Shown here piece after piece: positions 1 to 64,000 of a DNA stretch of 64,000 nt. Where the stretch lies: IMG/VR virus record IMGVR_UViG_3300012979_000028, positions 21,985 through 85,984 of that record; one strand, written 5' to 3'. Every line of letters starts with the position of its first letter. Within the stretch, counting starts at the first letter, position 1. The stretch is from a virus. Its lineage: Duplodnaviria > Heunggongvirae > Uroviricota > Caudoviricetes. A program made the translations under genes and the position numbers. The notes under the pieces were generated by a model. It did no database searches. It was not told where the DNA came from and was given only the letters and a program-made list of their open reading frames with translations.

Positions 1-636
1 GTCCACATTAGGTTCCAAGAGTGCAGGATTATTCTCTTTCCAGGCTCTATATAAACTAGTCGGACTGAAATTTGGATATAGTGTACGAATTCCTACTCCA
101 AGACCTTCAATCAAACCCCCTTTCATATATAAACATAAAGGCAAAGGGAGCGGAATATATGTTGGTTCTAGTGGTCCTTGTGGTGATTCTTCGTATGGTA
201 CCTCTTTGATTAAGTCCCCAATAATATCCCAATACAAGTCACTCAGTCTATTCTTTGTGTATCTGGTTGCTGCATGTGGGTTTTGGGTTCCATCTATGTC
301 TGTATTACCAAAGAATCCATGACCAGAAAATACTCCAGACCTAACTAACATTGCATTTAATCCCTCACAACCGTCTGTAGAATGTGGATGAACCTCTGAT
401 AATGAAGGAACAAATTCATGAGTAGGTACATCTTTTCCTCTCGGGTGTTTTGTCATCATATAGATTATTCTCTTATATGATACTTTACAACCATCCGCCA
501 CATTTGCAATAGCTCGGTGTGTATTAACGTAAGAGCCGTATAATGTATAACACTCTTCTGCCAATTGTCCTACAGGTAATGGTTTTATACACTCTCCCCC
601 TAGACTTTGACTATTATTATTTTTCTTCTTTGCCAT
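1..636 (-). CDS. DNA topoisomerase II medium subunit (GyrA/ParC-like, T4 gp52-like), N-terminal part; gene continues beyond window start
   Basis: ATG at 634-636 on minus strand. Translation MAKKKNNNSQSLGGECIKPLPVGQLAEECYTLYGSYVNTHRAIANVADGCKVSYKRIIYMM... matches the GyrA N-terminal signature ([21 protein letters not shown]). It is absent from the ORF track because the window edge truncates it. Confidence 0.75.
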   Translation of the reverse strand, partial: MAKKKNNNSQSLGGECIKPLPVGQLAEECYTLYGSYVNTHRAIANVADGCKVSYKRIIYMMTKHPRGKDVPTHEFVPSLSEVHPHSTDGCEGLNAMLVRSGVFSGHGFFGNTDIDGTQNPHAATRYTKNRLSDLYWDIIGDLIKEVPYEESPQGPLEPTYIPLPLPLCLYMKGGLIEGLGVGIRTLYPNFSPTSLYRAWKENNPALLEPNVD

Positions 637-641
637 AGTTT

Positions 642-1028
642 TTAAATATCTGTGAAATTATATGGATTAGTTAATATACCTTTATTCATTAACAGCTGCT
701 TTCTTGCATTAATATCCTCTACAAGTTTCATAGCATAATCAGCCCCGTCCGGAACCACCTGATATAATCGTCGTTTAGTCTCATCGTAGAAAACATCATA
801 TATATCATCTTCATCAAGACTTCCAAGGCCCTTAAAACGACGATAGTGTTTATTTGGATCCATACCAACTCTAAAAGGTGTCCCCGGAATTACTGGATCA
901 GACGGATAATAAAATACTCCATTCTGTTCAAATATCGGAGACTCTATGACATAAAGTAATCCAAAATCTATAATAAATCGTGCAAACTTTAAGAAAGCAT
1001 AACACAATCCATTTCGTATAGCATATCC
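642..1028 (-). CDS. DNA topoisomerase II large subunit (GyrB-like), exon 2 (T4 gp60-like C-terminal region)
   Basis: The frame stays open upstream of the tracked TTG start back to GGA at 1026-1028. The product GYAIRNGLCYAFLKF...RFKGLGSLDEDDIYDV aligns with GyrB GSHIRTLLLTFF...YKGLGEM. Stop codon at 642-644. Confidence 0.7.
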   Translation of the reverse strand, partial: GYAIRNGLCYAFLKFARFIIDFGLLYVIESPIFEQNGVFYYPSDPVIPGTPFRVGMDPNKHYRRFKGLGSLDEDDIYDVFYDETKRRLYQVVPDGADYAMKLVEDINARKQLLMNKGILTNPYNFTDI

Positions 1029-1349
1029 CAGTTATGTTTAGAATTAGTCGTCTACTCTAATCCTGAGATTTCTCTCCTCATACTCTCATATGAGCTCAGA
1101 CTATATTTTCACCTTCATCATTACATGGTCAGGTGTTGTATCTTTCGAACAGTCATTAATAGACTTACTGTCCTACTCTCTTTCGAGATAGTCGTTGAAG
1201 TTTATAAAATCTTACTCTTACAAACTGCGGATTGTCCCTATCATAAAGATTTTTACTAAAGATTTAGTACTTTATGCCTAACAGGAGTTCCCCGCTTTTA
1301 ATACAATTATACGGTATATATTTCTATATACTAGGACTATTTTTAGTTA
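1029..1349 (-). mobile_element. ORF-less group I intron inside topoisomerase II large-subunit gene
   Basis: On the minus strand it contains P7-forming R/S elements (CGACUAUCUCGAAAGAGAG ... GAAAAUAUAGUCUG) and a shared core AGTAAAAATCTTTATGATAGGGACAATCCGCAG. It is the same family as the introns in the polA gene. No ORF. Precise excision joins ...ATDADED to GYAIRNGL..., restoring the Toprim DxDxDG motif. The in-frame stop at 1347-1349 is intronic. Confidence 0.65.
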
Positions 1350-2966
1350 ATCCTCATCTGCATCTGTTGCTATCACAATTTTAGAAAATCTAGTATACCT
1401 CTGAATAAGTTCGTAAGCTTCTTCTGGGGTTTTTGCATCTTTTGTTACATTATTTACATCAATCCCTAGACCGATTAATTTAAAGATTGTGAAAAGCTCT
1501 TTATTATCCATTGCTTGATCTGCGGAAGAGTCTTTTACATTTTTAACCTTACCGCGAAGAGGCATTACTGCATTATACCTAGTGTCTTTTCTACCTTTCT
1601 TTAGTGAACCTGCAGCAGAAAGTCCTTCACACAAAAACAGACTACAATTCCATCTATCAGGAGCTGTCGCATCGGCAAAACCATTAGCAATTTCACCCTT
1701 CAGCTTATATACTCCTCTACCACCAGCATCATCAATAATCTTCTGAGCCTTATCAATCGCACTCAGGGACTTCATAGATTCAGCCAAGTAATTAAGTTTA
1801 TCTAAGTGAGCTGACCAGTAATCTTCATTCTTCTTAAATATCTTCTGAAAATCCTTAAGAACCTCACTGAAATCACCCTTCTTAACTTTTGTAATCTGCT
1901 TTAAGTTCTCCTTGGTCTGCGAATTAAATTGACACTCATTAGCTAGAACAATACAGACAAACTTCAGGCCATTTAGTAGATAATCATGCTTGACTTTGAA
2001 ATAATCCTTGAATGCATCCTTGAATAGATTCTTTACTAGGCTCATATGGCATCCATCATTACAAGTCAATCCATTTACACTACCGGCTGAAACTACATTA
2101 CCAAGTCCAGGGTCAGCTTCAAACGTAATATAAATACCTACCTGCTTGTTATAACTTGTATCCCTCGGCACTATAGTCTCCGTAATTTCAAACTTATACG
2201 GACTAAAACTACTTCTGATATTCTCTCCATTCACTATAACATTAACACGCTTCTTATAAAACTTTTCCTGAATTAATAAAAAGTATTGTAAGTTACTGAG
2301 AGGAATTTCTACATTAACGTTATCAAAAATTGTAGGATCCGGCTTGAATAATACTATAGTACTCTGACCCTCCGGGAGAGATATATAACCAGGGACATCT
2401 TTGAAAATCTCCTTCTCTAAGTCCCCAAGTCTACCAGCTCCTTCATATACCTTTAATCCTTCTTCCATGACTAAGATATAATAGAGATCCTTCCTGACTC
2501 TAGGCCCACTTTTTTCCCAAGCCTCATTTACCGCCGGAATTGATCTATTATAGTTATTCTCCGTAATCTTGGATAGAATAATATAGGAGCTCGACGTAAA
2601 ATTAACAGCACTAGATCCAATACCATTCATTCCTACTCTGGCTATTGTATCAGTTCCATCAAATTTACTACCACTATGAAATTCTGTAATACTAAGTTCT
2701 GCGGCGGTAATATTTGGCTTGTCTATACTCATACTAATCGGCAAACCTCTTCCATTATCCGCAACAAAACAATACCCATTAAAGTTATTACTAATTAAGA
2801 TCGTATCACCATAACCACTAGAAATCTCATCACAACTATTGTCTATGATCTCTCTGATAGTTATATTCGCATTCTCCGTAGATCCAAGGTACATTCCAGT
2901 TCTTCGTCTACATGCATCCCTTGGTGATAAAAATCTGATCTCTTCTTCGTTAATCTTTTCACTCAT
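1350..2966 (-). CDS. DNA topoisomerase II large subunit (GyrB-like ATPase + start of Toprim; T4 gp39-like), exon 1
   Basis: N-terminus MSEKINEEEIRFLSPRDACRRRTGMYLGST is typical of GyrB/topo II. A GHKL ATPase region follows. It ends IVIATDADED at the start of the Toprim motif. Confidence 0.85.
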
Positions 2967-3027
2967 AGTTTTTTATTTTTTTTTTATTTATTATCATTCT
3001 CTATTATAAGGAAAATAACCTGGTCTA

Positions 3028-5022
3028 TCATTCCTTTCTTTTAATTAATCTAAATCCTTCTTCGCGTTTCCCATTAACTGTAAAAACGCATCTCTTTAAT
3101 TCGAAATATTCTTCTAGATCTGTAGCTTTAGGTATTCTTGTTGATCCTAGGTCTGAATATATCTTCTTTAATTTTTCTTTTATTTCTTTTCTCATATATA
3201 ATTGATCCTCTTCAAAGTTCTTTAATATGGCTTCACTTAATGCAGTTGAACTAAAACCAGAATCTCTTTGTCCATTCAACTCTTTCTCTAAGTTCCCTTT
3301 TCTATATTTTAAATTTCTACATCTATCTACACCTAACACCGTATAGATTGATTTATAGATTAATGGAATTTGGTCTAAGATTACACTAAGTTCCTCTTTT
3401 TCTAAGACAGTTTCACAAAGTAGTTTCATTTTATCTGGAAATTGAGATAGGTTATTAAAGGCTGTCAAAAACTTTACCACTTCATCATCTCTATCTACCA
3501 GGCTTAAACTCTTTAAAGTATTAAAAACAGAAAATCGATCTTTATAATCTACCTGTTGTATATCAAAGGCTCTCTGCTCCGATACTAAGACGAGTTTATT
3601 TAATATAGGTACAAGATTTTTTCCTGTATGCTGATTGACTGCAACATAATGACTTTTATAATTAAACGTCTGAGCTAATTTTAAATATTCACCAGCTAAC
3701 GTACCTTTACTAGTATCTGGACTAGACTCGTATGAAATAAGTAAATCATTTGTTTTCTTTAACTTCTCATTAATAAAAGCATTAAACTCATCTCTACTTT
3801 TTACAACCTTTGAGGTCTTATAATAAAACTCAGCTCTATTTTTCCAAGGATTACTATCATTTCTCTGTCTTCCTAGAATTTGAGGTAGGTCTAAGGATAT
3901 GTCTACGCTCAAAGTTTCTATGTTAGCATCACTCAATACTATAGTTCTAGCATTAGTTGAATAAAAATCAGCTCCCAAGTAGACGGTTCTTGTACAAAAA
4001 GTAAACATCTTATGAGACTCTCCCTTTAATGGAATCTTGCCTATCTTCCAACCTTTTCCAAGTCTTCTCTTTAATTTTAAAACATTATCTGGAGTTCGGG
4101 CTACTAAGATATTACACTGCTCAGGCTTTAATCCACACTTATTGATTATTCCAAGTATATTAGATACTGAATTAACATAAAATACGGCTTCTCTTGATTC
4201 TATTGTTTGTATATCACCATTCTCATCTCTATAATTAACACTTTCAAATTCTCCAGAAAGATATTTACTAATAATTTCATAAGCCGGTTCATTTACACTT
4301 CTGCAGGTTTTTATTATTAAATCTGGTTTAAGTACTCTAAGTGGATCTTGAGTTTTCCAATCTAATTCTATATATGGCAAATCTTTAAATTCATCTAACT
4401 GTTCAAGATACTCATCAATCATTGGAGTAGCTGAAACAAAACTAACTTTATTGAGATTTTGAAGTTGAGAAATAAACTCTAACTCAGTTCCAGATTTAAA
4501 CCTAGAATCTGTAAAAATGCTCTGAAACTCATCTACTACTATTCTAAAACTACCTAATAAACTACCTAAAGTCTCTTTAACTAACCTGAAGGAATCATAC
4601 GTTACAAGAATTTTTATAGGCTTTTTCTCACAATAACATTGATCAACATAAGACTTTATTTTATTCTTAAGCTCTTCAATAATCTTTCTTCTTACTTCTT
4701 CTGGTGTAATGTCTACTAATCTGGTTGAAACTTTAGTAGAACCTTTAGTAACCTTTTCCAAATCTTTATCTACTGCTTCATCCTGATCTAGTTCATTTTT
4801 TACATAAAGTATTTCTCCAGGATGTTGGTTTTCTTTATTCTCTAATAGTAATTTTCTTGGAGAACAAAGGATAATGTCTTCAGAGTTAGTTATACAATAT
4901 TCAGTAAAACCACAACCAGGTATCTTTTTATCAATGATACATGGATAATCAGGAATAGTAAAACCATTCCATTCACTTAAAAATCTGATTCCTTTTGGAA
5001 CTTCAATCGTTTCTTTCTTCAT
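3028..5022 (-). CDS. putative SF2 helicase-like protein
   Basis: 664-aa ORF with a DExQ-like box (IVVDEFQ) and a SAT motif (FVSATP). Walker A is degenerate. Function is tentative. Confidence 0.45.
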   Translation of the reverse strand: MKKETIEVPKGIRFLSEWNGFTIPDYPCIIDKKIPGCGFTEYCITNSEDIILCSPRKLLLENKENQHPGEILYVKNELDQDEAVDKDLEKVTKGSTKVSTRLVDITPEEVRRKIIEELKNKIKSYVDQCYCEKKPIKILVTYDSFRLVKETLGSLLGSFRIVVDEFQSIFTDSRFKSGTELEFISQLQNLNKVSFVSATPMIDEYLEQLDEFKDLPYIELDWKTQDPLRVLKPDLIIKTCRSVNEPAYEIISKYLSGEFESVNYRDENGDIQTIESREAVFYVNSVSNILGIINKCGLKPEQCNILVARTPDNVLKLKRRLGKGWKIGKIPLKGESHKMFTFCTRTVYLGADFYSTNARTIVLSDANIETLSVDISLDLPQILGRQRNDSNPWKNRAEFYYKTSKVVKSRDEFNAFINEKLKKTNDLLISYESSPDTSKGTLAGEYLKLAQTFNYKSHYVAVNQHTGKNLVPILNKLVLVSEQRAFDIQQVDYKDRFSVFNTLKSLSLVDRDDEVVKFLTAFNNLSQFPDKMKLLCETVLEKEELSVILDQIPLIYKSIYTVLGVDRCRNLKYRKGNLEKELNGQRDSGFSSTALSEAILKNFEEDQLYMRKEIKEKLKKIYSDLGSTRIPKATDLEEYFELKRCVFTVNGKREEGFRLIKRKE

Positions 5023-5568
5023 TTTCTTGGATTTTTTAATTGAGTAGGGAGGCGAAGCTTCCCTTAGTTATATTTATCATTTTCTATCACTTTTAAGAAT
5101 AATAGCCTGAATTATCAGAGAAATTGGAAAAATTATTACAACCTGAGCTCAATATCAATATATGTTATGAAAAATTCCACACCTTTATTTACTCTAACTA
5201 ACTCTCTCTACTCTCCTCCATTCATCCAACCCTATTCTCCTTCTCTCCTTTCAGTCGATCAGTGAATAGGGTTGCACGATGCGCCTCAACCGGCGAAGCC
5301 TAAATTGAAGTAATATTATTCTCTCTTTAATTGACTTAACTATAATTAAATTAAATGAGGCTTTTTTGTTTAATCTCTTTAGAAAAATAAAAGAAACATT
5401 AAGGAGAGATAATAAACACCCTCCGGGGGTTTGTTCAAGTTCTCACTATCGAAGCGACCTGGAGACGGGAGCGAAGATGGGAGGACGCTACGCCTCCCTA
5501 CTCGAAATTTTTCTCCAACATCGAACAAGAAAAAAAAGCTTTCGGACGAATCCTACTTGCTTTTTCTC

Positions 5569-5925
5569 TCACCACTCTATTTCAATTTCACCTTTCGATT
5601 CTTTATCTGCTAACCAAAGTCTCAGACTTCTTTCAACTTGATCTCGAGGCATTATCTTTCTTCTTTCATCCTCTGTTATCAGTTCGTCTAGAATATTTTT
5701 AATCCTAGATATAAATCCTCCGACTTCAGAATAAGAGATGATAGGTGATAGAATAAAGATATACATGTTACCTTTTACTTTCAACTCTATTTCTTTGTCT
5801 TCTGCAATTTGTTTTTGGAGAAATACAGAAATCTCTTCTGATGACATATTATCTCCCGTAAATTGAAATTTTGCTTTAACGGCATTAGTATCAGTACTTG
5901 ATACTTTAAATAAGTTTAATTTCAT
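5569..5925 (-). CDS. hypothetical protein
   Basis: 118-aa ORF on the dominant strand. Promoter-like CCTTATACATGAG lies about 25 nt upstream. Confidence 0.5.
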   Translation of the reverse strand: MKLNLFKVSSTDTNAVKAKFQFTGDNMSSEEISVFLQKQIAEDKEIELKVKGNMYIFILSPIISYSEVGGFISRIKNILDELITEDERRKIMPRDQVERSLRLWLADKESKGEIEIEW

Positions 5926-6029
5926 GTTTTTTTTATTTGTGTTTTTTACTCATGTATAAGGCTTTTAGAGGTGGAGAAAAAAATAAAGGCTTTCAGATAG
6001 CCAATGTGGGATCCTACTCACCTTTTATT

Positions 6030-6281
6030 TTAGTTTTCTTCTCTTCTTTTTTCTTCCTCTCTTACTAGAGAATAGAAATTTTTCTCATCCTCATCAGAAG
6101 AGAATTCGATTTCTATTGAGTGCCATTCATAAACAAACTCAATAGTTACTTTGATAATATTCTCTTCTTTGAAGGGTACTGCGAATTCCCATATCTCAGG
6201 GTCATCGCTCTCCCAAGCACTGGTGTAACCAATTTTCTTAAAAGTGTTCCTACACCATTCAAAGATATCTACTTTATCCAT
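6030..6281 (-). CDS. hypothetical small acidic protein
   Basis: 83-aa ORF preceded by the conserved 33-nt leader and a promoter-like motif. Confidence 0.5.
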   Translation of the reverse strand: MDKVDIFEWCRNTFKKIGYTSAWESDDPEIWEFAVPFKEENIIKVTIEFVYEWHSIEIEFSSDEDEKNFYSLVREEEKRREEN

Positions 6282-6285
6282 AACT

Positions 6286-6318
6286 TTATACGATTAACCT
6301 ATACATCGCGAGGTTTTT
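6286..6318 (-). promoter_or_regulatory. conserved 33-nt 5' leader element (copy 1)
   Basis: Identical 33-mer immediately upstream of the start codon of 6030..6281. Potential hairpin AACCT...AGGTT. Confidence 0.5.
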
Positions 6319-6350
6319 TAGTTAATGATTATTTTTTTTTTATTCTTTTC

Positions 6351-6362
6351 TCATATATAAGG
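6351..6362 (-). promoter_or_regulatory. promoter-like motif CCTTATATATGA (mRNA sense)
   Basis: One of more than 25 occurrences of CYTTATAWATG upstream of minus-strand genes. Other copies near 5951, 6529, 29781, 29967, 30873, 31213, 32721, 41511, 41943, 42523, 42643, 44570, 47690, 49112, 62660, 63292. Confidence 0.45.
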
Positions 6363-6606
6363 TTTTCAGATTGGTTAGAGGAGGTGAAAAAAAAATAAAT
6401 AAAACTGAGACTCTTCATGCGGAGGTTAAATGCTCGTCAGCTGCTTAACCCCTTACTACTATTTAAGATTCTTTATAAATAGAATCCGCAGCATACTTCG
6501 AGTCCCAGTATTTTCTTTCTCATATTTCTCATATATAAGATTTTCAGCCGTTTTGAAAAGAAAAAATAAAGCCTAACCCTCTTCTGAGCTAGACTTCACT
6601 TTCTCT

Positions 6607-6767
6607 TACCTTTCTGGCTGCTTTTTACCCAATAATAAATAGATTATCAAAGCAAAAATTCCAAAGAAAGCCCCACAAAATATAGCAAGACCAACGCTTC
6701 TATTCTTGTTATTTGCAACTATTCCACAGCAAATTGCGAAGAACATCATAAATAATAATAGTACCAT
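6607..6767 (-). CDS. small hydrophobic membrane peptide (about 52 aa), below ORF-track cutoff
   Basis: ATG at 6765-6767. Translation MVLLLFMMFFAICCGIVANNKNRSVGLAIFCGAFFGIFALIIYLLLGKKQPER, dominant strand. Confidence 0.35.
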
Positions 6768-6798
6768 ATTTTTCAGTTTTTAAATAAATAATCCTGCG

Positions 6799-7185
6799 TT
6801 ATAATTCATCTTGTCGTATTTTTTCTATTTTATTCTTAGAAATGCTGTCCTCGTATGTTATAAAGATTCTTTTGATTGAATCTATAGATACACTTATAAA
6901 GCCTCCTTCGATGAAGAAAACACTATAGTAATTGCACTTTCCGTCTTTTACAAATTTTAATTTTTCATAGTCAGAATATGGATATTCTTCAAACTCAGAT
7001 GTTGAAATCAGTGGAACTCCATACTTTTGTGTAAACCGATAAACTATGTCATTATAATCAGATTCAAGTTTGGCCCAGGACATATCATAACTGCCTGGTA
7101 GAACTATACGGCAAAAACTTAGAATGTTATAATCTTCCCTTAAAACAAAATCACAACCTAGATATCCCTGAAAAGTACCAGACAT
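6799..7185 (-). CDS. hypothetical protein
   Basis: 128-aa ORF on the dominant strand. Confidence 0.5.
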   Translation of the reverse strand: MSGTFQGYLGCDFVLREDYNILSFCRIVLPGSYDMSWAKLESDYNDIVYRFTQKYGVPLISTSEFEEYPYSDYEKLKFVKDGKCNYYSVFFIEGGFISVSIDSIKRIFITYEDSISKNKIEKIRQDEL

Positions 7186-7381
7186 GTAAATAAAGTTTTT
7201 TTTCTAAGTTATTTTTATTTATTTTACATCCTTTTGTTTGTAAATGAGTAGCCATTTCTAACATACTGCAATCCATGGATTTACCCATAAATTTCAATCT
7301 CTGAGTTGAAGTTGCCTGTTGTGCAAATGAACTAATAAATGTGATGAAAACTGTTAACAATAAAATTAATCTTTTCTTCAT
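7151..7381 (-). CDS. small secreted protein (signal peptide)
   Basis: MKKRLILLLTVFITFISSFAQQ is signal-peptide-like. Confidence 0.4.
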   Translation of the reverse strand: MKKRLILLLTVFITFISSFAQQATSTQRLKFMGKSMDCSMLEMATHLQTKGCKINKNNLEKKLYLHVWYFSGISRL

Positions 7382-7407
7382 AGTTTTTATATTTAGTTTA
7401 TTAATTA

Positions 7408-7533
7408 TTATTTTCTTTTGTGATATACCTTTTTACCATTCTTACTATAATGATAAACTCCACCTCTTGGGCCTACTCTATTCAATCCAAGAAAACCAAA
7501 GATAATAATACAAATAAGAATTAATACTTCCAT
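7408..7533 (-). CDS. 41-aa membrane peptide with C-terminal GPRGGVYHYSKNGKKVYHKRK motif
   Basis: ATG at 7531-7533. Translation MEVLILICIIIFGFLGLNRVGPRGGVYHYSKNGKKVYHKRK. The C-terminus matches the C-terminus of ORF 8362..8847. Confidence 0.35.
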   Translation of the reverse strand: MEVLILICIIIFGFLGLNRVGPRGGVYHYSKNGKKVYHKRK

Positions 7534-7669
7534 ATTTTTTTTCAGTTTTTTAATTTAAAGTTTGATTCAAAATTGTCTAAGTATTTCTCCACTTCATACT
7601 ACTTTTATACCTGAAATTGCTTTAAAGATATAAGGTAGAACTAATATTATTAAAGTTATAATTTCCATT

Positions 7670-8365
7670 TTATTTATTTATTTCTTCAATGTATCCTGCA
7701 GTAAGTATTCCCGATGGTAATGCTATAATTGCTATTCCAACCAGAGAAGATATCATACTTATTACTCTTCCTAAATTTGATATTGGATATACATCTCCAT
7801 ACCCAACTGTAGTTAAAGTACAAGTAGCCCAGTAAATAGCATCTAAGAAATTTTCAAAGAATACTTCGCCTGATTTTGTTACTGGTTCTTCTATATTAAA
7901 CATCACGAGTGCTGTAATATAGATATAAAATAGGGCGAATCCAATTACTGTCAGTAATAATTGTTTCTTTTTTCTAAATACTTTTATTATTATTTTAACA
8001 GGTTTATAATATTCAAGAAACTTTATAATTCTTAACAATCTCAATAATTTCCAAATTCTAAATATTTTAAGATTATTATTGAAATAATTTATTACTGGTA
8101 ATATAGCCATTAAATCTACTATAGACCCTATCGTAAATGGATATTTGATTGGATTTTTAGAAATTATCCACTTAAGAGTGTAATCTATGATAAATACTAT
8201 ACTTACTAATATTTCTGTTATAGTAAATATAATATAATTATCTCTGAACATTAATGGAAAAAGACTAATTATTGTTGACCATAATAATATTCTATTGTAA
8301 ATATTATTATTTATTAAACGCCGAATATTATTAAAATAGTAGTATTTTTCTTTATTCCAATTCAT
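7670..8365 (-). CDS. voltage-gated-type potassium channel (6TM)
   Basis: Selectivity filter TLTTVGYGDVYP. S4-like helix IWKLLRLLRIIKF with a basic residue every third position. Pore helix and S5/S6 segments are present. Confidence 0.75.
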   Translation of the reverse strand: MNWNKEKYYYFNNIRRLINNNIYNRILLWSTIISLFPLMFRDNYIIFTITEILVSIVFIIDYTLKWIISKNPIKYPFTIGSIVDLMAILPVINYFNNNLKIFRIWKLLRLLRIIKFLEYYKPVKIIIKVFRKKKQLLLTVIGFALFYIYITALVMFNIEEPVTKSGEVFFENFLDAIYWATCTLTTVGYGDVYPISNLGRVISMISSLVGIAIIALPSGILTAGYIEEINK

Positions 8366-8847
8366 TTTCTTTTTATATAAGTTTTATTTCCATTTTTATT
8401 AATATAATAACGTCCTCCGCGAGGACCTACATAGATATTGTATTTGTATGACTCATTACTTTTATAAGCCTTATTTCTATTTACTTGTTTCTTTTCAACG
8501 TGACCTTCTTTTTTATCCTTTATAGATTTATCTTCTATAGAGCCTTTCTTGATGATCTGACCTGTGATTACACCAGCCTCTGTGTTAGCTACAACTATAT
8601 AGACGTAATCCTTAACCAAGTTAGCAACGTTAACTACATTAGACTCATAAGAAGCAACCAAAGAACCATCTGCAGAGTAAACAGCTACGCTATTAACACC
8701 TTCGTTAGCTACAGTGATAACATCAGCTGCAGGGTTAGGATAGATAGAGATCTCACCCTTAGCAACAATAGTATCATTCATGCTGTTTTGAGAAAATAAC
8801 GTACATGAATAACCGATAACTAATAGTAAAATTAAAAGTTTCTTCAT
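8362..8847 (-). CDS. secreted protein (signal peptide), C-terminal GPRGGRYYINKNGNKTYIKRK motif
   Basis: MKKLLILLLVIGYSCTLFSQ signal peptide. 4-nt overlap with the channel gene. Confidence 0.55.
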   Translation of the reverse strand: MKKLLILLLVIGYSCTLFSQNSMNDTIVAKGEISIYPNPAADVITVANEGVNSVAVYSADGSLVASYESNVVNVANLVKDYVYIVVANTEAGVITGQIIKKGSIEDKSIKDKKEGHVEKKQVNRNKAYKSNESYKYNIYVGPRGGRYYINKNGNKTYIKRK

Positions 8848-8965
8848 AGTTTTTATTGTTTATTTTTATAATTCACCTACTAATCTCATAAATAAGCCAG
8901 AAAATTAGGAATAAAACCAGAATTGATAATGAATTAAATAACACCATACTTCTTTTTTTTTATTT

Positions 8966-9292
8966 CTAACCAAACTTTTCCATTGCTTCTTCCCAAGTAT
9001 AAAAGCCTTCTTCATTTTCCGGCTTCCACCATACATCTCCGAACTTAATTCCGCCTTCAAATGGCCAATCGGAAACAAGTCTAACGCTCGCGGAATGATT
9101 AATTTTCAAAAATGTTATATTAAGCCCATCAAATACGTATGCATGTTTACCTGACTCCTCAAAATCAGAGCACCAACAAAAACTTCGATCTATCGGATCT
9201 TCTTCATCTTGATTGAGACGAACATCGTAGAAATGTAATTTATTTCCAGATTCTTCATTCAAAAAAAATTCTACACTTACTATCACTATCAA
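8966..9292 (-). CDS. hypothetical protein
   Basis: 108-aa ORF. Confidence 0.45.
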   Translation of the reverse strand: MIVIVSVEFFLNEESGNKLHFYDVRLNQDEEDPIDRSFCWCSDFEESGKHAYVFDGLNITFLKINHSASVRLVSDWPFEGGIKFGDVWWKPENEEGFYTWEEAMEKFG

Positions 9293-9512
9293 GTTTCGAA
9301 AATTCTCGTCTTATGCTAATAAATTCTTCTCGTGTTGGGAGCCTAAGATATGGAGACACACGATACTCATATCTTTCTTCAAGTACATAATCCTCATTGA
9401 AGTCCTCGATATCTTCCCATTCTGAACATTCTGCTGTCCTTCGTTGTATTGTTCTGCCTTTCTTGCAGGCATCTTCATATAGTTTAATAGCTTCTTTAAT
9501 TGTATGTTTCAT
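9255..9512 (-). CDS. hypothetical protein
   Basis: 85-aa ORF. Confidence 0.4.
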   Translation of the reverse strand: MKHTIKEAIKLYEDACKKGRTIQRRTAECSEWEDIEDFNEDYVLEERYEYRVSPYLRLPTREEFISIRREFSKLDSDSKCRIFFE

Positions 9513-9606
9513 AATAACCTAATATTGTACACATATAAGGAGGGGAGAAGGTTGTAAAAGAAGAAAAAAAAAGAGAGGGACATAAAAATCCTTCTCTTCC
9601 TTTTTA

Positions 9607-10158
9607 TTAGTCTTTATTATTCTTGTTCTTGTAGTAGTCATAAGCTTTCTTAGCACCAACTGTAGCAGCGGCGGGAGCTAGAGTAATACCTGCAATAGCT
9701 GCTCTACCCTTTGCATTTTTCTTAAAGCTAGCTAGATCATGACCTTCTCCCCAAGCATTCTTAATCTTCTTTCCAAGGTTTTCAGCAGTATCAAGGATCG
9801 CTTCTTTACCACGTTTAACTTTATTCTTAGCAATTTCACCCTTAGACTCTTCAACACCAAGCAATTTACCAAGTTTACTATTACGAGTGTTAGATACTAG
9901 ATTTCTAACAGAAGAGCTAGTTTTATCTAATACACCACGACCTTCATATTTACTTAGACCATACATACCTGCTCCAGTTGCTGAAGTTAAACCAAGAGCT
10001 GCGATACCTAGTTTCTGATTTTCAGTTAGTTCATCATTTTTTTTTGCGAACTCTCTCTGAGCAGCCTGGTATCCCTCACAGAATGCTCTTTCTTCTATAG
10101 CTGAAATCAGGTCTTCTGTTTCACTATAGTTACTAAATACTTTTCTTGTTACTCTCAT
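9607..10158 (-). CDS. paralog-family protein (MRVTRK N-terminus, Gly-zipper C-terminal region)
   Basis: 183 aa. C-terminal region ALGLTSATGAGMYGL. Confidence 0.55.
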   Translation of the reverse strand: MRVTRKVFSNYSETEDLISAIEERAFCEGYQAAQREFAKKNDELTENQKLGIAALGLTSATGAGMYGLSKYEGRGVLDKTSSSVRNLVSNTRNSKLGKLLGVEESKGEIAKNKVKRGKEAILDTAENLGKKIKNAWGEGHDLASFKKNAKGRAAIAGITLAPAAATVGAKKAYDYYKNKNNKD

Positions 10159-10285
10159 TTTATTTTATTTTGTTTTTTATTAGTTTATTCTCTTTCAATT
10201 TTAAGGGCAGAGAAGTAAAACAAATTAATAAAGTGGGCAAAAAAGAAAGTAACTAATCTCTCTTAGACTAGCTACTTTACTTCTA

Positions 10286-11512
10286 TTAATCATTTTTCTT
10301 ATTCTTCTGATACAAATAATAACCTCCAGTACCTAAAGCCGCAGTTCCAGTTCCAATACCTATATACTTACCGATATTGCTTTTCTGTCGTTGTGTCTGA
10401 GCTTGAGGGTTATTACTTACTGTACTGCCACTTCCTATAGTCTCTTTAACCGGCATATCAGTATTAGTTACGAATTTTGGTTGTGGCTGTGTAGGTGGTT
10501 CGTATACATTATTCTTTTTCTGCTGCTTTTCTAATATTTTAGTTCTTTCTGGCCTTGTCTCTTCTGTTCTCTTCTTTGCTAATACTCTTTGTTCTCTCTG
10601 TTGCTCTAATGCTTCTTTCTTTTGTTGTTCTAGTGCTGCTGCTATCTCTTTCTGTTGTTCTAATTGTTTTAATGCTTCCTCTCTCTGTTGATTATATGCA
10701 GCATCAGTCAACTCATCCTTAGCTATTTTGAATTTACCAGTCTTTCTATCTACTGAAACAAATGCATTATCTCTTAGCCCTTTTACTTTTCCACTATTAA
10801 AAACTCGAAGGTCATTTAGGTTATAGCTATAGTTGCCCCCGAAAGCAGTATCCTTACCAGCTTTACGATTTGCCTCATTTAACTTATCGAATAAAGCCCT
10901 GTTAGTTGAAACTCTATTACCCTCAGCGTAAACATTATTATACTGATCACTAACTCGACGCAATTCCCGCTTTCTAACATCAGCCTCGTAAGTAGCTTTA
11001 TCAAAATTTCTATTCTTTAGGAAAGCTTCACTCTCTTTTTCTCCTGCCTCCTGTAGTGCTTTAGAATTGTATTTTCTATTTAGTTCTCTGGCAAAATCAT
11101 TTCTAGATTGTTTATTCATTATCGGATTAATAATACGATCTGCTTCCTTTGATGTAATTTTTCCAGCCTTAAAATCTGCCTCCGCCTGATGAAGTATTCT
11201 TTCCTGATTTCTATCAAAGTCTTCTAATTCCTTAGTAAGCTTCTTTCCAAGATTTTTATCCTTATTTCTAAGAATAAAATCAAAATCATTAAAGTTTTCT
11301 GGATTATTCTTTAACCTCTCTGCTTTTCTTGCTACACTAGCTGCTTCATATTCAGCCGAATACTTAGCACTACGTCTTGCCTCTGCTCTAAGATTAAGTA
11401 ACCTGGCAGCCTCTTTATTTCTAGCTTCTCTAACCATTTTCTCAGCACCTTCACCATAAAGAGTTCTTATCTGAGCATAGTTAAAGAATAATTTTTGTCT
11501 TAGAATTCTCAT
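10286..11512 (-). CDS. paralog-family coiled-coil protein with C-terminal glycine-zipper TM
   Basis: 408 aa, starts MRILRQK. Long charged coiled-coil. C-terminus GIGTGTAALGTGGYYLYQ. Confidence 0.6.
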   Translation of the reverse strand: MRILRQKLFFNYAQIRTLYGEGAEKMVREARNKEAARLLNLRAEARRSAKYSAEYEAASVARKAERLKNNPENFNDFDFILRNKDKNLGKKLTKELEDFDRNQERILHQAEADFKAGKITSKEADRIINPIMNKQSRNDFARELNRKYNSKALQEAGEKESEAFLKNRNFDKATYEADVRKRELRRVSDQYNNVYAEGNRVSTNRALFDKLNEANRKAGKDTAFGGNYSYNLNDLRVFNSGKVKGLRDNAFVSVDRKTGKFKIAKDELTDAAYNQQREEALKQLEQQKEIAAALEQQKKEALEQQREQRVLAKKRTEETRPERTKILEKQQKKNNVYEPPTQPQPKFVTNTDMPVKETIGSGSTVSNNPQAQTQRQKSNIGKYIGIGTGTAALGTGGYYLYQKNKKND

Positions 11513-11628
11513 TTTATTTATAGTTTTTAATTAGTTTTCTCTCAAATTTAAGGTACGAAAAAAAAAACGGTTGTAAGGATGGTGGTGAAAAAGAAAGAGA
11601 CTCAGTTAACCCAAGCCTCTAGTATAGT

Positions 11629-11805
11629 TCAATTATTTTTTATTCGTTTTATATCTTTTTTATTCTTAGCCATTTCTCCTTCCAGCCTTATATTATCTTT
11701 TTTAATTTTTTCAATCATTTTTATATTCATCTTCAGCTTTTTCTTAGTCTGGGATATATTTTCAGACAATTCAGCGATCCTTTCTTTTTCTCTTTGTGTA
11801 AGCAT
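11629..11805 (-). CDS. small coiled-coil protein (58 aa), below ORF-track cutoff
   Basis: ATG at 11803-11805. Translation MLTQREKERIAELSENISQTKKKLKMNIKMIEKIKKDNIRLEGEMAKNKKDIKRIKNN. Confidence 0.3.
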   Translation of the reverse strand: MLTQREKERIAELSENISQTKKKLKMNIKMIEKIKKDNIRLEGEMAKNKKDIKRIKNN

Positions 11806-12081
11806 AGGCAGTAAGTTTTAATGTTTTACATATATAAGGGAGAGGAGAAAAAAAAAAGAAAGGGAAAGATAGTTTTTAATATTCTATCGATCCCTTAAAT
11901 TCTTTTATCTTACCTTACCAACAGCCACTCCATACTTTTCAATTAGTTTAAGAAGTGCTTGGTCTTGGGTTGATACGATTCCATTCTTTGCATTTTCTCT
12001 TACTTTACTTACATTTATTTGTCCTGGTAAGTAAGTTTTTGCAAAGTTCTTTCTAATAATAAGCATATTTTACTACATACA

Positions 12082-12642
12082 TTACATTAGTCCGTCAGAA
12101 TCCACTGCTGCCGTTTCTGTAGTGTTGAATTCCTCCGGATCTAGTACTCTCACTCCATTGTCGTTTACTCCATTTCCGGTAACCTTTACTCCTTTGCTTT
12201 TCAAGAGTTTACAGATGATACAAGCGGCGTTACTACCGTCACAATTTTCGTAATTTTCAGTATACTGCTCACAGAAATCAGGACAGAATGAATCCGTAAA
12301 ATCCTTCAACTTTAACATTGTTGGATTCTTTTGTGTTAGAATTTTGATCACAGACTCTCCTTCATCTGCGAATGCATCATCAACACTACCTGGTTCTGGA
12401 TAATAATTGTTCTTATCATCATCCGCTAACTGTCCACACCATTCGCACAGTGTAGAATTTTTGTCTGCTGTGTTTCTTGGATCTGGAAGTAAGTGGCATA
12501 TCTTAAATAGTGGACATACCTGCCTACAATCATAAATGCCATCTTTGTAACCTGCGGGAATTAGAGTAAAACTTCTTTCTTTCCCTGTCGCATCGTCTTT
12601 TACTACTACGACTTTCTTCTTTAGCATTAAATCACTCGCCAT
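12082..12642 (-). CDS. cysteine-rich hypothetical protein
   Basis: 186 aa with many CxxC-like pairs. Confidence 0.55.
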   Translation of the reverse strand: MASDLMLKKKVVVVKDDATGKERSFTLIPAGYKDGIYDCRQVCPLFKICHLLPDPRNTADKNSTLCEWCGQLADDDKNNYYPEPGSVDDAFADEGESVIKILTQKNPTMLKLKDFTDSFCPDFCEQYTENYENCDGSNAACIICKLLKSKGVKVTGNGVNDNGVRVLDPEEFNTTETAAVDSDGLM

Positions 12643-12718
12643 AATATTATATATATAAATTATTTGGTTTCTTTACTATATATAAGAAAATTAAGGGAAT
12701 GAAAAATACTACTAATTT

Positions 12719-13792
12719 TTAATCTTCTTTTCCTTTATTATTCAGTGCATTATAACCAAGATAAGTAAGACCAGAGATACCAGCAGTTGCACCACCTAAG
12801 ACACCAGCTTTACCCCATCCACTTAATCCATCATACCAACCCTTTTCTTCTTGAGTTGGAGTAGTAGGAGTTTGAGTATTAGTATTAGTAGGGGTTTGAG
12901 GTTGTTGCTGAGTTTGTTGTGTATTAGTAGGGGTTTGAGGTTGTTGCTGAGTTTGTTGTGTATTAGTAGGAGGAGTATTAGTCTGCTGAGTCTGAGTTTG
13001 AGGTTGTTGCTGAGTTTGTTGTGTATTAGTAGGAGGAGTATTAGTCTGCTGAGTCTGAGTTTGAGGCTGTTGTTGTGTTTTTGCTGCCTCTTGTTGTGCT
13101 TTAGCCGCTTCCTGTTCTGCCTGAAGTTGTTTTCCTACCTTTTCTTGAGCAGCTCTTCTTTCATCCCAAGGTTTTTGTGCTTTCGCTGCCTCCTGTTGAG
13201 CTTTCGCCGCTTTAGCTGCTGCCTCTTCTTCTGCCTGAAGTTGTCTACCTACTTCTTCTTGAGCAGCTCTTCTCTTTGCTGTTACATTAACGTCTTTAAT
13301 TCCAGTACCAAGATCTTTATTACTATTACGTAGATTTTCGACTTCCTTAAGCTTATTCTCTAGTTGTTTATCTAAGGCAGGCTGTTCGTTTGTTAGTTTC
13401 TTGATTGTTTTTTCATTATTGTTATAGGCATTTACGTTAGCTATATCTCCTGAAGTTTCTGCCTTTGGTTTTAGGGTTGCTCGATTTGACTGTGCTACTT
13501 CTAGTCCTCTACTATTAGCACTTACAGCATCTCTCGCTACTCTAGCCTCTCTTTCTGCTGCAGCTATACTATTTCTGTTTCTAGCTATCTTAAACGAGTC
13601 CATCCAACCTTTTCCTGACGTACGTTGATTTCTGACACTTTGTATAAATCTTGCTCCGCTCGTAAAAGGGTTAACTGCATATTCTCGTTGTTCTTCTAGT
13701 TCTTGGTAATTGTTATATGCAGCGAATCTTTTTATTTTATACACTCCAGATCCGCAATATTTAATAGGAGAGTGTTGTCTGGTTAGTTTCAT
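12719..13792 (-). CDS. paralog-family protein with internal Q/T/P-rich and AQEEAAK tandem repeats and C-terminal glycine zipper
   Basis: 357 aa. N-terminus MKLTRQH. C-terminus GWGKAGVLGGATAGISGLTYLGY. Contains DNA-level tandem repeats. Confidence 0.6.
   Translation of the reverse strand: MKLTRQHSPIKYCGSGVYKIKRFAAYNNYQELEEQREYAVNPFTSGARFIQSVRNQRTSGKGWMDSFKIARNRNSIAAAEREARVARDAVSANSRGLEVAQSNRATLKPKAETSGDIANVNAYNNNEKTIKKLTNEQPALDKQLENKLKEVENLRNSNKDLGTGIKDVNVTAKRRAAQEEVGRQLQAEEEAAAKAAKAQQEAAKAQKPWDERRAAQEKVGKQLQAEQEAAKAQQEAAKTQQQPQTQTQQTNTPPTNTQQTQQQPQTQTQQTNTPPTNTQQTQQQPQTPTNTQQTQQQPQTPTNTNTQTPTTPTQEEKGWYDGLSGWGKAGVLGGATAGISGLTYLGYNALNNKGKED
12855..13080. repeat. intragenic tandem repeat (about 42-nt and 63-nt units, 2 copies each) encoding QQTQQQPQTQTQQTNTPPTNT
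   Basis: The unit ggttgttgctgagtttgttgtgtattagtagg... is repeated directly. Confidence 0.7.
13085..13275. repeat. second intragenic tandem repeat (about 90-nt unit x2) encoding RRAAQEEVGRQLQAEEEAAKA
   Basis: gctgcctcttgttgtgctttagccgcttcctgttctgcctgaagttg... is repeated. Confidence 0.55.
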
Positions 13793-14069
13793 AAGTTGTA
13801 TTTAAATTTAGTAGTTTCTTTTTATTATCCAATTCTTTTCTCTGTTCAGCTAGGTTTTGTTTTTCTTCTATTAATTTTTGTTGTTGAAGTTTTAATTGAT
13901 TTTCTTTATTAGCTGTTTGAAGACCTGGATTATTATTAGGCATAGGATTAGTAGGTTTCTGAGAGGTCATTGGCATTGGTTTTATTGTATTTCCCACTGA
14001 CTTTACTACCTCTATTGTTTCTGGTTTTCCTATGGTTGATATAAACATTTTTTGTCTCGGAATTCTCAT
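13761..14069 (-). CDS. hypothetical protein (MRIPRQK N-terminus; paralog family)
   Basis: 102 aa. Overlaps the start of the upstream paralog by 32 nt. Confidence 0.4.
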   Translation of the reverse strand: MRIPRQKMFISTIGKPETIEVVKSVGNTIKPMPMTSQKPTNPMPNNNPGLQTANKENQLKLQQQKLIEEKQNLAEQRKELDNKKKLLNLNTTYETNQTTLSY

Positions 14070-14296
14070 ACTAGTTTATTCTATTAGTCAATTATAAGGT
14101 ATGGTGTTTATTTTTTTTTTAGAAAGGCTGAAACTCTTATATATGTAAATTCTATTAACTCATAGATTATATTTTAAGATTGTTAGACAATAGCTGAGGA
14201 GGATAAATTCTTTGGCTATTGTTTTTTTTTATTTTTACAGATTCTCACGCTTACAAACCTTATTATTGAAAGTTTAACTAAAAAAACATTAAAGGT

Positions 14297-14782
14297 ATGG
14301 ATATTAATGTAGATCTATTTAGAAGATTAGCTCCAAAGAAAAAGTTAGAGATTATAGATAAACTTAAGCCTTCGGAGTTATTAAAGGTTTCTCCAGCGAC
14401 GTTTGAAAGGATAATTAAAGAGGCTGGATGTGGTGCTTGGTCGGAGAAAAGATCTAAGAATAAGAGGTTGATGATTAGAAGTAGCTTGCAGGAAGGTAAT
14501 AACTGGAACTCAACTATTGAAGGAATTGCAATTTACAAAGGAACATTATGGTTGACAGTGTACCTTCAATATGATAATACAGATACTTTTGATGAAACTA
14601 CTTTTACATCATTTTTTAAAAGTGGATCAACTAGAGTAGAGATTAATAGAACTGATAGGTATGGTAATCCAAGAACCTATTATGCTACTTATAGTGAAGA
14701 TGATAAAAGTGAAGTTATTAGAAGCATCCTCAAAGAATATATCTACACAAAATATAAAGATAAACTAGAGGAAACTAAGTAA
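14297..14782 (+). CDS. hypothetical protein (plus-strand island)
   Basis: 161 aa. SD-like aaaggt before the ATG. Followed by a plus-strand terminator. Confidence 0.55.
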   Translation: MDINVDLFRRLAPKKKLEIIDKLKPSELLKVSPATFERIIKEAGCGAWSEKRSKNKRLMIRSSLQEGNNWNSTIEGIAIYKGTLWLTVYLQYDNTDTFDETTFTSFFKSGSTRVEINRTDRYGNPRTYYATYSEDDKSEVIRSILKEYIYTKYKDKLEETK

Positions 14783-14790
14783 AATAATAA

Positions 14791-14829
14791 ACCAGTCTAA
14801 GTTAATTATAGGCTGGTATTTTTTTTTTG
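14791..14829 (+). terminator. rho-independent terminator
   Basis: Hairpin accagtctaagttaattataggctggt followed by T9. Confidence 0.6.
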
Positions 14830-14891
14830 CAGGAGGAGGATGAGATAAAAAAAAGAAGCAGGAACTTAATCCTACTCCCTTTTATTATTTT

Positions 14892-15289
14892 TTAACCTAT
14901 CTTTTTGAATGTGACTGTGTACTTGCTTGTGTCTTTAATAATACAAGTACCCTTCTCTTGAATAAATCTATCAATCGGATTTGTTACCCACTTCGAAACT
15001 AGATCCTCATACTTAGTATCACATTCCACCTGAAGACTACGACAATTCATAATCTTCTCGTAAATCTTTCTCATACTATATGCACTACCAGAGAATTGAA
15101 TAGTATTATCATCTATTGCCTTCATATCCATAGCTCTCTCATAGGAATCGCCACATAGAAGGTCAAACAATAATCTAATCTTCGGACCAAAAGATGCACA
15201 ATAATCTGTATAATTCGTATCGTAAAATCTTCTAATCTCAAATATCTTCTCTACTGGTACATAATTAGTATTCGAATCCGCTTTTGTTC
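14892..15289 (-). CDS. family A DNA polymerase, terminal exon (about 131 aa; motif C region ...LQVECDTKYEDLV)
   Basis: The frame stays open upstream of the tracked start to 15289, next to the intron 3' end (...CTATGTG|AACAAAAGCGG). Contains the Q-V-x-D-E-like segment. Confidence 0.55.
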
Positions 15290-16499
15290 ACATAGGTTCA
15301 CTACGCCTATGCCGAATCTTATTTCAGCTATTAGTCTCCCAATAGGCCAGACTATATCTTCACTATAATAATATAATATAATATAATATAATATACTATA
15401 GTGTCTACCGTTTCGAGTATCAATCGTTTATACTCTACTCCCTTTCGGGATAGTCGTTGAATAAATTGCAAGAATTAAAGTAGTCAACTTTATTTCTATT
15501 ATTTACAGGATTTTCTTTAATAAAATCATCTACTTTAGTAGACTCTATTCTTAACTCTTTTACACCATTATTTACTAATGTCTTTTTAGGAGCAGAATAT
15601 TTTCCTCTCTTTTTTCTAGCAGGTTCTATTCTTCCTATAAATTTATAATCTTTATATTGATTAGACCCTATCAGTGATTTATCAACTAAAATAGATTTCT
15701 GTCCATTATTAATCCAAATTTTACCAAGATTAGGAGAAATTAAATTTCCTTTATTAAATCCCATTTCTCTATATTTTTCGTATTCATTAGGGTCTATCAT
15801 TTTAGATACTACCCCATTATTAACCCAGATAGTTCCTTTTAGGAAATTATGTTTACATGACCCTAAATTAAAACCGTTATCTAAAAATCTAGGAATATCT
15901 TCTTGATAAATGTAAATATCATATTTACCATCATTTACACAGATAGACCCTTCTTTCCATCCTGGTTTTCCATCAATAGAAACATTATATCCGAAAAGTA
16001 CTGAATCATATTCTTTAATCAATTCAGTTTCTCTTAGAAGTATTCTGTCGTAATTACTTGGAGTATCTTCATCCTCTATAAAGATGGAAAAATTATCTAT
16101 ATTAATATTCATGTTATGATACATTCCCCTACATTTAAATTCATTATTGCTTCTAAACAATATTACGTGCCCGTGAAATCCATCATAAAGTCGTCCAGGC
16201 AATCCATATTTAGCAGTCCCTATGTAATTTTTATTAGTAGATTTATCATGTATCCTATATAACACTGATTTATAATTTAATAATGGTTCTGGTAAATTTT
16301 CAATACCGTTAATTAAGTCTTTAAATTTAAATTCTCTCATTTTTTTTTATTTATTTTTATCTTTATTGCAATTTACTGCTGATTGACTCTATCTAAAGGA
16401 TTTTTACTATTGTGACTAAATCAATAGTACCTTTAGCTTAACAAGTTGTTCCAGCAATTAAGTAGATTTAAAGTGCACCATTTCTAGTTAATGCACTAC
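15290..16499 (-). mobile_element. group I intron with GIY-YIG homing endonuclease ORF
   Basis: The 3' core (P7: CGACUAUCCCGAAAGGGAG ... GAUAUAGUCUGG) sits at 15300-15440. The 5' core (AGTAAAAATCCTTTAGATAGAGTCAATCAGCAG) sits at 16375-16420. The ORF lies in between. Confidence 0.6.
15435..16340 (-). CDS. GIY-YIG homing endonuclease with NUMOD-like repeats
   Basis: SVLYRIHDKSTNKNYIGTA ... RETELIKEYDSVLFGYNV matches GIYxIxN..YVGSA/R..E..N of I-TevI-like enzymes. C-terminal WVNNGV/IWINNGQ/LVNNGV repeats. Confidence 0.75.
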   Translation of the reverse strand: MREFKFKDLINGIENLPEPLLNYKSVLYRIHDKSTNKNYIGTAKYGLPGRLYDGFHGHVILFRSNNEFKCRGMYHNMNINIDNFSIFIEDEDTPSNYDRILLRETELIKEYDSVLFGYNVSIDGKPGWKEGSICVNDGKYDIYIYQEDIPRFLDNGFNLGSCKHNFLKGTIWVNNGVVSKMIDPNEYEKYREMGFNKGNLISPNLGKIWINNGQKSILVDKSLIGSNQYKDYKFIGRIEPARKKRGKYSAPKKTLVNNGVKELRIESTKVDDFIKENPVNNRNKVDYFNSCNLFNDYPERE

Positions 16500-16559
16500 A
16501 ATAATTGGTTTAAGAGCTCTACTAGGGTTCCACTGTTGAGCAGAAACTCTAATATTATT
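16500..16559 (-). CDS. family A DNA polymerase, short exon (about 20 aa ...IIILEFLLNSGTLVELLNQLL)
   Basis: Lies between a B-type intron 3' end (...UUUUAUG|) and the next intron's 5' end. The frame links to the terminal exon. Boundaries are tentative. Confidence 0.35.
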
Positions 16560-16852
16560 CATAAAACCACTTGCCATTCAGTTTATCCAATATTTTCATA
16601 CTGGCCCGGACTATATCATCTTCCATTTATTTAATCTGGAAGGACTGCACTTCGAAAGATGGAATTTCACCACCAATCTACTCCTTCTCAGGATAGTCTC
16701 TACACCTTCTTATTTCTAAGCTTGGCACGGGATTAGCATAGATTATACACCCTTAGCTTTCCCCGTTAGCACTATTTCCATAGCACACCCTAGTTTTTCC
16801 AGGTTCACAGTCTTCTCATATAATATTACTACTATACGGCACAATTTTGTTT
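16560..16852 (-). mobile_element. ORF-less group I intron (B-type)
   Basis: Shares the core CATAAAYAAWTTGTGSCCNTATAGG...CACTTCG...GATAGTC...AAGCTTGGCACGG...GATATAGTC with the copies at 16874-17140 and 19759-20034. Confidence 0.55.
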
Positions 16853-16873
16853 ATGCTTGAAGTTCCTCCTTGT
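16853..16873 (-). CDS. family A DNA polymerase, 21-nt micro-exon (Q-G-G-T-S-S)
   Basis: ACAAGGAGGAACTTCAAGCAT lies between two B-type introns. Joined to the upstream exon it gives ...NLPIQGGTSS, matching the PolA N-x-P-[IM]-Q-G-[ST]-A-A motif. Confidence 0.4.
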
Positions 16874-17140
16874 CATTAATGTTAACTTTAAGTTCATTTT
16901 CCTTAAAGATCAGACTATATCATTATCTATTAATATATAGATAGATCGCACTTCGAAGAGAAGAATTTCACATCTCTTCTACTCCTTTTCAGGATAGTCG
17001 TTACACTTTCTTACTTATCCAGTAAGCTTAGCACGGGATTGGCATCTCAGCTTTCCCCGTTAGCACTATTTCCATAGCACACCCTTCTAGGTTCACGATC
17101 TTTTCGCTTATAAGTTACCCTATAAGGCCACAAATTATTT
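16874..17140 (-). mobile_element. ORF-less group I intron (B-type)
   Basis: 5' end AAATAATTTGTGGCCTTATAGGG right after exon ...CCCAT. P7 GACUAUCC/GAUAUAGUC. P9 hairpin CTTTAAGGAAAATGAACTTAAAG. Ends ...TTAATG. Confidence 0.6.
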
Positions 17141-17431
17141 ATGGGTAGATTCACTCCAAGTCTTTGAATTCTGGCTTCTTGATTCTTTTTCTCTCTTTGA
17201 TTTGTTGCAGCTTGATAATACTTCCACTCTTGAACTTGTAACTTATCACCTAACATAGTATTAATATATCCGTCGTGTGTTAGTGGATATTGCTGTTGAG
17301 AAGCCACATATTCACGAAGCTTAGGGAAACTCTTATAAAGTCCCTGAATAATATCCTCAGCCTCTTCTTCAGTTGCATTAAGACGTTCCGCTAGTGATTT
17401 TTTTCCAAGTCCATAAAGCCAATTTTTTTTT
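17141..17431 (-). CDS. family A DNA polymerase exon (motif B distal part: ...LYGLGKKSLAERLN...GYINTMLGDKLQVQEW...EARIQRLGVNLPI)
   Basis: Aligns with Klenow LIYGMSAFGLARQLN...GYVETLDGRRLYLPDI...AERAAINAPM. The tracked ORF 17047..17307 is read-through of this exon into the downstream intron. Confidence 0.6.
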
Positions 17432-18770
17432 CAAGGAGTATCGCTACTTCTCCCCGGTTCTCAGGTTTTATCCATGAACTCCTATGAGTTTGCCTCACAG
17501 ATTAGACTATATCTTCATCTTTATTTCTAAAGAGCTTACCGTTTCCACTATGCGAATTTTATAGTGTACTCCCTTTCGGGATAGTCGTTGAGGTTCAATC
17601 TGAAGATTGATTAGTCAGACCAATCTTTTTTATTTCATCTATAAGAGTTTGAGAGTCTGTAATTACATCATACGGATACTCAAATTCTTTTCCGAGATTA
17701 GAGTAGTATAAAACTTTAATACCATGTTCAGTACAAAGGTCTAACTTATTCTTATCTCTTAGTTTTACTTCTTTTAAATTATCCTCTCCTCCAAAGAACA
17801 CAACACTTTTAAAATGTTGAATTCCTTGACATTCAATAATAATATTATAGTCTGGTAAGTAAAAATCTACAAATTGTTTAGAATTATACACCAGCCAATC
17901 CCATGATTTTTGTTCTTCAGCCTTTATTGAGTTTTCATTTAAAATATTTCTTACGTAATCCTCTAAATGGGAACTTTTCACACATTGCGGGCATCTACAG
18001 CCTTGTAAATGGCTCTGAGCTTCCTGGAAAAACTCCCCATGTTCCGGACAGATTATACAAACTTCATCATGAAGATTATTAAATTTAACATTATCATAAT
18101 TATATCTAAAATTATGAATTTTATTTCCTCTTTCTTTGAAAGTTTCAATAGGCATTCTAAATCTTTTTGATAAATTAATTAATTTACAATTAGGACACCC
18201 TCTTCCAATTAGATGTTTAGAAGGACTTTGTTGAAATTCAGTTCCGCATTTATTGCATATTATTGTAACTTTTTCACTAGATCCTTTATAATCTACTTTT
18301 GAATAGGAGAAATTATTTCCATGTATTTTGGAAGCCTTTAATAGAAAATCATCCAGGGAAGTTCTAATTGCCTTCATCTTCTCCTTTCCGCAAATTGGGC
18401 AACCACATCCCCTTAAATGACTTCCAGCTTGCTGATAAAATTCATAATTGTGATTATTACATATAATAGGGATTTTATTTTTTGAACTAATACTATTATC
18501 TACTTTAGAATAATCATATTTATCTCCATGAATTTTTCTTGCCCTTTCAATAAATTTTTCTATAGTTAATTTTTCACTCATTGTACATTGTAATTAAATT
18601 TTATTTTAGATTAAACCTGCTGATTAACTCTATTCACTAGATTTTTACTATAAGCGACTAAATCTTATAGTACTAGTGACCTACGTAAATGTTAATTTAC
18701 TTCGAGTTTTTCCAGCATTTAGTAAGTAATAATTAAGTATCGCTACTTAACAGCGCACATTTTATTATAC
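17432..18770 (-). mobile_element. group I intron carrying a homing-endonuclease ORF
   Basis: 5' core at 18600-18770 (ACTTACTAAATGCTGGAAA...AGTAAAAATCTAGTGAATAGAGTTAATCAGCAGG). 3' core at 17432-17600 (CGACUAUCCCGAAAGGGAG, P8 hairpin CACUAU..AUAGUG, AAGAUAUAGUC). The ORF sits between them. Confidence 0.6.
17595..18581 (-). CDS. intron-encoded putative homing endonuclease: three zinc-ribbon repeats + Vsr/DUF559-like nuclease domain
   Basis: Triplicated module HG..Y.YSKV......K..IIC..HG.F.Q....HL.G.GCP.C. C-terminus FVDFYLPDYNIIIECQGIQHF resembles the DUF559/Vsr-type endonuclease core. Confidence 0.6.
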   Translation of the reverse strand: MSEKLTIEKFIERARKIHGDKYDYSKVDNSISSKNKIPIICNNHNYEFYQQAGSHLRGCGCPICGKEKMKAIRTSLDDFLLKASKIHGNNFSYSKVDYKGSSEKVTIICNKCGTEFQQSPSKHLIGRGCPNCKLINLSKRFRMPIETFKERGNKIHNFRYNYDNVKFNNLHDEVCIICPEHGEFFQEAQSHLQGCRCPQCVKSSHLEDYVRNILNENSIKAEEQKSWDWLVYNSKQFVDFYLPDYNIIIECQGIQHFKSVVFFGGEDNLKEVKLRDKNKLDLCTEHGIKVLYYSNLGKEFEYPYDVITDSQTLIDEIKKIGLTNQSSD

Positions 18771-18883
18771 GCCAAGGAAAATTGTTTTGAAGCGTTTACG
18801 CCACATCTTTTGCTGCTTTTTATCTAATTCATCCCAATGATCGCCTAAGTAAAGCTTCGCACTGTATATATAACATTTGTGTT
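18771..18883 (-). CDS. family A DNA polymerase exon (motif B proximal: ...HKCYIYSAKLYLGDHWDELDKKQQKMWRKRFKTIFLG)
   Basis: Aligns with Klenow DIHRATAAEVFG...SEQRRSAKAINFG. Junction phase is unresolved. Confidence 0.45.
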
Positions 18884-19228
18884 CAAGGAGTATCGTTACT
18901 TCTCCCCGGTTCTCAGGTTTTATCCATGAACTCCTGTAAGTTTTTTTACCCTACAGATCAGACTATATCTTCATCTCATTTTTACATGAGAGCTTACCGT
19001 TTCCACTATACGAATTTTATAGTGTACTCCCTTTCGGGATAGTCGTTGAGGTTCAATCTATAGAGATCAAACCTGCTGATTGACCCTATTAAAGAGATTT
19101 TTACTGAGTATTCCTCTAGTACTCTTTACCTACGTAAATTGTAAATAATTTACTTCAGGTGTTTCCAGCATTTAGTAAGTTAGTTTTTCTTAGAATCACT
19201 TCTAAGCGACACTAATATTTAATGTCAG
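18884..19228 (-). mobile_element. ORF-less group I intron (C+A type)
   Basis: Same 5' core (GACATTAAATATTAGTGTCGCTTAGAAGTGATTCTAAG...AATGCTGGAAAC) and 3' core (P7/P8/P9) as the intron at 19315-19650. Confidence 0.55.
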
Positions 19229-19314
19229 TTCCATTATTAAATTTTTCAATCAAATCTGGGTCTAAACTAGCAAACCCCGCGCTCTTTACTTCTGCACTAC
19301 TACATTTATGTTCA
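19229..19314 (-). CDS. family A DNA polymerase exon 3 or duplicated pseudo-exon (...EHKCSSAEVKSAGFASLDPDLIEKFNNGT)
   Basis: Its first ~30 nt are homologous to the start of exon 18771..18883 (AACAYAAATGT...AGTGCRGAAG). Flanked by two near-identical introns. Confidence 0.3.
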
Positions 19315-19650
19315 GGAAAGTTCACTACGCTCTCCCCGTTCTCTTATGAACTGCTATGAGTTCCTTCCCCATAGATCAGACTATATCTTCATCTCTGTTA
19401 CCAGAGAGCTTACCGTTTCGAGTATCAATCGTTTATACTCTACTCCCTTTCGGGATAGTCGTTGAGGTTCTGATTATAGATTAGTTAGTCAGACCAGTTT
19501 TAAATCAAAACCTGCTGATTGACCCTATGATAGAGATTTTTACTGAGGGTGACTAATTCCTCTAGTACTCTACCCTTAACAGGTGTTTCCAGCATTTAGT
19601 AAGTTAGTTTTTCTTAGAATCACTTCTAAGCGACACTAAAATTTAATGTC
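19315..19650 (-). mobile_element. ORF-less group I intron (C+A type)
   Basis: See 18884-19228. P7 CGACUAUCCCGAAAGGGAG / AAGAUAUAGUCUG. Confidence 0.55.
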
Positions 19651-19758
19651 GAAATAGGTCATCACATAATCACAACCACCATAGATTATATTACCATTTT
19701 CATCCCAGCTTGGTGGAGTAACAATACAATCTTTTAGGTCTGCATGCGAAATAATTGT
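19651..19758 (-). CDS. family A DNA polymerase exon 2 (TIISHADLKDCIVTPPSWDENGNIIYGGCDYVMTYF; motif A region)
   Basis: This is the only open frame across the segment between the B-type intron 3' end (...AAAATTG|) and the next intron. Aligns with Klenow DPNLQNIP...YVIVSADYSQIELR. Confidence 0.45.
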
Positions 19759-20034
19759 CAATTTTGTTAATCTTTAAGTTCATTTTCCTTAAAGTTCAGA
19801 CTATATCATCACCCTTTTTATATTGGGTGAGCTGCACTTCGGGATAAGGAATTTCACCTTAAACCTACTCTCTTTCGAGATAGTCGTTACACCTTCTTAT
19901 TTCTAAGCTTGGCACGGTATTGGGAATCTCACCTTTCACCGTTAGCTCTATTTACATTTACATAGAACACCCTAGATTTCTAGGTTCACAGCTTTCTGCA
20001 CTTATAAGTTTCCCTATAAGGCCACAAATTATTT
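19759..20034 (-). mobile_element. ORF-less group I intron (B-type)
   Basis: Starts AAATAATTTGTGGCCTTATAGGGAAAC immediately after exon-1 ...GGATTCCAT. P7 CGACUAUCUC/GAUAUAGUCUG. P9 hairpin CTTTAAGGAAAATGAACTTAAAG. Confidence 0.6.
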
Positions 20035-22566
20035 ATGGAATCCTGAGCTCCATCTTTTAGAACTCTTTGTATTTACTTCATAATGTACAAAACACTTTTC
20101 TACAGCCCCTTGTTCTCCTGGATCTGCTTCTCTTAGTGGAATATGGTCTTCACCTTCGATCACCCACTTATTATTAGCCTTGAACATTCCGTCGATATAA
20201 GTAGAGAGGACTTTAGCATATTTTTTATAGAGAAGATAATTAATAACCAGCTTTCTCATAAATTTAAAATCCTCTTGTAGGTCAGACTCATCGAACGGTT
20301 TGCCATAATCTAGGTATTCTCCATTAACATAACCAAAGAATTGAGCTTGAGCGATAAATCCATTAAAGTTAGACCAGATTTCTTTAACTTGATCTGCATC
20401 TTGAGGAACCACAGTCACTTTTTTAGTACCATCTGCTTTAGTTTTAGTAGAGGTTGAAGTTTTAATAGTTCCTAGGTATTCTCTTGATAGGTTATAAACT
20501 TTTTCTGGATAGTCTCCCAAGTCCTTTCCTTCAGAGTTATAATAGTTTTCTGTAGAAGTTAGGAAATGTTCGAATGCTTTTTCTATACTATCTATTCCTA
20601 GGTTTTGATAGAATTTCTCTGCATCTTTGAGTTGTTGAGTAGAGTCTAGGATAGCAGCAAGGAAAGCAGTTTGATATTTATACAGTTCGGCGAATTCATG
20701 GCATATCAGATCATTTTCCTCTGGGCTAGTACACATAAATAGGTTCTTACTAATATATTCAGAGTATTCACTTAGAGTTAGCCAAGATCCGAATGCATAG
20801 ATTTTATCAGGAATGTTATTAATATCTTTAAGTTGGTTACTAGATATTTTCTTTAGTTCTTTATAAGCTTTTTCATAGTACATATATTTTTCTAGTTCTA
20901 TTAGCTTATTATCCACCTTAATAGAATCTAGTCCAATAAGTGTTTTAATTTTTTCAGCTATAATTCCTAAGATTTTCTTTTTCTTAACAATTCCATCATC
21001 TATCTTAGTTTTCATTTTAACTTCGGTCATAGAACTTCTTACAATATCCATGAAGTCCCCAGCAAAAGTGTCACCATAGCTCATTCTAAGACTACCTTCA
21101 TTTACTCCCGTATCATAAGCATCCATTGTGTCTATGTTAGAAGATAGGATATACTTAGTTATCTCTAGTGGATCAGCATTAAAGAACTTACCGTCACGAA
21201 TTAATTTTTGAGCAACCGGATGGAATTTCTTTATATTAGCCATTTTACTAGAGTGTGTATTCATTTTAATCTTACATCTAGCGGTAGCACAATAAGTTAT
21301 TCCCCAAGCCATCATTTTCAGGGATTCGTTATGATATTGAAGTCTAAAGTTTTCATCAATATACAAACCGCTCGAGTGAAGAAGAGAGCCTAGTCTGGAA
21401 TTATCAAGGAAAGTTTCAAATGCATCAGTACTATATTCATTTTTCTTAGATTCATATAGCATTAGTGTATAGAAAGCATCCAAGTTACAGTAATAGCCTA
21501 AGATATCACTAGGAATACACATAAACGGATTTCCCCAATATTCTAGGATAAGACTTTCGAATTCTTTCACGTAGTTAGGATATCTTGTACTTAGTTCTGT
21601 CCACTCCGGCGTATTCTTGAAATTGCTCTGATCTACCTTAAGAATTTTTTGTCTATCTTTCTTGGTAGTTCCGGTAGTAGTAAATAGCATCTCATCAATC
21701 AAGTCAGAGATTCTATCAAATTCAGTATCCCATGCATTGACTCCTAATATATTTTGAGCTGTCCATTTGAGGGAATATTTCTTCAAGTGATTTCCATCCA
21801 AGACATTAATAGTAGAAGCGTCACAGAGATTATAAAGAGTTACACCAAGCATTCTATGACTAACTTGGAACTCGTACTGCATATTATAGACCCATATCTT
21901 TCTTTGTCTTTTCTCCAAGAATTCACCAAGTCTCTTCAGTAGTTCTAGGTATTCTCCGGGGGTATTATTATGTCTACAATCTGTAAAGCTAATAAATCCA
22001 CCAAACTGAGAATTACATAAAGATGCTCCAGATATTTCAAACCATTTATCCAAGGGCATACCAGAAGCTTCATAGTCAAATCCAAAGTTAGTATCTTCAG
22101 GGAGGCTATCCATATAATTTATCATGTTAATAGACTCCTGAACGTTATGAAGTATTTTGTGTTTAAAGTTGAAATTAACCTGTTGTGTAAATTCTGGAGA
22201 TAAGAAGTAGTTTATATCCTCTTCTTTCGGTTTATCATCTCCAATACATTTCACAAAAGCGCCACCCTCTATGGATAGTCTTTTTAATTTACAACAGTCT
22301 GAGAAGTTTTCATTACGTATACCAAAATGAAAATACTGTCTCAAACATGAAAAAGCACCAGGGTCAGCTAACAATACACCATCCCCAGGCCCTAATGTTT
22401 TTACTAATTTAATTTCTTCGTCAGTGAGTACGGGTATTTCTGATTTTCTACTTGATGTTCTAGCGATTAATATACTTTCACTAGTAGAAATACCATCAAT
22501 GAAAAAATAGTTGTTATTGAAACTACCGTTTTCATCTGAACTTAGAATAATTAATCTTTTGTTCAT
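20035..22566 (-). CDS. family A DNA polymerase, exon 1 (3'-5' exonuclease domain + N-terminal part of polymerase domain)
   Basis: Exo I FGFDYEASGM. Exo III YCNLDAFYTLML. C-terminal part ...KVLSTYIDGM...FVHYEVNTKSSKRWSSG aligns with Klenow KSTYTDKL...HTSYHQAVTATGRLSS. The tracked ORF terminates 3 codons into the intron. Confidence 0.8.
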
Positions 22567-22686
22567 AATTTAAATGGTTTTTATAATATTAATATACACC
22601 TATAAGGAACCTCCTGCTCTTGAATCTACTTTACAAAAAAAAAAAGAAAGAGAAGGACTTTTTTACATCCCTCTCTATAATTAATT

Positions 22687-22986
22687 TTACAAGTAGTCGT
22701 TTGAGAATCTAGTTAGGTCTTCACTCATAGGAATAGAATCTGGTTCAAAGTCCTCATCTATCACCCATTCTTTGGCGATAATATAAGTTCTTTTATCATC
22801 CCCTAGTACTTTTAATACGGGCATAACTGGAGATACGTCTAAGATATGTCCATGTTCAGTGAATTCGAGTAGATCCTTATCATACCACTTAAAATTAATT
22901 CTCATGCCAACTTTAAGACTATCCATATTGTATTTTAAGTTTATGGTTGGTTTAGTTATTACTTTCTTTTTCTTCAGGTTTGTCAT
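22687..22986 (-). CDS. hypothetical protein
   Basis: 99-aa ORF. Confidence 0.45.
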   Translation of the reverse strand: MTNLKKKKVITKPTINLKYNMDSLKVGMRINFKWYDKDLLEFTEHGHILDVSPVMPVLKVLGDDKRTYIIAKEWVIDEDFEPDSIPMSEDLTRFSNDYL

Positions 22987-23671
22987 CAGTTCTTAAGTCG
23001 ATTAGTTTAAATTTTCCAAGTCCGTCCTCAAAATCATATTCACTGCTCTTAGAATCAATCAACAAGTTCCAAGTATCTTCATCATTAACTAGTCTCAAGC
23101 TATAAGTAGTACCTGCCTTATGATGAATATTAGCTTTGTGAATTCTAATCCAGAGTATATTACCATCATTTAACTCAACTGCCATACCAAAGTTACAGCA
23201 ATATTTTAGAGTCTTATCTTGTTCCTTAGATTCCTGTAATGCCTTAATAGATTCTATACTAATTGTTGGTCTAGTTTCCATCAGGTTTTTTACTCTACTT
23301 AGGAACAATTCTCTCTCAGTCATTTCGCAGTGTAGAGAGTATGGAATAAATCTAATCATGTTTCTTGTTTCCTCAGGGTTACCAAAACTAAAACCTTCAG
23401 GAATAATATCAATAACTTTAGTTTCCTCACTACCTTCCAATCTATAGTAGCATTTGTAAGTCATAGTTAGTGGATTAAAGTTACAGATATCTTCAATAAT
23501 AGCGGCTTTATTAGTTACATTCCAGTTATTATTATCGTCTTTTGTAAAGTTTAAACACATAACTGGCTGACCTATATATTCAAGTATAACAGATCCAGGT
23601 AATACCCATTTGTAGCTAGAATGATTAAAGCCGTAGCGATCAATTAAAATTTGTTCTCTTGTTTTTGCCAT
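22952..23671 (-). CDS. hypothetical protein
   Basis: 239-aa ORF. Confidence 0.5.
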   Translation of the reverse strand: MAKTREQILIDRYGFNHSSYKWVLPGSVILEYIGQPVMCLNFTKDDNNNWNVTNKAAIIEDICNFNPLTMTYKCYYRLEGSEETKVIDIIPEGFSFGNPEETRNMIRFIPYSLHCEMTERELFLSRVKNLMETRPTISIESIKALQESKEQDKTLKYCCNFGMAVELNDGNILWIRIHKANIHHKAGTTYSLRLVNDEDTWNLLIDSKSSEYDFEDGLGKFKLIDLRTDDKPEEKESNN

Positions 23672-23675
23672 TGTT

Positions 23676-24290
23676 TTAAATATTTATATCATTTTCTACG
23701 AAGTCTGTCTTAAATTCTCCTGATTCAGTAAAGTATTTCATGTTACTAAGCCAGTCTTTATAATTCATTACCCTAGTTCTAACATAAGCTTTTCCTTTAC
23801 TTTTCCTATAATTGCTTAACTTCAATACCCCTTTTGTATCTTTTATTAGCTTAACGTTAGTAAAAGAACTTGCCATTACACTAAGCATTTTGTAGTAGGG
23901 GTCTTCATTATCAACAGTTTCAGGAGCTCTATTAACAATACCTTTTATAATAACATCCTCTAGAGCTTGTTGTTTTATCGGTATGATTATAGGTCTACCA
24001 TACTCATCAGTTATACACATAGAAATTTTGGCCTCCTTAATGGGATCAACGCCGTAGTTATCTCTATATTGTTTTATTTTCTCTAGAGCATCTTTATTAT
24101 CTTCTGCCCAGTCGTTAATATTAATCTTAGTTCCGAAAAATATACGAGAAGGGTAGTCAAAGTCATCATCCGGTTTTTGAAAATTTTGGATCTCAAGTAC
24201 TAGGTTTGGTGTTTTTCCTAGTTTGTTCCAGAATGTTTTGAGTAATTCTTCAAAAGTTTCTGTATCTACTATGTTCCATTTATAAATCAT
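23676..24290 (-). CDS. hypothetical protein
   Basis: 204-aa ORF. Confidence 0.5.
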   Translation of the reverse strand: MIYKWNIVDTETFEELLKTFWNKLGKTPNLVLEIQNFQKPDDDFDYPSRIFFGTKININDWAEDNKDALEKIKQYRDNYGVDPIKEAKISMCITDEYGRPIIIPIKQQALEDVIIKGIVNRAPETVDNEDPYYKMLSVMASSFTNVKLIKDTKGVLKLSNYRKSKGKAYVRTRVMNYKDWLSNMKYFTESGEFKTDFVENDINI

Positions 24291-24449
24291 TTAAAATTAA
24301 TTATTATTTAGTTTGCTTTTCTAATCATGGCCTGTATAGTATATGGGAAAACTAATACAGACTATTCTACACTTATAAGAATATTCTTCCTCTAGATCGG
24401 CAAATTTATAACATTTCCCTCATATATAGAGAATTAAATAATATTAACT

Positions 24450-24842
24450 ATGAAAAATGAATTTATTATAGACACTCTGAATAGTATAGAGGGTTATAAA
24501 ACTAGATTAAAAGAGATTCACTGGTCTTCTCCTAATATGTGTATTCATGAATTATCTGATGAATTTTCTACAATACTAGGGACTTATGAAGATCAGATTG
24601 CGGAGCTAGCTATTTCTTTATGGGGTGAGATTATGCCTGGAGAGTTAGAGCCTATTTCATCAGGGGACATGGATTTTCTTAACTTACTACAGACAATCTT
24701 AGGAAAAGCAATAGAAGTGAAGAGAAATTGTGAATCAGGGTTAATGTGGACTGGTATAGAAAGCGTTACTGATTCATTTATAGCAGATGTTCAGACCTAT
24801 ATTTTCAAAGTAAGAATGGAATATAAGTCTTTGAAGGATTAA
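24450..24842 (+). CDS. hypothetical protein (plus-strand island)
   Basis: 130-aa ORF. Confidence 0.5.
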   Translation: MKNEFIIDTLNSIEGYKTRLKEIHWSSPNMCIHELSDEFSTILGTYEDQIAELAISLWGEIMPGELEPISSGDMDFLNLLQTILGKAIEVKRNCESGLMWTGIESVTDSFIADVQTYIFKVRMEYKSLKD

Positions 24843-24889
24843 AAAAAGTAGAGAAGGATTTTTATGTCCCTCTCTTTCTTTTTTCTCTC

Positions 24890-25798
24890 TTAAATTACTC
24901 CCTCTGTTATGAGTTTTGTAAATTGCTCCAAGTTTATAAGACAACCACAAGCCCCTGGATGTCCTCCACCATTTTCATAGCTCTTAGATACATATTCACC
25001 ACAATTAAACTCTGGCAATCGATCTGGCTCTTTGTACATTCCTAAGCTAAAGGTTGTTGCTGTTTTTCTCTGAACTACAACATAAATATCATAGTCAGGA
25101 ATTACACTCTCAAACATACTAGAACCAAATTGTGGACTTAACAGAGCGATTCCATTATACCTACCTGCTACTGTAACTGGAAATCCGTAAGTTTTAACCC
25201 AAGTTCTCCAAGTAGCTCTATTATATTCTAGGATGCTTTTGCCTGTATTAATTAAGTATCCTATTATTTTTTGATTAGATATTAAGTCGTTCAAGTTATT
25301 ATAGAGTTTATTAAATTTCAACTCAAACTTAGTCTTAATAGCATACTCGATAGGTAGGGTCTCTTCTTCCCAAGGAAACTTACTTTTATTCCATACATCA
25401 TAAGCTCCAATATACTGAATGATCTTAGGACAAACAGTACCTGGATAAAAGAACTGCCAACATAACTCACAAGCAGCAGTACCATTAACTCTTATTCCTT
25501 GGGCTCCATCGTAACCGTGATTGATAGAATTATTTATAGCAGTACAGTGGTGATCTATCCAAACTAATTTTCCTGAGTCCGCTAGTTCTTTCATTACTTC
25601 AGGTGGGAAAGAGATATCAACCATTACTACCTTATCGAAACTTTGTAATAGGTAATTAGTCTCTGGTATATTATCTCCGTAATTCCAACCTAAGAACTGT
25701 GGCTCAAGTCCTTCAACTTCTGTAAAATATTTTCTTGCTATACTACCTGAAAATAATCCATCGAAATCTACCCTATGATAAATGATTAGTATGTTCAT
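24890..25798 (-). CDS. DHH/DHHA1-family phosphoesterase (NrnA/RecJ-like)
   Basis: N-terminal HRVDFDGLFSG (motif I). WIDHHCT (DHH motif). GGGHPGACG (DHHA1 GGGH motif). Confidence 0.7.
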   Translation of the reverse strand: MNILIIYHRVDFDGLFSGSIARKYFTEVEGLEPQFLGWNYGDNIPETNYLLQSFDKVVMVDISFPPEVMKELADSGKLVWIDHHCTAINNSINHGYDGAQGIRVNGTAACELCWQFFYPGTVCPKIIQYIGAYDVWNKSKFPWEEETLPIEYAIKTKFELKFNKLYNNLNDLISNQKIIGYLINTGKSILEYNRATWRTWVKTYGFPVTVAGRYNGIALLSPQFGSSMFESVIPDYDIYVVVQRKTATTFSLGMYKEPDRLPEFNCGEYVSKSYENGGGHPGACGCLINLEQFTKLITEGVI

Positions 25799-26241
25799 AG
25801 TCCTGTTGCATTAAATTCTAGTCCAGTAATAGATCTTACAATATTCTGAAGTTGGTGTACACTCTTGAAATTACCAGACCCACAGATAGAGTAGCTGTTA
25901 TCTTTAATTTCTACTTTCCAGATTCCATTACTTACAGACACAATCGTCAAAGTATAGAATACATCAGACTTTGTAGGAGAAAATAGCTGAACAATCTTAT
26001 CAACGACAGGCAATTCAGTTACAGAAGTTTTTATCTCTCTATCTGAAAAACCTAGAGCTACAAATATTCTGTTATCGAAGAAGATTAGTGGCTCAAGTTC
26101 ACTATAAGCTCTCTCACTAGTTTCGTCTCCTAGTAAAGTTTTTAGAGTTACAGTGCTTTCCTTGATTTCCACAACCTTCATTCTTTTCAGATCTTTCGGA
26201 GAATTTACTATATCTCCAATCATCAATTCACTTTTATCCAT
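25795..26241 (-). CDS. hypothetical protein
   Basis: 148 aa. 4-nt overlap with the upstream gene. Confidence 0.5.
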   Translation of the reverse strand: MDKSELMIGDIVNSPKDLKRMKVVEIKESTVTLKTLLGDETSERAYSELEPLIFFDNRIFVALGFSDREIKTSVTELPVVDKIVQLFSPTKSDVFYTLTIVSVSNGIWKVEIKDNSYSICGSGNFKSVHQLQNIVRSITGLEFNATGL

Positions 26242-26295
26242 ATTGTATTAATTTATTCATTCGTTTATAAGAGAAAGAGTTGATGTAATCCTTCT

Positions 26296-27180
26296 TTAGT
26301 ACATTTTATCTTGTAACTGAACTGCATCAACATAATCAATTCCACATTTTTCAGCAGAGAGTCTATCAATATTACTCTGTCCTGCAAAACCTGAATTAAC
26401 TCCGATATACACAGCCTCACTCTTACATATTGGAAACTCTGGATTACTAAGGATGAAGTTAATGTGATCTGCTTTTGTAACTCCATCACTCATTACTATA
26501 GCTTGACATGCCAGATGAGAAAAGCCTAGGAATGAACTAAGAGCCATACAGAAGTAACTAAAAGTAGAATTCCACAAGCCTCTATCTCCTCCATAATTTT
26601 TACAAAGGATATAGATTTTCTCTGGGTTATAAGCTCCAATCTTAGTCCATAGTTGTAGTTTAGGTTTAAGATCATAAATACCTCGTGGAACTAATCCTAG
26701 ACTTCCGTTACTGTGTATTGTTTCTGCCACTATATCCTGAAAGTCTGTAATAATAACCTTCTTAGTTCTATCAATCTCGACATCACTACTGTTATTGTTA
26801 TTATTACTATTGTTCCAAGGCATAGTTGTTGTTCCAGTACTTCCCCACATAGGTCTACTTTGCTGTTGTGGTTGAGTCCATGCATTACTACCAGAAGAAC
26901 TACTATTATTCCAACTATTATTTGCTGCAGCTCCCCAAGTTGGTGTTGAAGATTGTGTTATAAAAGGTGTAGTTACCATGCTTCTATTATTAAAATTGTT
27001 TATAATTCTTTTACTATCATCGTCTTCGGTTTCTTCATCCTCTTTTCCTTCGTCGATGTCACTTAAGCTATCTTCATCATCATCGTAATCGTCGTCATCA
27101 TCATCACTGTCATACAATTCACTCGAGTAATCAGGCTTAAGTAAATCTGTTATCTCTTCTTTTTTCTCATGTTTATCCAT
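26296..27180 (-). CDS. hypothetical protein with extremely acidic N-terminal region
   Basis: DSDDDDDDYDDDEDSLSDIDEGKEDEETEDDD, then an S/N/T-rich linker and a C-terminal globular domain. Confidence 0.55.
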   Translation of the reverse strand: MDKHEKKEEITDLLKPDYSSELYDSDDDDDDYDDDEDSLSDIDEGKEDEETEDDDSKRIINNFNNRSMVTTPFITQSSTPTWGAAANNSWNNSSSSGSNAWTQPQQQSRPMWGSTGTTTMPWNNSNNNNNSSDVEIDRTKKVIITDFQDIVAETIHSNGSLGLVPRGIYDLKPKLQLWTKIGAYNPEKIYILCKNYGGDRGLWNSTFSYFCMALSSFLGFSHLACQAIVMSDGVTKADHINFILSNPEFPICKSEAVYIGVNSGFAGQSNIDRLSAEKCGIDYVDAVQLQDKMY

Positions 27181-27201
27181 AAAGTTAATTTTTTAATGAG
27201 T

Positions 27202-28620
27202 TTACCAATTATAAGGTACTAGTGGGATTTCAATTGAACCTGTTTTGCACCTCCACCTAATATTATACTTCTTATTCTCTTGAACTGCTAATCCACAACA
27301 CTGAAATTTATTGATACAGGATAGAGCTAGCCTATAATCTATTAATTTATTAGATAGCTCTGTAAATCTCTCAATAACTTCCGGTCCTGTAGGGTTTTCT
27401 TCCCACTCATTTCTTTTTACAGCAGGAAGAATGTCTGGAGTAATTGTCTCAATGCAGAAAGATTGAACTGTTTCTTTTTTCTCTCTTTCCTTTCCCTTTT
27501 TCTTTTCAGGCTGTTTGGATACTTCACTTCTCTTCTCACAGATTCCATCCACTATACCCAAACTTTCTAAGAACTTCTCCTTTTCAGTTTTCTCATAATC
27601 TTTGCTTTCTAGGTATAGATATTTTTTCCATCTCAGGTCTCTCAATTCTCCTAAGATATTGCCAACTTCACCTAGAATATTAGTTGTATCGAATCTCTTC
27701 CTGCTGTATAATGGGAGTGATTTAAGACTTAGCATGTATTCACCCTCAGTCAACTCTTCCATCTCAATTCCTGTACATTTTAATTTATCATAGACACTAG
27801 GTGAAACTCTGACTGTTAGATAATCTTTCCAGTAATATCCGTCCTTAATTATACACAGATGTCTTTTTCGTACGGTTTCAAATTTACCTTCCGGAATATC
27901 TACTTTATTTTTAGGGATTTCTATTTCAGTAGGGATTAGATAGGCTATACTAATATTACTTCTAATCTTATTTCCTAGCTTTCCGAATCTCACTAATTTT
28001 ACCCAATCACTTTCTTTCAGTTTATTAGATCGGTGTGAAACAATAGTGATATTTCTTACTTCATCTATGTTATAATCACTTCCAAGATTAATAAATACAT
28101 CATCCTCACTTTCCAGCAGAATATTAATTACATCTAAGACATCATACTTTCCACTTTTAAATGCTAATGATTTGTCCTGATAGCTTGCAATGTCTGGTTT
28201 TAGTGCCTTGGCATTTAAGTTAGAAATCCTTTTGTTGTAGAATTGTTTATTAAGATCCTCATTACGTAGACATCTTACCAAAACTTCCATTACCTGAATT
28301 AACTCATACATTTTCTGCCATTCTTTAACTCCTGACACATCTAGTTTGATTAGGTTGATTATTGAAGAAATGACTCTCCTTTCATATTCACTCTTCTCAC
28401 TAATTTTCAAACATATCTCATCACCCTCCTCTAGCGAATATATTTCATCAACACTGTTCAGTTCTCTTTTTATAACCTCACTATCATTTTTATAAAAACT
28501 TACAATCTTGGTAGGAGATAATCCAAAGATATAAAATTTATCACTGTTTACAATTGTATCGACCTCATAAATACTTATCTCCCTGATTCTTAACTTAGAG
28601 TATTCAATATCTATTAACAT
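27202..28620 (-). CDS. hypothetical protein
   Basis: 472-aa ORF. Confidence 0.55.
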   Translation of the reverse strand: MLIDIEYSKLRIREISIYEVDTIVNSDKFYIFGLSPTKIVSFYKNDSEVIKRELNSVDEIYSLEEGDEICLKISEKSEYERRVISSIINLIKLDVSGVKEWQKMYELIQVMEVLVRCLRNEDLNKQFYNKRISNLNAKALKPDIASYQDKSLAFKSGKYDVLDVINILLESEDDVFINLGSDYNIDEVRNITIVSHRSNKLKESDWVKLVRFGKLGNKIRSNISIAYLIPTEIEIPKNKVDIPEGKFETVRKRHLCIIKDGYYWKDYLTVRVSPSVYDKLKCTGIEMEELTEGEYMLSLKSLPLYSRKRFDTTNILGEVGNILGELRDLRWKKYLYLESKDYEKTEKEKFLESLGIVDGICEKRSEVSKQPEKKKGKEREKKETVQSFCIETITPDILPAVKRNEWEENPTGPEVIERFTELSNKLIDYRLALSCINKFQCCGLAVQENKKYNIRWRCKTGSIEIPLVPYNW

Positions 28621-28695
28621 TTGTAAATTAATTTAGTTTAGTTATTAACAATTATAAGGAAAAAAGGCTTTATAAATACACTTGAAATCTTATAA

Positions 28696-29466
28696 GTGTA
28701 CAAATGTAAATTAACTACTATGGATAATTGTAAAAGAGATCTAGTTCTTTGTGGAGATATTCATGGAGACTTAAGAAAACTGGTATGGACTGCAATCAGT
28801 AAGTATAAGATGGAGAATACTGACATCTTAGTTTTAGGTGACTTTGGTGTTGGGTTTGATAAGAAGATATTTGCTGATTATGAAAACGTTGGTCCAAAAT
28901 TAGAGGCTGCTAACATTACTATCTATACTATTCGAGGAAATCATGATGACCCGGGATGGTTTGATGGTACACATGATTTTGATAGGATTAAGTTTTTAAA
29001 AGATTATGAAATTATTAACCTAGGAGATAATCTTGATATTCTTCCTATAGGTGGTGCTAATTCTATAGATATTACGTATAGGTTGGAAGAAAATAAAAAA
29101 CTGGAGAAAAAGAAAAAGAAGTGTTGGTGGGAAGGAGAGGATATTGAAAGACGTGACATAAAAGATATTCCTAAACGGGTGGATCTTATTGTAAGTCATG
29201 AATGTCCTTTATTATTTGAACCTATCCCCACTAGAATAAGTGACTGTCCTTTATGGCAATATGATAAGATACTAAGTTCAAGAGAGTACCTAAAAGATAT
29301 TGCTCTGAATGTAAATACTAATTATTGGTTCTACGGTCACTATCATAAATCTATTTCAGGAGACTTTAGAGATATTAGGTGGAGATGTTTAGATATTATG
29401 GAGTTATATCTAGTTCCAGAAAAGAAGATTACAAACCCTCAGGGAAAACTTTTAGAAACGGAATAA
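28696..29466 (+). CDS. calcineurin-like metallophosphatase (Ser/Thr phosphatase-type)
   Basis: GDIHGD, GDFGVGFD and RGNHD motifs. Confidence 0.75.
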   Translation: MYKCKLTTMDNCKRDLVLCGDIHGDLRKLVWTAISKYKMENTDILVLGDFGVGFDKKIFADYENVGPKLEAANITIYTIRGNHDDPGWFDGTHDFDRIKFLKDYEIINLGDNLDILPIGGANSIDITYRLEENKKLEKKKKKCWWEGEDIERRDIKDIPKRVDLIVSHECPLLFEPIPTRISDCPLWQYDKILSSREYLKDIALNVNTNYWFYGHYHKSISGDFRDIRWRCLDIMELYLVPEKKITNPQGKLLETE

Positions 29467-29548
29467 ATCCTTATATATGAGTTAATAGAAATATATAACG
29501 ACGATTTTACAACAATAACTATATATATGTTGTACGTTGTTTGTGTTT

Positions 29549-29590
29549 CTCCCGGGGTACTATCCTCGGGTTTTTTATTTTTTTTTCTTT
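29549..29590 (+). terminator. rho-independent terminator for the plus-strand phosphatase gene
   Basis: ctcccggggtactatcctcggg hairpin + T-run. Confidence 0.65.
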
Positions 29591-29591
29591 T

Positions 29592-29616
29592 AATACAGAG
29601 TCCGGTTGAAAAAAAA
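29592..29616. promoter_or_regulatory. conserved box AATACAGAGTCCGGTTG + A-run (copy 1 of 3)
   Basis: Near-identical copies at 41988-42014 and inverted at 63966-63990. Confidence 0.4.
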
Positions 29617-29806
29617 GAAAAGCTAACTAAGTTTCCCAACTCGATTAGCCTTTGAAAGCAGTATCCATCTACTGTGGCGAATTATATAGGTTCAATTACC
29701 TAACACGTCTTACCCAGCAGGACTTGCTTTCTGTCTTATTTGACATGCTTGTACGGAAAATCAGAAACCGTACAATATCCTCATATATAAGACTTTTAGG
29801 GGATAA

Positions 29807-29840
29807 GAAAAAAAAATAAAGCCCAGTTAATCCAGGCTTT
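29807..29840 (-). terminator. rho-independent terminator (minus strand)
   Basis: AAAGCCTGGATTAACTGGGCTTT hairpin followed by T9 on the minus strand. Confidence 0.55.
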
Positions 29841-29846
29841 TCTCGG

Positions 29847-29947
29847 TTATAAGATAAATCTCTGTATTGCGTCTACAATGATCCAACCGAAGATCCCTAT
29901 TGCAGACAAGATTGTTATTATACAAATTATTGTAAATAAATCTTTCA
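29847..29947 (-). CDS. 33-aa membrane peptide
   Basis: ATG at 29945-29947. Translation MKDLFTIICIITILSAIGIFGWIIVDAIQRFIL. Promoter-like motif 20 nt upstream, terminator immediately downstream. Preferred over the tracked 71-aa ORF in another frame. Confidence 0.4.
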
Positions 29948-30908
29948 TACTTTTGTGTTTTTATTACATATATAAGGGTTTTAGAGGGGAAGAAAAAAAA
30001 ATTCAGACTTATTGCTAAGTCCTCTAAAAATACTTCCAACAAACTTTAGTTACCAGTCGCATTTTTCTGTTTCGCTTCAGAAGTATTGCTACCTCCTGGC
30101 TCTTCAGGGTAGAAATAAGTAACCTATATCTACCTACATAAAAATGCATATTAGTTTGTTTTATTTTATTTTGTTATTGTGTCTCTAAAAATCACGTAAT
30201 AGATTTTCACCTATTACTTTTAATAATTGTTATCGCTATAAGTGTCTCTCTTATAGACTTTCGAAGTTAAATATTATCTTCCAACTGAGACTTAGTCTTC
30301 TCGTTTCGGATAATATAGTTTGGTCTGTAAACCTCACCCCTTAACTTCAGCCCTCCTATACTTGAAAAATAATATTACAGTATTAATTTTCTTTCAAGGT
30401 TCACTATGTATACATAGTTACTGAGCCTTTTGCGTATGTCTCTATTGATCTAACTAAGTTTCTGATCTCAACATACAGGTCTAGGGATTCCATCATAGAA
30501 TAACCTAGATTTTAATTTTGTTTTTTTTTGTTTAATTTGTAGAATAAGCCATCCAATATAAATATATAATAAAAAATTTAAGGACAGCTCATCCTAATAT
30601 TTTGTCTCAAAAACCATTTAATTTATTAATTTTAATCTTCCGCTCTGAGCCTATACTTAATATACCTCACGGCAGAGACTAACAACAATCTCTTTAAATA
30701 TTAAGCGTGTAGCATTTTATACTCGCTCAGACGAGTCTAGTCTTAGCACTACTAGTTTTCACTTACAAACTTCCTCTACACGACCTTTAGTATAGTCTGT
30801 AAGCTAGTATATAATTTAAATATACTTAACGCTAAGTGTATAATATAGTAACATATCATACATTATTTCTTTCTATATATAAGACTTTCAGGTACAATTG
30901 AAAGGGTG

Positions 30909-30936
30909 AAAAAAAAAGTTCCAGGGTTTCCCCTGG
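30909..30936 (-). terminator. rho-independent terminator (minus strand)
   Basis: CCAGGGGAAACCCTGG hairpin + T9 on the minus strand, downstream of 30949..31155. Confidence 0.6.
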
Positions 30937-30948
30937 ATACAATTTACA

Positions 30949-31155
30949 CTAGTCTCTCTTCACGGCTGCCATTACAGCGAGGTTTGCAGTTAATGCTACC
31001 AATGCTGATGCTATGCCGAAATTTCCCGTCCAAAACTGGATAGGAGATGTGACCATCTCCCAAAAAGAGTGGTCCTGAAGAAATGTTACGCACTGCGCGA
31101 TAAATAATATTGAACTTATCGCCATCATTACTAATATAAATACTATTGTTTTCAT
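30949..31155 (-). CDS. small membrane protein
   Basis: 68 aa with two hydrophobic helices. SD-like taaggaa before the ATG. Conserved 33-nt leader upstream. Confidence 0.55.
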   Translation of the reverse strand: MKTIVFILVMMAISSILFIAQCVTFLQDHSFWEMVTSPIQFWTGNFGIASALVALTANLAVMAAVKRD

Positions 31156-31159
31156 TTCC

Positions 31160-31192
31160 TTATACGATTAACCTATACATCGCGAGGTTTTT
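31160..31192 (-). promoter_or_regulatory. conserved 33-nt 5' leader element (copy 2)
   Basis: ttatacgattaacctatacatcgcgaggttttt, identical to 6286-6318. Confidence 0.5.
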
Positions 31193-31256
31193 GTTTGTGT
31201 TTTATTTTTCTTTACATATATAAGGCTCCACGGTTAGTTTGGGACGGAAAAATAAT

Positions 31257-31283
31257 AGACCCTAGAATTTCTCCTAAGATCTA
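31257..31283 (-). terminator. repeated terminator-like hairpin (copy 1)
   Basis: agaccctagaatttctcctaagatcta. Inverted repeat AGATCYTAG..CTAAGATCT. Second copy at 31521-31547. Confidence 0.4.
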
Positions 31284-31300
31284 TTTATTATTGCTTAATT

Positions 31301-31495
31301 TTAAGGTTTCTTTAAGCATTCTTTTATTTTAACTATCGCAGCTTCTGCCTCTTCCTTGCTATTGAAGTAATTTCCATCTTTCCAGCGAGAGTCATCAACA
31401 GGGAGATTAAAATCCCTTGTACTATGAACCTCAAATTCTCCTCCCATGCATACTACAGTGTAATATACATCTTCTTTTAACTTTTTTCTTTCCAT
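31301..31495 (-). CDS. hypothetical protein
   Basis: 64-aa ORF followed by the repeated hairpin. Confidence 0.45.
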   Translation of the reverse strand: MERKKLKEDVYYTVVCMGGEFEVHSTRDFNLPVDDSRWKDGNYFNSKEEAEAAIVKIKECLKKP

Positions 31496-31520
31496 AAAGG
31501 TATATTTTTTTTGTTTATAC

Positions 31521-31547
31521 TAAAATAGATAGATCCTAGAATTTCTC
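31521..31547 (-). terminator. repeated terminator-like hairpin (copy 2)
   Basis: agatcctagaatttctcctaagatcta, 24 nt downstream of the stop of 31571..32416. Confidence 0.4.
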
Positions 31548-31570
31548 CTAAGATCTACCATTATTATTCT

Positions 31571-32416
31571 TTATTTTACAGGAATTTGAATTAGATTACT
31601 TCCTCCACCAGTATAAGTAGGAAGTTTTCCATCCCATTTCTCTATCCAATCTTCCTGAATAATCATAGTAGATAGTGAAGCTGCAATCGTTCTATTATAG
31701 TATGCCTCTGCGTCAGCCTTAATTTTCATAGCCTTTGCATTACCTTCGGCCTGAGCTATAGCTATCTTTGCATTCGCCTCCGCTTTCTTTACTTCATTTT
31801 CAGCTTTTAGACTCTCCTGTATTGACTTATTTTTAGAATCAATTGCTGCCTGAAGTGCTGATGGCGGTATAATCTGAGAAGTAAATTCATGAACTGTAAA
31901 TCCTTCCTCCTCTAGACTTTTCTCTAACATTGCTCGAACTCCTGATTCAAACTCTGCTCGATTTGCCATTAATTGATCACTTGTATATTTATTTGCTGTC
32001 AATCTATAGGCATCAGAAATAACAGTCTTCATATACCCATTTTCAATTTCCCCTAGGTCTCTTCTATACTTGGAGAACACCTGAACAGCCATATCTTTTC
32101 TTAGTTGATATGCCAAGAGTGGATCCATAGTAAAGATAGCAGCGTCCTTGGTAGTTACTGTAAATGGTTCGTAATCTTTTCTTTGTACGAATGTAGGGTA
32201 AGTGAAGACGTCTGTAGTTAGTGGATTATAAAGAACATATCCACTACAATTCTCAGCAATCAACTCACCCTGATCACTTACACTGAACTTCTTGAACTTA
32301 ATACCTACCTCAGAAGAATCAACTGAAGTACAGCAAGTGCAACCTCCTAGTAAACAAAATAGTGCCATTATTCCAATAATGACGTACTTCATTACTTTAA
32401 AATCAAACTTAGTCAT
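31571..32416 (-). CDS. SPFH/band-7 (prohibitin/HflKC-like) membrane protein
   Basis: N-terminal TM. SPFH core. C-terminal coiled coil ...KAENEVKKAEANAKIAIAQAEGNAKAMKIKADAEAYY. Confidence 0.7.
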   Translation of the reverse strand: MTKFDFKVMKYVIIGIMALFCLLGGCTCCTSVDSSEVGIKFKKFSVSDQGELIAENCSGYVLYNPLTTDVFTYPTFVQRKDYEPFTVTTKDAAIFTMDPLLAYQLRKDMAVQVFSKYRRDLGEIENGYMKTVISDAYRLTANKYTSDQLMANRAEFESGVRAMLEKSLEEEGFTVHEFTSQIIPPSALQAAIDSKNKSIQESLKAENEVKKAEANAKIAIAQAEGNAKAMKIKADAEAYYNRTIAASLSTMIIQEDWIEKWDGKLPTYTGGGSNLIQIPVK

Positions 32417-32515
32417 TTTTATTGATTTTTAGTTAATTAATAAATTTTATTATCAATTATAAGAGTTCTCTGGGAAACAAAAAGAAAGCAGGAAATTAAT
32501 CCCACTTTCTTAAAA

Positions 32516-32701
32516 CTACAAGACTATTTCAATTATTCTCTTTAGCCTCTTCATCCTCGTTCTTGCTATCTCAGAGTGACAGCAGAGACAACCTTGTTCT
32601 TTATCCCTCTCCACCAGAAGGATTTCGTTTTTTATTTTCTCCTCGAGTTCCTTTTCATTTTTTGCCCCGAACTCCTTGAGCAAGCTTTTCATGTTTTCCA
32701 T
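32516..32701 (-). CDS. small hypothetical protein
   Basis: 61 aa. Promoter-like motif 20 nt upstream. Confidence 0.4.
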   Translation of the reverse strand: MENMKSLLKEFGAKNEKELEEKIKNEILLVERDKEQGCLCCHSEIARTRMKRLKRIIEIVL

Positions 32702-32720
32702 ATTGTTTTGTGTTTTTTGT

Positions 32721-32760
32721 TCATATATAAGGGTTTTAGGGGAGAAGAAAAAAATAAAGC
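32721..32760 (-). promoter_or_regulatory. terminator-promoter cassette (GGCTTTATTTTTTT-CTTCTCCCCTAAAACCC-TTATATATGA)
   Basis: A stereotyped cassette between 32803..35523 and 32516..32701, with the ATG 20 nt downstream. Confidence 0.45.
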
Positions 32761-32802
32761 CTTAATTCTTTTTACAGAACAAGACTTTATTTGGTTTAAG
32801 TA

Positions 32803-35523
32803 TTAGCTAAATTCAACTACAATCTTAGAATCAGCGTCAACGTCTAGCTTTACTTTAGTTTTATCACTGACACTTTCTTCTAGCATCTTCTTACAAATTT
32901 CCTTCTGAATGTAGTCGTTGATCAATCGTTTCAAAGATCTAGCGCCATACTTAGGATCTACTTTAGAAACAACTAGCTCTTTTACCTTTGAAGTAGCTTT
33001 GATATCAAGTTTTCTTTCTTTCTTAATCATATCATGCAACTTCTTTAGCTCAAGGTCGTAGATATTTCCTAGTTTATCCTTATCTAGACTATTGAATACG
33101 ACAATCTTAGTTAGTCTGTTAAGGAACTCTGGACGAAATTCATTGTTAACCTCTTTCATCACGGTATTAACATCAAACTTCTTCTTTTCCTCACCTTCCA
33201 ACTTTCCGAATCCAATACCACTACCTTTCAGTTCTAGAGCCTTAGTACCTACATTTCCAGTGAAGATAATGATACAGTTTCTACAGCTTACTTTTTCACC
33301 AGAGCTTAGAGTAATTTCACCTTCTTCCAGCATATTAAGCCAGATATTATATAGGTTACTGCTACTCTTTTCAATCTCATCAATTAGTAGAACTGTGTAA
33401 GGCTGTCTTTTAAGAATATACAACCTAGGCTCTGTACTATCAAAACCAACATAACCTGGAGCAGATCCTAAGAGTTTACTTTCACTCCAATCTTGCATAT
33501 ATTCACTGCAGGAAATAGTTACAAGATTTTTCTCACCACCAAAGAACTCCTCTGCAATTGTTTTAGCCATCAAGGTTTTTCCTACACCAGTACATCCAAC
33601 AAACAAGAAGGATGCAATAGGTTTCTTTGGATCACGTAGTCCTAGTAGATTCTGTTGTAATGCGATACTCAACTCTTCTACTGCCTCTTCCTGACCTACA
33701 ACTTTCTTTTCAATCTGAGCTTTCATTACTCTAACTTTGTCTAGGTCAGTACTCTTTATCTTATCAACAGGTACACCGGAAGTTTCAGAAATTACTTTAA
33801 CCACATCATCAATAGTAACTGTAGTCCAAGAAAGTCTATCCTTCTCTAGTTTGGCTTTTTGCTTTTCTAGATCCAGCTTAAGTTCATCAATCTTATCTTT
33901 GAGTTCAGAAGCCTTGTCGAAATTATCAAAGTCGTTTAGGATAATATCATTCTTTGTTTTACTTAGACTAGCAATTTCATTTTCTAGTGTTTTAATCATA
34001 GAAGTGTCTGCCGGTCTAGAAATTTTAACCTCTGAACCTGCTTTATCCAAGATTCTAATAGCTTTAGCAGGGAAGAAGCCATCGTAAATATATCTATCTG
34101 CCAATTCTACACAAGCGATCAGGGCATCATCGGCGTACTTTACTTTGTGATATTTCTCGTAAACCTTTGAAACTCCCTTAACTATGCTTATTGTATCCTG
34201 AATTCCTGGTTCTCCGATAAAGATAGGTCCAAAACGTCTGACTAGAGCTTTATCTTTTTCAATAAATTTTCTATACTCGGCTGTTGTAGTAGACCCGATG
34301 CACTGAAATTCTCCTCTACTCAAGAAAGGTTTTAGAATGTTTGCCATATCACCATTACCCTCTTTTGCACCAGCTCCAGCACCCATCATATTGTGAATTT
34401 CATCAATATATACAATGACATTCTTAGCATTAATCACCTCTGTAATGATAGTCTGTAGTCTCTCTTCAAACTGGCCTCTATACATACAACCAGCCACTAC
34501 AGCATTAACATCGAGATTGTAAATTACCTTATCTTGTAGAAATTCAGGTACTCTCTTATCTTTCTTTGCAATAAGTCCAGCCAAGAACTCTATTATAGCC
34601 GTCTTACCACAACCAGGATCACCCAAGAGTAGAGGATTATTACAAAGGCGACAACTAAGAACTCTAATAATCTCCATGACCTCATTATCTCTACCAATAA
34701 CTGGATCATAGTTGCTATTAAGTGCTTTCTCATTCATATTAATAGCAAAGGTATCTAGAGTTGGAGTGTTAGTTTCTTTTTTCTTGAATCCTGAAACAGC
34801 TCCATCCATGCCAAACTTCTCAAACTCTTTCTTGGCACTCTTCTTAGCTTTTTCGTAGTCATCCTCTTTACTACTCTCAGCCACTCTCTTCTTTACCCAA
34901 TCCTCTACATTCTTCTCTAGGTATCGTTTGAAGTCCTCCGCCATGTCATCATCTTCTTCACCGTTAGATTGTCTTTTCTTGAATTCAAATCTACTAAGAG
35001 AGGGAGACTTCTTGTAATACTGCTCAATGTCAATACCATACTTCTTTAGAACAGTCAATGAATCCTCGTAAGTTAACTTGAATTCTTTGATAGATACTTC
35101 CATGGTCAAGAATCCGATAATGATGTGTGAAGTATCTAGAGAAAACTCATCTGGATCATCTCCCTTCATCTGATAAGAAGCATTCAGTATATAGATACAC
35201 TTCTTAATGAATCTATCTAGCTCATCTGTATACTCACACTTGTCCGGATCTCCCATGATTTCAACTTTAGCAGCCTCTTTGAAACAATCATTTAGCTCGT
35301 TACATAAGTTGTCGCGATCTGTAATTGAAAGATTATTAATTAACTCTAAGAATATTGGACAGTCTACATTTCTAGTAGAATCACTCAAACTATCTCTGTA
35401 AGTTCTGACAATACTTAGAATTAATGAACTAGCGGTGATCTGATTTAGCTGCTGTCCCGTTGATAGAATAGCTGCTCTGCTTATAATCTCGCTTAGCTCT
35501 CTACTAAATTTTACTCTTTTCAT
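32803..35523 (-). CDS. ClpC/ClpB-like Hsp100 AAA+ chaperone (two NBDs + Clp_N repeats)
   Basis: NBD1 LLLGDPGCGKTAI...VIVYIDEIH. NBD2 FLFVGCTGVGKTLMAK...VLLIDEIEK plus sensor-2 region GARSLKRLI. N-terminal Clp_N-like repeats. Confidence 0.85.
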   Translation of the reverse strand: MKRVKFSRELSEIISRAAILSTGQQLNQITASSLILSIVRTYRDSLSDSTRNVDCPIFLELINNLSITDRDNLCNELNDCFKEAAKVEIMGDPDKCEYTDELDRFIKKCIYILNASYQMKGDDPDEFSLDTSHIIIGFLTMEVSIKEFKLTYEDSLTVLKKYGIDIEQYYKKSPSLSRFEFKKRQSNGEEDDDMAEDFKRYLEKNVEDWVKKRVAESSKEDDYEKAKKSAKKEFEKFGMDGAVSGFKKKETNTPTLDTFAINMNEKALNSNYDPVIGRDNEVMEIIRVLSCRLCNNPLLLGDPGCGKTAIIEFLAGLIAKKDKRVPEFLQDKVIYNLDVNAVVAGCMYRGQFEERLQTIITEVINAKNVIVYIDEIHNMMGAGAGAKEGNGDMANILKPFLSRGEFQCIGSTTTAEYRKFIEKDKALVRRFGPIFIGEPGIQDTISIVKGVSKVYEKYHKVKYADDALIACVELADRYIYDGFFPAKAIRILDKAGSEVKISRPADTSMIKTLENEIASLSKTKNDIILNDFDNFDKASELKDKIDELKLDLEKQKAKLEKDRLSWTTVTIDDVVKVISETSGVPVDKIKSTDLDKVRVMKAQIEKKVVGQEEAVEELSIALQQNLLGLRDPKKPIASFLFVGCTGVGKTLMAKTIAEEFFGGEKNLVTISCSEYMQDWSESKLLGSAPGYVGFDSTEPRLYILKRQPYTVLLIDEIEKSSSNLYNIWLNMLEEGEITLSSGEKVSCRNCIIIFTGNVGTKALELKGSGIGFGKLEGEEKKKFDVNTVMKEVNNEFRPEFLNRLTKIVVFNSLDKDKLGNIYDLELKKLHDMIKKERKLDIKATSKVKELVVSKVDPKYGARSLKRLINDYIQKEICKKMLEESVSDKTKVKLDVDADSKIVVEFS

Positions 35524-35528
35524 ATTAT

Positions 35529-35954
35529 TTATTTAAATTTATTTTCTGTTTCGTTTATAAGAGATTGAGGCTGTTTCTTAGTTAACTTTTTTGCTATCTC
35601 TTCTGTAAAAAACTTCTTCTGAAAATATCCCACCGGGTCAAAATATGCATAAATAACTCTAGGAACTATAATCAGAGGTATCCAGAGTGGTCCTAATATT
35701 CTAGAAGACAAAACATAACCATAAGACTTCCTTAACTTAATATTAGTAAACCAAGAGTCCGCAGATATAAAAATGTAGTCCCCTAGTGTAAAATCATCCA
35801 TAAAACAACTGCGACAAATAGTAGAATAGAAATAAACCCCATTCACTTTCTTTAATGTACAGTATGAATTATAGTCAGTATAGATAAACTTAATAATGAT
35901 TAGTGCAATAATGTTTTGAGGAAATTGCCATAACCATAATAATACTCTTTTCAT
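35529..35954 (-). CDS. hypothetical protein
   Basis: 141 aa. Confidence 0.45.
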   Translation of the reverse strand: MKRVLLWLWQFPQNIIALIIIKFIYTDYNSYCTLKKVNGVYFYSTICRSCFMDDFTLGDYIFISADSWFTNIKLRKSYGYVLSSRILGPLWIPLIIVPRVIYAYFDPVGYFQKKFFTEEIAKKLTKKQPQSLINETENKFK

Positions 35955-35956
35955 CT

Positions 35957-36151
35957 CTAGTAACAGTAATTTTTTATTGTCTGTAATGTTCCTTTAAGAG
36001 TTGATAAAGTTTTCTGCGTATATGTAATTCTATCATAGGCATCAAAACCAAGAACCCAAAGGACTAAGTTAGCTATAAGTGCATAAAGTAGCCAAAGAAT
36101 TACAAAAGGAAAAACTAACACATTTACTAATAATCGAATAATCAGTTTCAT
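35957..36151 (-). CDS. small membrane protein
   Basis: 64 aa, two TM helices. Confidence 0.45.
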   Translation of the reverse strand: MKLIIRLLVNVLVFPFVILWLLYALIANLVLWVLGFDAYDRITYTQKTLSTLKGTLQTIKNYCY

Positions 36152-36279
36152 AATATTTTTCTTTTATTTTATGATTGAAAGAGCCCAAATTATAAAGTCT
36201 ACCAGTATAAGAATAACTATGATAAAAGGCAATGCTAGAATGATTACCGGTATACTGATAATAAATTTAATATACTCCT

Positions 36280-37425
36280 TCATTTCTTTTTCTTATAAGT
36301 TTCTTGTTTAATTAGTGTTTCTTCATCCTCTACCGTTCCATCCTTGAAAGTATATATCCAGTCTCCTTGTTCCTTATCTAGCTCAACCCCTGTAACTTCT
36401 CCTAGTACATGATCTCCTTCACAGTCTGTTGAAAATTCATAGTAAGCTAAGATATCACCAACTTCCCACATTGGTTCTCTTCCTACATGATATACTTCTT
36501 CTGTGTAACTATGTAAAGGTTGATCTATGTCTTCCTCTTCTTCAACTTCCCACTCATCCTTGAAATTTTGGTATTGTCTTTTTAGTATAGAGAGTTCAAA
36601 TTCCCTATACTTCAATACCTTCTTCGAAAACCAATCAGAACAATAAGCAGATTCAGTTAAGTATCCACCGTTTGCATAGATAAATTGTAAGAAGCCAAGG
36701 AAATCAAAGAAATATTTTTTAAGGACTGGATCAGAGTTGTTAATCCTAGTCTCTCTAAAAATTGTCCTTGTATCTAGAAATTGACCACATGCGAATTGTT
36801 TACCGGAATCATTTAATTGACTTACAGGGATAGAATATTCTGGGTCATCTACAGTAATACCAGAGATAGTTAAGATATTCCAGTACTTAGTTTTCTCTGG
36901 ATACTTCTCTAGAAATTCAACTGTCTTATCCCAACATTCTGAGTAATTTATATATTCATTAGAGTTTGCAAAGTCTTCTAACTCCGTAATCTTATCATAA
37001 ACTTCCTTTCTCTCAATTACGTAAGTTAGTCTAGAGTTAAGTTTTGTAAGAGATAGATGTTCCATTAACTTTATCAACTCTTTATCATCTTCACTGGCTT
37101 CTCCTCTATTAACTTTCGCATTCAAACCCACAAATCTATCTCCATTAAACTTCTCAATTAGCTTTAATACTTCATCCAGGTTTTTAACTCCGAAGGCTTT
37201 TATTAGTGCGTCAGTATTAAAATCTTCTCTGACATCCTTTATAAAACCGTAATCATTATAGACACCAAACAAAGGAAAGCATAATGGAGTAAGAGTTCCG
37301 GAAATTACTGAAGGACCTAAGTTTTCAGGCCTGTTACCAGAATAATAGCAAGGAATTAATACTATCTCATCTTCATGTTCAATCGGGAGACGAGAATAAA
37401 ATCCATAATTATTAAAACATCCCAT
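36280..37425 (-). CDS. hypothetical protein
   Basis: 381 aa. Confidence 0.55.
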   Translation of the reverse strand: MGCFNNYGFYSRLPIEHEDEIVLIPCYYSGNRPENLGPSVISGTLTPLCFPLFGVYNDYGFIKDVREDFNTDALIKAFGVKNLDEVLKLIEKFNGDRFVGLNAKVNRGEASEDDKELIKLMEHLSLTKLNSRLTYVIERKEVYDKITELEDFANSNEYINYSECWDKTVEFLEKYPEKTKYWNILTISGITVDDPEYSIPVSQLNDSGKQFACGQFLDTRTIFRETRINNSDPVLKKYFFDFLGFLQFIYANGGYLTESAYCSDWFSKKVLKYREFELSILKRQYQNFKDEWEVEEEEDIDQPLHSYTEEVYHVGREPMWEVGDILAYYEFSTDCEGDHVLGEVTGVELDKEQGDWIYTFKDGTVEDEETLIKQETYKKKK

Positions 37426-37506
37426 AACTTTATTGTTCTTCTTCTAGCCTTAAAGCTTCTGCCATTTCAGCTATTATACAAATTTCCCAATCAGTTAACA
37501 TTTCTT

Positions 37507-37812
37507 TTAATTCCATTTAAGTTTATACTCTTTTAATAAGCTATATGAATTCCAAGCTTTTAAACGTATCAACCTAAGCATATGACTACTGTAAAAGAAA
37601 TTAAAGTCCTCATATGCAATAAATCTTGTAGAATTATTTACATTTACAAATTTTTGTTGAGATGGATCTACAAATCTATCTAAAAGTTTAATAGCTAATT
37701 TAACTATGTATGCTTTTTGATCTGCAGCGTGTTTATCCAACCAATTTTTCAAAATAATCCTTTCTCTTTTCATTTGGAAAAATTTCTCTAAGGATATTGT
37801 TGTATGTTCCAT
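37507..37812 (-). CDS. hypothetical protein (tandem paralog A)
   Basis: 101 aa. Similar to the adjacent 37814..38218 (KLA[IL]KLL...KAW..Y.LL..YKL). Confidence 0.5.
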   Translation of the reverse strand: MEHTTISLEKFFQMKRERIILKNWLDKHAADQKAYIVKLAIKLLDRFVDPSQQKFVNVNNSTRFIAYEDFNFFYSSHMLRLIRLKAWNSYSLLKEYKLKWN

Positions 37813-37813
37813 C

Positions 37814-38218
37814 TTAATCCCACATTTCTTGTAGTTTGTAGCATCTTAGTAGGTTATAAAGATGCCAGGCTTTCTCACATCTTAATTCTGAAACATAATA
37901 AACATTACTTATATCGAATGAGTTAAAGTTAATAAACCTTTTTGCGTTCTTCGTATTGACATAGACGTTTTCTTCTGAGACATTTACTGTATACTCATAT
38001 ATTTCAAGCAACTTCAACGCCAACTTAGCAATTGCAGCTCGTCTATCAGAGTATTCATCAAGTGCATGGGTAAATTCTTTCTTAGTATACTTATCCAGCC
38101 AATCTTTCCATATAGCTTTTTCGAATTCTAGCATATAACCAAAATCCCACCATCTATAATTTGTAAAAGCTCTCTTAATAGCTGTAGTGTACCCCTGTTT
38201 GTCTCTTTTCTTAGTCAT
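37814..38218 (-). CDS. hypothetical protein (tandem paralog B)
   Basis: 134 aa. Confidence 0.5.
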   Translation of the reverse strand: MTKKRDKQGYTTAIKRAFTNYRWWDFGYMLEFEKAIWKDWLDKYTKKEFTHALDEYSDRRAAIAKLALKLLEIYEYTVNVSEENVYVNTKNAKRFINFNSFDISNVYYVSELRCEKAWHLYNLLRCYKLQEMWD

Positions 38219-38433
38219 AATTTATTTTTCCAACTTTTTACAAATCTATATATCTCCTCTGCGCTGTAAAAGTTTCCAAAGTCCTCCCTCTCATCTTCCA
38301 ATGTATAACAGCCAGAGTCATAGTCACTGAATATATAAATTTTATCTCCAGAACTATTTACGAAACACCAACCATTAACCTCATCATGATCGAAATACCA
38401 TCCTAACTTTTCTAAGAATTCACTAAATTGCAT
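38215..38433 (-). CDS. hypothetical protein
   Basis: 72 aa, 4-nt overlap. Confidence 0.4.
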   Translation of the reverse strand: MQFSEFLEKLGWYFDHDEVNGWCFVNSSGDKIYIFSDYDSGCYTLEDEREDFGNFYSAEEIYRFVKSWKNKL

Positions 38434-38457
38434 AAAGGAATTATCTACTTGTATCTA

Positions 38458-38733
38458 TTATAAAAATCCATTAAGCCAATTAAACTTAGAACCTATTTTC
38501 GTAACTTGGACATATAGTGTTTCAGTAGGTATATCGAACCAAGTCTTCATGACAGTATATATCTCGTCACTGCTATCAATTGATATTTTTCGTCCTTCAG
38601 TAAAAATCTCAGAGTTGTTCGTTTTGTATTCATGGTTAAGAATATCCAACGCATTGTCTCCTTTTTTGTATGTAACTATTTTTACTTTCATACTAGTCCT
38701 CCCAATTAACTTCGTGTTTAACGCCATTCTCAT
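38458..38733 (-). CDS. hypothetical protein
   Basis: 91 aa. Confidence 0.4.
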   Translation of the reverse strand: MRMALNTKLIGRTSMKVKIVTYKKGDNALDILNHEYKTNNSEIFTEGRKISIDSSDEIYTVMKTWFDIPTETLYVQVTKIGSKFNWLNGFL

Positions 38734-39208
38734 CTACGTATTCTACATTAACATCTTGTAGAGAGTAATAACCTAGATCATTCTCTTCACAAAGTTCAAG
38801 GTCATCCCAGGTTTGAGTATACTTCTTATATTTCTCAAAAACTTCTTTTGTCAAGGTAGAGGGAAGGTCATCACCCCAGTATGCATCTAGATCATCATAA
38901 TCATCACCGCGACTTAGAATTATCATTGAAAGGATGTCTCGATCCTCTTCTGACATTAAATCATTTTTCAGAATAATCTCTAAGTGATCAAGGCAAAGAC
39001 GACGAGAATAATAATTACTATACCTTCCTATGTCTATTTTTGAGAATTCATCTAGAACGTGAATGGATTTCTGAATTACTTCGTCAAATTCATCCTCATA
39101 AAATGTAGACTCCTTTTCTATAAATTCATCAGCATCACCAATCATATAACTGAGTGTTACTAGATAATGCGGAATAACTTTCTTTTCTTTTTCTACTACT
39201 TTATACAT
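38693..39208 (-). CDS. hypothetical acidic protein
   Basis: 171 aa. Confidence 0.5.
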   Translation of the reverse strand: MYKVVEKEKKVIPHYLVTLSYMIGDADEFIEKESTFYEDEFDEVIQKSIHVLDEFSKIDIGRYSNYYSRRLCLDHLEIILKNDLMSEEDRDILSMIILSRGDDYDDLDAYWGDDLPSTLTKEVFEKYKKYTQTWDDLELCEENDLGYYSLQDVNVEYVDENGVKHEVNWED

Positions 39209-39262
39209 AATTAGTAAGTTAAAATAAGTCAGGAGTTTTATTTCCTGACCTATATATTTTTT

Positions 39263-39700
39263 TTAATGAATACTACTAGTGATTGTATAGAAGTACTCAG
39301 TCTCACTAGCTTTTTGAATTTCTGCTCTTCCAACCTGCTTTTGAAGTAACTCTTGATCCTCCTTCATAAGTTTGTATAGATGACTTAGCAGAGCAGAAGA
39401 AATTTTACAAGTAGCTATCTCAACTTTCACACGACTGATTGTTTCTCCTTTCTTCTCATCAAATACATCTTCCCCTGAGCATCGTGCAGTCTTTGTAATT
39501 GTAAACACTCCAGCTTTTGTTGCACCTCCTGATACTTTCTTTTTCAAAAACTTAATTAACCGAGAACCATACTGCTCTTTCAATCCAGGATAAGCTTTGT
39601 TAAACTTCACCTGATAAGTAGTTGAAAACTGTACAGAGTCGTTGCTTTTCATAATCACAAGCCTTGAACTCAATACTTTTAGATAAACTACGTCTTTCAT
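39263..39700 (-). CDS. hypothetical protein
   Basis: 145 aa. Confidence 0.5.
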   Translation of the reverse strand: MKDVVYLKVLSSRLVIMKSNDSVQFSTTYQVKFNKAYPGLKEQYGSRLIKFLKKKVSGGATKAGVFTITKTARCSGEDVFDEKKGETISRVKVEIATCKISSALLSHLYKLMKEDQELLQKQVGRAEIQKASETEYFYTITSSIH

Positions 39701-39886
39701 ATAATATTGCTTTAAATTAATAATAAATCATCTTCATATACTAATAAGGTTTCAATCGGATCGTAAATGCAGCAGTCTATTTCTACTTTATATATTGCTT
39801 TACTATCCTGACCTTGTAGTGGAATAATCTCAACTATACTACCAGTTTCTCCTTTATATCTTCCTGGCAAATTTATACAAACTCTT

Positions 39887-40312
39887 TTACCTAGACTGAT
39901 CATCTTGAAAATTTTTCTTTGATTTATAAAAATAGAAATAACCTGCTCCGCCCGTCTCTTTAGGTCTACAGTCAACCCTAAGAACTAAGTCATCTTTACT
40001 ACACCTCTGTTGAATTATATCCCCAACATTATACCCAGACCAAGCTCCAGTTCCAATTCCTATAACCTCTCCATTACAGTTATTAATCATCATTGGAGCA
40101 TTACCGCCTTCTGCCATTATAGCTTCATCTAGGATATATAGGTCATTAGCAGTTAGATCACAATACTTAACTAGGCTGAGATGTCCTAAACCTATCCCCG
40201 GAAAACCCTTCAGTAGTTCCTTAAGGTGAAGTCTCATATAATTAACCTGACTTGGCCAATCGAGAATACCAAGACTTCTAGTTATCTTTATTAGAACATT
40301 ATTATTTACCAT
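39887..40312 (-). CDS. hypothetical protein
   Basis: 141 aa. The overlapping 39712..39975 ORF probably starts at an internal Met. Confidence 0.45.
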   Translation of the reverse strand: MVNNNVLIKITRSLGILDWPSQVNYMRLHLKELLKGFPGIGLGHLSLVKYCDLTANDLYILDEAIMAEGGNAPMMINNCNGEVIGIGTGAWSGYNVGDIIQQRCSKDDLVLRVDCRPKETGGAGYFYFYKSKKNFQDDQSR

Positions 40313-40607
40313 CCCAATATTCTTCTAGTTTACTTTTTAAAAAATACCAATCATCATTTCTCTCAACCACCGGATTAAATAAGAGTACAGCGTTAATAGC
40401 ATGCTCGGTTAGTTTATAAAATTCAGTATCCCCTTTTCTTACTTTATCGGCTACTCTTTTTACAAACTTTAAAGAGAAATCTGGAGTAAAATATTCATTG
40501 TTATGGTTTTCGTAGATTAGCTTTCCAGATTCCCATGACATTTTCTTAGATTCCAGGTCCTTTCTTCTATTCTCTATTTTTCTAAGCCTTCTTTTATTTT
40601 TATTCAT
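40302..40607 (-). CDS. hypothetical protein
   Basis: 101 aa. Confidence 0.45.
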   Translation of the reverse strand: MNKNKRRLRKIENRRKDLESKKMSWESGKLIYENHNNEYFTPDFSLKFVKRVADKVRKGDTEFYKLTEHAINAVLLFNPVVERNDDWYFLKSKLEEYWDGK

Positions 40608-40609
40608 TA

Positions 40610-40759
40610 TTATAACTTTAGATAAACAGATAATGATAAAAGTGTAGCCCCATATAAACTAAGCCATGTTCCAGCTCTCTTAGGGGATTTACATACTAGT
40701 ACTATAAATATTAAAGTAGCTGTAATACAAGTTCCGATTATTATCCAAATTTTATCCAT
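40610..40759 (-). CDS. 49-aa membrane peptide below ORF-track cutoff
   Basis: MDKIWIIIGTCITATLIFIVLVCKSPKRAGTWLSLYGATLLSLSVYLKL. Confidence 0.3.
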   Translation of the reverse strand: MDKIWIIIGTCITATLIFIVLVCKSPKRAGTWLSLYGATLLSLSVYLKL

Positions 40760-40863
40760 AATATTTTGTTTTTTACCATAAATAAGGTTACTATAACTCC
40801 AGAGCAGTAAATTTGAAAAAAAAAGAAAAGGGAAATTAATCCCCCAATCTTTTTTAAACTACA

Positions 40864-41487
40864 TTACATATCTGAATAATGTAACGCAACTGTTCTCTTC
40901 CACTGTTTAGAGAGATCCTCTTGATTAGCATCTCTAAACGTAACAGTAATTTTCCAGTCACTTTCCATATCAACTATAACACTTGTTCTAGTATCATAGT
41001 CGAAGAAACATGAGGAATACGCTGCATACCCGAGAATATAAGCATTTTCTTTATCCTCGATTGAATCATAATTGCTGTATGGACTCTTAAAGAACTCATG
41101 ATTTAAGTTCGGTCTTCCATACTTTCCCATCAGTGCATGACGGACATGATTATAGTACTCCAGTATTCCCTTCCATGTCTGTTTATTTTCTGGGACACTA
41201 ATAGTAATTTGTATCCCTAACGCTGGAAGAGAGTTCCATTCAACTAACCCAATTATATCTTCATATGCAATGGGTTTAATTGTTGCTGGGAGATTAGAAT
41301 AGGTAATGCTTAACTCTGCACTCTCTCCTACTCCCTTTTTTCCATACCAATTAGCCTTCTCTACCAATTCTTTGTAGATCTGGCCACAATTCTTCTTAGA
41401 CAAGCTTATTCCTTTATAACTTATCTCCTCTGCTCCTGCCAATAGACTAGCTACTGAAAGGATTAATAATAAAATTACTTTTTTCAT
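40864..41487 (-). CDS. secreted protein (signal peptide)
   Basis: The likely start is the second Met (MKKVILLLILSVASLLAGA). The tracked first ATG lies inside the promoter-like TATATATGA motif. Confidence 0.5.
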   Translation of the reverse strand: MKKVILLLILSVASLLAGAEEISYKGISLSKKNCGQIYKELVEKANWYGKKGVGESAELSITYSNLPATIKPIAYEDIIGLVEWNSLPALGIQITISVPENKQTWKGILEYYNHVRHALMGKYGRPNLNHEFFKSPYSNYDSIEDKENAYILGYAAYSSCFFDYDTRTSVIVDMESDWKITVTFRDANQEDLSKQWKRTVALHYSDM

Positions 41488-41546
41488 ATTTTCTAATTTT
41501 AAATTAATATTCATATATAAGGCTTCTTAGTGAGTCTGAGCGGGAA

Positions 41547-41588
41547 GAAAAAAAAAATAAACTGACTTAATTATCCTAAATCAGTTGT
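41547..41588 (-). terminator. rho-independent terminator (minus strand)
   Basis: AACTGATTTAGGATAATTAAGTCAGTT hairpin + T-run. Confidence 0.5.
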
Positions 41589-41693
41589 TATATACTTTGA
41601 AGATTTCTTTTTGAACCTTCACCAAGTCAATCCTGCCTTTTTATCTATATATTGAGTGTGCGATAAAACTCAACTTGCTAGAGACTCTTACTC

Positions 41694-41942
41694 CTAATAT
41701 GATCCACAACAAGGACATTCATAGTAAGATGCGAAGACCTTTACTACTACCTTTTCATCTTTTCCCTTGTCATGAAAAACATATTTCTCTACTGCCTGTG
41801 TTCTAACATTGCAGTATGGACAGTCAGGGCCGTAAGTTTTTTCCTCACTTACTAGCTCCAAGTTTTTGTCCTTGAAGAAATCCCTAGCATAGTAATCATT
41901 AGATGTACAATATCTAACTTTTCTATACTTATTATCTTTCAT
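41694..41942 (-). CDS. zinc-ribbon protein (CPYC...CPCC)
   Basis: Probable start MKDNKYRKV at 41940-41942, directly after CCTTATATATGT. The tracked N-terminal extension translates the conserved box/A-run. Confidence 0.5.
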   Translation of the reverse strand: MKDNKYRKVRYCTSNDYYARDFFKDKNLELVSEEKTYGPDCPYCNVRTQAVEKYVFHDKGKDEKVVVKVFASYYECPCCGSY

Positions 41943-41987
41943 ACATATATAAGGCTCTCGGGTCAGTTGTAGAAGGTTTTTTATTTG

Positions 41988-42014
41988 AATACAGAGTCCA
42001 GTTGAAAAAAAAAA
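41988..42014. promoter_or_regulatory. conserved box AATACAGAGTCCAGTTG + A-run (copy 2 of 3)
   Basis: See 29592-29616. Confidence 0.4.
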
Positions 42015-42054
42015 GAAGCTTTCGGATATCAATTCCTACTCACTTCTCTCTTTC

Positions 42055-42501
42055 TTAAAGAGTTATTAGATCTGTAACGCTTTTACTTACGTTAATTATA
42101 CTCTCTCTTAATAAAGATCTTGACTTTAACTCTAGATTATGTAGATCTATTCCTGAAAGCTTAATACTTCCAGAAATCCTACAGTTTTCAATAAGCCCTG
42201 ACAATATGACAGAGCCGCCCTTTATATTCGAACCCCTCACGGATGTATCACTAATAATTACATTTCCGCTTATTATGGAGTTCTCCACATAAGATCCACG
42301 TACCTCCGCGTTATGTGAAATACATGAATGTCCAGTAACCTTAGACCCTTGATAGACCCAGCAATTACCGTAATGGGAGAGGTTAGCCTCCCCACTTATC
42401 AATCCACCCTTTTCACCTTTTACAACATCGTTAAAAGACTTAAGGGCATAAATTCTGTAAGCCTGAGACTCTTGTTCCCAAACCATTTTAAACTTTTCCA
42501 T
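42055..42501 (-). CDS. beta-helix / hexapeptide-repeat-like protein (bactofilin- or acyltransferase-like fold)
   Basis: Repeated [IV]SG..[IV] and S.RGS.[IV] units. Confidence 0.4.
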   Translation of the reverse strand: MEKFKMVWEQESQAYRIYALKSFNDVVKGEKGGLISGEANLSHYGNCWVYQGSKVTGHSCISHNAEVRGSYVENSIISGNVIISDTSVRGSNIKGGSVILSGLIENCRISGSIKLSGIDLHNLELKSRSLLRESIINVSKSVTDLITL

Positions 42502-42714
42502 AGTTAATATTTTAATTAATATTCATATATAAGGTCACTAGTCACTATTGAAGCGGAGAAAAAAAGAACTAACTTATCTCAAGCTAGTCCTTTCGTTTTT
42601 TAATCATTAACTAAAACTAAAATTATTTCATTAAAACATCTTCTATATATAAGGGATTAAGAGGAAATAAAAAAAAAAGAACCAACTCACTATAAGCCAG
42701 TTCCTTTACTTCTC

Positions 42715-43104
42715 TTACTTATAAACTACTTTAGCAATTGATATAAAGTTATTAATCTTAGTTCGGTTATATGATAAGACAATCTCAGTTAACCAAAAGC
42801 AGATTGGAAGAATACCTATTACCAAGTTAGTAGGTTCCCATAGACTAATTGAAACAATCCACCAGAACGCCAGGCAGGATATGAAGTCTCCCAACATAAT
42901 ACTACCCATCAAAGGAAAAAGTATATTGAGGATTACTATTTTCTTTGGGTCTTTAAGGTTATTCAATGCTTTAATTAGAGGTTCTGCAGTAGAGTTATCA
43001 GCATCAGAAGCATATCTTAGGAGTAATTTTAAGTCTCTCCTAAATAACTTACTTTCATTCCAATATAAAACTCTTTGAACCTCTGAGTAATTTATTTTAT
43101 CCAT
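42715..43104 (-). CDS. membrane protein
   Basis: 129 aa, multiple TM segments. Confidence 0.5.
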   Translation of the reverse strand: MDKINYSEVQRVLYWNESKLFRRDLKLLLRYASDADNSTAEPLIKALNNLKDPKKIVILNILFPLMGSIMLGDFISCLAFWWIVSISLWEPTNLVIGILPICFWLTEIVLSYNRTKINNFISIAKVVYK

Positions 43105-44009
43105 TGTAGTACAGATCCATATTTAAGTCTTCTCTTCATACATTCTTCCGGGTCTTCTCCATTAGATTTTATTATAGAGATAGGGCAGTAATCTATAGTT
43201 TGTTTTAATCTTTCAGCTATTCTAATACTAATTTCTGTTTTATCCATGTATATTATTATCTTAGTAGGAACATATTCTCTCAGAAACTGTATTTGATAAT
43301 CACTTATAGAGGAACCTAAGACTGCCATTGGTGTATAATCTGGGGCCATAATAAGGTTAGCAATAGCATCAAATACACCCTCACATATTATAAACTGTTT
43401 GTTCTCACCATGTTCAATTATGTAAGGTGGTTTATTACTGATTGGAGGAAAGAAATATCTAATACGGGAATCTCCACTAAATCTGATCTGATAATAGAAA
43501 ATCTCATCATGATATTTAAAAGGCATTACTACATTACCATCTATGAATTTAAAGTCTAGTATTTTATAGAGTTCTTTCATAAATGGATGTCTTCCTATCA
43601 GGTAATTTATTCCGGTTTCATCTTCATCATCGAATTCATAGTTATATTTATCTAGAGTCCAGGTAGGGTCATTCAGTTTAATTAAGTTTAGAGGTTGATT
43701 ATTCATTAGACCGAAACCTGAAAAACTAGGTAACAAAAATGATATATCAACTTTATCTGTAGTATGAATAAAATCTCTACAACAAACGAAACAATGACCT
43801 ACAGTAAGATCCGATTTTATATAGAGTTTGTGTTTAGTATGTCCCTCAGCTTTACAAAATGGACAGTGACAGATATATTCTCCAGAGTTGTTAGCTAGTG
43901 GTTCTACTTCTTTCATCGTAGGTAGACCGTAAGCTTCAGTTAATAGATCTTCGAAATTACAGAAAATCAGTCTTTGTCCTTTTTTGGTTTTTATTTCTTT
44001 GTAATCCAT
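43092..44009 (-). CDS. DnaG-type DNA primase (T4 gp61-like: zinc ribbon + Toprim)
   Basis: CHCPFCKAEGH...HCFVCCRDF zinc ribbon. IICEGVFDAIA Toprim glutamate motif. Confidence 0.6.
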   Translation of the reverse strand: MDYKEIKTKKGQRLIFCNFEDLLTEAYGLPTMKEVEPLANNSGEYICHCPFCKAEGHTKHKLYIKSDLTVGHCFVCCRDFIHTTDKVDISFLLPSFSGFGLMNNQPLNLIKLNDPTWTLDKYNYEFDDEDETGINYLIGRHPFMKELYKILDFKFIDGNVVMPFKYHDEIFYYQIRFSGDSRIRYFFPPISNKPPYIIEHGENKQFIICEGVFDAIANLIMAPDYTPMAVLGSSISDYQIQFLREYVPTKIIIYMDKTEISIRIAERLKQTIDYCPISIIKSNGEDPEECMKRRLKYGSVLQWIK

Positions 44010-44086
44010 GTGAGATAAAAATAAAGTAAGTCCTAGGAATTTGGTTATATTTCTTAGGACTTAAAATAGAACAGAAATTTCCTTTA

Positions 44087-44539
44087 TTACTCAGCTTTCT
44101 TAGATTTCTTTTTCTTTGTAGTAGCTGGTTCTGGCTCTGCTGTCTCTTCAACAACCTTCTCTTCTACCTCCTGCTCAGTTGATGAACAGTTGCATTGATT
44201 ACATTCACCGTTGCAAGTTTCCTCTTCCTTCTTTTCCTCCTCAATAATCTCATCAAGTTTTGAAGGCTCTGATTTAACCTGGAAACGCTCAATTGCCTCA
44301 TCTAGTGAAGTAGTAGTGAAGTTACAAGCCAAAGGAATATTAGCACAAACATTATACTCAAACGTACCAGCTACAATAAGTGCAATCTCTTCTGGTGTAA
44401 AAGTCTGAGTAAGTAGTTCCAAGAATTCTTTTGTAGGAACAATGTTTGGTGATACTGACTTAGGTCCTAGTTCTAGCATACGTGAAGTACCCAACATAGG
44501 AACACAAATTTGACAATTTTTTCCGTTATAAACTCTCAT
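44087..44539 (-). CDS. hypothetical protein, acidic Cys-containing C-terminus
   Basis: 150 aa. Confidence 0.5.
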   Translation of the reverse strand: MRVYNGKNCQICVPMLGTSRMLELGPKSVSPNIVPTKEFLELLTQTFTPEEIALIVAGTFEYNVCANIPLACNFTTTSLDEAIERFQVKSEPSKLDEIIEEEKKEEETCNGECNQCNCSSTEQEVEEKVVEETAEPEPATTKKKKSKKAE

Positions 44540-44596
44540 TTTAGTTTTTATTTATTTTGTTATAGTAATTTACATTTATAAGAAGTCTATGTTTTT

Positions 44597-45775
44597 TCAA
44601 CTCCCTTTTTCTAAAATTTCAACAAACCCAAAAATTCCCTCTGCATAATATAAGAGATACTCATTACTTTTTTCCTTTATCTTCGTGCTCTTTCCGAACC
44701 AATTAAACCGGAGAGTCTCTTTAGTATACTTGAGATAGATTATTTTATCAGTGATTTTTATAATTTCCTTTTTCCAATCTTTATGAGATATTTTTAGGAA
44801 ATCTTCTATTTTAAATCTAAGAGATACAAAATAATCATCATCACTTAGTTCTGGAGTTTTATAGACTAGTGGGATAAGCTTTTCAACACCTATCTCAGTC
44901 TCAGTTTTATCTCTCTCCAATTTAATCTCTGGAAATATATCAGTTTGACCGAGAATTAATTGATCAGGCTGAAATACGTAGTTAGGAGTATTATATGGAA
45001 TTATCTTATCTCCTTCTAGTTTTAAAGCTGTGAATATAACTGGAGTTGGTTTTTGTATCGGAGTAATAGGACAAGGAATATCTAATGGTTCAAAGTATAT
45101 ATTCTCACTCTTCATAAGTTGTTCTAAAAAAGAGATATTATACTTTACATTACACATATCTCTACTACTAAGAATAATAACATCAGAATAAAGAGATGAA
45201 AATTCTAAGAGATAAGGTGTAGTATAGGTTGAGATAACAGCATTAGAATTAACCCAACCACCAAAAGTATTAGTTGAAAATATAGTAATTCCAGACTCCT
45301 TACAATAATCAATAATATCCTTCTGAAAATTAATTGGAGAAATATCGAGGAGAACACTTTCCACCTTATGACCTATTGCTTCTAGGTACTCTATATTTTT
45401 CTTTAGTGTATCAATATCTTTAGGTCTAGATAATCCAAGGTGTTCTATTTCATTTCTACTATAGATATCTTTAATTGATGTATCGAAGTACTTATAATCT
45501 AGGTTAGCATTTAAGAATAGGAGATCATACTTTGTCCTTCCTAGGTGTTTTAGATAAGAGACTAGAATATCATCAGCACCATCTACATAATTTATTTCAG
45601 TCAGTAAAAAAGCCTCTGATAAATATTCCAGGTAAGGCTTAATTAGAAAGTCATTATTAGAAGCTGGATTAGTTAGTACATATCCTATAGAAGCTTTATC
45701 ATAGTAATATTCTACTGGAGCATAATCTAGGGTAGTTGTATCTAATCCTATGCCTTTAAGTTTGAAATTAGTCAT
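44597..45775 (-). CDS. hypothetical protein
   Basis: 392 aa. Confidence 0.55.
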   Translation of the reverse strand: MTNFKLKGIGLDTTTLDYAPVEYYYDKASIGYVLTNPASNNDFLIKPYLEYLSEAFLLTEINYVDGADDILVSYLKHLGRTKYDLLFLNANLDYKYFDTSIKDIYSRNEIEHLGLSRPKDIDTLKKNIEYLEAIGHKVESVLLDISPINFQKDIIDYCKESGITIFSTNTFGGWVNSNAVISTYTTPYLLEFSSLYSDVIILSSRDMCNVKYNISFLEQLMKSENIYFEPLDIPCPITPIQKPTPVIFTALKLEGDKIIPYNTPNYVFQPDQLILGQTDIFPEIKLERDKTETEIGVEKLIPLVYKTPELSDDDYFVSLRFKIEDFLKISHKDWKKEIIKITDKIIYLKYTKETLRFNWFGKSTKIKEKSNEYLLYYAEGIFGFVEILEKGS

Positions 45776-45776
45776 A

Positions 45777-46754
45777 TTATATTATAGAAATGTTAATTGT
45801 ATCGTCTTCAACCAATTCCTCATAAGATTTAATAGTCCATAGTAGATTGAAACTTTTATCTTTCTTTGGATCTATGTGAATTGAGTTACGGAGGAAAACA
45901 GTATCTTTAAATTCCTTACAAGCTTTAAGAATTTCTAGGATCACTTCGAATATTAATCTAAGACAAACTTTATTTCTCATTATAGCTAGTTTGATTATAG
46001 CGAAGTCCTGTTTTCTCAAGCTTCCTATATTAATCTCTTCACCATTTTTAAGTAGTCTGAATATAGATTTTATGTTATTCTTTTCAGTGTTATAGAATTT
46101 AATACATTTTTCTCCAATCTTTAGTCTCTTAGTTTTTATTGCCCTAGCTTTATTAAAAAGGCTATATCTTGAATGGTGTTTAGAATCATAGCTTACAAGT
46201 TCGGGGAATATAATCTCATACTCTCCAACTTTTATTCTATCAGATTTATTTTCTATTGTGTATAGTTCTGACAGGTTGATTAACTGTAAGCCATCAAGAT
46301 TTTCAAGACTTATAATTTTAGGAAAGCCAGGAATCCAATCTAAGAACCAAATATCATTACGACTAGGAGGATTTAAGTGATTAATAACTTTCTTAAACAT
46401 TGAATACTCGTGAGGTAATGTATTCTTAAAGTAGATTGGATCAATAATAAATAGTTGAAGGTATCTATCTCCTAATATTCTTGAGTAGTAGAATTCTTTT
46501 ATATTTCTCAAGATTCCGTCTACTATACTTTGTCTTTCGCTTTTTCTCTTACTATCAACGCAATTCCAACAAGGCTGATAATAAAAGTTTGGTTCAAGAT
46601 AAGTAAGAGGTTTTAATGATTCCCCACATCTATAACAGTAACTTTCTTCGCTCCCTGATTCTAAGAGTTTAATTTCTGCATAGTCTTGATAACTTAGAAA
46701 ACCAGGCTTTAAAACATTTTCATATAATATTCCTGGGTCACTCAATATTTTCAT
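45777..46754 (-). CDS. hypothetical protein with CxxC zinc finger
   Basis: CYRCGESL...CWNC. Confidence 0.5.
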   Translation of the reverse strand: MKILSDPGILYENVLKPGFLSYQDYAEIKLLESGSEESYCYRCGESLKPLTYLEPNFYYQPCWNCVDSKRKSERQSIVDGILRNIKEFYYSRILGDRYLQLFIIDPIYFKNTLPHEYSMFKKVINHLNPPSRNDIWFLDWIPGFPKIISLENLDGLQLINLSELYTIENKSDRIKVGEYEIIFPELVSYDSKHHSRYSLFNKARAIKTKRLKIGEKCIKFYNTEKNNIKSIFRLLKNGEEINIGSLRKQDFAIIKLAIMRNKVCLRLIFEVILEILKACKEFKDTVFLRNSIHIDPKKDKSFNLLWTIKSYEELVEDDTINISII

Positions 46755-47664
46755 AATTGCCTAAATAAAATTTTGTAATAAATTGTTTACGTAATTTTTT
46801 TGCTAGAACTGAAAAATCTGGATGAGCATCTGGAGCACACCTTAGATAGAAAAATCCCGCTTTTTCTGTTGTATCTTCTGGCTTGTATGTAAAATCTTCA
46901 ACAAAACCGGTAGTACAGATTTCAGTCATAACGTCATTACATAAAACTCCTCTTGCATCTTCTGGCTTTAAGTAATTTCTCTCTTCCAGGTATTCTTTTT
47001 CACAATCTTCCCAGAACTTATTTCTCTTCTCAGCTACAGGATTAACTTTTACCAATTCATTCCATAGCTCTTCACCTTCTAAGTTCTCTCCGATTTGTTC
47101 CCCGAGTTTATAAGCCCATTGAGGAATAATAAAAGAGATTCCAGCCCCATTTTTCTCAAGATCATAGGCTATATATCTTTGACTAGCCTGAAGTATTGAA
47201 TTTAATCTATGTCTAACTAATTCATGAGATACAGCTCTACTACAAATCCACCTAACTGTAACTCTTGGCTTGAAATTAATATTATCAGGCTCACTCCAAT
47301 ATTTATCTAGTAATTCTTTAGGATCCTTTTGATTTTTATTGCAAAAGTGAAGAATCTCTCTATAGTTCGTAGTAAAATAATAGTAATCCAAGTCTTCTGT
47401 AAACTTAGTATATGGATTATTCTTAAAGTAAATAGTCTCTACGAAAGATGGAAATTTAGGAATCTTTAAGTAAACTGTTCCCTGTTCAAAACAAGCCCAG
47501 TGTCCTCTTTTCATTAACATATCACAGAATCTAATATAAGAATCTTCAGATATAGAACTTTCCGTGTGATATGCAATTCTAGCAACTCTCTCAATGTGTT
47601 TGAACATACCTACTATACCTTGTGGCTGTTCTAGGATTTCTACACTACTATCTATTACTTTCAT
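46738..47664 (-). CDS. thyX: flavin-dependent thymidylate synthase ThyX
   Basis: ThyX signature RHRLNSILQASQRY (RHRxxSxxxxSxRY). Confidence 0.8.
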   Translation of the reverse strand: MKVIDSSVEILEQPQGIVGMFKHIERVARIAYHTESSISEDSYIRFCDMLMKRGHWACFEQGTVYLKIPKFPSFVETIYFKNNPYTKFTEDLDYYYFTTNYREILHFCNKNQKDPKELLDKYWSEPDNINFKPRVTVRWICSRAVSHELVRHRLNSILQASQRYIAYDLEKNGAGISFIIPQWAYKLGEQIGENLEGEELWNELVKVNPVAEKRNKFWEDCEKEYLEERNYLKPEDARGVLCNDVMTEICTTGFVEDFTYKPEDTTEKAGFFYLRCAPDAHPDFSVLAKKLRKQFITKFYLGNYENIE

Positions 47665-47772
47665 ATAAAATTTAATTTATCATTTACATTTATAAGAGAG
47701 TAAAGCCAGTGTAAGAGCAAATTTAAAAAAAAATAAAGGAAGATACTTTTAAAATATCTCCCTATTGATTTA

Positions 47773-49086
47773 TTAATACTTAATTGAGCCTCCGATTGTA
47801 TTTCCTTCTATCGCTGGGAAGTATATCAGACTACAAGCCTCTGTACCACACTCAATCTTTTGTACCTTCATGTACTTACCTCCTTCGAATATTTCAAGGA
47901 TCACATAGTCATATCCGTAAATTGAGATGAGGTCTGCTGGTTTAGCTTTCTTTGGTAATATGAAATTCTTTGCATACCTGCTATTAACGGATCCACTCTG
48001 TACTTCCCAAGAATAAACCTTCTCTAAGATCAACTCTTCCTTCGTCTTTTTTCTCTTCTCCTTATCCTTAGGCTTTCCATCTCTTTCATCCCAAGGGTCA
48101 CGTTCATAAGAAAGTCTTCTACGCCCTCCAGTACCGTATTTCGAGATAATGCCCTTAGTTTCATCATTAACTACACTCTTAAACTCTTCCATACTTACTG
48201 TATGATCCTGACAATCAACGATGAAGTAAGGCACTATAATTCCAGTCTTCTCAATATTAAGATACTCTAGTGCTTTAGAAGGAGATACACCCATAATATT
48301 AACCTCATCTACAATAGCTTTAACTATATCTATTGTAATGACCTTCAGTTGTGATACTTCCTTCAATAGCTCAGCCTCATATTCTGGATGTTTTAGGTTA
48401 TCCTTAATAAATGACTTAACTATAGATGGATCTAGGTTCTTGTAAGTTCTTGAATACAGAATACGTCCAGGTCTTGAAATCAAGTTTGGATTAATCGACA
48501 GTGCGTTAGTTGTAAACAAGAATACATGAGGAATATCTGTAGAAAAAACTCCATCCAAGATAGGCAATAAACTCTCTCCAGCTGTTGAGACTCTACGTTT
48601 ATTTCTTTCATAATCCTCATCATCATCGTCATCACGTACACTAATAGGTAAACCATTACTGAACGTCTTCTCAAATTCATCAAAGAAGAAGCAGATTGGT
48701 TGATTCCAACGACTGATGAAATCTTCTCCTAAGTTTGGAAAGTTAGTTCCTACGATAATAACAGGTAGATTTAGTTCGTTTGCAATAGTCTTAGATATCA
48801 CAGACTTACCAGCTCCTTTACTACCATTAAGAAGGATACCAAAGTTCTTTTTCATACTTGGATATCTCTTAAGAACGTAGGAAATAAATTCGTCGTCTAT
48901 TGGATATTTCTTAAAAGGAAATTCAAAACGATCTCCCTTTCTCTCCATGAAGAACTCTCCAGTCTGGGATTGCTTTAGAATGTATACTCCAAGAGGCAAT
49001 TTACTCAAAGAAGAGTCTGTAAACTTAGGGTCAATAGTATAAATATCATTTCCCCTCTGGTTAATTACATAATCAATCTTTTTCAT
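47773..49086 (-). CDS. AAA+ family ATPase
   Basis: Walker A GSKGAGKS. Walker B ICFFFDEFEK. Confidence 0.6.
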   Translation of the reverse strand: MKKIDYVINQRGNDIYTIDPKFTDSSLSKLPLGVYILKQSQTGEFFMERKGDRFEFPFKKYPIDDEFISYVLKRYPSMKKNFGILLNGSKGAGKSVISKTIANELNLPVIIVGTNFPNLGEDFISRWNQPICFFFDEFEKTFSNGLPISVRDDDDDEDYERNKRRVSTAGESLLPILDGVFSTDIPHVFLFTTNALSINPNLISRPGRILYSRTYKNLDPSIVKSFIKDNLKHPEYEAELLKEVSQLKVITIDIVKAIVDEVNIMGVSPSKALEYLNIEKTGIIVPYFIVDCQDHTVSMEEFKSVVNDETKGIISKYGTGGRRRLSYERDPWDERDGKPKDKEKRKKTKEELILEKVYSWEVQSGSVNSRYAKNFILPKKAKPADLISIYGYDYVILEIFEGGKYMKVQKIECGTEACSLIYFPAIEGNTIGGSIKY

Positions 49087-49280
49087 TATTGTTAATCTTG
49101 TTTAATTATTAATAATCACATATAAGATATTAAGAGGGAAGAAAAAGAGAACAGGCTGAATAAAGACTCAGACCTGTAATTCTTAGACACAAATAACATA
49201 TCGAACTCAACGAAAATCCATCTATGACCTTTAGTTAGAAGTTTTCCTAGCTATATGTCGCTCTAGAAAATCTTTTATAA

Positions 49281-49889
49281 CTAGATCGCATAATTATTAT
49301 AACACTGATAATAATTTGGATTTCCTAATCTAGCATCTACAAGAACTGGATTTACTCTATACCAAACTTGTCCATTTCCCATATTTACTCCTTGTTGGTA
49401 TTGATTAGAGTAACATCCATAATTATTCATAGGATTTCCATAACCATAACCATAACCATAACTTGGCTGAGGCTGTTGTCCTTTGAATAGTGCTGAAACT
49501 CTGGATATACTATCAGCAATTTCAGAAACACATTGAGCAGCAGCTGTAACCATTCCACAAGCTCTTACTGCTGACTTCAATCCTTTATTTACAATTTCTC
49601 CTTTGCTCTCTGGCTTAGGTTCCTCTGTAACAGTAGAAGGTAGTTGACTTTGATTATTATTTTCTGCTTCTTGTTGTTTCTGACCCTCAAAATTTGGAAT
49701 AATTATTAGAGGATTATCACTTAGATTTCTTCTATAACCATTATTCCCAGGCTTAGGTTCAGGCTTTTTCTTAATCTCATCAAACTCACTAAAACCTACC
49801 TTAACTGTTTTAAATACTGCCATGCCCGTTGCCGCACCAGCTAACAAGCATATACCAAATTTCAATGCTTTATTAAAGTTCATATTCAA
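49281..49889 (-). CDS. secreted protein with GYGYGYG motif
   Basis: Signal peptide MNMNFNKALKFGICLLAGAATGMA. Q/N/G/Y-rich C-terminus. Confidence 0.5.
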   Translation of the reverse strand: MNMNFNKALKFGICLLAGAATGMAVFKTVKVGFSEFDEIKKKPEPKPGNNGYRRNLSDNPLIIIPNFEGQKQQEAENNNQSQLPSTVTEEPKPESKGEIVNKGLKSAVRACGMVTAAAQCVSEIADSISRVSALFKGQQPQPSYGYGYGYGNPMNNYGCYSNQYQQGVNMGNGQVWYRVNPVLVDARLGNPNYYQCYNNYAI

Positions 49890-50062
49890 TTTTAATTTAA
49901 TCGCTTTCTTTCTTCTTTCTCATGTTAGTAATAATTTTAAATTTTAACATTTTAAATTTGAATAATTGTTTGGAAGATATATACTTCTCCCGAATATAAG
50001 AAAATGAGGGGTAGAAAAAAGAATAGTTAGAAAATCTCTTCCCTAACTACCCTCTTTTATTT

Positions 50063-52225
50063 TTACTTGCCTATATTTTGTAACTCTTCCTCAATACATT
50101 TTTCATAGTAATCATAAGAGTTATATTCCAAGGCTTCCTCTAATCTACTTTCACTTAGACTCTCCCCATGCTCTTTAACTAATTCTAAGAAGCGAGACTG
50201 AGACATTTCACCTTTCTGACCAAGTTCTTTTCCAACCACTAAGAGCAATTTTTTATTTTCCTCTAAGATTTGTTTAGTTCTATCTAGGCAGCGTTTGAAA
50301 AATCCTCTTACTTCAATCATAGCTTCATCATCATTCATACCAAGTGGAATACCGTTATTTAATGATTCTCCATCCTTAGTATAAGACATAAAGTTTTTCA
50401 GACCACATCTATAAACAGCATTAGTTAATTTATCCCAAGCATCACAGATATCACTACTACTGCCTAATAATCTCTTGTCATCATCCTGGAACGTAATTTT
50501 CTCAGCATACCAACCTCCAGCACTAATACAAACATCATTCTTTATATCCATGATGCTATCAATCTCATTAATTCTATCTTTATCATGAGTTACACAGAAG
50601 CCTCCATGATTAGTAGAAACTGCAACAATACTAAGAGGAAGTTTACCAGTCAGATAGGACATTACAATAGCGTGTCCTGCCTCATGAATTCCACAGATAA
50701 ATCTAGTCTTTCGGTTTACTGGATCTCTATCTCCTCCTAAGTTTAATTTAATAGTCTTAGTATCTGTATGTCCATTAGAATACTTTAGATAAACCTGAAC
50801 CTCTGGAACCTTAAAATCTGATTCGTCAACATCAATTTCTACACTAATATCTTTCTGATCTCCCACATATAATAAGATGTCAGATAAGAATGGTGTAAAT
50901 AGTGAGTTGATTGTTGATAGAATAGGTCTTACTCCTTGGGTTGGGAATACACTCTCCGAATAAAGTAACTGTAAGAATGAAAGTGTAGTTTTAATCTCTA
51001 CTCCAAACAATTTCTCAGTTTCATTACAGATTCTATCAACCTCTTTCTTGATAATATCCTTAAAGTGTTGTTTCCCTAGAGTTGGATATTTAATCAGGTT
51101 ATTTCCGAATCTGGCTATCTGTTCTGGTCTAAATCTACGACGAAGTGCATCTTTAATATCTCCAATAGTTACTTTAGATGTCTCTTCATGAAATATATCA
51201 GCATCAAGGTCAGAACTCATATCACCTGAAACTTGATATGCCTCATCTAAGTTACCAATACAAAAAACCAAGCCCTTAGATACGTCAATGGTCACTGGAG
51301 TTACTAAGCAGCTTCTCACTTGGTTAATATAGTTGTAAAATTCTCCTAGTGTTTTAATGCTATTAACTTTATCAAATACAGTTCTCATTGTAGCACTGCC
51401 GTTAAGTTTTTTCTCTAAAGTTAATAAGCTCTTTAGAAGTTTAGAGGATACTGTATCTGTACAATCTTCAACTAGTAGAGAAAGACTTCTGTAATTATCC
51501 TGAATCTCTTCCTCATTTTTCTTTGTTCTTTTATAATTCTCAAATCGTCGAGGCTCCCATAAAAATCTATCCTTGTAATAAATAAATCCTAGGGAGTCTA
51601 GTATTTTCTTAACTTCATCTCTATTAACAACTTTTCCATCTACTAGCTTTATATTCGCATTACTAGGAGACTCTTGTAAAAATTCTTCAAGAGAGGTTAG
51701 AAAATTGAAGATCTCATAGGTTTGATAGTCATTATTTTCATTAAACTCTACAAGACCTGAGTCAATAATAGTAAAGATAGATTGTAAGGATTGATTTCTA
51801 ACTTCACATCCATTCTCATCTATAAATCTTGCATGTTGAAACTCATCAAAGATAAATACAGTTTTCTCACAGAGTTGGTTTATAGATCGAGGGTCTTCTA
51901 TTTCTCCTACCATAAAATAATCATACAACTTCCTAGAAATAGACTTATAACTATCTTCACCAGCTTCAGATCCACAGTCTACAGCTATTGTACTTTTCTG
52001 AAGATCTAGTAATTCCAGAAGTCTTCTTACTACACTAGTTTTTCCTACTCCACTCATACCCCAGAGAGAAATAACAACAGGTCTTTTTAAAACTTCTGGA
52101 GTAATATACCAAGGGGTGATGCTTTTTCCAATCTCATCTATAATAGAGTCTAACCCTATAAATTCAGTCTTTAATTGGGATAGTACTTCATCTAGCTTTT
52201 TGATCTTTTCAAGTCTTTCACTCAT
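50063..52225 (-). CDS. FtsH-like protein: divergent P-loop/AAA-like N-terminal domain + M41 zinc metalloprotease domain
   Basis: Walker A WGMSGVGKTS. Walker B VFIFDEFQ. C-terminal GIHEAGHAIV (HEXXH) plus ...SAGGWYAEKI...GSSSDI, parallel to the FtsH peptidase domain. Confidence 0.65.
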   Translation of the reverse strand: MSERLEKIKKLDEVLSQLKTEFIGLDSIIDEIGKSITPWYITPEVLKRPVVISLWGMSGVGKTSVVRRLLELLDLQKSTIAVDCGSEAGEDSYKSISRKLYDYFMVGEIEDPRSINQLCEKTVFIFDEFQHARFIDENGCEVRNQSLQSIFTIIDSGLVEFNENNDYQTYEIFNFLTSLEEFLQESPSNANIKLVDGKVVNRDEVKKILDSLGFIYYKDRFLWEPRRFENYKRTKKNEEEIQDNYRSLSLLVEDCTDTVSSKLLKSLLTLEKKLNGSATMRTVFDKVNSIKTLGEFYNYINQVRSCLVTPVTIDVSKGLVFCIGNLDEAYQVSGDMSSDLDADIFHEETSKVTIGDIKDALRRRFRPEQIARFGNNLIKYPTLGKQHFKDIIKKEVDRICNETEKLFGVEIKTTLSFLQLLYSESVFPTQGVRPILSTINSLFTPFLSDILLYVGDQKDISVEIDVDESDFKVPEVQVYLKYSNGHTDTKTIKLNLGGDRDPVNRKTRFICGIHEAGHAIVMSYLTGKLPLSIVAVSTNHGGFCVTHDKDRINEIDSIMDIKNDVCISAGGWYAEKITFQDDDKRLLGSSSDICDAWDKLTNAVYRCGLKNFMSYTKDGESLNNGIPLGMNDDEAMIEVRGFFKRCLDRTKQILEENKKLLLVVGKELGQKGEMSQSRFLELVKEHGESLSESRLEEALEYNSYDYYEKCIEEELQNIGK

Positions 52226-52338
52226 ATTATTTAAGTTTTAATTAATTACAGTTATAAGATATTTAGCGTATAGAAAAAAGAAACCCACAGTAAATTATAA
52301 AACTGTGAGTCTCCCCTACTTACTTTAATAAATAATAC

Positions 52339-53016
52339 TTAATCAACTAGGTTCTTGCGTTTAAAAGACTTCCACTCTAGTGTTTTCAGCATTCTATTAA
52401 TTTCTGAAATCTTACCAGGCTTTCTTTCAAAATGATCTCTAGGATATTCAAGCTTTTGTAGGTCTACTTTCAATGGATTCTTCTGCTCCACATCATCAAG
52501 TTTATAAACACCTACAGGCTCAAACCAAAAATTCTCATCACCATCATCACCCCAGATATCAAAAACTACATATTCCGTCGGTGTGTAGAGAAGATCTAGC
52601 TGTCTACCACTTTGAAATCTATAAAGTCTCCAACGCAACGCATCTCGAAGACCAATAATAAGAGCTTTTTGTAGATCAGATCCTTCAGTCATTTCAAACC
52701 AAGGAAACTCTCTACCTTTTTCGACTACAGTAGTATCTCTATTACTAAGAATATCCTCCACTAGTGATGTTCCTGCTGTAATAATGTCTTTCTTAGTTCC
52801 TAGACACATCGCAAGTATATCACTACCATGTCCATGAGGTTCGCTAACAATTCTCTCATTCGTTTTAATAAGACTGAGATAAGGAGTTAGTTCACTAGTT
52901 AGACCTGGAGAATAAATCTCATAGTAGTAATAGGATGACTTTAGATTACTATTGTTTAGGAAAAATGGATAACCTGTTCCTAACATACAATCTACTCCTG
53001 CATTTAATTTGTTCAT
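52339..53016 (-). CDS. hypothetical protein
   Basis: 225 aa. Confidence 0.5.
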   Translation of the reverse strand: MNKLNAGVDCMLGTGYPFFLNNSNLKSSYYYYEIYSPGLTSELTPYLSLIKTNERIVSEPHGHGSDILAMCLGTKKDIITAGTSLVEDILSNRDTTVVEKGREFPWFEMTEGSDLQKALIIGLRDALRWRLYRFQSGRQLDLLYTPTEYVVFDIWGDDGDENFWFEPVGVYKLDDVEQKNPLKVDLQKLEYPRDHFERKPGKISEINRMLKTLEWKSFKRKNLVD

Positions 53017-53028
53017 TTGTTAATTAAT

Positions 53029-53271
53029 TTATTGGTTAATACTATTGTTAACTTTTAATCTAGTTACGATACGACCTCTTGTTAAATCGTATGGGCTGAC
53101 TTCGATTTTCACTCTATCTCCTACAATAATTCTGATAAAGTTTTTTCTAATCTTGCCACTTATTGTACATATTATTTCTTGATTTGCCACATCCGCTAGT
53201 ACTCTAAACATTGCATTTCCTAGTTCTGCAACAACTTCACCTTCTAGTTCTATATTATCTTGCTTTGCCAT
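53029..53271 (-). CDS. infA: translation initiation factor IF-1 homolog
   Basis: [24 protein letters not shown]...[35 protein letters not shown] is collinear with bacterial IF-1 (MAKEDNIEMQGTV..LPN.MFRV...ISGKMRKNYIRIL.GD.V..E.TPYDL.KGRI..R). Confidence 0.8.
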
Positions 53272-55005
53272 TTAATAAATTATATCATCTATATTTTTAA
53301 CTAATAGGGATCTAAATCTAATGCCTACTATCTCTTGTTTAAGGCTTGTAGTCAATAATTTCTCCCTTTTTGCAAAATTTAACAAGTCAAGTAGAGTAAT
53401 GTAGATAAATTTCTTTACTGACCTTGAAACTGTTGCTGTTCCAAACTTACTAACACTATCTCCGTCGGTCTTTAATGCATGTTCACATAGACTTTTCAAT
53501 ACACTAGTGATTGACGATACATCAGTAACTTTAATACGTTCATCCCCTAAGTTAGAAATCTTCTCTTTATAAAGATAATCTACCGAATATGAACCTCTAT
53601 TAAAGGATGAAGGAGATATTAGCTTAGTAGTTAAGGATTCTGGATTGAATACTGGTGTTGAGAAATAATTAAAATCAAACTTGGTTCCTCCTATTTCATG
53701 ATGTCGATCGTAGGTATACTGTCTATTCGGAATTATCTTAGTGTATTGTTCAAAATTATCATCTTCACCTACATTCTCAGAAGCTAGTACAGTATCATTA
53801 AGCTCTTTCCATCTTGCATTATTGTCAATGAAAACTTTACTAACATCTATTCCCACTTCTAATAGAATCTTGGTGAAACATTCTTCTTTATAAATTTTAT
53901 CATATACTATTATTCCTAGAGCATAGTACATTGCATTCCCAACGAATCTTGAATAATCCACTTTATCAGCAGTGACACATGGAGTACAAACACTATCACA
54001 AAATCCATTCCATACCAAGGTGTTTATAGAATCCTCCAATAACTTTTTTACTGCTGGAGAAATAGTCTTGCTGTAATCTTTTCCTCCAATAGACTGAGTA
54101 GAAATAACATCAAGAACATTAATGTAATCCTCATAGTATGGTCTTTGGAAAACTGACATCCTTAAGCATTCTTTCAGTGTTTTTTCAAGAATTGGCTCAT
54201 AGAAATCACCAAAATCTATTCCTTTGCCTGTATAATCGTCAACTAAAACCTCTCCACAATCTACAGCTGTTATAGTATTCTCTATGATCTTAATTCCATC
54301 TTTATCATTACTACGATTAAAACTTCTACTATTGAATACATCAGTAATAGTCTTCTCACCTTTAGTCTCATAAATCACTAGCCTAACTGGAGTCGACTTA
54401 TGTATATCATCAGGATCACCACTATCTTTACCTTTCTTTCGTCTAATTCTATTTTCAAATTCCCCTAGATAAATATAGTTCTCTTTTTCAGTTGCGTAAG
54501 AATGTCCTGGGATCCACTTTTTTGTCTTTTTATAAGCCTTACAACAAGTTAATCTTCCTAGTTCATTGATTGCAGCTTTATAACCAGGCATACCTTCATG
54601 TACTAGTGTGATTTCTGGGTTGTAATTATTATAAGCTATCTCAAATTTCAATCTATCATCCTTCAGTGTAATAACTCCTTCATCACACATAGAATAAGTA
54701 AGAATATTTCCGATAGTTTTAACATCGAAGTTTCCAACCTTATAAAACTCCCCAGGCTTACTTAATTGATCAGATTTAATAGCTATCGCAGTACTACCGT
54801 CATCCCAACTATCAAACTTTACTTCTTTGATTTCTAGAGATGGTACAACTTTTTTATCATAAGCAGAATCAATATCTCTACTTACGTTAATTTTAGTAAC
54901 CTTATCACTAACTCCACCATCCTCCGCCAGATAAATAACTCCAGGCATGCTGAATGGATAATATATGATTACTGAATTACAACTTAATCTCCAAGTTAAT
55001 TTCAT
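53272..55005 (-). CDS. hypothetical protein
   Basis: 577 aa. Stop abuts the IF-1 start. Confidence 0.55.
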   Translation of the reverse strand: MKLTWRLSCNSVIIYYPFSMPGVIYLAEDGGVSDKVTKINVSRDIDSAYDKKVVPSLEIKEVKFDSWDDGSTAIAIKSDQLSKPGEFYKVGNFDVKTIGNILTYSMCDEGVITLKDDRLKFEIAYNNYNPEITLVHEGMPGYKAAINELGRLTCCKAYKKTKKWIPGHSYATEKENYIYLGEFENRIRRKKGKDSGDPDDIHKSTPVRLVIYETKGEKTITDVFNSRSFNRSNDKDGIKIIENTITAVDCGEVLVDDYTGKGIDFGDFYEPILEKTLKECLRMSVFQRPYYEDYINVLDVISTQSIGGKDYSKTISPAVKKLLEDSINTLVWNGFCDSVCTPCVTADKVDYSRFVGNAMYYALGIIVYDKIYKEECFTKILLEVGIDVSKVFIDNNARWKELNDTVLASENVGEDDNFEQYTKIIPNRQYTYDRHHEIGGTKFDFNYFSTPVFNPESLTTKLISPSSFNRGSYSVDYLYKEKISNLGDERIKVTDVSSITSVLKSLCEHALKTDGDSVSKFGTATVSRSVKKFIYITLLDLLNFAKREKLLTTSLKQEIVGIRFRSLLVKNIDDIIY

Positions 55006-55010
55006 ATTAT

Positions 55011-55427
55011 TTATTTAAAGTTAATTTTAATTTTCTTTTTAACATTATTGAAGGAGAATTCAGTGCCTCCTAAACGTTCTGATAAATCTTCAAGTTCTGA
55101 TTTAAGTTCGTCCGTTATATTTTCTACCATTGCTGAAGTTAGAATACGAATATGAGCCTTTTTAAACTTTCGCTTGTTTAGATCTGGCTCATCTAGTTTA
55201 GTACAGAAAAATAAGTGTCCTTCTGTTTCATCTAGGATTTTCTTCATACTCGGTAACTTAGAACATTCATAGTTAAGCTTACATTCAACAAACTGCTCAA
55301 AACTTCTACAAACTTCTCTATCAGTATTCGGAGTTCTCTGCTGACTGATATAATCCTTTTCATAGATGCTAAGTGTTGAGTTCACTTTCTGAATTGCTAG
55401 TTTAATGTCTTCCTCAATATTGTTCAT
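55011..55427 (-). CDS. hypothetical protein
   Basis: 138 aa. Confidence 0.5.
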   Translation of the reverse strand: MNNIEEDIKLAIQKVNSTLSIYEKDYISQQRTPNTDREVCRSFEQFVECKLNYECSKLPSMKKILDETEGHLFFCTKLDEPDLNKRKFKKAHIRILTSAMVENITDELKSELEDLSERLGGTEFSFNNVKKKIKINFK

Positions 55428-55552
55428 AGTGAAAATTAATTTATAAAATTTTTATTTATCATCGCACGTATAAGGAAACTGGAGGAACGATTAGGTGAAA
55501 ATAACATAAAATTCCTAATATATGTTAAACTTTAATTATGGAGGATTAGAGT

Positions 55553-55882
55553 ATGGGAGCAATCAGCTATTTTAAATCTTTAGCTGTTCCGGGGAGTGGT
55601 AACAGCAGTAAAGCCTTTGCACTTCTTCTTTCGGCAATTGTTGGGGCTTTGATGGGTTTGTGTATTTGTTTTGTACTAATCTTTGATGTAGTAATAGATG
55701 GACAGGTAAACACAGACTTGAATGAATTAGGTTGGTTTCTTCTATGCACAGGAGCTTACAGTTTTGGTGCAGGAGCTGGAAAGATAATTACAGACTCTCT
55801 AGGCTCTAAAACAAAGACTGCTGTAGAGGATGAATTTGATAGGAGATTAAAGCAAGACAAAGAAAAGAAAGAAGAAGAGTAA
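55553..55882 (+). CDS. small membrane protein (plus strand)
   Basis: 109 aa. Two TM helices and a charged C-terminal tail, so holin-like topology is possible. Confidence 0.45.
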   Translation: MGAISYFKSLAVPGSGNSSKAFALLLSAIVGALMGLCICFVLIFDVVIDGQVNTDLNELGWFLLCTGAYSFGAGAGKIITDSLGSKTKTAVEDEFDRRLKQDKEKKEEE

Positions 55883-55934
55883 AAAAAAAAGAATCAGGGA
55901 GTTAGTTTATTTTCTCTCTGATTCTCTCTTTCTT

Positions 55935-56618
55935 TTATAAACAGCTCTGAATAATTTGTCGAACTGCCATCTTTGCTATACACTCACTTCCAAACTCACT
56001 GTCAAAGTAAAATCTAGACTTAGTAGAGATAATTTCAACCTCAAGCTCATCTCCATCTTTATCTACTGACTTCACAATTACTTTCACTGATTGCTTTCCT
56101 GGATCAATCTTATACTTATCCCAGAATATCTTAGGAACTTGAATAGGAGTATCGATTTCAGTTAGCTCCAAGTCACTTAAAGGAATTCCTAGATCTTCAA
56201 CATCAATACTATCAGCTGTTATTGTATTGTACTTTGCATCAAATTCTAGAATAAGCATCTCTTTAAATCTCTCAGCTCCTCCAAATCCAGTCTCAGAAGT
56301 TACAGGGATTATAGAATTTTCATCATTAATCTGAAAAAGCGTACTATCCCATTTAAAAGTATCTCCCGGTTTTAGTTCTGGTGGATTACCCAAGAACTCT
56401 CTATTTTGAATTAAGTTCTCAGGTTTCAATGCATCTTCACTCCCTGGATCTACACCATCTTTTAATTTGGCTGGAAAATCACTACTCTCCCAATCCACTA
56501 TTCCATTCAGCTTTGTTAATAGGTTAGGGATTTCAATGAAGTAGTAACGATCCTTTAACTTTTCATCACTAGGATCAAGACCGTGTTTCATGCCTCTACC
56601 GAAAATAGATAAAATCAT
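55935..56618 (-). CDS. hypothetical protein
   Basis: 227 aa. 4-nt overlap with the upstream IMPDH-like gene. Confidence 0.5.
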   Translation of the reverse strand: MILSIFGRGMKHGLDPSDEKLKDRYYFIEIPNLLTKLNGIVDWESSDFPAKLKDGVDPGSEDALKPENLIQNREFLGNPPELKPGDTFKWDSTLFQINDENSIIPVTSETGFGGAERFKEMLILEFDAKYNTITADSIDVEDLGIPLSDLELTEIDTPIQVPKIFWDKYKIDPGKQSVKVIVKSVDKDGDELEVEIISTKSRFYFDSEFGSECIAKMAVRQIIQSCL

Positions 56619-57691
56619 AAGTGTATATATTTTACATTATTCTTAAAAGACTTCCAATCAATACTAGAAGTCATAACAAATCCATAATTAAAACACTCAT
56701 ACATTCCCTTAAGCCAAGTTTCTAGATTAGAGTTTATAACTACATTCTCACATCTAGAGTCTACTGGCTTTTTCTTTTTTACAGTACTCTCCCACTTTTC
56801 TACACTAGAATAACCTGCTCTTTCTGCCTGAGTTTGATTTGTAGTGTTTCCTTTATAGATTCTAACTAATTCTAATCTCTTCAGTGAATCTACATCCATG
56901 TTAACCAGGTCTTCTTTATTCTGAGGTTCTAGGACTCTTTTCTTCTCGTTAGTATCATAGACCTCTTTATAAATATCACCATTAGCCTCTAGTAGTTTTG
57001 CAAATTCTCTACCAATCATCACGTAGTCTGCACCTAAAGCAATACATTTTAGGATATCTGACGGACTCTTAATACCACCATCAGCAATAATCTTAGTCTG
57101 CTTTAATCCAACTCCTGTAGTCTTCTTAGTTGTATTTATGTCTATCAGAAGCGAAGCCATAGGATAATAGAAACCGTACTTCTCATAATCCACTAGTGAT
57201 CCAGAACTTAAACCAACTCTTACATAATCAAAATCAGCTCTACAATAGTCTAGGTAAGTAGAAGGGTTTCCAATATTACCACCCATTATTGATACTCTAG
57301 GACCATAAATTCTTCTCAAGTTCTTTCCAATTTCTAGAACCTCTGTATCATGACCATTTCCAGCATCAATACAAATTCTAATCAGTGGTGTTGGAGACTT
57401 ATTGATGTTAACTATAAAATGCTGCTTAACTTCCTCCTTACTGAAAGCTACAAAGATATAACCACAAGCCTCTAATCTAAATTCAATAGACTCAGTTCTC
57501 GGGATTACTGGCTTTATTCCATTATTAGGCCATATTTTCCAGTTTGAAGATCCCACTACAGCTTCCATTGGACTCGTAAAGATAGGTAGAGACGGTTCAA
57601 CATCATCTACTGCAAAATTAAAATTACCTTGTACAGAATTACCTGAATTAAGCTCTGTAGGTAATAATGCTATGCCATCAAGTTCTAACAT
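56615..57691 (-). CDS. IMPDH/GMP-reductase-family TIM-barrel protein lacking the canonical catalytic cysteine
   Basis: PIFTSPMEAVVG, RICIDAGNGH, IADGGIKSPSDILKCIALGADYVMIG match GuaC/GuaB blocks. The GIGPGSVCTTR position reads GLSSGSLVDYE. Confidence 0.65.
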   Translation of the reverse strand: MLELDGIALLPTELNSGNSVQGNFNFAVDDVEPSLPIFTSPMEAVVGSSNWKIWPNNGIKPVIPRTESIEFRLEACGYIFVAFSKEEVKQHFIVNINKSPTPLIRICIDAGNGHDTEVLEIGKNLRRIYGPRVSIMGGNIGNPSTYLDYCRADFDYVRVGLSSGSLVDYEKYGFYYPMASLLIDINTTKKTTGVGLKQTKIIADGGIKSPSDILKCIALGADYVMIGREFAKLLEANGDIYKEVYDTNEKKRVLEPQNKEDLVNMDVDSLKRLELVRIYKGNTTNQTQAERAGYSSVEKWESTVKKKKPVDSRCENVVINSNLETWLKGMYECFNYGFVMTSSIDWKSFKNNVKYIHL

Positions 57692-57732
57692 ATTTTATAA
57701 TTTTATACTACTATCTATAAGAAATTTAGGGC

Positions 57733-58599
57733 TTACATACTTATACTATCCATGTACCCAGTTAAGAGCTTTACATAATCCGCATATTCCTGAGTTTCAA
57801 ATATCCACTCTCCCCTCTGTCTAGTCTCTTCTCCCGGATAATGTATGTCAACCTCTTTAAATACTCTACACGGATTGGCTTGAAGAATGAATACCTTGTT
57901 AGAAATATAGGCAACTTCTTCAATACTATGACTTACATTGATAATAGTAGGGTCATCTAGTGAAGGGTCATAGAATATCTTCAACATAATATTCTGTACT
58001 TCCCTCTTCATCTTAATATCCAATGCACCTGTAGCTTCATCAAATAAAATAATCTTTGAATTACAAGCTAGACAACGGGCAATAGCTACTCTCTGTTGTT
58101 GACCCCCGGATAGTTTAGAAGGGTATTTATCTACGTGATCCTTTAAACCTACACAATCTAGAAGTTCGAGGGCTCTATTCTTAGCTTCCGCCTCACTAAT
58201 TCCTCTACAAGTCATAGGTATCATCACATTCTCTAATACAGTATACCACTCAAAGTTACTGTAAGTCTGAAATACCATTGGAAAACTGTGATTACTACTT
58301 ACAGGCTCTCCATAAACTTTTACAGTACCTTCATTAAATTTACTAAGTCCTGCAATAACCTTTAACATCTGAGACTTACCACAACCTGAAGCTCCCATGA
58401 TAGAAACTAGTTGAGCTTGACCAGGAATATCAGGGATGGTTAAGTTAAAATTCTCAAATAACTTATACTCATTAGGCAAGCCAGGGTTAAAGATGTGTGT
58501 TATATTCTCTAACTGGATTACTGGAGTTAGGTTATTATTCTGCTGACTACTTGGTAAATCAGAAGCCATCAGATTATCTATGTTTATTTGTCTACTCAT
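57733..58599 (-). CDS. ABC transporter ATP-binding protein (NitT/TauT family)
   Basis: Walker A GASGCGKS. Signature LSGGQQQRVAIAR. Walker B ILFDEATGALD. Confidence 0.85.
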   Translation of the reverse strand: MSRQINIDNLMASDLPSSQQNNNLTPVIQLENITHIFNPGLPNEYKLFENFNLTIPDIPGQAQLVSIMGASGCGKSQMLKVIAGLSKFNEGTVKVYGEPVSSNHSFPMVFQTYSNFEWYTVLENVMIPMTCRGISEAEAKNRALELLDCVGLKDHVDKYPSKLSGGQQQRVAIARCLACNSKIILFDEATGALDIKMKREVQNIMLKIFYDPSLDDPTIINVSHSIEEVAYISNKVFILQANPCRVFKEVDIHYPGEETRQRGEWIFETQEYADYVKLLTGYMDSISM

Positions 58600-59411
58600 T
58601 TTCTTTTGAATTTAAAGATTACTGGTTCGAATAATTTAATAATCTGATCCTGCAATATTCCAATCAAGATTATAATCAACAAGAGGGCATAAACACTATC
58701 AATCTGACTTTGCTTCGTCATTGTGTTTATTAAAGCTCCTAAACCACCATCTTTGTTTATATTTTCTGCAATAGTTACGTAAGTATAGGATATTGCTACT
58801 AAACTTCGAATATCACTATAAACTCTTGACATAACAAAAGGGACATATATCTTCCAGAATGTATCCCACTTTCCTAATCCGATAGTTTTAGCTGTCTGAA
58901 GGTATACATTATCTTTCGGGTTATTAGGGTCTTGTAATTCAGTAACTCTTTGTGTAACTACCGGAAGAATATAGATCAAAATACCAAGAGCCAAGAAACT
59001 AGCCTTCATATCAAATCCAATTCCGAATATAGCTACCATAATTCCACTAACTGCAGGAAGAGGTAAAAATCTTATTGCTTCTAGTGGCTTTTGGAACATA
59101 GCTCTAGGAAGTGGATATATACCTATAATAAAACCTGCAGGGATAGCTATAATCAGTGCATATACGTAGCCAAGCAGATTAAGAGAGATAGTATACCAGA
59201 TATTACTAAAGAGCCTAGACTCCGTAATTAATCTAGGAATACTTGTTAATACATCTATCGGGTTTGGTAAAATTTTATTAGATATCCAACCCATCTTTGT
59301 AACTAGAAACCAAAAAAGTAGGAGGAATATACCCCCTACTATACCAGTTATTATTGATTTCTTGGATTCTAGACTTCCTCCGAATTTCAATAACTCCTTC
59401 ATACTTCTCAA
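58596..59411 (-). CDS. ABC transporter permease (NitT/TauT family)
   Basis: 6-TM topology. 4-nt overlaps with both neighbours. Confidence 0.7.
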   Translation of the reverse strand: MRSMKELLKFGGSLESKKSIITGIVGGIFLLLFWFLVTKMGWISNKILPNPIDVLTSIPRLITESRLFSNIWYTISLNLLGYVYALIIAIPAGFIIGIYPLPRAMFQKPLEAIRFLPLPAVSGIMVAIFGIGFDMKASFLALGILIYILPVVTQRVTELQDPNNPKDNVYLQTAKTIGLGKWDTFWKIYVPFVMSRVYSDIRSLVAISYTYVTIAENINKDGGLGALINTMTKQSQIDSVYALLLIIILIGILQDQIIKLFEPVIFKFKRK

Positions 59412-60907
59412 TCTGCTAGCAAGTTAAGGTCTGTTGTACGGTAGTTGATGTTGTCTCCTTGAACCCCATCTTTAATAGCATGCTTAGGTCCATTTCCAAC
59501 AACTACGATACGATTCTTATTAACTCCATACTGCTGAACTAGGTAATCTGCTACACTCTGAGCTCTTTTCTTTGATAGCTCTATGTTTGAATTATAATTA
59601 CCTGTAGCATCTGTATTACCCTCAATTCGAATTCTAGTATTTGCGTAAGCCTGAACAATATCTACAAACTCACGGTCAATAATAGATCTAGCATCATTAT
59701 CCAAAGTATATCCGGCAGTCGGGAAATTAATAGTAACTTTCTTATTACTAAATGCCGGTTTTGTTTCATCTGCTGTAGTCGGAGTTGCAAAGTTCTTCTC
59801 TACAGTACCGAAAGCTTCCTGTTTATTAGGCAACTTATTATCACTGACTACATTCTCAACAATATCAGTGTAAGCTACTTTAGACCAAGGTAATACTGAC
59901 TTACATAAACCTAGCTGACTATACTGATAACTCATCTTACTATAAATTCTCTCACCAGTCATTCCAGAATAATCAGTACTAATTCCAAGCCAATTCTTTT
60001 CATCCTCTAGAGTTGCATAGTTAATAGTCTTTGATGAAGCTAGTGCAAATTCAACATCAGTCTCAAAGGCCTGTGCAAAACTTGATGCTGCCTCTTTGAA
60101 TGCCTCTTTATTATTAGATACCTCTGAATTAGCTGCCAGGATCGCTTCTACAATTTTCTTAGCTAGATCAGAATTAGCCTCCAACCACTCTTTCTTAGCT
60201 ATCAATCCATCAGAAACTAGCATATTAGACTGAGCTGTAGAAGTAAGTACATGAGCTCCGGAAAATGCTGCTACACAATCTTGATCATCGGGTGCCCAAA
60301 CTGCTGCACAATCCACATTCTTAGACTTAAATAACTGTGCTGCCTCAATACCAGAACCTACTTTAACTGGAATAATATCAGACATCGACATTCCAGAGGT
60401 CTCTAGTGCATTAATTAATAAAGTATGACTTGCTGTTCCCTCAGAATATGCTACACGCTTTCCACGAAGATCTGAAACTGTCTTTACTGAATTATTAGCT
60501 ACCAATGCATCAGCTCCAGCACTAAAATTAAGCAACATAAAATACTTTACATCAGTCATTGTACCTGCTGAACCCATTTCTACAGGCAGAGCATCTAGTG
60601 TACAATACTCAATGTCGACATCACCATTCTTCAGGGCTGATCTAGCGGCATCAAAATCATCCATAATTACAATCTTCAACTTAAGACCGTAATTTTTAGC
60701 GAAGAAGCTTTCATCAGATCCCTCAAGACCGCCATTACCCCATACGATTGGAGAGAATCCACAGTAAGTATTCACCACTACTGTAGCATCTGACTCCTTA
60801 GACTTACTACCTTTAGTTCCTCCAAATGCATAAATAATTGCACCTAGGATTGCTACTAGAACTGTAATAACCACAATTCTACCTGCTGTTGTTAATCTAC
60901 TAAACAT
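59408..60907 (-). CDS. TM-anchored NMT1/SsuA/TauA-like substrate-binding protein fused to C-terminal OmpA peptidoglycan-binding domain
   Basis: N-terminal TM helix. Periplasmic binding-protein domain. C-terminal ...NTDATGNYNSNIELSKKRAQSVADYL (OmpA_C motif). Confidence 0.7.
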   Translation of the reverse strand: MFSRLTTAGRIVVITVLVAILGAIIYAFGGTKGSKSKESDATVVVNTYCGFSPIVWGNGGLEGSDESFFAKNYGLKLKIVIMDDFDAARSALKNGDVDIEYCTLDALPVEMGSAGTMTDVKYFMLLNFSAGADALVANNSVKTVSDLRGKRVAYSEGTASHTLLINALETSGMSMSDIIPVKVGSGIEAAQLFKSKNVDCAAVWAPDDQDCVAAFSGAHVLTSTAQSNMLVSDGLIAKKEWLEANSDLAKKIVEAILAANSEVSNNKEAFKEAASSFAQAFETDVEFALASSKTINYATLEDEKNWLGISTDYSGMTGERIYSKMSYQYSQLGLCKSVLPWSKVAYTDIVENVVSDNKLPNKQEAFGTVEKNFATPTTADETKPAFSNKKVTINFPTAGYTLDNDARSIIDREFVDIVQAYANTRIRIEGNTDATGNYNSNIELSKKRAQSVADYLVQQYGVNKNRIVVVGNGPKHAIKDGVQGDNINYRTTDLNLLAD

Positions 60908-60943
60908 GATTTTTTATTTTAAAGTTAATATTTCTATTTTTGT

Positions 60944-61981
60944 TTAACACCATTGATGACCACCTCCCCGTTTAGCTGGAGTATTAGGAACTTCAACATA
61001 ATCAACATCCTGGATATCCTCTGTTGAAAATGAAGTAAACTTATCATACTTATCCAAGATAGCCTGAACTTTAACATCATTGACTTCTTGACCTAAGTTA
61101 TAATCCTCCAAGATACCATTAGAGTCATTGATAAATCTCTCCATCTCAGCAATACTCATATTAACGGTATTAGTGATATGCTCAATAGCTAGTTCTTCCT
61201 CTAGAGACTTAGTATCACCGTTCATAATAGCTGATATAGACTTTAGAGCAGACTGTTGAGCTTTCGCCTGTTCATATGCATCTTTACTTCTAGAGAGTTC
61301 AAGTTCACTTCCCTTAATTCTCTCTCCGGCAATGATCTCTAGCTTTTCTATAACTTTCTGATACTTCTCTGAAACTTCTATACGCTTTTTCTGAGATGTA
61401 ATCATTTTATCCAAGTTAGCTACATCCTGGTTTAAGTTATTTATTGAAAGCTGAACTCTTAACTTATCATTTGGCTGTAATTCCTCTTCGCTTAGTTTTC
61501 TTTTCTGTATTTTTAGCTTGGATAGATTCTCAGCCATGTCACTTTCGTATTCCTCAAGCTTATTCTTCATCTTTATCAGAATACTTCTAAGTGTAGTGTT
61601 ATTCTCATGTACTCCGGAAAGTTTGATCTTCATATTCTCAATCGAACGTTCAAGAATACTGATAGGATCAATCTTAACAAAAGCTCCTACAATCTTTCTG
61701 TTTATTTGTAGCCAGAGTAGAGATACCCACTTTCTAATGTCGCTGCTAGTAAGTACAAACAAGATAGCAGCTATTCCCACAAGTTCTGCTATAAAAACTA
61801 GTAAATTCTCTGCAGCGGAAATCAAGAACGGAAGAGCCTTGAAAAATCCAAATCCAAGACCAAGAGCTGCACCTATAGCCGTAATCTTGGCAAACGTTCC
61901 GCCAGGTCTATTAAACATGTCAGAGATTGATAAGTTCTTTCCCTGATTACCTACTGTTGGAAAACCTTTATTATCCATCAT
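60944..61981 (-). CDS. membrane-anchored PspA/IM30-like coiled-coil protein
   Basis: Two N-terminal TM helices, then DPISILERSIENMKIKLSGV... which resembles the PspA start [20 protein letters not shown], then a long coiled coil. Tentative. Confidence 0.4.
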   Translation of the reverse strand: MMDNKGFPTVGNQGKNLSISDMFNRPGGTFAKITAIGAALGLGFGFFKALPFLISAAENLLVFIAELVGIAAILFVLTSSDIRKWVSLLWLQINRKIVGAFVKIDPISILERSIENMKIKLSGVHENNTTLRSILIKMKNKLEEYESDMAENLSKLKIQKRKLSEEELQPNDKLRVQLSINNLNQDVANLDKMITSQKKRIEVSEKYQKVIEKLEIIAGERIKGSELELSRSKDAYEQAKAQQSALKSISAIMNGDTKSLEEELAIEHITNTVNMSIAEMERFINDSNGILEDYNLGQEVNDVKVQAILDKYDKFTSFSTEDIQDVDYVEVPNTPAKRGGGHQWC

Positions 61982-61982
61982 C

Positions 61983-62762
61983 TTAGATATTTAAGTTATT
62001 TATAATTTTTACATCATTATCCAAGACATTCATAAAGAAGTCGAATGTTGCTCTGAATTTCTGCTCTTCTTTATTAATCTCCTCCGTGGAAACCTGAATC
62101 TCCTGTTTGATTGAGTTAATACTAGCTTTCATTTCCTCAATACTCTTCTTCAGCTCTTCAATTTGACCTTGTCTTTTCTCAATCTCAAGCTCAGTATTAG
62201 AAATGACGCTCTCTTTATTTCCAATCTTTTCTAATCTCTTTGCCTCGAACTGACTCTGACCATCCTGCTTCTCTTCACTGATAAAAGCTCTGTAAGTCTC
62301 AATGCTCTTCAAAAGTACATCCTTACTAAATTCTGGATGTTGAGCTTTGAGCATAAGAAAGGCAGACTGCATTCTCTTCTCAATTGGATCACCGGTTGCT
62401 CTTAGACTTTCTGAAAAATTGCGGATCTCTAAGTAATTAGGTCCTGGCAAATTACGGTCTGCAAGTACTTCCCAAAGATGTTTAAGTCCCGCTTCATCTA
62501 CTTCATTAATGACTGTAGAATACTGTGTCGTCGATGGTATCACAGTTGTCGTTGTTTGAGTCGGCGTCACTTCAGTTTTCTTTTCAACTTTCTGTTCACC
62601 TTCATCCTTAATAAAAAAACTTTTAAAATCCATCTTATTTATTTTTATTAATCTACATTTATAAGATTTTAAGGGGACAAGAAAAATAGAGACACAAAGG
62701 CCTCTACTTATTATCTCCAAATTTTTATAATCCACTTGAGCCAACACACTACTAGTATCCAT
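61983..62762 (-). CDS. coiled-coil hypothetical protein
   Basis: 259 aa. Confidence 0.5.
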   Translation of the reverse strand: MDTSSVLAQVDYKNLEIISRGLCVSIFLVPLKSYKCRLIKINKMDFKSFFIKDEGEQKVEKKTEVTPTQTTTTVIPSTTQYSTVINEVDEAGLKHLWEVLADRNLPGPNYLEIRNFSESLRATGDPIEKRMQSAFLMLKAQHPEFSKDVLLKSIETYRAFISEEKQDGQSQFEAKRLEKIGNKESVISNTELEIEKRQGQIEELKKSIEEMKASINSIKQEIQVSTEEINKEEQKFRATFDFFMNVLDNDVKIINNLNI

Positions 62763-62828
62763 TTCCCTAAGTTACAGTAGATATAAGTAAATGTTGGAAA
62801 TATATTACAGCTACCGGAATGCTCTAGT

Positions 62829-63272
62829 CTAAAGTTCATGGAGTTGATCAGTAATTTCTTTTAATACTTGCTCAATTTCCTCTACAGTACAGTCATCTCC
62901 CAAGTATCCATGTTCCATACAGATATCCAATACTCCAATCCAATCTACATACTCTCCGTTAATTAGTGGAATGCCAAGGGATCTATCATCTATAAACAAA
63001 TCTGCATGAACCTTAGGACTCTTTGACCACTTTCGCTGCTCAGGATTCAGGTTTATACCCCACAGATTAATACCTTCCTTTACTAACCAATTTCCAGCAT
63101 TAAGCGAATAAAACCCATCTCTTACTGTATTCAGGATAATCTTTATACCCTTAGATTGCATCAACTTTAGTACAGGAATAGCTCCAATAGGTTTACCGAT
63201 GTTAGGAAACTCATCTGTTACACAAGTTCCATCAAAATCTACAGCAACAATTTTAACTTTACCATCTTTCAT
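62829..63272 (-). CDS. HAD-superfamily phosphatase
   Basis: Motif I VAVDFDGTCV. Downstream DD motif FIDDR. Confidence 0.6.
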   Translation of the reverse strand: MKDGKVKIVAVDFDGTCVTDEFPNIGKPIGAIPVLKLMQSKGIKIILNTVRDGFYSLNAGNWLVKEGINLWGINLNPEQRKWSKSPKVHADLFIDDRSLGIPLINGEYVDWIGVLDICMEHGYLGDDCTVEEIEQVLKEITDQLHEL

Positions 63273-63326
63273 AATCTTTCTTCTATTTTAATTAATCACA
63301 TATAAGATATCTAGAAGGCTAAGTCG

Positions 63327-63539
63327 GTGAAAATATCCGCCCTAAACCAACCCGAGAACCTTATATATGTAAAGAAAAATAACATGGAAAAAGAACAAGA
63401 TAAGGTTCTAGAGGAGACTCTAAAGAACCTTAAATCTACTTCAGCAAAGACTTGGATTAAGACAGGATTAATAGTAGGAGCTATATTTGGAGCCTACATC
63501 ATTCTTAACCAATACTTTGGAATCTGTATAGATTGTTAA
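63327..63539 (+). CDS. small membrane protein (plus strand)
   Basis: 70 aa, C-terminal TM. Confidence 0.45.
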   Translation: MKISALNQPENLIYVKKNNMEKEQDKVLEETLKNLKSTSAKTWIKTGLIVGAIFGAYIILNQYFGICIDC

Positions 63540-63648
63540 GTAGAAAGTTGAGTTTTATCGCATACTCAATATATAGACAAAAAGCAAGATTGACTTAAGA
63601 AGGTTCAAAAAGAAATCTTCAAAGTTTTAACGCAACAAATATTACTAT

Positions 63649-63732
63649 GTTGTGGCTATGGATAATATTATCATTCCTCGCAGGAGTGGTAACAACTCTA
63701 GGGGTGTTGTTATATATAACAACTAGACCCTA
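63649..63732 (+). CDS. 27-aa hydrophobic peptide (plus strand)
   Basis: MLWLWIILSFLAGVVTTLGVLLYITTRP, followed directly by a strong terminator. Confidence 0.3.
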
Positions 63733-63738
63733 AACTTT

Positions 63739-63765
63739 ATAACCCTGCGGGGTTATTTTTTTTTC
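63739..63765 (+). terminator. rho-independent terminator (plus strand)
   Basis: ataaccctgcggggttat hairpin + T9. Confidence 0.7.
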
Positions 63766-63780
63766 ATATCCACTAAATCT

Positions 63781-63862
63781 CTTATATATGTAAAATATTC
63801 TGTATATTTTTGTTAAATTTAGTAATAAAGTCAGTCTGAGATGGATTGGCTTTATATTTTTT
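63781..63862 (+). ncRNA. candidate small RNA unit 1 (promoter-like CTTATATATG + terminator hairpin)
   Basis: cttatatatgtaaaatattctgtatattttt...aaagtcagtctgagatggattggcttt + T-run. No ORF. Confidence 0.35.
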
Positions 63863-63879
63863 TCACCTCCTCTAAATCT

Positions 63880-63962
63880 CTTATATATGTAAAATATTCT
63901 ATACATTTTTATTTTGCTCATTAATAGTAAAGTCAGCTCGAGAGGGGTTGGCTTTATTTTTT
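63880..63962 (+). ncRNA. candidate small RNA unit 2 (tandem duplicate of unit 1)
   Basis: cttatatatgtaaaatattctatacattttt...aaagtcagctcgagaggggttggcttt + T-run. About 85% identical to unit 1, with an identical terminator stem and a different loop. Confidence 0.35.
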
Positions 63963-64000
63963 ACACCGGACTCTGTATTAATAAGAAAAAAATAGAGGAT

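Follow-up and report, generated by a model that had tools for sequence, protein, structure and literature searches.

Do a ClpC-type Hsp100 gene and a prohibitin-like SPFH gene that stand side by side on a viral contig form one machine, or are they separate cargo? An earlier note on this DNA had taken the former view, and had proposed that both genes, together with FtsH-like and PspA-like genes, serve a viral programme manipulating membrane-protein quality control of the host. We analysed the locus within the whole stretch of 64,000 nucleotides (hereafter the window). In our preferred reading, to which we give a probability of about 0.6, the two genes are independent cargo of a jumbo phage of Bacteroidales, namely an old ClpC-class unfoldase and an SPFH protein captured from the host.

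Features of the locus and its probable viral character

Both reading frames were present as the note had described them. The features referred to below are as follows.

35529..35954 (-): orf141, small pseudo-zincin containing two hydrophobic segments, its stop codon 5 nt upstream of the Clp start codon
32803..35523 (-): predicted ClpC-class two-ring AAA+ unfoldase gene, 906 aa, stop included (Pfam, PDB match, AF2/Foldseek)
35008..35523 (-): predicted N-domain, aa 1-172, strongly diverged double Clp_N repeat of eight helices (hhalign, AF2, Foldseek)
34768..35007 (-): extra linker, aa 173-252 (alignment, model)
34009..34767 (-): NBD1, aa 253-505 (motifs from alignment and clade conservation)
33838..34008 (-): M-domain, aa 506-562, two-helix coiled coil of ClpC length (alignment and model)
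33094..33837 (-): NBD2, aa 563-810 (Pfam, alignment)
33208..33216 (-): IGF tripeptide, aa 770-772, putative ClpP-docking loop (alignment to B. subtilis ClpC)
32516..32701 (-): 61-aa ORF (orf61) between Clp and SPFH, with no detectable conservation
32482..32511 (-): terminator-like hairpin, 12-bp stem and T-run, between orf61 and the SPFH start (weak evidence)
31571..32416 (-): predicted prohibitin-type SPFH/Band_7 lipoprotein gene, 281 aa (Pfam, phrog_200, Prohibitin-2 match)
32339..32416 (-): signal peptide and lipobox-like LLGG-C26 of the SPFH protein (hand-read motif)
50063..52225 (-): soluble AAA-M41 metalloprotease, 720 aa, context only (Pfam, NCBIfam)

The window has a GC content of 33%, and it also holds an ABC transporter and an IMPDH-like gene. 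Coding is mostly on one strand and the majority of genes had no Pfam match. PHROG matches comprised a T4-type topoisomerase II (E 8e-70), a homing HNH endonuclease (E 5e-62), a primase and a DHH phosphoesterase. No capsid, portal, terminase or tail genes were identified within the 64 kb; as the window is without a virion gene, its phage status is a matter that we infer. This gap, the transporter and IMPDH-like genes, and GenBank phage records that matched neither the window (megablast) nor its M41 protease would all suit a non-viral origin, from a bacterial chromosome, a plasmid or some other large element, with an ordinary cellular ClpC and prohibitin. Such an origin is nevertheless highly improbable, given the PHROG matches, the nearly one-strand coding with Pfam silent on most genes, the lack of tRNA and rRNA genes in the window, the narrow size range of the contigs of relatives (200-400 kb), the presence of the M41-protease family on at least 108 IMG/VR viral contigs, and a Clp protein only ~42% identical to any cellular ClpC. 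We infer that the window is part of a large (jumbo) phage of gut Bacteroidales.

The Clp ATPase and its possible partners

In the 906-aa protein, Pfam detected AAA (E 2.5e-21), AAA_lid_9 (3.9e-24), AAA_2 (5.6e-43) and ClpB_D2-small (1.5e-14), values which, like that of Band_7 in the 281-aa protein (E 1.1e-18; 68 bits against a 23.6-bit cut-off), are far beyond chance. The closest PDB structure was B. subtilis ClpC (E 5e-161), aligned in a single unbroken stretch (aa 245-903, M-domain included); ClpB matches break in two at the M-domain. The full-length AF2 model (pLDDT 78.5) had ClpC/ClpP complexes as its top-ranked Foldseek matches, phrog_4871 'ATP-dependent protease' matched aa 199-903 (E 6e-191), and no membrane segment was predicted. 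Among the best 25 NCBIfam matches (ClpB, ClpA, TssH/ClpV, ClpK, ClpG), every equivalog cut-off lay above the score of the protein. NBD1 carries Walker A GDPGCGKT (aa 301-308), Walker B IDEIH, pore loop MYRGQFE and Arg finger VRRF, and NBD2 carries Walker A GCTGVGKT (aa 643-650), Walker B IDEIEK and pore loop GYVG. Walker A motifs are kept in 36 of 38 clade members, and a few members did not match the pore-loop patterns. In the M-domain, DNFDKASELKD aligns to QEFEKAASLRD of ClpC, retaining the F436-equivalent aromatic. Judged by these matches, the protein is a two-ring ClpC-class AAA+ unfoldase, full length and with two NBDs as the earlier note had held, and the Pfam searches placed neither ORF in an unrelated family. 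With all motor motifs intact, it would form an ATP-driven double ring.

The Clp_N repeats claimed by the note were recovered by profile-profile comparison (hhalign Prob 90%, E 1.5e-6) and in the N-domain AF2 model (pLDDT 87), whose top Foldseek PDB matches were all Clp/Hsp100 N-domains (TM 0.5-0.67, 10-16% identity), but Pfam was silent on them at E<0.01. Mean pairwise identity of this domain within the clade is 23%, against 78% for NBD2, the most conserved region, and the domain appears to be fast-evolving with its fold retained. The linker that follows is 50% charged (20 D/E, 20 K/R) and modelled with low confidence; together, N-domain and linker take up 252 aa here versus ~161 aa in cellular ClpC, and they would pick the substrates. 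Equivalents of E32 and E106, the two glutamates that organise the phospho-arginine pockets of ClpC, are Ser in the window's own lineage. Since mutation of these glutamates in S. aureus ClpC frees the repressed resting state (PMC12583610), the phage protein may, speculatively, be adaptor-independent or constitutively primed.

By sequence identity, the protein is a member of an old, phage-specific clade, found on contigs of 200-340 kb. Its members are 53-97% identical to each other and ~42% identical to cellular ClpC, and no phage copy in IMG/VR or GenBank exceeds 45% identity to them.

A check for a ClpP-binding loop (IGF/L), as proposed in the note, was positive. The IGF sits in a helix-loop-helix that aligns to the loop (VGF) by which B. 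subtilis ClpC docks on ClpP, and is flexible in the model (pLDDT <50). G771 is invariant and F772 at least 90% conserved in the clade, while the loop flanks vary. Searches for ClpP itself were negative: tblastn with two ClpP sequences gave nothing in the window and clade loci, and the CLP_protease Pfam domain was absent from every window ORF of at least 150 aa. Docking to ClpP through the IGF loops is most likely, as read from the alignment, and because no ClpP gene is encoded nearby, the partner would be the host's own ClpP, giving a phage-directed protease. A phage ClpP, or a second SPFH partner, may lie in the part of the genome (roughly 300 kb in all) beyond the window.

The same lack of ClpP from the neighbourhoods of the window and clade members would also suit a stand-alone unfoldase, disaggregase or assembly chaperone for large jumbo-phage proteins. 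Help of this kind was suggested by Iyer et al. for phage ClpA/ClpX-like ATPases, translocase or virion-assembly roles having been proposed for jumbo-phage AAA+ chaperones (PMC7824862), and ClpP-independent roles exist among ClpC homologues (PMC10128030). However, the docking tripeptide [IVL]G[FY] is kept amid variable flanks in 36 of 38 clade members, a pattern that makes little sense unless the loop docks on ClpP, and we consider action without ClpP unlikely. The M-domain speaks in the same direction, being of ClpC size, unlike the long ClpB/Hsp104 type. The latter serves Hsp70-coupled disaggregation.

The SPFH protein and its adjacency to Clp

The note had called the 281-aa protein HflK/C-like. 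This stands at the level of the SPFH superfamily only: the NCBIfam HflK model scored 30 against a cut-off of 159, the NCBIfam HflC model gave no match at E<=0.001, and the sole solved relative by sequence was Prohibitin-2. With phrog_200 'lipoprotein' matching as well (E 1.7e-58), the protein is, on sequence criteria, a prohibitin-type SPFH lipoprotein and not HflK/C. The lipoprotein call is a motif read by hand and not the output of a dedicated predictor; among 108 homologues, 106 have a Cys at most 8 aa upstream of the domain start and 107 a hydrophobic run. Given this conserved lipoprotein-type signal, the protein should be extracytoplasmic. It would be exported and lipid-anchored, and in infected cells it would build SPFH ring scaffolds at the envelope or be incorporated into them. 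There it may act in envelope or lysis timing, modulate host FtsH, or exclude other phages.

Because chromosomal Bacteroidales genes are 64-71% identical to it, the SPFH gene looks like a recent capture from a Bacteroidales host, taken once by the window's phage sub-lineage. Genes of 66% identity stand among housekeeping genes on Bacteroidales contigs of 155-617 kb, and the phage copies form one 13-tip clade. The direction from host to phage is read from a midpoint-rooted NJ tree (not a rooted ML phylogeny), the greater diversity of host copies and their chromosomal context.

A Band_7 gene follows Clp in four loci (the window, L007, L008 and L009), all of the window's sub-lineage. It is absent from this position in all three sister loci (L002/3, L004/5 and L006), and none was found within 6 kb of Clp in 80 IMG/VR Clp loci. 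The Clp proteins of the four loci are 57-70% identical, so that the adjacency shows some retention, down to 57% Clp identity, in a region where gene order is collinear overall. A more constant neighbour of Clp is orf141, which lies directly upstream in L002/3, L004/5, L007, L008 and L009 too. Searches of orf141 against Pfam and PHROG gave no match; its family comprises 255 representative clusters with the consensus motif HEYGHxxQS, and it has KSYGY where the family shows HExGH. Speculatively, orf141 is the best candidate for a Clp partner or adaptor.

The FtsH-like gene of the note exists as the M41 protease, and it appears to be an old phage gene. Its product carries Walker A GMSGVGKT, resembles ClpB_D2-small over aa 355-473 and has HEAGH at aa 514 in its M41 domain. 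As the protease has no TM segment and its AAA module is Clp-D2-like and not classical FtsH, it does not belong with the FtsH-type proteases for quality control of membrane proteins. The window yielded no homologue of PspA/IM30.

Partnership of SPFH proteins with AAA proteases is established (HflK/C with FtsH, prohibitin with m-AAA), and an SPFH cage could likewise organise protease and unfoldase at the membrane in one viral programme. The order kept in four loci despite divergent Clp proteins, co-occurrence of Clp and the M41 protease on the same contigs, and the two hydrophobic segments of orf141, which could tether Clp to the membrane, would fit such a programme, and read-through co-transcription is possible since the region is all on one strand. 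Against it stand the sub-lineage restriction of the adjacency, the recent capture of SPFH compared with the old phage Clp and M41 genes, the different predicted compartments (SPFH with a lipoprotein signal; Clp and the M41 protease without a TM segment), the curated model placing SPFH outside HflK/C, the missing PspA-like gene and, as weak evidence, the hairpin between Clp and SPFH (four terminator-like sites found versus 2.1 expected in shuffles). We therefore regard the single programme as improbable. What survives of the earlier interpretation is its underlying observation and the presence of several proteostasis genes, and not their joint work in membrane-protein quality control. Under the independent-cargo reading, Clp and SPFH would have come side by side through gene insertion and not as a shared machine.

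Comparison with known systems

Domain order is identical to that of Firmicutes/Actinobacteria ClpC (B. subtilis ClpC/MecB, S. aureus ClpC, M. tuberculosis ClpC1): Clp_N double repeat, NBD1, short M-domain with the common F436-equivalent aromatic, NBD2 with (I/V)GF loop, and D2-small. The core (aa 245-903) is 40% identical. The phage protein differs in its Pfam-invisible N-domain (only 10-16% identical), the added ~80-aa charged linker, Ser at the pArg-pocket glutamates, and its place on a phage of Bacteroidales with MecA, McsB and ClpP genes not nearby.

Clp ATPases and SPFH proteins had each been recorded in phages before, and to call them unusual cargo, as the note did, overstates the case. 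ClpA-like, ClpX, ClpP and ClpS genes of jumbo phages were listed by Iyer et al. 2021 (PMC7824862), and two-ring Clp ATPases occur on at least 568 IMG/VR contigs. The window's Clp resembles these and phrog_4871 as auxiliary cargo of large phages, but its clade has its own N-domain and linker, stays at or below 45% identity, and keeps the pseudo-zincin neighbour.

Band_7 lipoprotein-like cargo is common in phages (phrog_200; matches in 672 GenBank phage records), including crAss-like phages, Lak megaphages and T4-like 44RR, Aeh1 and RB43. Identity of the window's SPFH to crAss-like and Lak copies is only 32-43%, and to one unannotated faecal phage contig 56%; being much closer to host genes, it was apparently captured separately. 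The SPFH gene of crAss-like phage cr126_1 lies two genes from a peptidoglycan hydrolase and not beside a Clp ATPase. The Bacteroidales 'prohibitin family protein' (for example P0161 of Paludibacteraceae and P0203) matches over the full, equal length, with signal, Cys and domain start VDSSEVGIKF identical; the phage-encoded copies differ in forming their own clade. With HflK/HflC-FtsH of Proteobacteria, the window shares the SPFH superfamily and, in broad terms, the concept of an AAA protease regulated by a cage of SPFH proteins. Unlike that system, it has a single SPFH gene instead of a pair, a lipoprotein-type signal instead of a type-II TM anchor, and as neighbour a cytosolic ClpC-like ATPase instead of membrane FtsH.

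A ClpC-class ATPase and the gene beside it

Two adjacent genes were recovered where the earlier note had placed them, and their domain families agreed with its assignments, namely AAA, AAA_lid_9, AAA_2 and ClpB_D2-small (Pfam) in the longer protein and Band_7 in the shorter one. Together with the gene on the other side of the Clp gene, they are as follows:

32803-35523, minus strand: Clp protein, 906 aa
31571-32416, minus strand: SPFH protein, 281 aa
35529-35954, minus strand: orf141, 141 aa, ending 5 nt before the Clp start codon

The Clp protein falls into phrog_4871 'ATP-dependent protease' (PHROGs, E 6e-191), and its closest solved structure by sequence is B. subtilis ClpC (E 5e-161). This alignment runs unbroken over aa 245-903, passing through the M-domain, i.e. 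the coiled coil between the two AAA+ modules NBD1 and NBD2. At the M-domain, alignments with ClpB and Hsp104 fall into two pieces and those with ClpA end; the M-domain of ClpB is about twice as long as that of ClpC, and ClpA has none. In the full-length AlphaFold model (pLDDT 78.5), the M-domain consists of two helices forming a coiled coil at aa 508-561. An aromatic residue equivalent to F436 is retained there, and a Foldseek search with the model returned ClpC/ClpP and MecA/ClpC/ClpP complexes in the first ranks. Walker A and B are intact, as are the two pore loops, the arginine fingers and sensor 2; the motifs are GDPGCGKT/IDEIH/YRG in NBD1 and GCTGVGKT/IDEIEK/GYVG in NBD2. The ClpP-binding loop for which the earlier note advised a search was also found: IGF at aa 770-772, sitting within a flexible loop, aligns to the VGF docking loop of ClpC. 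Among clade members, [IVL]G[FY] is present at the docking position in 36 of 38, with G771 invariant and the flanks variable. The protein therefore has the two AAA+ modules, short M-domain and docking loop of ClpC, and its N-domain is recognisable by fold only.

Other classes were rejected. As for a ClpB/Hsp104 disaggregase, TIGR03346 scored 614 against a cut-off of 1232, the M-domain alignment is split and the IGF loop is present. As for ClpA, ClpV, ClpK and ClpG, the NCBIfam models reached 548, 534, 510 and 504 bits (cut-offs 993, 885, 1900 and 1900, respectively). The Clp protein is under every NCBIfam equivalog cut-off among those listed, and its identity to the best cellular ClpC is about 42%, Firmicutes and Bacteroidaceae being equal in this respect. 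From this, the protein is placed in an old, phage-specific ClpC-class clade and is not regarded as the product of a recent host gene.

Two-ring Clp ATPases occur on at least 568 IMG/VR contigs. A search of IMG/VR with the single Clp sequence gave no match, and an alignment-based search gave matches at no more than 45% identity. Many of the top matches to the Clp protein in GenBank are unannotated 'phage' records of 3-13 kb (Listeria, Enterococcus, Staphylococcus), which look like host DNA and were not counted in favour of phage carriage. PADLOC returned generic AAA matches only, with none for the SPFH protein or orf141, and assignment to a defence or anti-defence system was set aside on this result. 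In the literature on phage two-ring Clp ATPases or phage SPFH proteins we found catalogue-level mentions with no tested function: Clp-family genes are listed in jumbo phages by Iyer et al. 2021 (PMC7824862), and SPFH ORFs in T4-like phages have been on record since 2006 (PMC1524935).

The Clp_N repeats claimed in the earlier note were supported by profile and fold, and Pfam did not detect them (no PF02861 match at E<0.01). When a profile of the phage N-termini was compared with that of cellular ClpC N-domains, hhalign gave a probability of 90% and an E-value of 1.5e-6 at 12% identity. The N-domain, comprising the first 172 residues, was modelled with AlphaFold (AF2) at pLDDT 87 and pTM 0.86, and the top PDB matches of this model in Foldseek were exclusively Clp/Hsp100 N-domains (TM 0.5-0.67, 10-16% identity). 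According to the model, the Clp_N fold has been kept, with extreme divergence of its sequence. The N-domain is joined to NBD1 by an extra segment of about 80 residues, 50% of them charged, which cellular ClpC does not have. Within the phage clade, the N-domain and this linker have mean pairwise identities of 23% and 28%, respectively, as compared with 68% for NBD1 and 78% for NBD2. The motor is thus conserved, and the recognition end is fast-evolving yet folded.

In ClpC of S. aureus and B. subtilis, E32 and E106 organise two phospho-arginine pockets, and their mutation destabilises the repressed resting state (PMC12583610). Most other members of the phage clade have E or D at the equivalent positions. 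None of the equivalents is acidic in the window Clp protein, with Ser at both (ITASS, DTSH), or in its nearest relative (P0002), with Ser and Leu, and the phospho-arginine pocket as defined for ClpC is not found in the window protein.

Directly upstream of Clp, orf141 has counterparts in the related loci L002/3, L004/5, L007, L008 and L009 (54-66% identity), and as a neighbour of Clp it is better conserved than SPFH. It has no Pfam or PHROG match and contains two moderately hydrophobic segments. By exhaustive search, it was assigned to a family of unannotated proteins of about 130 aa (255 representative clusters) with the zincin-like consensus HE-x-GH-xx-QS. In all six Clp-linked phage copies, (K/H)-(S/A)-Y-G-Y stands in place of this motif. 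Judged by sequence, orf141 is a conserved putative pseudo-peptidase. We may speculate that it is the best candidate for a partner of the Clp protein, possibly an adaptor or an anchor.

The SPFH protein and its association with Clp

Band_7 was detected in the 281-aa protein at 68.4 bits (Pfam gathering cut-off 23.6), and the protein falls into phrog_200 'lipoprotein' (PHROGs, E 1.7e-58). Its likeness to HflK/C, as proposed in the earlier note, did not hold: TIGR01933, the HflK model, reached 30.2 where 159.4 is the cut-off, HflC models gave no match at E<=0.001, and no HflK/C chains were among its PDB sequence matches (E<=0.01). A single Band_7 gene is present at the locus and there is no hflK-hflC pair. 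Among solved structures, human Prohibitin-2 alone is related to it by sequence, and residues 109-241 of Prohibitin-2 align with the C-terminal helix. The features of a prohibitin-type SPFH protein, i.e. Band_7, a hydrophobic N-terminus with a conserved Cys and a C-terminal helix, were all found. The N-terminus has a basic start and a hydrophobic run followed by LLGG-C26, and in 106 of 108 homologues a Cys lies at most 8 residues upstream of the domain start VDSSEVG. As this lipoprotein-type N-terminus agrees with the PHROG label, the SPFH domain is predicted to be extracytoplasmic. No NfeD partner was detected by Pfam on the neighbouring ORFs.

The SPFH protein is 64-71% identical to proteins annotated at NCBI as 'prohibitin family protein' in MAGs of Paludibacteraceae and other Bacteroidales. 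Two host homologues were inspected; they lie on contigs of 155-617 kb, amid housekeeping genes (CTP synthase, HflX, DNA polymerase III delta, GTP cyclohydrolase, BACON-domain proteins). A distance tree groups the phage copies into one clade of 13 tips, and the host copies diverge from each other about as much as from the phage clade. These sequences would be read most simply as the outcome of a single capture event in a Bacteroidales host, with vertical inheritance thereafter. In a Paludibacteraceae chromosome (L012 8001-9580), the SPFH gene overlaps the start of a PrsW-family membrane protease gene by 4 nt, which suggests, from one host genome, that host SPFH may act with a membrane protease other than FtsH.

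SPFH matches were present in 672 GenBank phage records, and captures seem to have been repeated in Bacteroidales phages (crAss-like, Lak and the present group). In the crAss-like phage cr126_1 (L172 3459-5085), an SPFH gene is located two genes upstream of a peptidoglycan hydrolase, which by analogy hints at a lysis- or envelope-linked role for phage SPFH lipoproteins. A homologous gene in cr85_1 is mislabelled 'serine protease'.

Band_7 directly follows Clp in the window and in loci L007, L008 and L009, the Clp proteins of which share 57-70% identity. It is missing after Clp in L002/3, L004/5 and L006, where upstream gene order is otherwise kept, and no SPFH gene was found within 6 kb of a two-ring Clp ATPase in any of 80 IMG/VR loci. 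The stretch between the two genes includes an ORF of 61 aa and a hairpin resembling a terminator (32511-32482), the latter being weak evidence. The sigma-70 promoter scan was set aside as uninformative for Bacteroidota-type promoters. Since the two genes differ in history and predicted compartment, and since their association is patchy and possibly interrupted by a terminator, a host gene that was captured and inserted into the variable stretch following Clp accounts best for the adjacency; the pairing itself is probably fortuitous. For the small ORFs that follow SPFH, tblastn gave no counterparts in relatives, and no clean insertion scar was demonstrable.

Just downstream of SPFH, two near-identical hairpins on the minus strand (31528-31559 and 31254-31285; 14-bp stems with 0 and 1 mismatch; core TAGATCTTAGGAGAAATTCTAGGATCTA) flank a 64-aa ORF (31301-31495). 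No further copies were found in the window, and none would be expected by chance. Elsewhere in the group, L009 1-1079 contains an IS1595-family transposase and a gene with the toxin-antitoxin related SocA_Panacea domain, just upstream of ThyX and on the opposite strand. This shows that mobile-element insertion occurs in this phage group.

Other genes, probable phage nature and likely host

The earlier note also counted an FtsH-like and a PspA-like gene to the same program. The former corresponds to the following ORF:

50063-52225, minus strand: M41 protease, 720 aa

An M41 domain (E 3.9e-8) with an intact HEAGH motif is present. The ORF does not qualify as FtsH: no TM segment and no PF00004 AAA match were found in it, and the FtsH model TIGR01241 reached 35 where 600 is the cut-off. 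For its ATPase part it has one P-loop module (Walker A GMSGVGKT) followed by a ClpB_D2-small-like region. The family gave 810 matches of about 700-740 aa on contigs of 200-416 kb, including contigs bearing the Clp clade, and in IMG/VR it occurs on at least 108 viral contigs, mostly of 200-400 kb; a described function for it was not found. By its sequence features, the 720-aa ORF is a soluble AAA-M41 protease of jumbo phages and not a membrane quality-control FtsH. No PspA-like gene could be substantiated, as PF04012 matched no window ORF of at least 150 aa (19 of 40 ORFs rescanned at E<=1 or 0.01, the rest at E<=0.001). At sequence level, no PspA/Vipp1 chains were among the PDB matches of two coiled-coil ORFs at 60944-62762.

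The GC content of the window is 33%, coding is nearly all on the minus strand, and the majority of ORFs have no Pfam match. The large subunit of a T4-type topoisomerase II was identified (phrog_543, E 8e-70, PHROGs), together with a homing HNH endonuclease, a primase, a DHH phosphoesterase, ThyX and an AAA ATPase. As a set, the genes that can be recognised are what is usual where a very large phage has its replication and auxiliary functions; no tRNA or virion genes were found in the 64 kb. Neither megablast with 12 kb around the locus nor tblastn with the M41 protease gave a match to GenBank phages, indicating that the phage group is absent from annotated GenBank records. The Clp relatives lie on contigs of 212-340 kb, and from this, combined with the distribution of the M41 family on viral contigs, we infer that the window is very likely jumbo phage DNA.

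Several further observations concern the window itself. The homing HNH endonuclease (17595-18581, minus strand; phrog_559, E 5e-62) has a DUF4379 treble-clef zinc finger and is located amid replication genes. At 12001-14000, AT skew is -0.29 and GC skew -0.04, as against about -0.08 and -0.2 elsewhere; this anomaly coincides with a 357-aa ORF (12719-13792) with no assigned family. A run of auxiliary genes of cellular type occupies 56615-60907 on the minus strand. It comprises an IMPDH/GMP-reductase-like gene, an ABC transporter ATPase, a permease and a fusion of a substrate-binding protein (NMT1/phosphonate-binding type) with an OmpA domain; this fusion also matches phrog_25518.

Within 7670-8847 (minus strand), a 231-aa Ion_trans/Ion_trans_2 channel protein overlaps a 161-aa ORF by 4 nt. 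The latter has a weak match to the T9SS sorting domain Por_Secre_tail (26.5 bits, cut-off 27), which points to a Bacteroidota host. Taken together with the relatives of SPFH, this sorting domain makes Bacteroidales the most likely source of the host.

Possible functions of the two proteins

We propose that the ClpC-class motor would dock on host ClpP, giving the phage its own substrate choice. Loss of the pocket glutamates in the window lineage may lessen its dependence on activation, and the SPFH protein would act on the envelope independently.

That the motor instead works as a chaperone independent of ClpP seems rather unlikely. In line with such a role, tblastn with ClpP of E. coli and B. 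subtilis gave no match, either in the window or in the sequence flanking clade members, and CLP_protease (Pfam) matched no window ORF of at least 150 aa; the docking loop, conserved almost throughout the clade, speaks for ClpP. Neither MecA nor McsB genes were detected in the window. If the loop is used, it might engage host ClpP, or else a ClpP from another part of the phage genome. The earlier note had seen in Clp and SPFH a single module for membrane-protein quality control, an idea which draws on their adjacency in four loci and which we regard as highly improbable, given the patchiness of the association and the different origins and predicted compartments of its members. A non-viral origin of the window is barely credible in view of the contigs on which its relatives occur, the lack of virion genes in the window being what could be said for it.

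A broader scenario, decidedly doubtful as a whole, would join all parts into a phage ClpP-targeting arm with an N-domain and linker engaged in an arms race, orf141 as adaptor or anchor, and SPFH in host rings. The motor, having lost the pocket residues that maintain repression, would destroy proteins of host defence or of the envelope. Across the membrane from it, the captured SPFH protein would co-assemble with host SPFH rings and upset quality control in the envelope.

In gut and animal metagenomes, members of the Clp clade are abundant; their inferred hosts are Bacteroidales, the phage-host biochemistry of which is little studied. If docking on ClpP is true, the hypervariable N-domain would mark the proteins that the phage must destroy. 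The SPFH gene is a clear case in which a phage has recently captured a membrane scaffold from a host. Each of the two genes is of a kind already catalogued in phages (phrog_4871 and phrog_200); new is the distinct phage ClpC-class clade, with its unrecognisable N-domain, its charged linker and the pseudo-zincin linked to it. Known phage strategies employ small adaptors or inhibitors, for example ClpS-like proteins or lambda CIII; if the motor described here docks on host ClpP, the virus would supply the substrate-selecting ATPase and thereby redirect the host protease.

Follow-up and report, generated by a model that had tools for sequence, protein, structure and literature searches.

A putative five-gene envelope cassette with an ABC importer and an OmpA-fused binding protein on a probable huge-phage genome

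PspA/Snf7-linked ABC operons, in which a PBP+OmpA protein binds solute and peptidoglycan, have been described in bacteria (Ravi et al. 2024, mSystems, PMC11237479). One of these, the operon of Ca. Handelsmanbacteria OGG56892.1, runs in the order PspA, SIG+PBPB+OmpA, permease, ABC-ATPase, SIG+TM+Snf7 and AAA+ (PMC11237479). The cassette described here is most likely a variant of these bacterial PspA/Snf7, ABC and PBP::OmpA operons. Its carriage by huge phages appears to be unreported in the literature searched.

Gene content of the locus

The window, i.e. the whole 64-kb stretch of DNA that was analysed, contains six co-oriented ORFs on the (-) strand at 55935-61981, with the sizes first noted from its ORF list. 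In the direction of transcription, these encode a membrane protein (g1), a substrate-binding protein (SBP), a permease, an ATPase, an IMPDH-like barrel and g6. The original prediction treated them as an operon-like cluster of six co-oriented genes with ATGA overlaps. The shared orientation is confirmed and terminator-like hairpins bracket the genes, but ATGA overlaps occur at two junctions only (permease/ATPase and IMPDH-like/g6) and the unit reaches upstream to a seventh gene, g0 (61983..62633, (-)), which lies outside 55935-61981 and opens the conserved cassette. A hairpin at 62684..62709 (-), between the preceding 147-aa gene and g0 (dG -16.4 kcal/mol, z -3.8), probably marks the 5' limit of the transcription unit. 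Since this hairpin falls inside the over-long table-11 ORF 61983-62762, it supports the ATG at 62633 as the start of g0. The probable 3' end is a hairpin with a U10 run 3' of g6, at 55882..55930 (-) (dG -20.3 kcal/mol, z -5.8); none of 200 shuffled sequences folded as stably. No such hairpin is present between the ATPase and the IMPDH-like gene, which are 41 nt apart; the g1/SBP spacer measures 36 nt. At the SBP/permease junction, a TTGA overlap exists only if the alternative TTG start at 59411 is used, while the permease ATG chosen by the gene callers lies 5 nt past the SBP stop. The standard code is sufficient, no frameshifts were found, and dN/dS against an 87-96% identical relative is 0.04-0.12, with 0.26 for g6. 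All cluster genes are intact and under purifying selection.

Based on sequence analysis, the SBP (59408..60907, (-), 499 aa), the permease (58596..59402, (-), 268 aa from the ATG at 59402) and the ATPase (57733..58599, (-), 288 aa) are predicted to form a complete, intact type-I NitT/TauT-class ABC importer, in line with the original prediction. The permease is assigned to BPD_transp_1, the type-I ABC importer family, by Pfam/NCBIfam and has multiple TM segments and an EAA-like loop, QTAKTIGLGKWDTFWKIYVP. The ATPase matches ABC_tran (Pfam) with 97 bits and contains all six nucleotide-binding motifs (Walker A, Q-loop, LSGGQ, Walker B, D-loop and H-loop); its best NCBIfam models are SaoA, NrtCD and TauB-like, each under its equivalog cutoff. 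The SBP starts with a hydrophobic helix (residues 11-29, nt 60821-60877), without a lipobox, which may be an anchor or a signal peptide. A flexible linker leads from it to a type-II PBP domain of the SsuA/TauA class, spanning approximately residues 45-375. The C-terminal part (residues 395-485, nt 59453-59725) is an OmpA-like domain of the peptidoglycan-binding type, which scores 63 bits (cutoff 27). A hydrophobic N-terminal helix and a C-terminal OmpA domain are thus present, as first noted. The protein also matches NMT1, NMT1_2 and SsuA_fam (Pfam, NCBIfam), and a PDB sequence search returned SsuA, TauA and OmpA domains. Overall, the family assignments first made from the sequence hold in homology searches (OmpA, NMT1/SsuA_fam, BPD_transp_1, ABC_tran and IMPDH).

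An AF2 model of the SBP (pLDDT 89.7) gave TauA 6ssy, SsuA 2x26/3ksx, PqqT and thiamin/HMP binders as the best Foldseek matches. The fold is nearest to TauA/SsuA, but the identity to solved SBPs is less than 20% and every NCBIfam equivalog cutoff is missed, so that these matches do not assign a ligand. In the homologue alignment, the pocket region is highly conserved, and D433 and R448 of the OmpA motif do not vary across 30 SBP homologues. The combination of PBP and OmpA domains was initially regarded as unusual. However, it is present in all of the best 120 homologues, is named in RefSeq ('phosphate ABC transporter substrate-binding/OmpA family protein') and is described in PMC11237479. The fusion is thus not unusual, and the cassette recurs across huge phages and Bacteroidales.

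Two coiled-coil genes precede the SBP. The soluble protein g0 (approximately 216 aa), whose orthologues lie directly upstream of g1 in other loci, has a conserved N-terminal motif, M-x-(L/F)K-x-(L/F)F, and a low-complexity linker that leads to a helical domain at the C-terminus. No TM segments were found in g0, and Pfam and PDB searches returned coiled-coil noise only, with no relatives detected outside its own family. The membrane protein g1 (60944..61981, (-), 345 aa) has two TM helices (approximately residues 28-78), after which residues 106-164 and 170-250 form a long helical hairpin and two more helices follow. Of its original description as a PspA-like membrane protein, the membrane part holds, but the signals for PspA likeness are all sub-threshold and the window copy has no Pfam match. 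Therefore, g1 can be considered only weakly PspA/IM30 (ESCRT-III superfamily)-like.

Spread and possible role of the cassette

Comparison across loci points to g0-g1-SBP-permease-ATPase as the conserved five-gene unit, instead of the cluster as initially drawn, leaving out the IMPDH-like gene and g6. The same order is found in Lak-A1/B4/C1 (with SBP matches in 15/15 Lak records) and in 34 of 38 IMG/VR huge-phage contigs of 100-675 kb. It also occurs in a 904-kb Paludibacteraceae contig, flanked by GlnA-III, MiaA, PorV, RumA and NIF3 and with the same GC content as the chromosome (50%), in Dysgonomonas sp. 521 and 'Prevotella sp. 10(H)', with SerRS, GH43, SusD and Sua5 as flanks, and on the Ca. 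Azobacteroides chromosome. The 735-kb phage LR756501 and Bacillus phage G (gp243-250) carry transporter parts together with two coiled-coil genes.

It is somewhat probable that, taken as a whole, the five genes are an envelope cassette combining a wall-tethered importer with membrane maintenance, and that the IMPDH-like gene and g6 are separate from it. During infection, the phage would equip the host inner membrane with an importer of its own. The SBP would be held between membrane and cell wall and deliver a small solute; its fold neighbours bind sulfonates/taurine. Together, g0 and g1 might form a PspA-like membrane-associated assembly, stabilising or reshaping the inner membrane around the importer. 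Such a cassette could preserve the cell envelope and energy state while a very large phage completes its long replication cycle.

Another explanation is an ordinary auxiliary metabolic set, in which the ABC transporter imports sulfonate, taurine, nitrate, bicarbonate or a thiamin precursor and g0/g1 are unrelated to it. The transporter is complete and intact, SsuA and TauA are the best sequence and fold matches of the SBP, and phage-borne SBP/ABC genes are known (PHROG 293, 'ABC transporter'), all of which fit this explanation. However, g0/g1 are found directly 5' of the SBP across divergent phage and cellular loci sharing approximately 25% identity in g0/g1, and their retention despite this divergence argues for a functional unit. 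Moreover, no desulfonation/assimilation enzyme accompanies the cassette in the loci examined, and simple nutrient capture leaves the invariant OmpA domain without a role. An auxiliary metabolic set is therefore considered unlikely.

Less likely still is an ATP-driven envelope device that is not an importer, serving superinfection exclusion, lysis timing, wall remodelling or replication membranes. The SBP is fixed at both ends, by the membrane helix and the OmpA domain, and could therefore transmit force or position; the partner proteins have an ESCRT-III-like architecture, and the cassette recurs in the very largest phages, including one with a Gram-positive host. On the other hand, the permease has the classical type-I importer fold with an EAA loop and not that of mechanotransmission (type VII) systems, the conserved SBP pocket is as expected of a real ligand site, and the same cassette is present in ordinary chromosomal contexts in bacteria.

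The IMPDH-like neighbour and the origin of the window

Outside the conserved cassette, a 358-aa IMPDH/GMPR-family TIM barrel is encoded at 56615..57691 (-). As originally proposed, it is a Cys-less member of this family: an IMPDH domain is detected with 78 bits, GSLVD replaces GS(I/V)CTT and the catalytic Cys is a Val in alignments to 3r2g and 2bzn and in the family alignment. The GMPR Thr is absent as well, while the phosphate-binding motifs are kept. Judged by these residues, the barrel presumably cannot run the IMPDH/GMPR reaction via the canonical thioimidate mechanism. The barrel is a member of PHROG 9582 ('dehydrogenase'), a large family of huge phages. The last gene, g6 (55935..56618, (-)), is a 227-aa ORFan without a match in Pfam, NCBIfam, PHROG or PDB and is kept only in close relatives (55% identity in relative L027; also present in L029).

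Both genes lie next to the cassette in just two cases, the window and its 87% identical relative L027. There, the ATPase and the IMPDH-like gene are separated by 41-47 nt without a terminator. This adjacency is absent from the 70%, 54% and 51% relatives; the 70% relative has an IMPDH-like gene with the same downstream synteny and another upstream gene. In Lak-A/B/C, the IMPDH-like gene lies 54-70 kb from the cassette, none of the cellular cassette loci has it as an adjacent gene, and in 36 of the 38 IMG/VR loci both this gene and g6 are missing within 8 kb. The IMPDH-like gene thus seems to be a lineage-specific neighbour, a local accident of gene order.

The original prediction took this linkage as a sign that the operon imports or converts a purine or pyrimidine-type precursor together with the IMPDH-family enzyme. 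The short gap and the retained nucleotide-phosphate-binding motifs would fit such a coupling, but the adjacency is limited to one narrow clade, the barrel lacks the catalytic Cys and Thr, and the SBP class is not known for nucleobase/nucleoside uptake. Precursor uptake therefore has no comparative support and is very improbable, being largely refuted by context. With a gap of 41 nt and no terminator, the IMPDH-like gene may be expressed together with the cassette and so may have some functional link to it in this lineage; the barrel and g6 are probably co-transcribed with the cassette here, with no functional tie to the transporter expected.

The window is very probably part of a huge-phage genome, although hallmark genes are not identified: its assignment to a virus is probable from context, but no capsid, portal or terminase genes and no tRNAs were found within the 64 kb. 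Hardly credible is a non-viral origin (a piece of bacterial chromosome, plasmid or other large extrachromosomal element), to which these absences, two large ORFans without homologues in the phages tested, including Lak, and the bacterial nature of the closest cassette relatives (70% identity) might point, as the window has a GC content of 30-37% against 50% in the closest bacterial cassette, gene arrays that run almost wholly in one direction and consist mostly of ORFans, topo II large subunit, ATP-dependent protease, IF-1 and FtsH-like genes typical of huge phages, and IMPDH-like and SBP families found mostly on 100-675 kb IMG/VR viral contigs and in Lak phages.

Comparison with known systems

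Like IMPDH (GuaB) and GMP reductase (GuaC), the barrel protein is a TIM barrel with CIDxxNGH, GNxxN, GSxx, DGGI and GADxVMxG motifs, and over the core it shares approximately 30% identity with GMPR2 and with 3r2g from Legionella. It differs in having Val or Ile at the catalytic Cys position (11 of 12 aligned members of its family), in the loss of GMPR Thr188, in a short flap, in the lack of a CBS subdomain, and in missing the NCBIfam equivalog cutoffs more than 6-fold.

The permease and ATPase families and the SBP fold match SsuABC/TauABC, the NitT/TauT sulfonate and taurine importers of E. coli. In contrast to these, the cassette misses all NCBIfam equivalog/subfamily cutoffs (SsuA_fam 89.5 against 163.5 bits), has an SBP less than 20% identical to solved SBPs with an extra membrane helix and OmpA domain, lacks ssuDE/tauD partners, and has anaerobes as hosts.

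Among cultured phages, the 497-kb jumbo Bacillus phage G encodes in gp243-gp250 a BPD_transp_1 permease, an ABC ATPase, two NMT1+OmpA SBPs with an N-terminal TM, and two coiled-coil proteins, one of them soluble with an N-terminal KSFF motif and the other anchored by a TM at its N-terminus. Compared to the window, the order is permuted, the SBP is duplicated with 25% identity, and the host is Gram-positive; hhalign probabilities of gp246 and gp247 against g0 and g1, 0.5% and 20%, do not establish homology.

Closer are WP_163307416, WP_163307417 and WP_029904578 of Dysgonomonas sp. 521 and 'Prevotella sp. 10(H)', orthologues of the window SBP and g1 in the same gene order (50% identity for the SBP, 25-27% for g1). 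The g1 orthologue is named 'PspA/IM30 family protein' in RefSeq; the 'phosphate' label on the SBP orthologues is a generic name and not a tested specificity. Unlike the window, these loci are chromosomal and have a rhomboid protease gene after the ATPase.

The operons described by Ravi et al. share with the cassette two coiled-coil proteins, one soluble and one TM-anchored, a signal/TM+PBP+OmpA protein, a permease and an ABC ATPase, all co-oriented. In the cassette, the order differs in that it starts with the two coiled-coil genes, an AAA+ ATPase neighbour is lacking, g0/g1 are only candidate PspA/Snf7 proteins and the PBP is of the NMT1/SsuA type. The cassette is found in huge phages as well as in Bacteroidales, a carriage on which the literature searched is silent.

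Gene organization and the importer

As originally predicted, six co-oriented ORFs of 345, 499, 271, 288, 358 and 227 aa (the 271-aa ORF counting 268 aa from its ATG) lie on the minus strand at 55935-61981. The families proposed for them agree with Pfam and NCBIfam, namely a substrate-binding protein (SBP) with an OmpA domain, a permease, an ABC ATPase and an IMPDH/GMPR barrel. The first and last proteins, of 345 aa (g1, 60944-61981) and 227 aa (g6), have no family match in either database, and g6 is also without a match in PHROGs and PDB. The ATGA overlaps that had been proposed are found at the permease/ATPase and IMPDH-like/g6 junctions but at none of the others: SBP and permease are separated by a 5-nt spacer with the ATG start chosen by the gene callers, and the two remaining spacers are 36 and 41 nt. 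An alternative code with TAG as a sense codon, as in the Lak megaphages, was rejected, since the table-11 ORFs are already contiguous and TAG readthrough gives trivial extensions. The standard genetic code suffices in this region.

Directly upstream of the six ORFs lies a seventh gene, g0 (61983-62633, minus strand, ~216 aa, coiled coil), which is a member of the unit. The ORF called for it with table 11 is too long at its 5' end, where a terminator-like hairpin (62709-62684) falls inside the added part; in the closest relative, the orthologous gene begins at the position equivalent to 62633. As a strong hairpin with a U10 run follows g6 on its 3' side (dG -20.3, z -5.8) and no structure was found between the ATPase and the IMPDH-like gene, g0 to g6 are probably co-transcribed in the window genome. 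Nor is the operon decayed, a condition that the original prediction had named as refuting it (dN/dS 0.04-0.26). Measured against a relative of 87-96% identity, the IMPDH-like gene and the five cassette genes (g0, g1, SBP, permease and ATPase) have a dN/dS of 0.04-0.12 and g6 has one of 0.26. Just upstream of the cassette, a 147-aa gene (62829-63272, minus strand) belongs to PHROG 1238, labelled 'phosphoheptose isomerase'; the bacterium 'Prevotella sp. 10(H)' has a 43%-identical homologue some 5 kb upstream of its own cassette (locus L018, 1400-1855).

The complete importer of the NitT/TauT class that had been proposed is present. The ATPase (ABC_tran, 97 bits) has a full set of motifs: Walker A (GASGCGKS, 69), Q-loop (MVFQ, 108), signature (LSGGQ, 163), Walker B (IILFDE, 183), D-loop (ALD, 192) and H-loop (VSH, 222). 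The permease matches BPD_transp_1 (PF00528; 36.6 bits, cutoff 26.4) and has an EAA-like loop at residue 172, while the SBP exceeds the cutoffs of PF09084 and PF13379, as is the case for the NMT1/SsuA/TauA type-II binding fold. Its AF2 model (pLDDT 89.7) reaches a TM(target) of 0.76-0.80 against TauA and SsuA. The closest fold matches are TauA, SsuA, PqqT, thiamin/HMP binders and Thi5, all at less than 20% identity. Judged by profiles and model, the class of the SBP is clear (NMT1/SsuA/TauA group). The Foldseek comparison meant to reveal its ligand class settles the fold class but names no specific ligand. SBP, permease and ATPase all remain under the curated NCBIfam equivalog or subfamily cutoffs (SsuA_fam 89.5 vs 163.5 bits, TauA 45.7 vs 304, SsuC 50.8 vs 347, TauB 136 vs 357).

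The SBP has a single N-terminal hydrophobic helix (residues 11-29) without a lipobox, and its OmpA domain scores 63.3 bits against a Pfam gathering cutoff of 27.2. Residues D433 and R448 are invariant in alignments of 12 and of 30 homologues; we take them to be the conserved Asp and Arg of the peptidoglycan-binding motif NTD...LSxxRA of OmpA/Pal structures. This architecture was at first considered unusual. It is not, since all of the best 120 SBP homologues combine NMT1 and OmpA, and RefSeq already names orthologues 'phosphate ABC transporter substrate-binding/OmpA family protein' and 'PspA/IM30 family protein'.

The coiled-coil pair and the distribution of the cassette

The g1 protein, with two TM helices, had been described as PspA-like. 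The window copy has no Pfam match, PF04012 included. Matches to PF04012 below its threshold (E ~1e-5 to 2e-6, ~22-25 bits, cutoff 33.9) occur in 5 of 11 g1 orthologues and in 11 among 50 proteins of the wider family, which comprises 1362 50%-identity clusters; no other family recurs. The AF2 model (pLDDT 69, 80-95 in the hairpin) contains a pair of TM helices, followed by a long hairpin and two further helices. A Foldseek search with this model returns Vipp1 entries as nine of the top 20 matches, none at E <= 0.001, and profile searches of PDB with g1 or g0 gave coiled-coil noise and no link to PspA, Vipp1 or ESCRT-III. The description is therefore compatible with profile and model but weakly supported, and is not established: PF04012 is the sole recurrent family, yet it stays below threshold throughout. 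The idea that g0 and g1 are paralogues was discarded (hhalign probability 7%).

Based on tblastn of the window proteins against the compared loci, the order g0-g1-SBP-permease-ATPase is found in Lak-A1, B4 and C1, in 34 of 38 IMG/VR contigs (mostly 100-675 kb, GC 27-40%) and also in bacterial genomes. SBP matches are present in 15/15 Lak records. The conserved unit consists of these five genes and is cellular as well as viral. In a 904-kb Paludibacteraceae contig, the cassette lies between PorV/MFS/MiaA/GlnA-III and RumA/NIF3 and has the same GC content as its flanks (50%); in Dysgonomonas sp. 521 and 'Prevotella sp. 10(H)', it is located amid SerRS, GH43, SusD, Sua5 and glycosyltransferases. 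These bacterial loci are true chromosome. The SBPs of the latter two fall in one 90% cluster and represent a single lineage. The cassette proteins of 'Prevotella sp. 10(H)' (NZ_JOMI01000003.1) share 90%-identity clusters with those of Dysgonomonas sp. 521, so the genus name of this isolate looks wrong. A rhomboid-family protease gene follows directly 3' of the ATPase in the Dysgonomonas-type loci (L016, 5964-6530; L018, 12237-12818). It is missing from the Paludibacteraceae and phage cassettes and was rejected as a sixth member, being confined to this one lineage (SBPs >90% identical).

The cassette nearest to that of the window is the one of Paludibacteraceae: SBP identity is 70-71%, permease identity 70-77%, ATPase identity 70-78%, g1 identity 57-59% and g0 identity 40-44%. 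The two are sisters in a rough neighbour-joining tree, which suggests Paludibacteraceae as the host of the window phage. In the same tree, the two bacterial clades nest inside the viral diversity; the bacterial sample stems from a genome scan with two peptide patterns, which limits what the tree can say on the direction of transfer.

Three IMG/VR loci (L044, L047 and L067) carry the SBP-permease-ATPase trio without g0 and g1 directly upstream, and the trio can therefore occur without the coiled-coil pair. L047 has a g1-like gene 7 kb from the trio, and L067 has a GC content of 49% and an SBP identity of just 34%. The Lak-B4 cassette (MK250023.1) is interrupted by three tandem paralogous ORFs of 152, 146 and 165 aa between SBP and permease, all beginning with MKx(R/Q/H)(N/E)(D/E)LIxKKVLII. 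Downstream are a fourth paralogue and a 101-aa fragment corresponding to the C-terminus of a second ABC ATPase (small ORFs and fragment at 7651-9014, 3322-3774 and 4180-4485). The SBP/permease junction of Lak-A and Lak-C is just ~0.5 kb.

The genome and its IMPDH-like gene

The window has a GC content of 30-37% throughout and nearly all of its genes share one direction. Most large ORFs have no PHROG match, the exceptions being a topoisomerase II large subunit, ATP-dependent proteases and an ATPase. No tRNAs were found in the window, and no virion or packaging genes were recognised among the 20 window ORFs scanned. Identical or near-identical proteins lie on contigs of 325-351 kb, of which ~19 kb was covered by the examination. 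Lak, the LR7565xx phages, phage G and IMG/VR contigs also have the cassette and members of the IMPDH-like family. Nucleotide similarity to phages points to the Lak megaphages. A close relationship to Lak was nevertheless rejected, as these matches are confined to the cassette and two ORFans of 845 and 577 aa have no Lak homologue. It is concluded that the window belongs to a huge phage whose lineage is distinct from Lak, with no virion gene seen in the window.

Several other window genes on the minus strand are worth recording. An 80-aa homologue of bacterial-type IF-1 is encoded at 53029-53271 (orthologues in related contigs have Pfam eIF-1a), an FtsH-like protein at 50063-52225 (its orthologue is a weak Peptidase_M41 match), an AAA-type ATPase at 47773-49086 and a 906-aa ATP-dependent protease at 32803-35523 (PHROG 4871). 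The FtsH-like, AAA-type and protease genes are located 4-25 kb from the cassette (AAA-type genes >3 kb), none of them adjacent. In the phage database, the 845-aa ORF (20029-22566) matches just 158 residues of the DNA polymerase of an Acinetobacter phage (31% identity); this ORF may encode a very divergent polymerase.

The IMPDH-like gene (56615-57691) encodes a 358-aa barrel that matches PF00478 with 78 bits (cutoff 25.6) over profile positions 120-250. Its family comprises at least 120 clusters, mostly on contigs of 100-430 kb (PHROG 9582), with relatives in Lak, crAss-like cr108_1, phage G and the LR7565xx phages. In place of GIGPGS(I/V)CTT the loop reads GxSSGSLVD, so the catalytic Cys is missing from the window protein (GSLVD), as is the GMPR Thr, while the phosphate-binding motifs and a Glu are retained (GS, DGGI and GADYVMIG conserved). 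The NCBIfam equivalog cutoffs are missed for both IMPDH (68.7 vs 481.5 bits) and GMPR (61.2 vs 397 bits). Among the 12 family members that were aligned, 11 have Val or Ile at the catalytic position. The remaining one, P0233 (alignment A2), has a Cys at the canonical site (TTGSLCN), and the family may thus hold both active-type and Cys-less forms. Our literature search found nothing on Cys-less phage IMPDH-like proteins.

Linkage of this gene to the transporter had led to the suggestion of purine or pyrimidine uptake. The proposed gene-neighbourhood search in related viral genomes finds that the transporter cassette recurs, mostly without the IMPDH-like gene beside it. The two are neighbours in the window and in one relative of 87% identity (L027), and in none of the other loci compared. 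A 70% relative keeps the downstream synteny (g6, IF-1, FtsH-like) and has another gene upstream of the IMPDH-like gene; that gene is without a window homologue, so a comparison of insertion sites gave no exact history of the insertion. There is no transporter near the IMPDH-like gene in the 54% and 51% relatives, and in Lak the gene lies 54-70 kb from the cassette. Among the 38 IMG/VR loci, the IMPDH-like gene is within 8 kb of the cassette in one, and g6 likewise in one. Because the gene stands apart from the cassette in the other relatives, the suggested coupling is unsupported.

Proposed role and comparison with known systems

Beyond these loci, the 735-kb phage LR756501 encodes an SBP::OmpA protein (39% identity) with permease and ATPase. 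The cultured Bacillus phage G encodes a permease (gp243), an ATPase (gp245) and two NMT1+OmpA proteins (gp249 and gp250), together with a soluble coiled coil beginning with MAKKSFF (gp246) and a protein with an N-terminal TM helix and a coiled coil (gp247). Homology of gp246 and gp247 to g0 and g1 is not demonstrable by hhalign, and the likeness is one of architecture only. The Lak, Jug and PSP papers searched, a set that does not include the original Lak paper (Devoto 2019), do not mention the cassette in phages.

A phage with this cassette would provide its own inner-membrane importer, with a binding protein tethered between membrane and cell wall. The importer might act with a PspA-like membrane assembly, and the host cell could in this way retain an intact envelope and energy state through a long infection. 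The fold neighbours of the SBP bind sulfonates or taurine. On a broader and rather doubtful reading, the largest phages across host phyla (Lak and other megaphages of Bacteroidales, the 735-kb phage of record size, Bacillus phage G) would carry an envelope-maintenance machine of their own. Its peptidoglycan-tethered ABC importer and ESCRT-III/PspA-like proteins would sustain or remodel the inner membrane in very long, very large infections, and phages might even be the main reservoir of the cassette, given that both bacterial clades fall inside the viral diversity. If the cassette works as proposed, very large phages would actively look after the envelope of their host through a transporter and membrane scaffold of their own, instead of reprogramming cytoplasmic metabolism alone.

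For the nearly unannotated Lak-type genomes, the cassette provides a tangible conserved marker, with a function that can be tested. The analysis also removes a misleading inference on purine/pyrimidine uptake and draws attention to a large family of huge-phage IMPDH-like barrels that are Cys-less and uncharacterised. Furthermore, the bacterial PspA/Snf7-ABC-OmpA operons, a computational prediction, are tied to a measurable setting, as cultured Bacillus phage G and Dysgonomonas carry versions.

According to Ravi et al. (2024; PMC11237479), one such operon has the order PspA, SIG+PBPB+OmpA, permease, ABC-ATPase, SIG+TM+Snf7 and AAA+, and operons of this type are suggested to connect solute transport with membrane remodelling. 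Compared with these, the gene order of the window cassette differs and the AAA+ ATPase is absent; neither the window nor the Bacteroidales loci examined have a linked double AAA+ ATPase next to the cassette. The two coiled-coil genes are of the right architecture, their assignment to the PspA/Snf7 superfamily being only putative. The transporter trio (SIG/TM+PBP+OmpA, permease and ATPase) matches, and the window cassette is a variant of this kind of operon.
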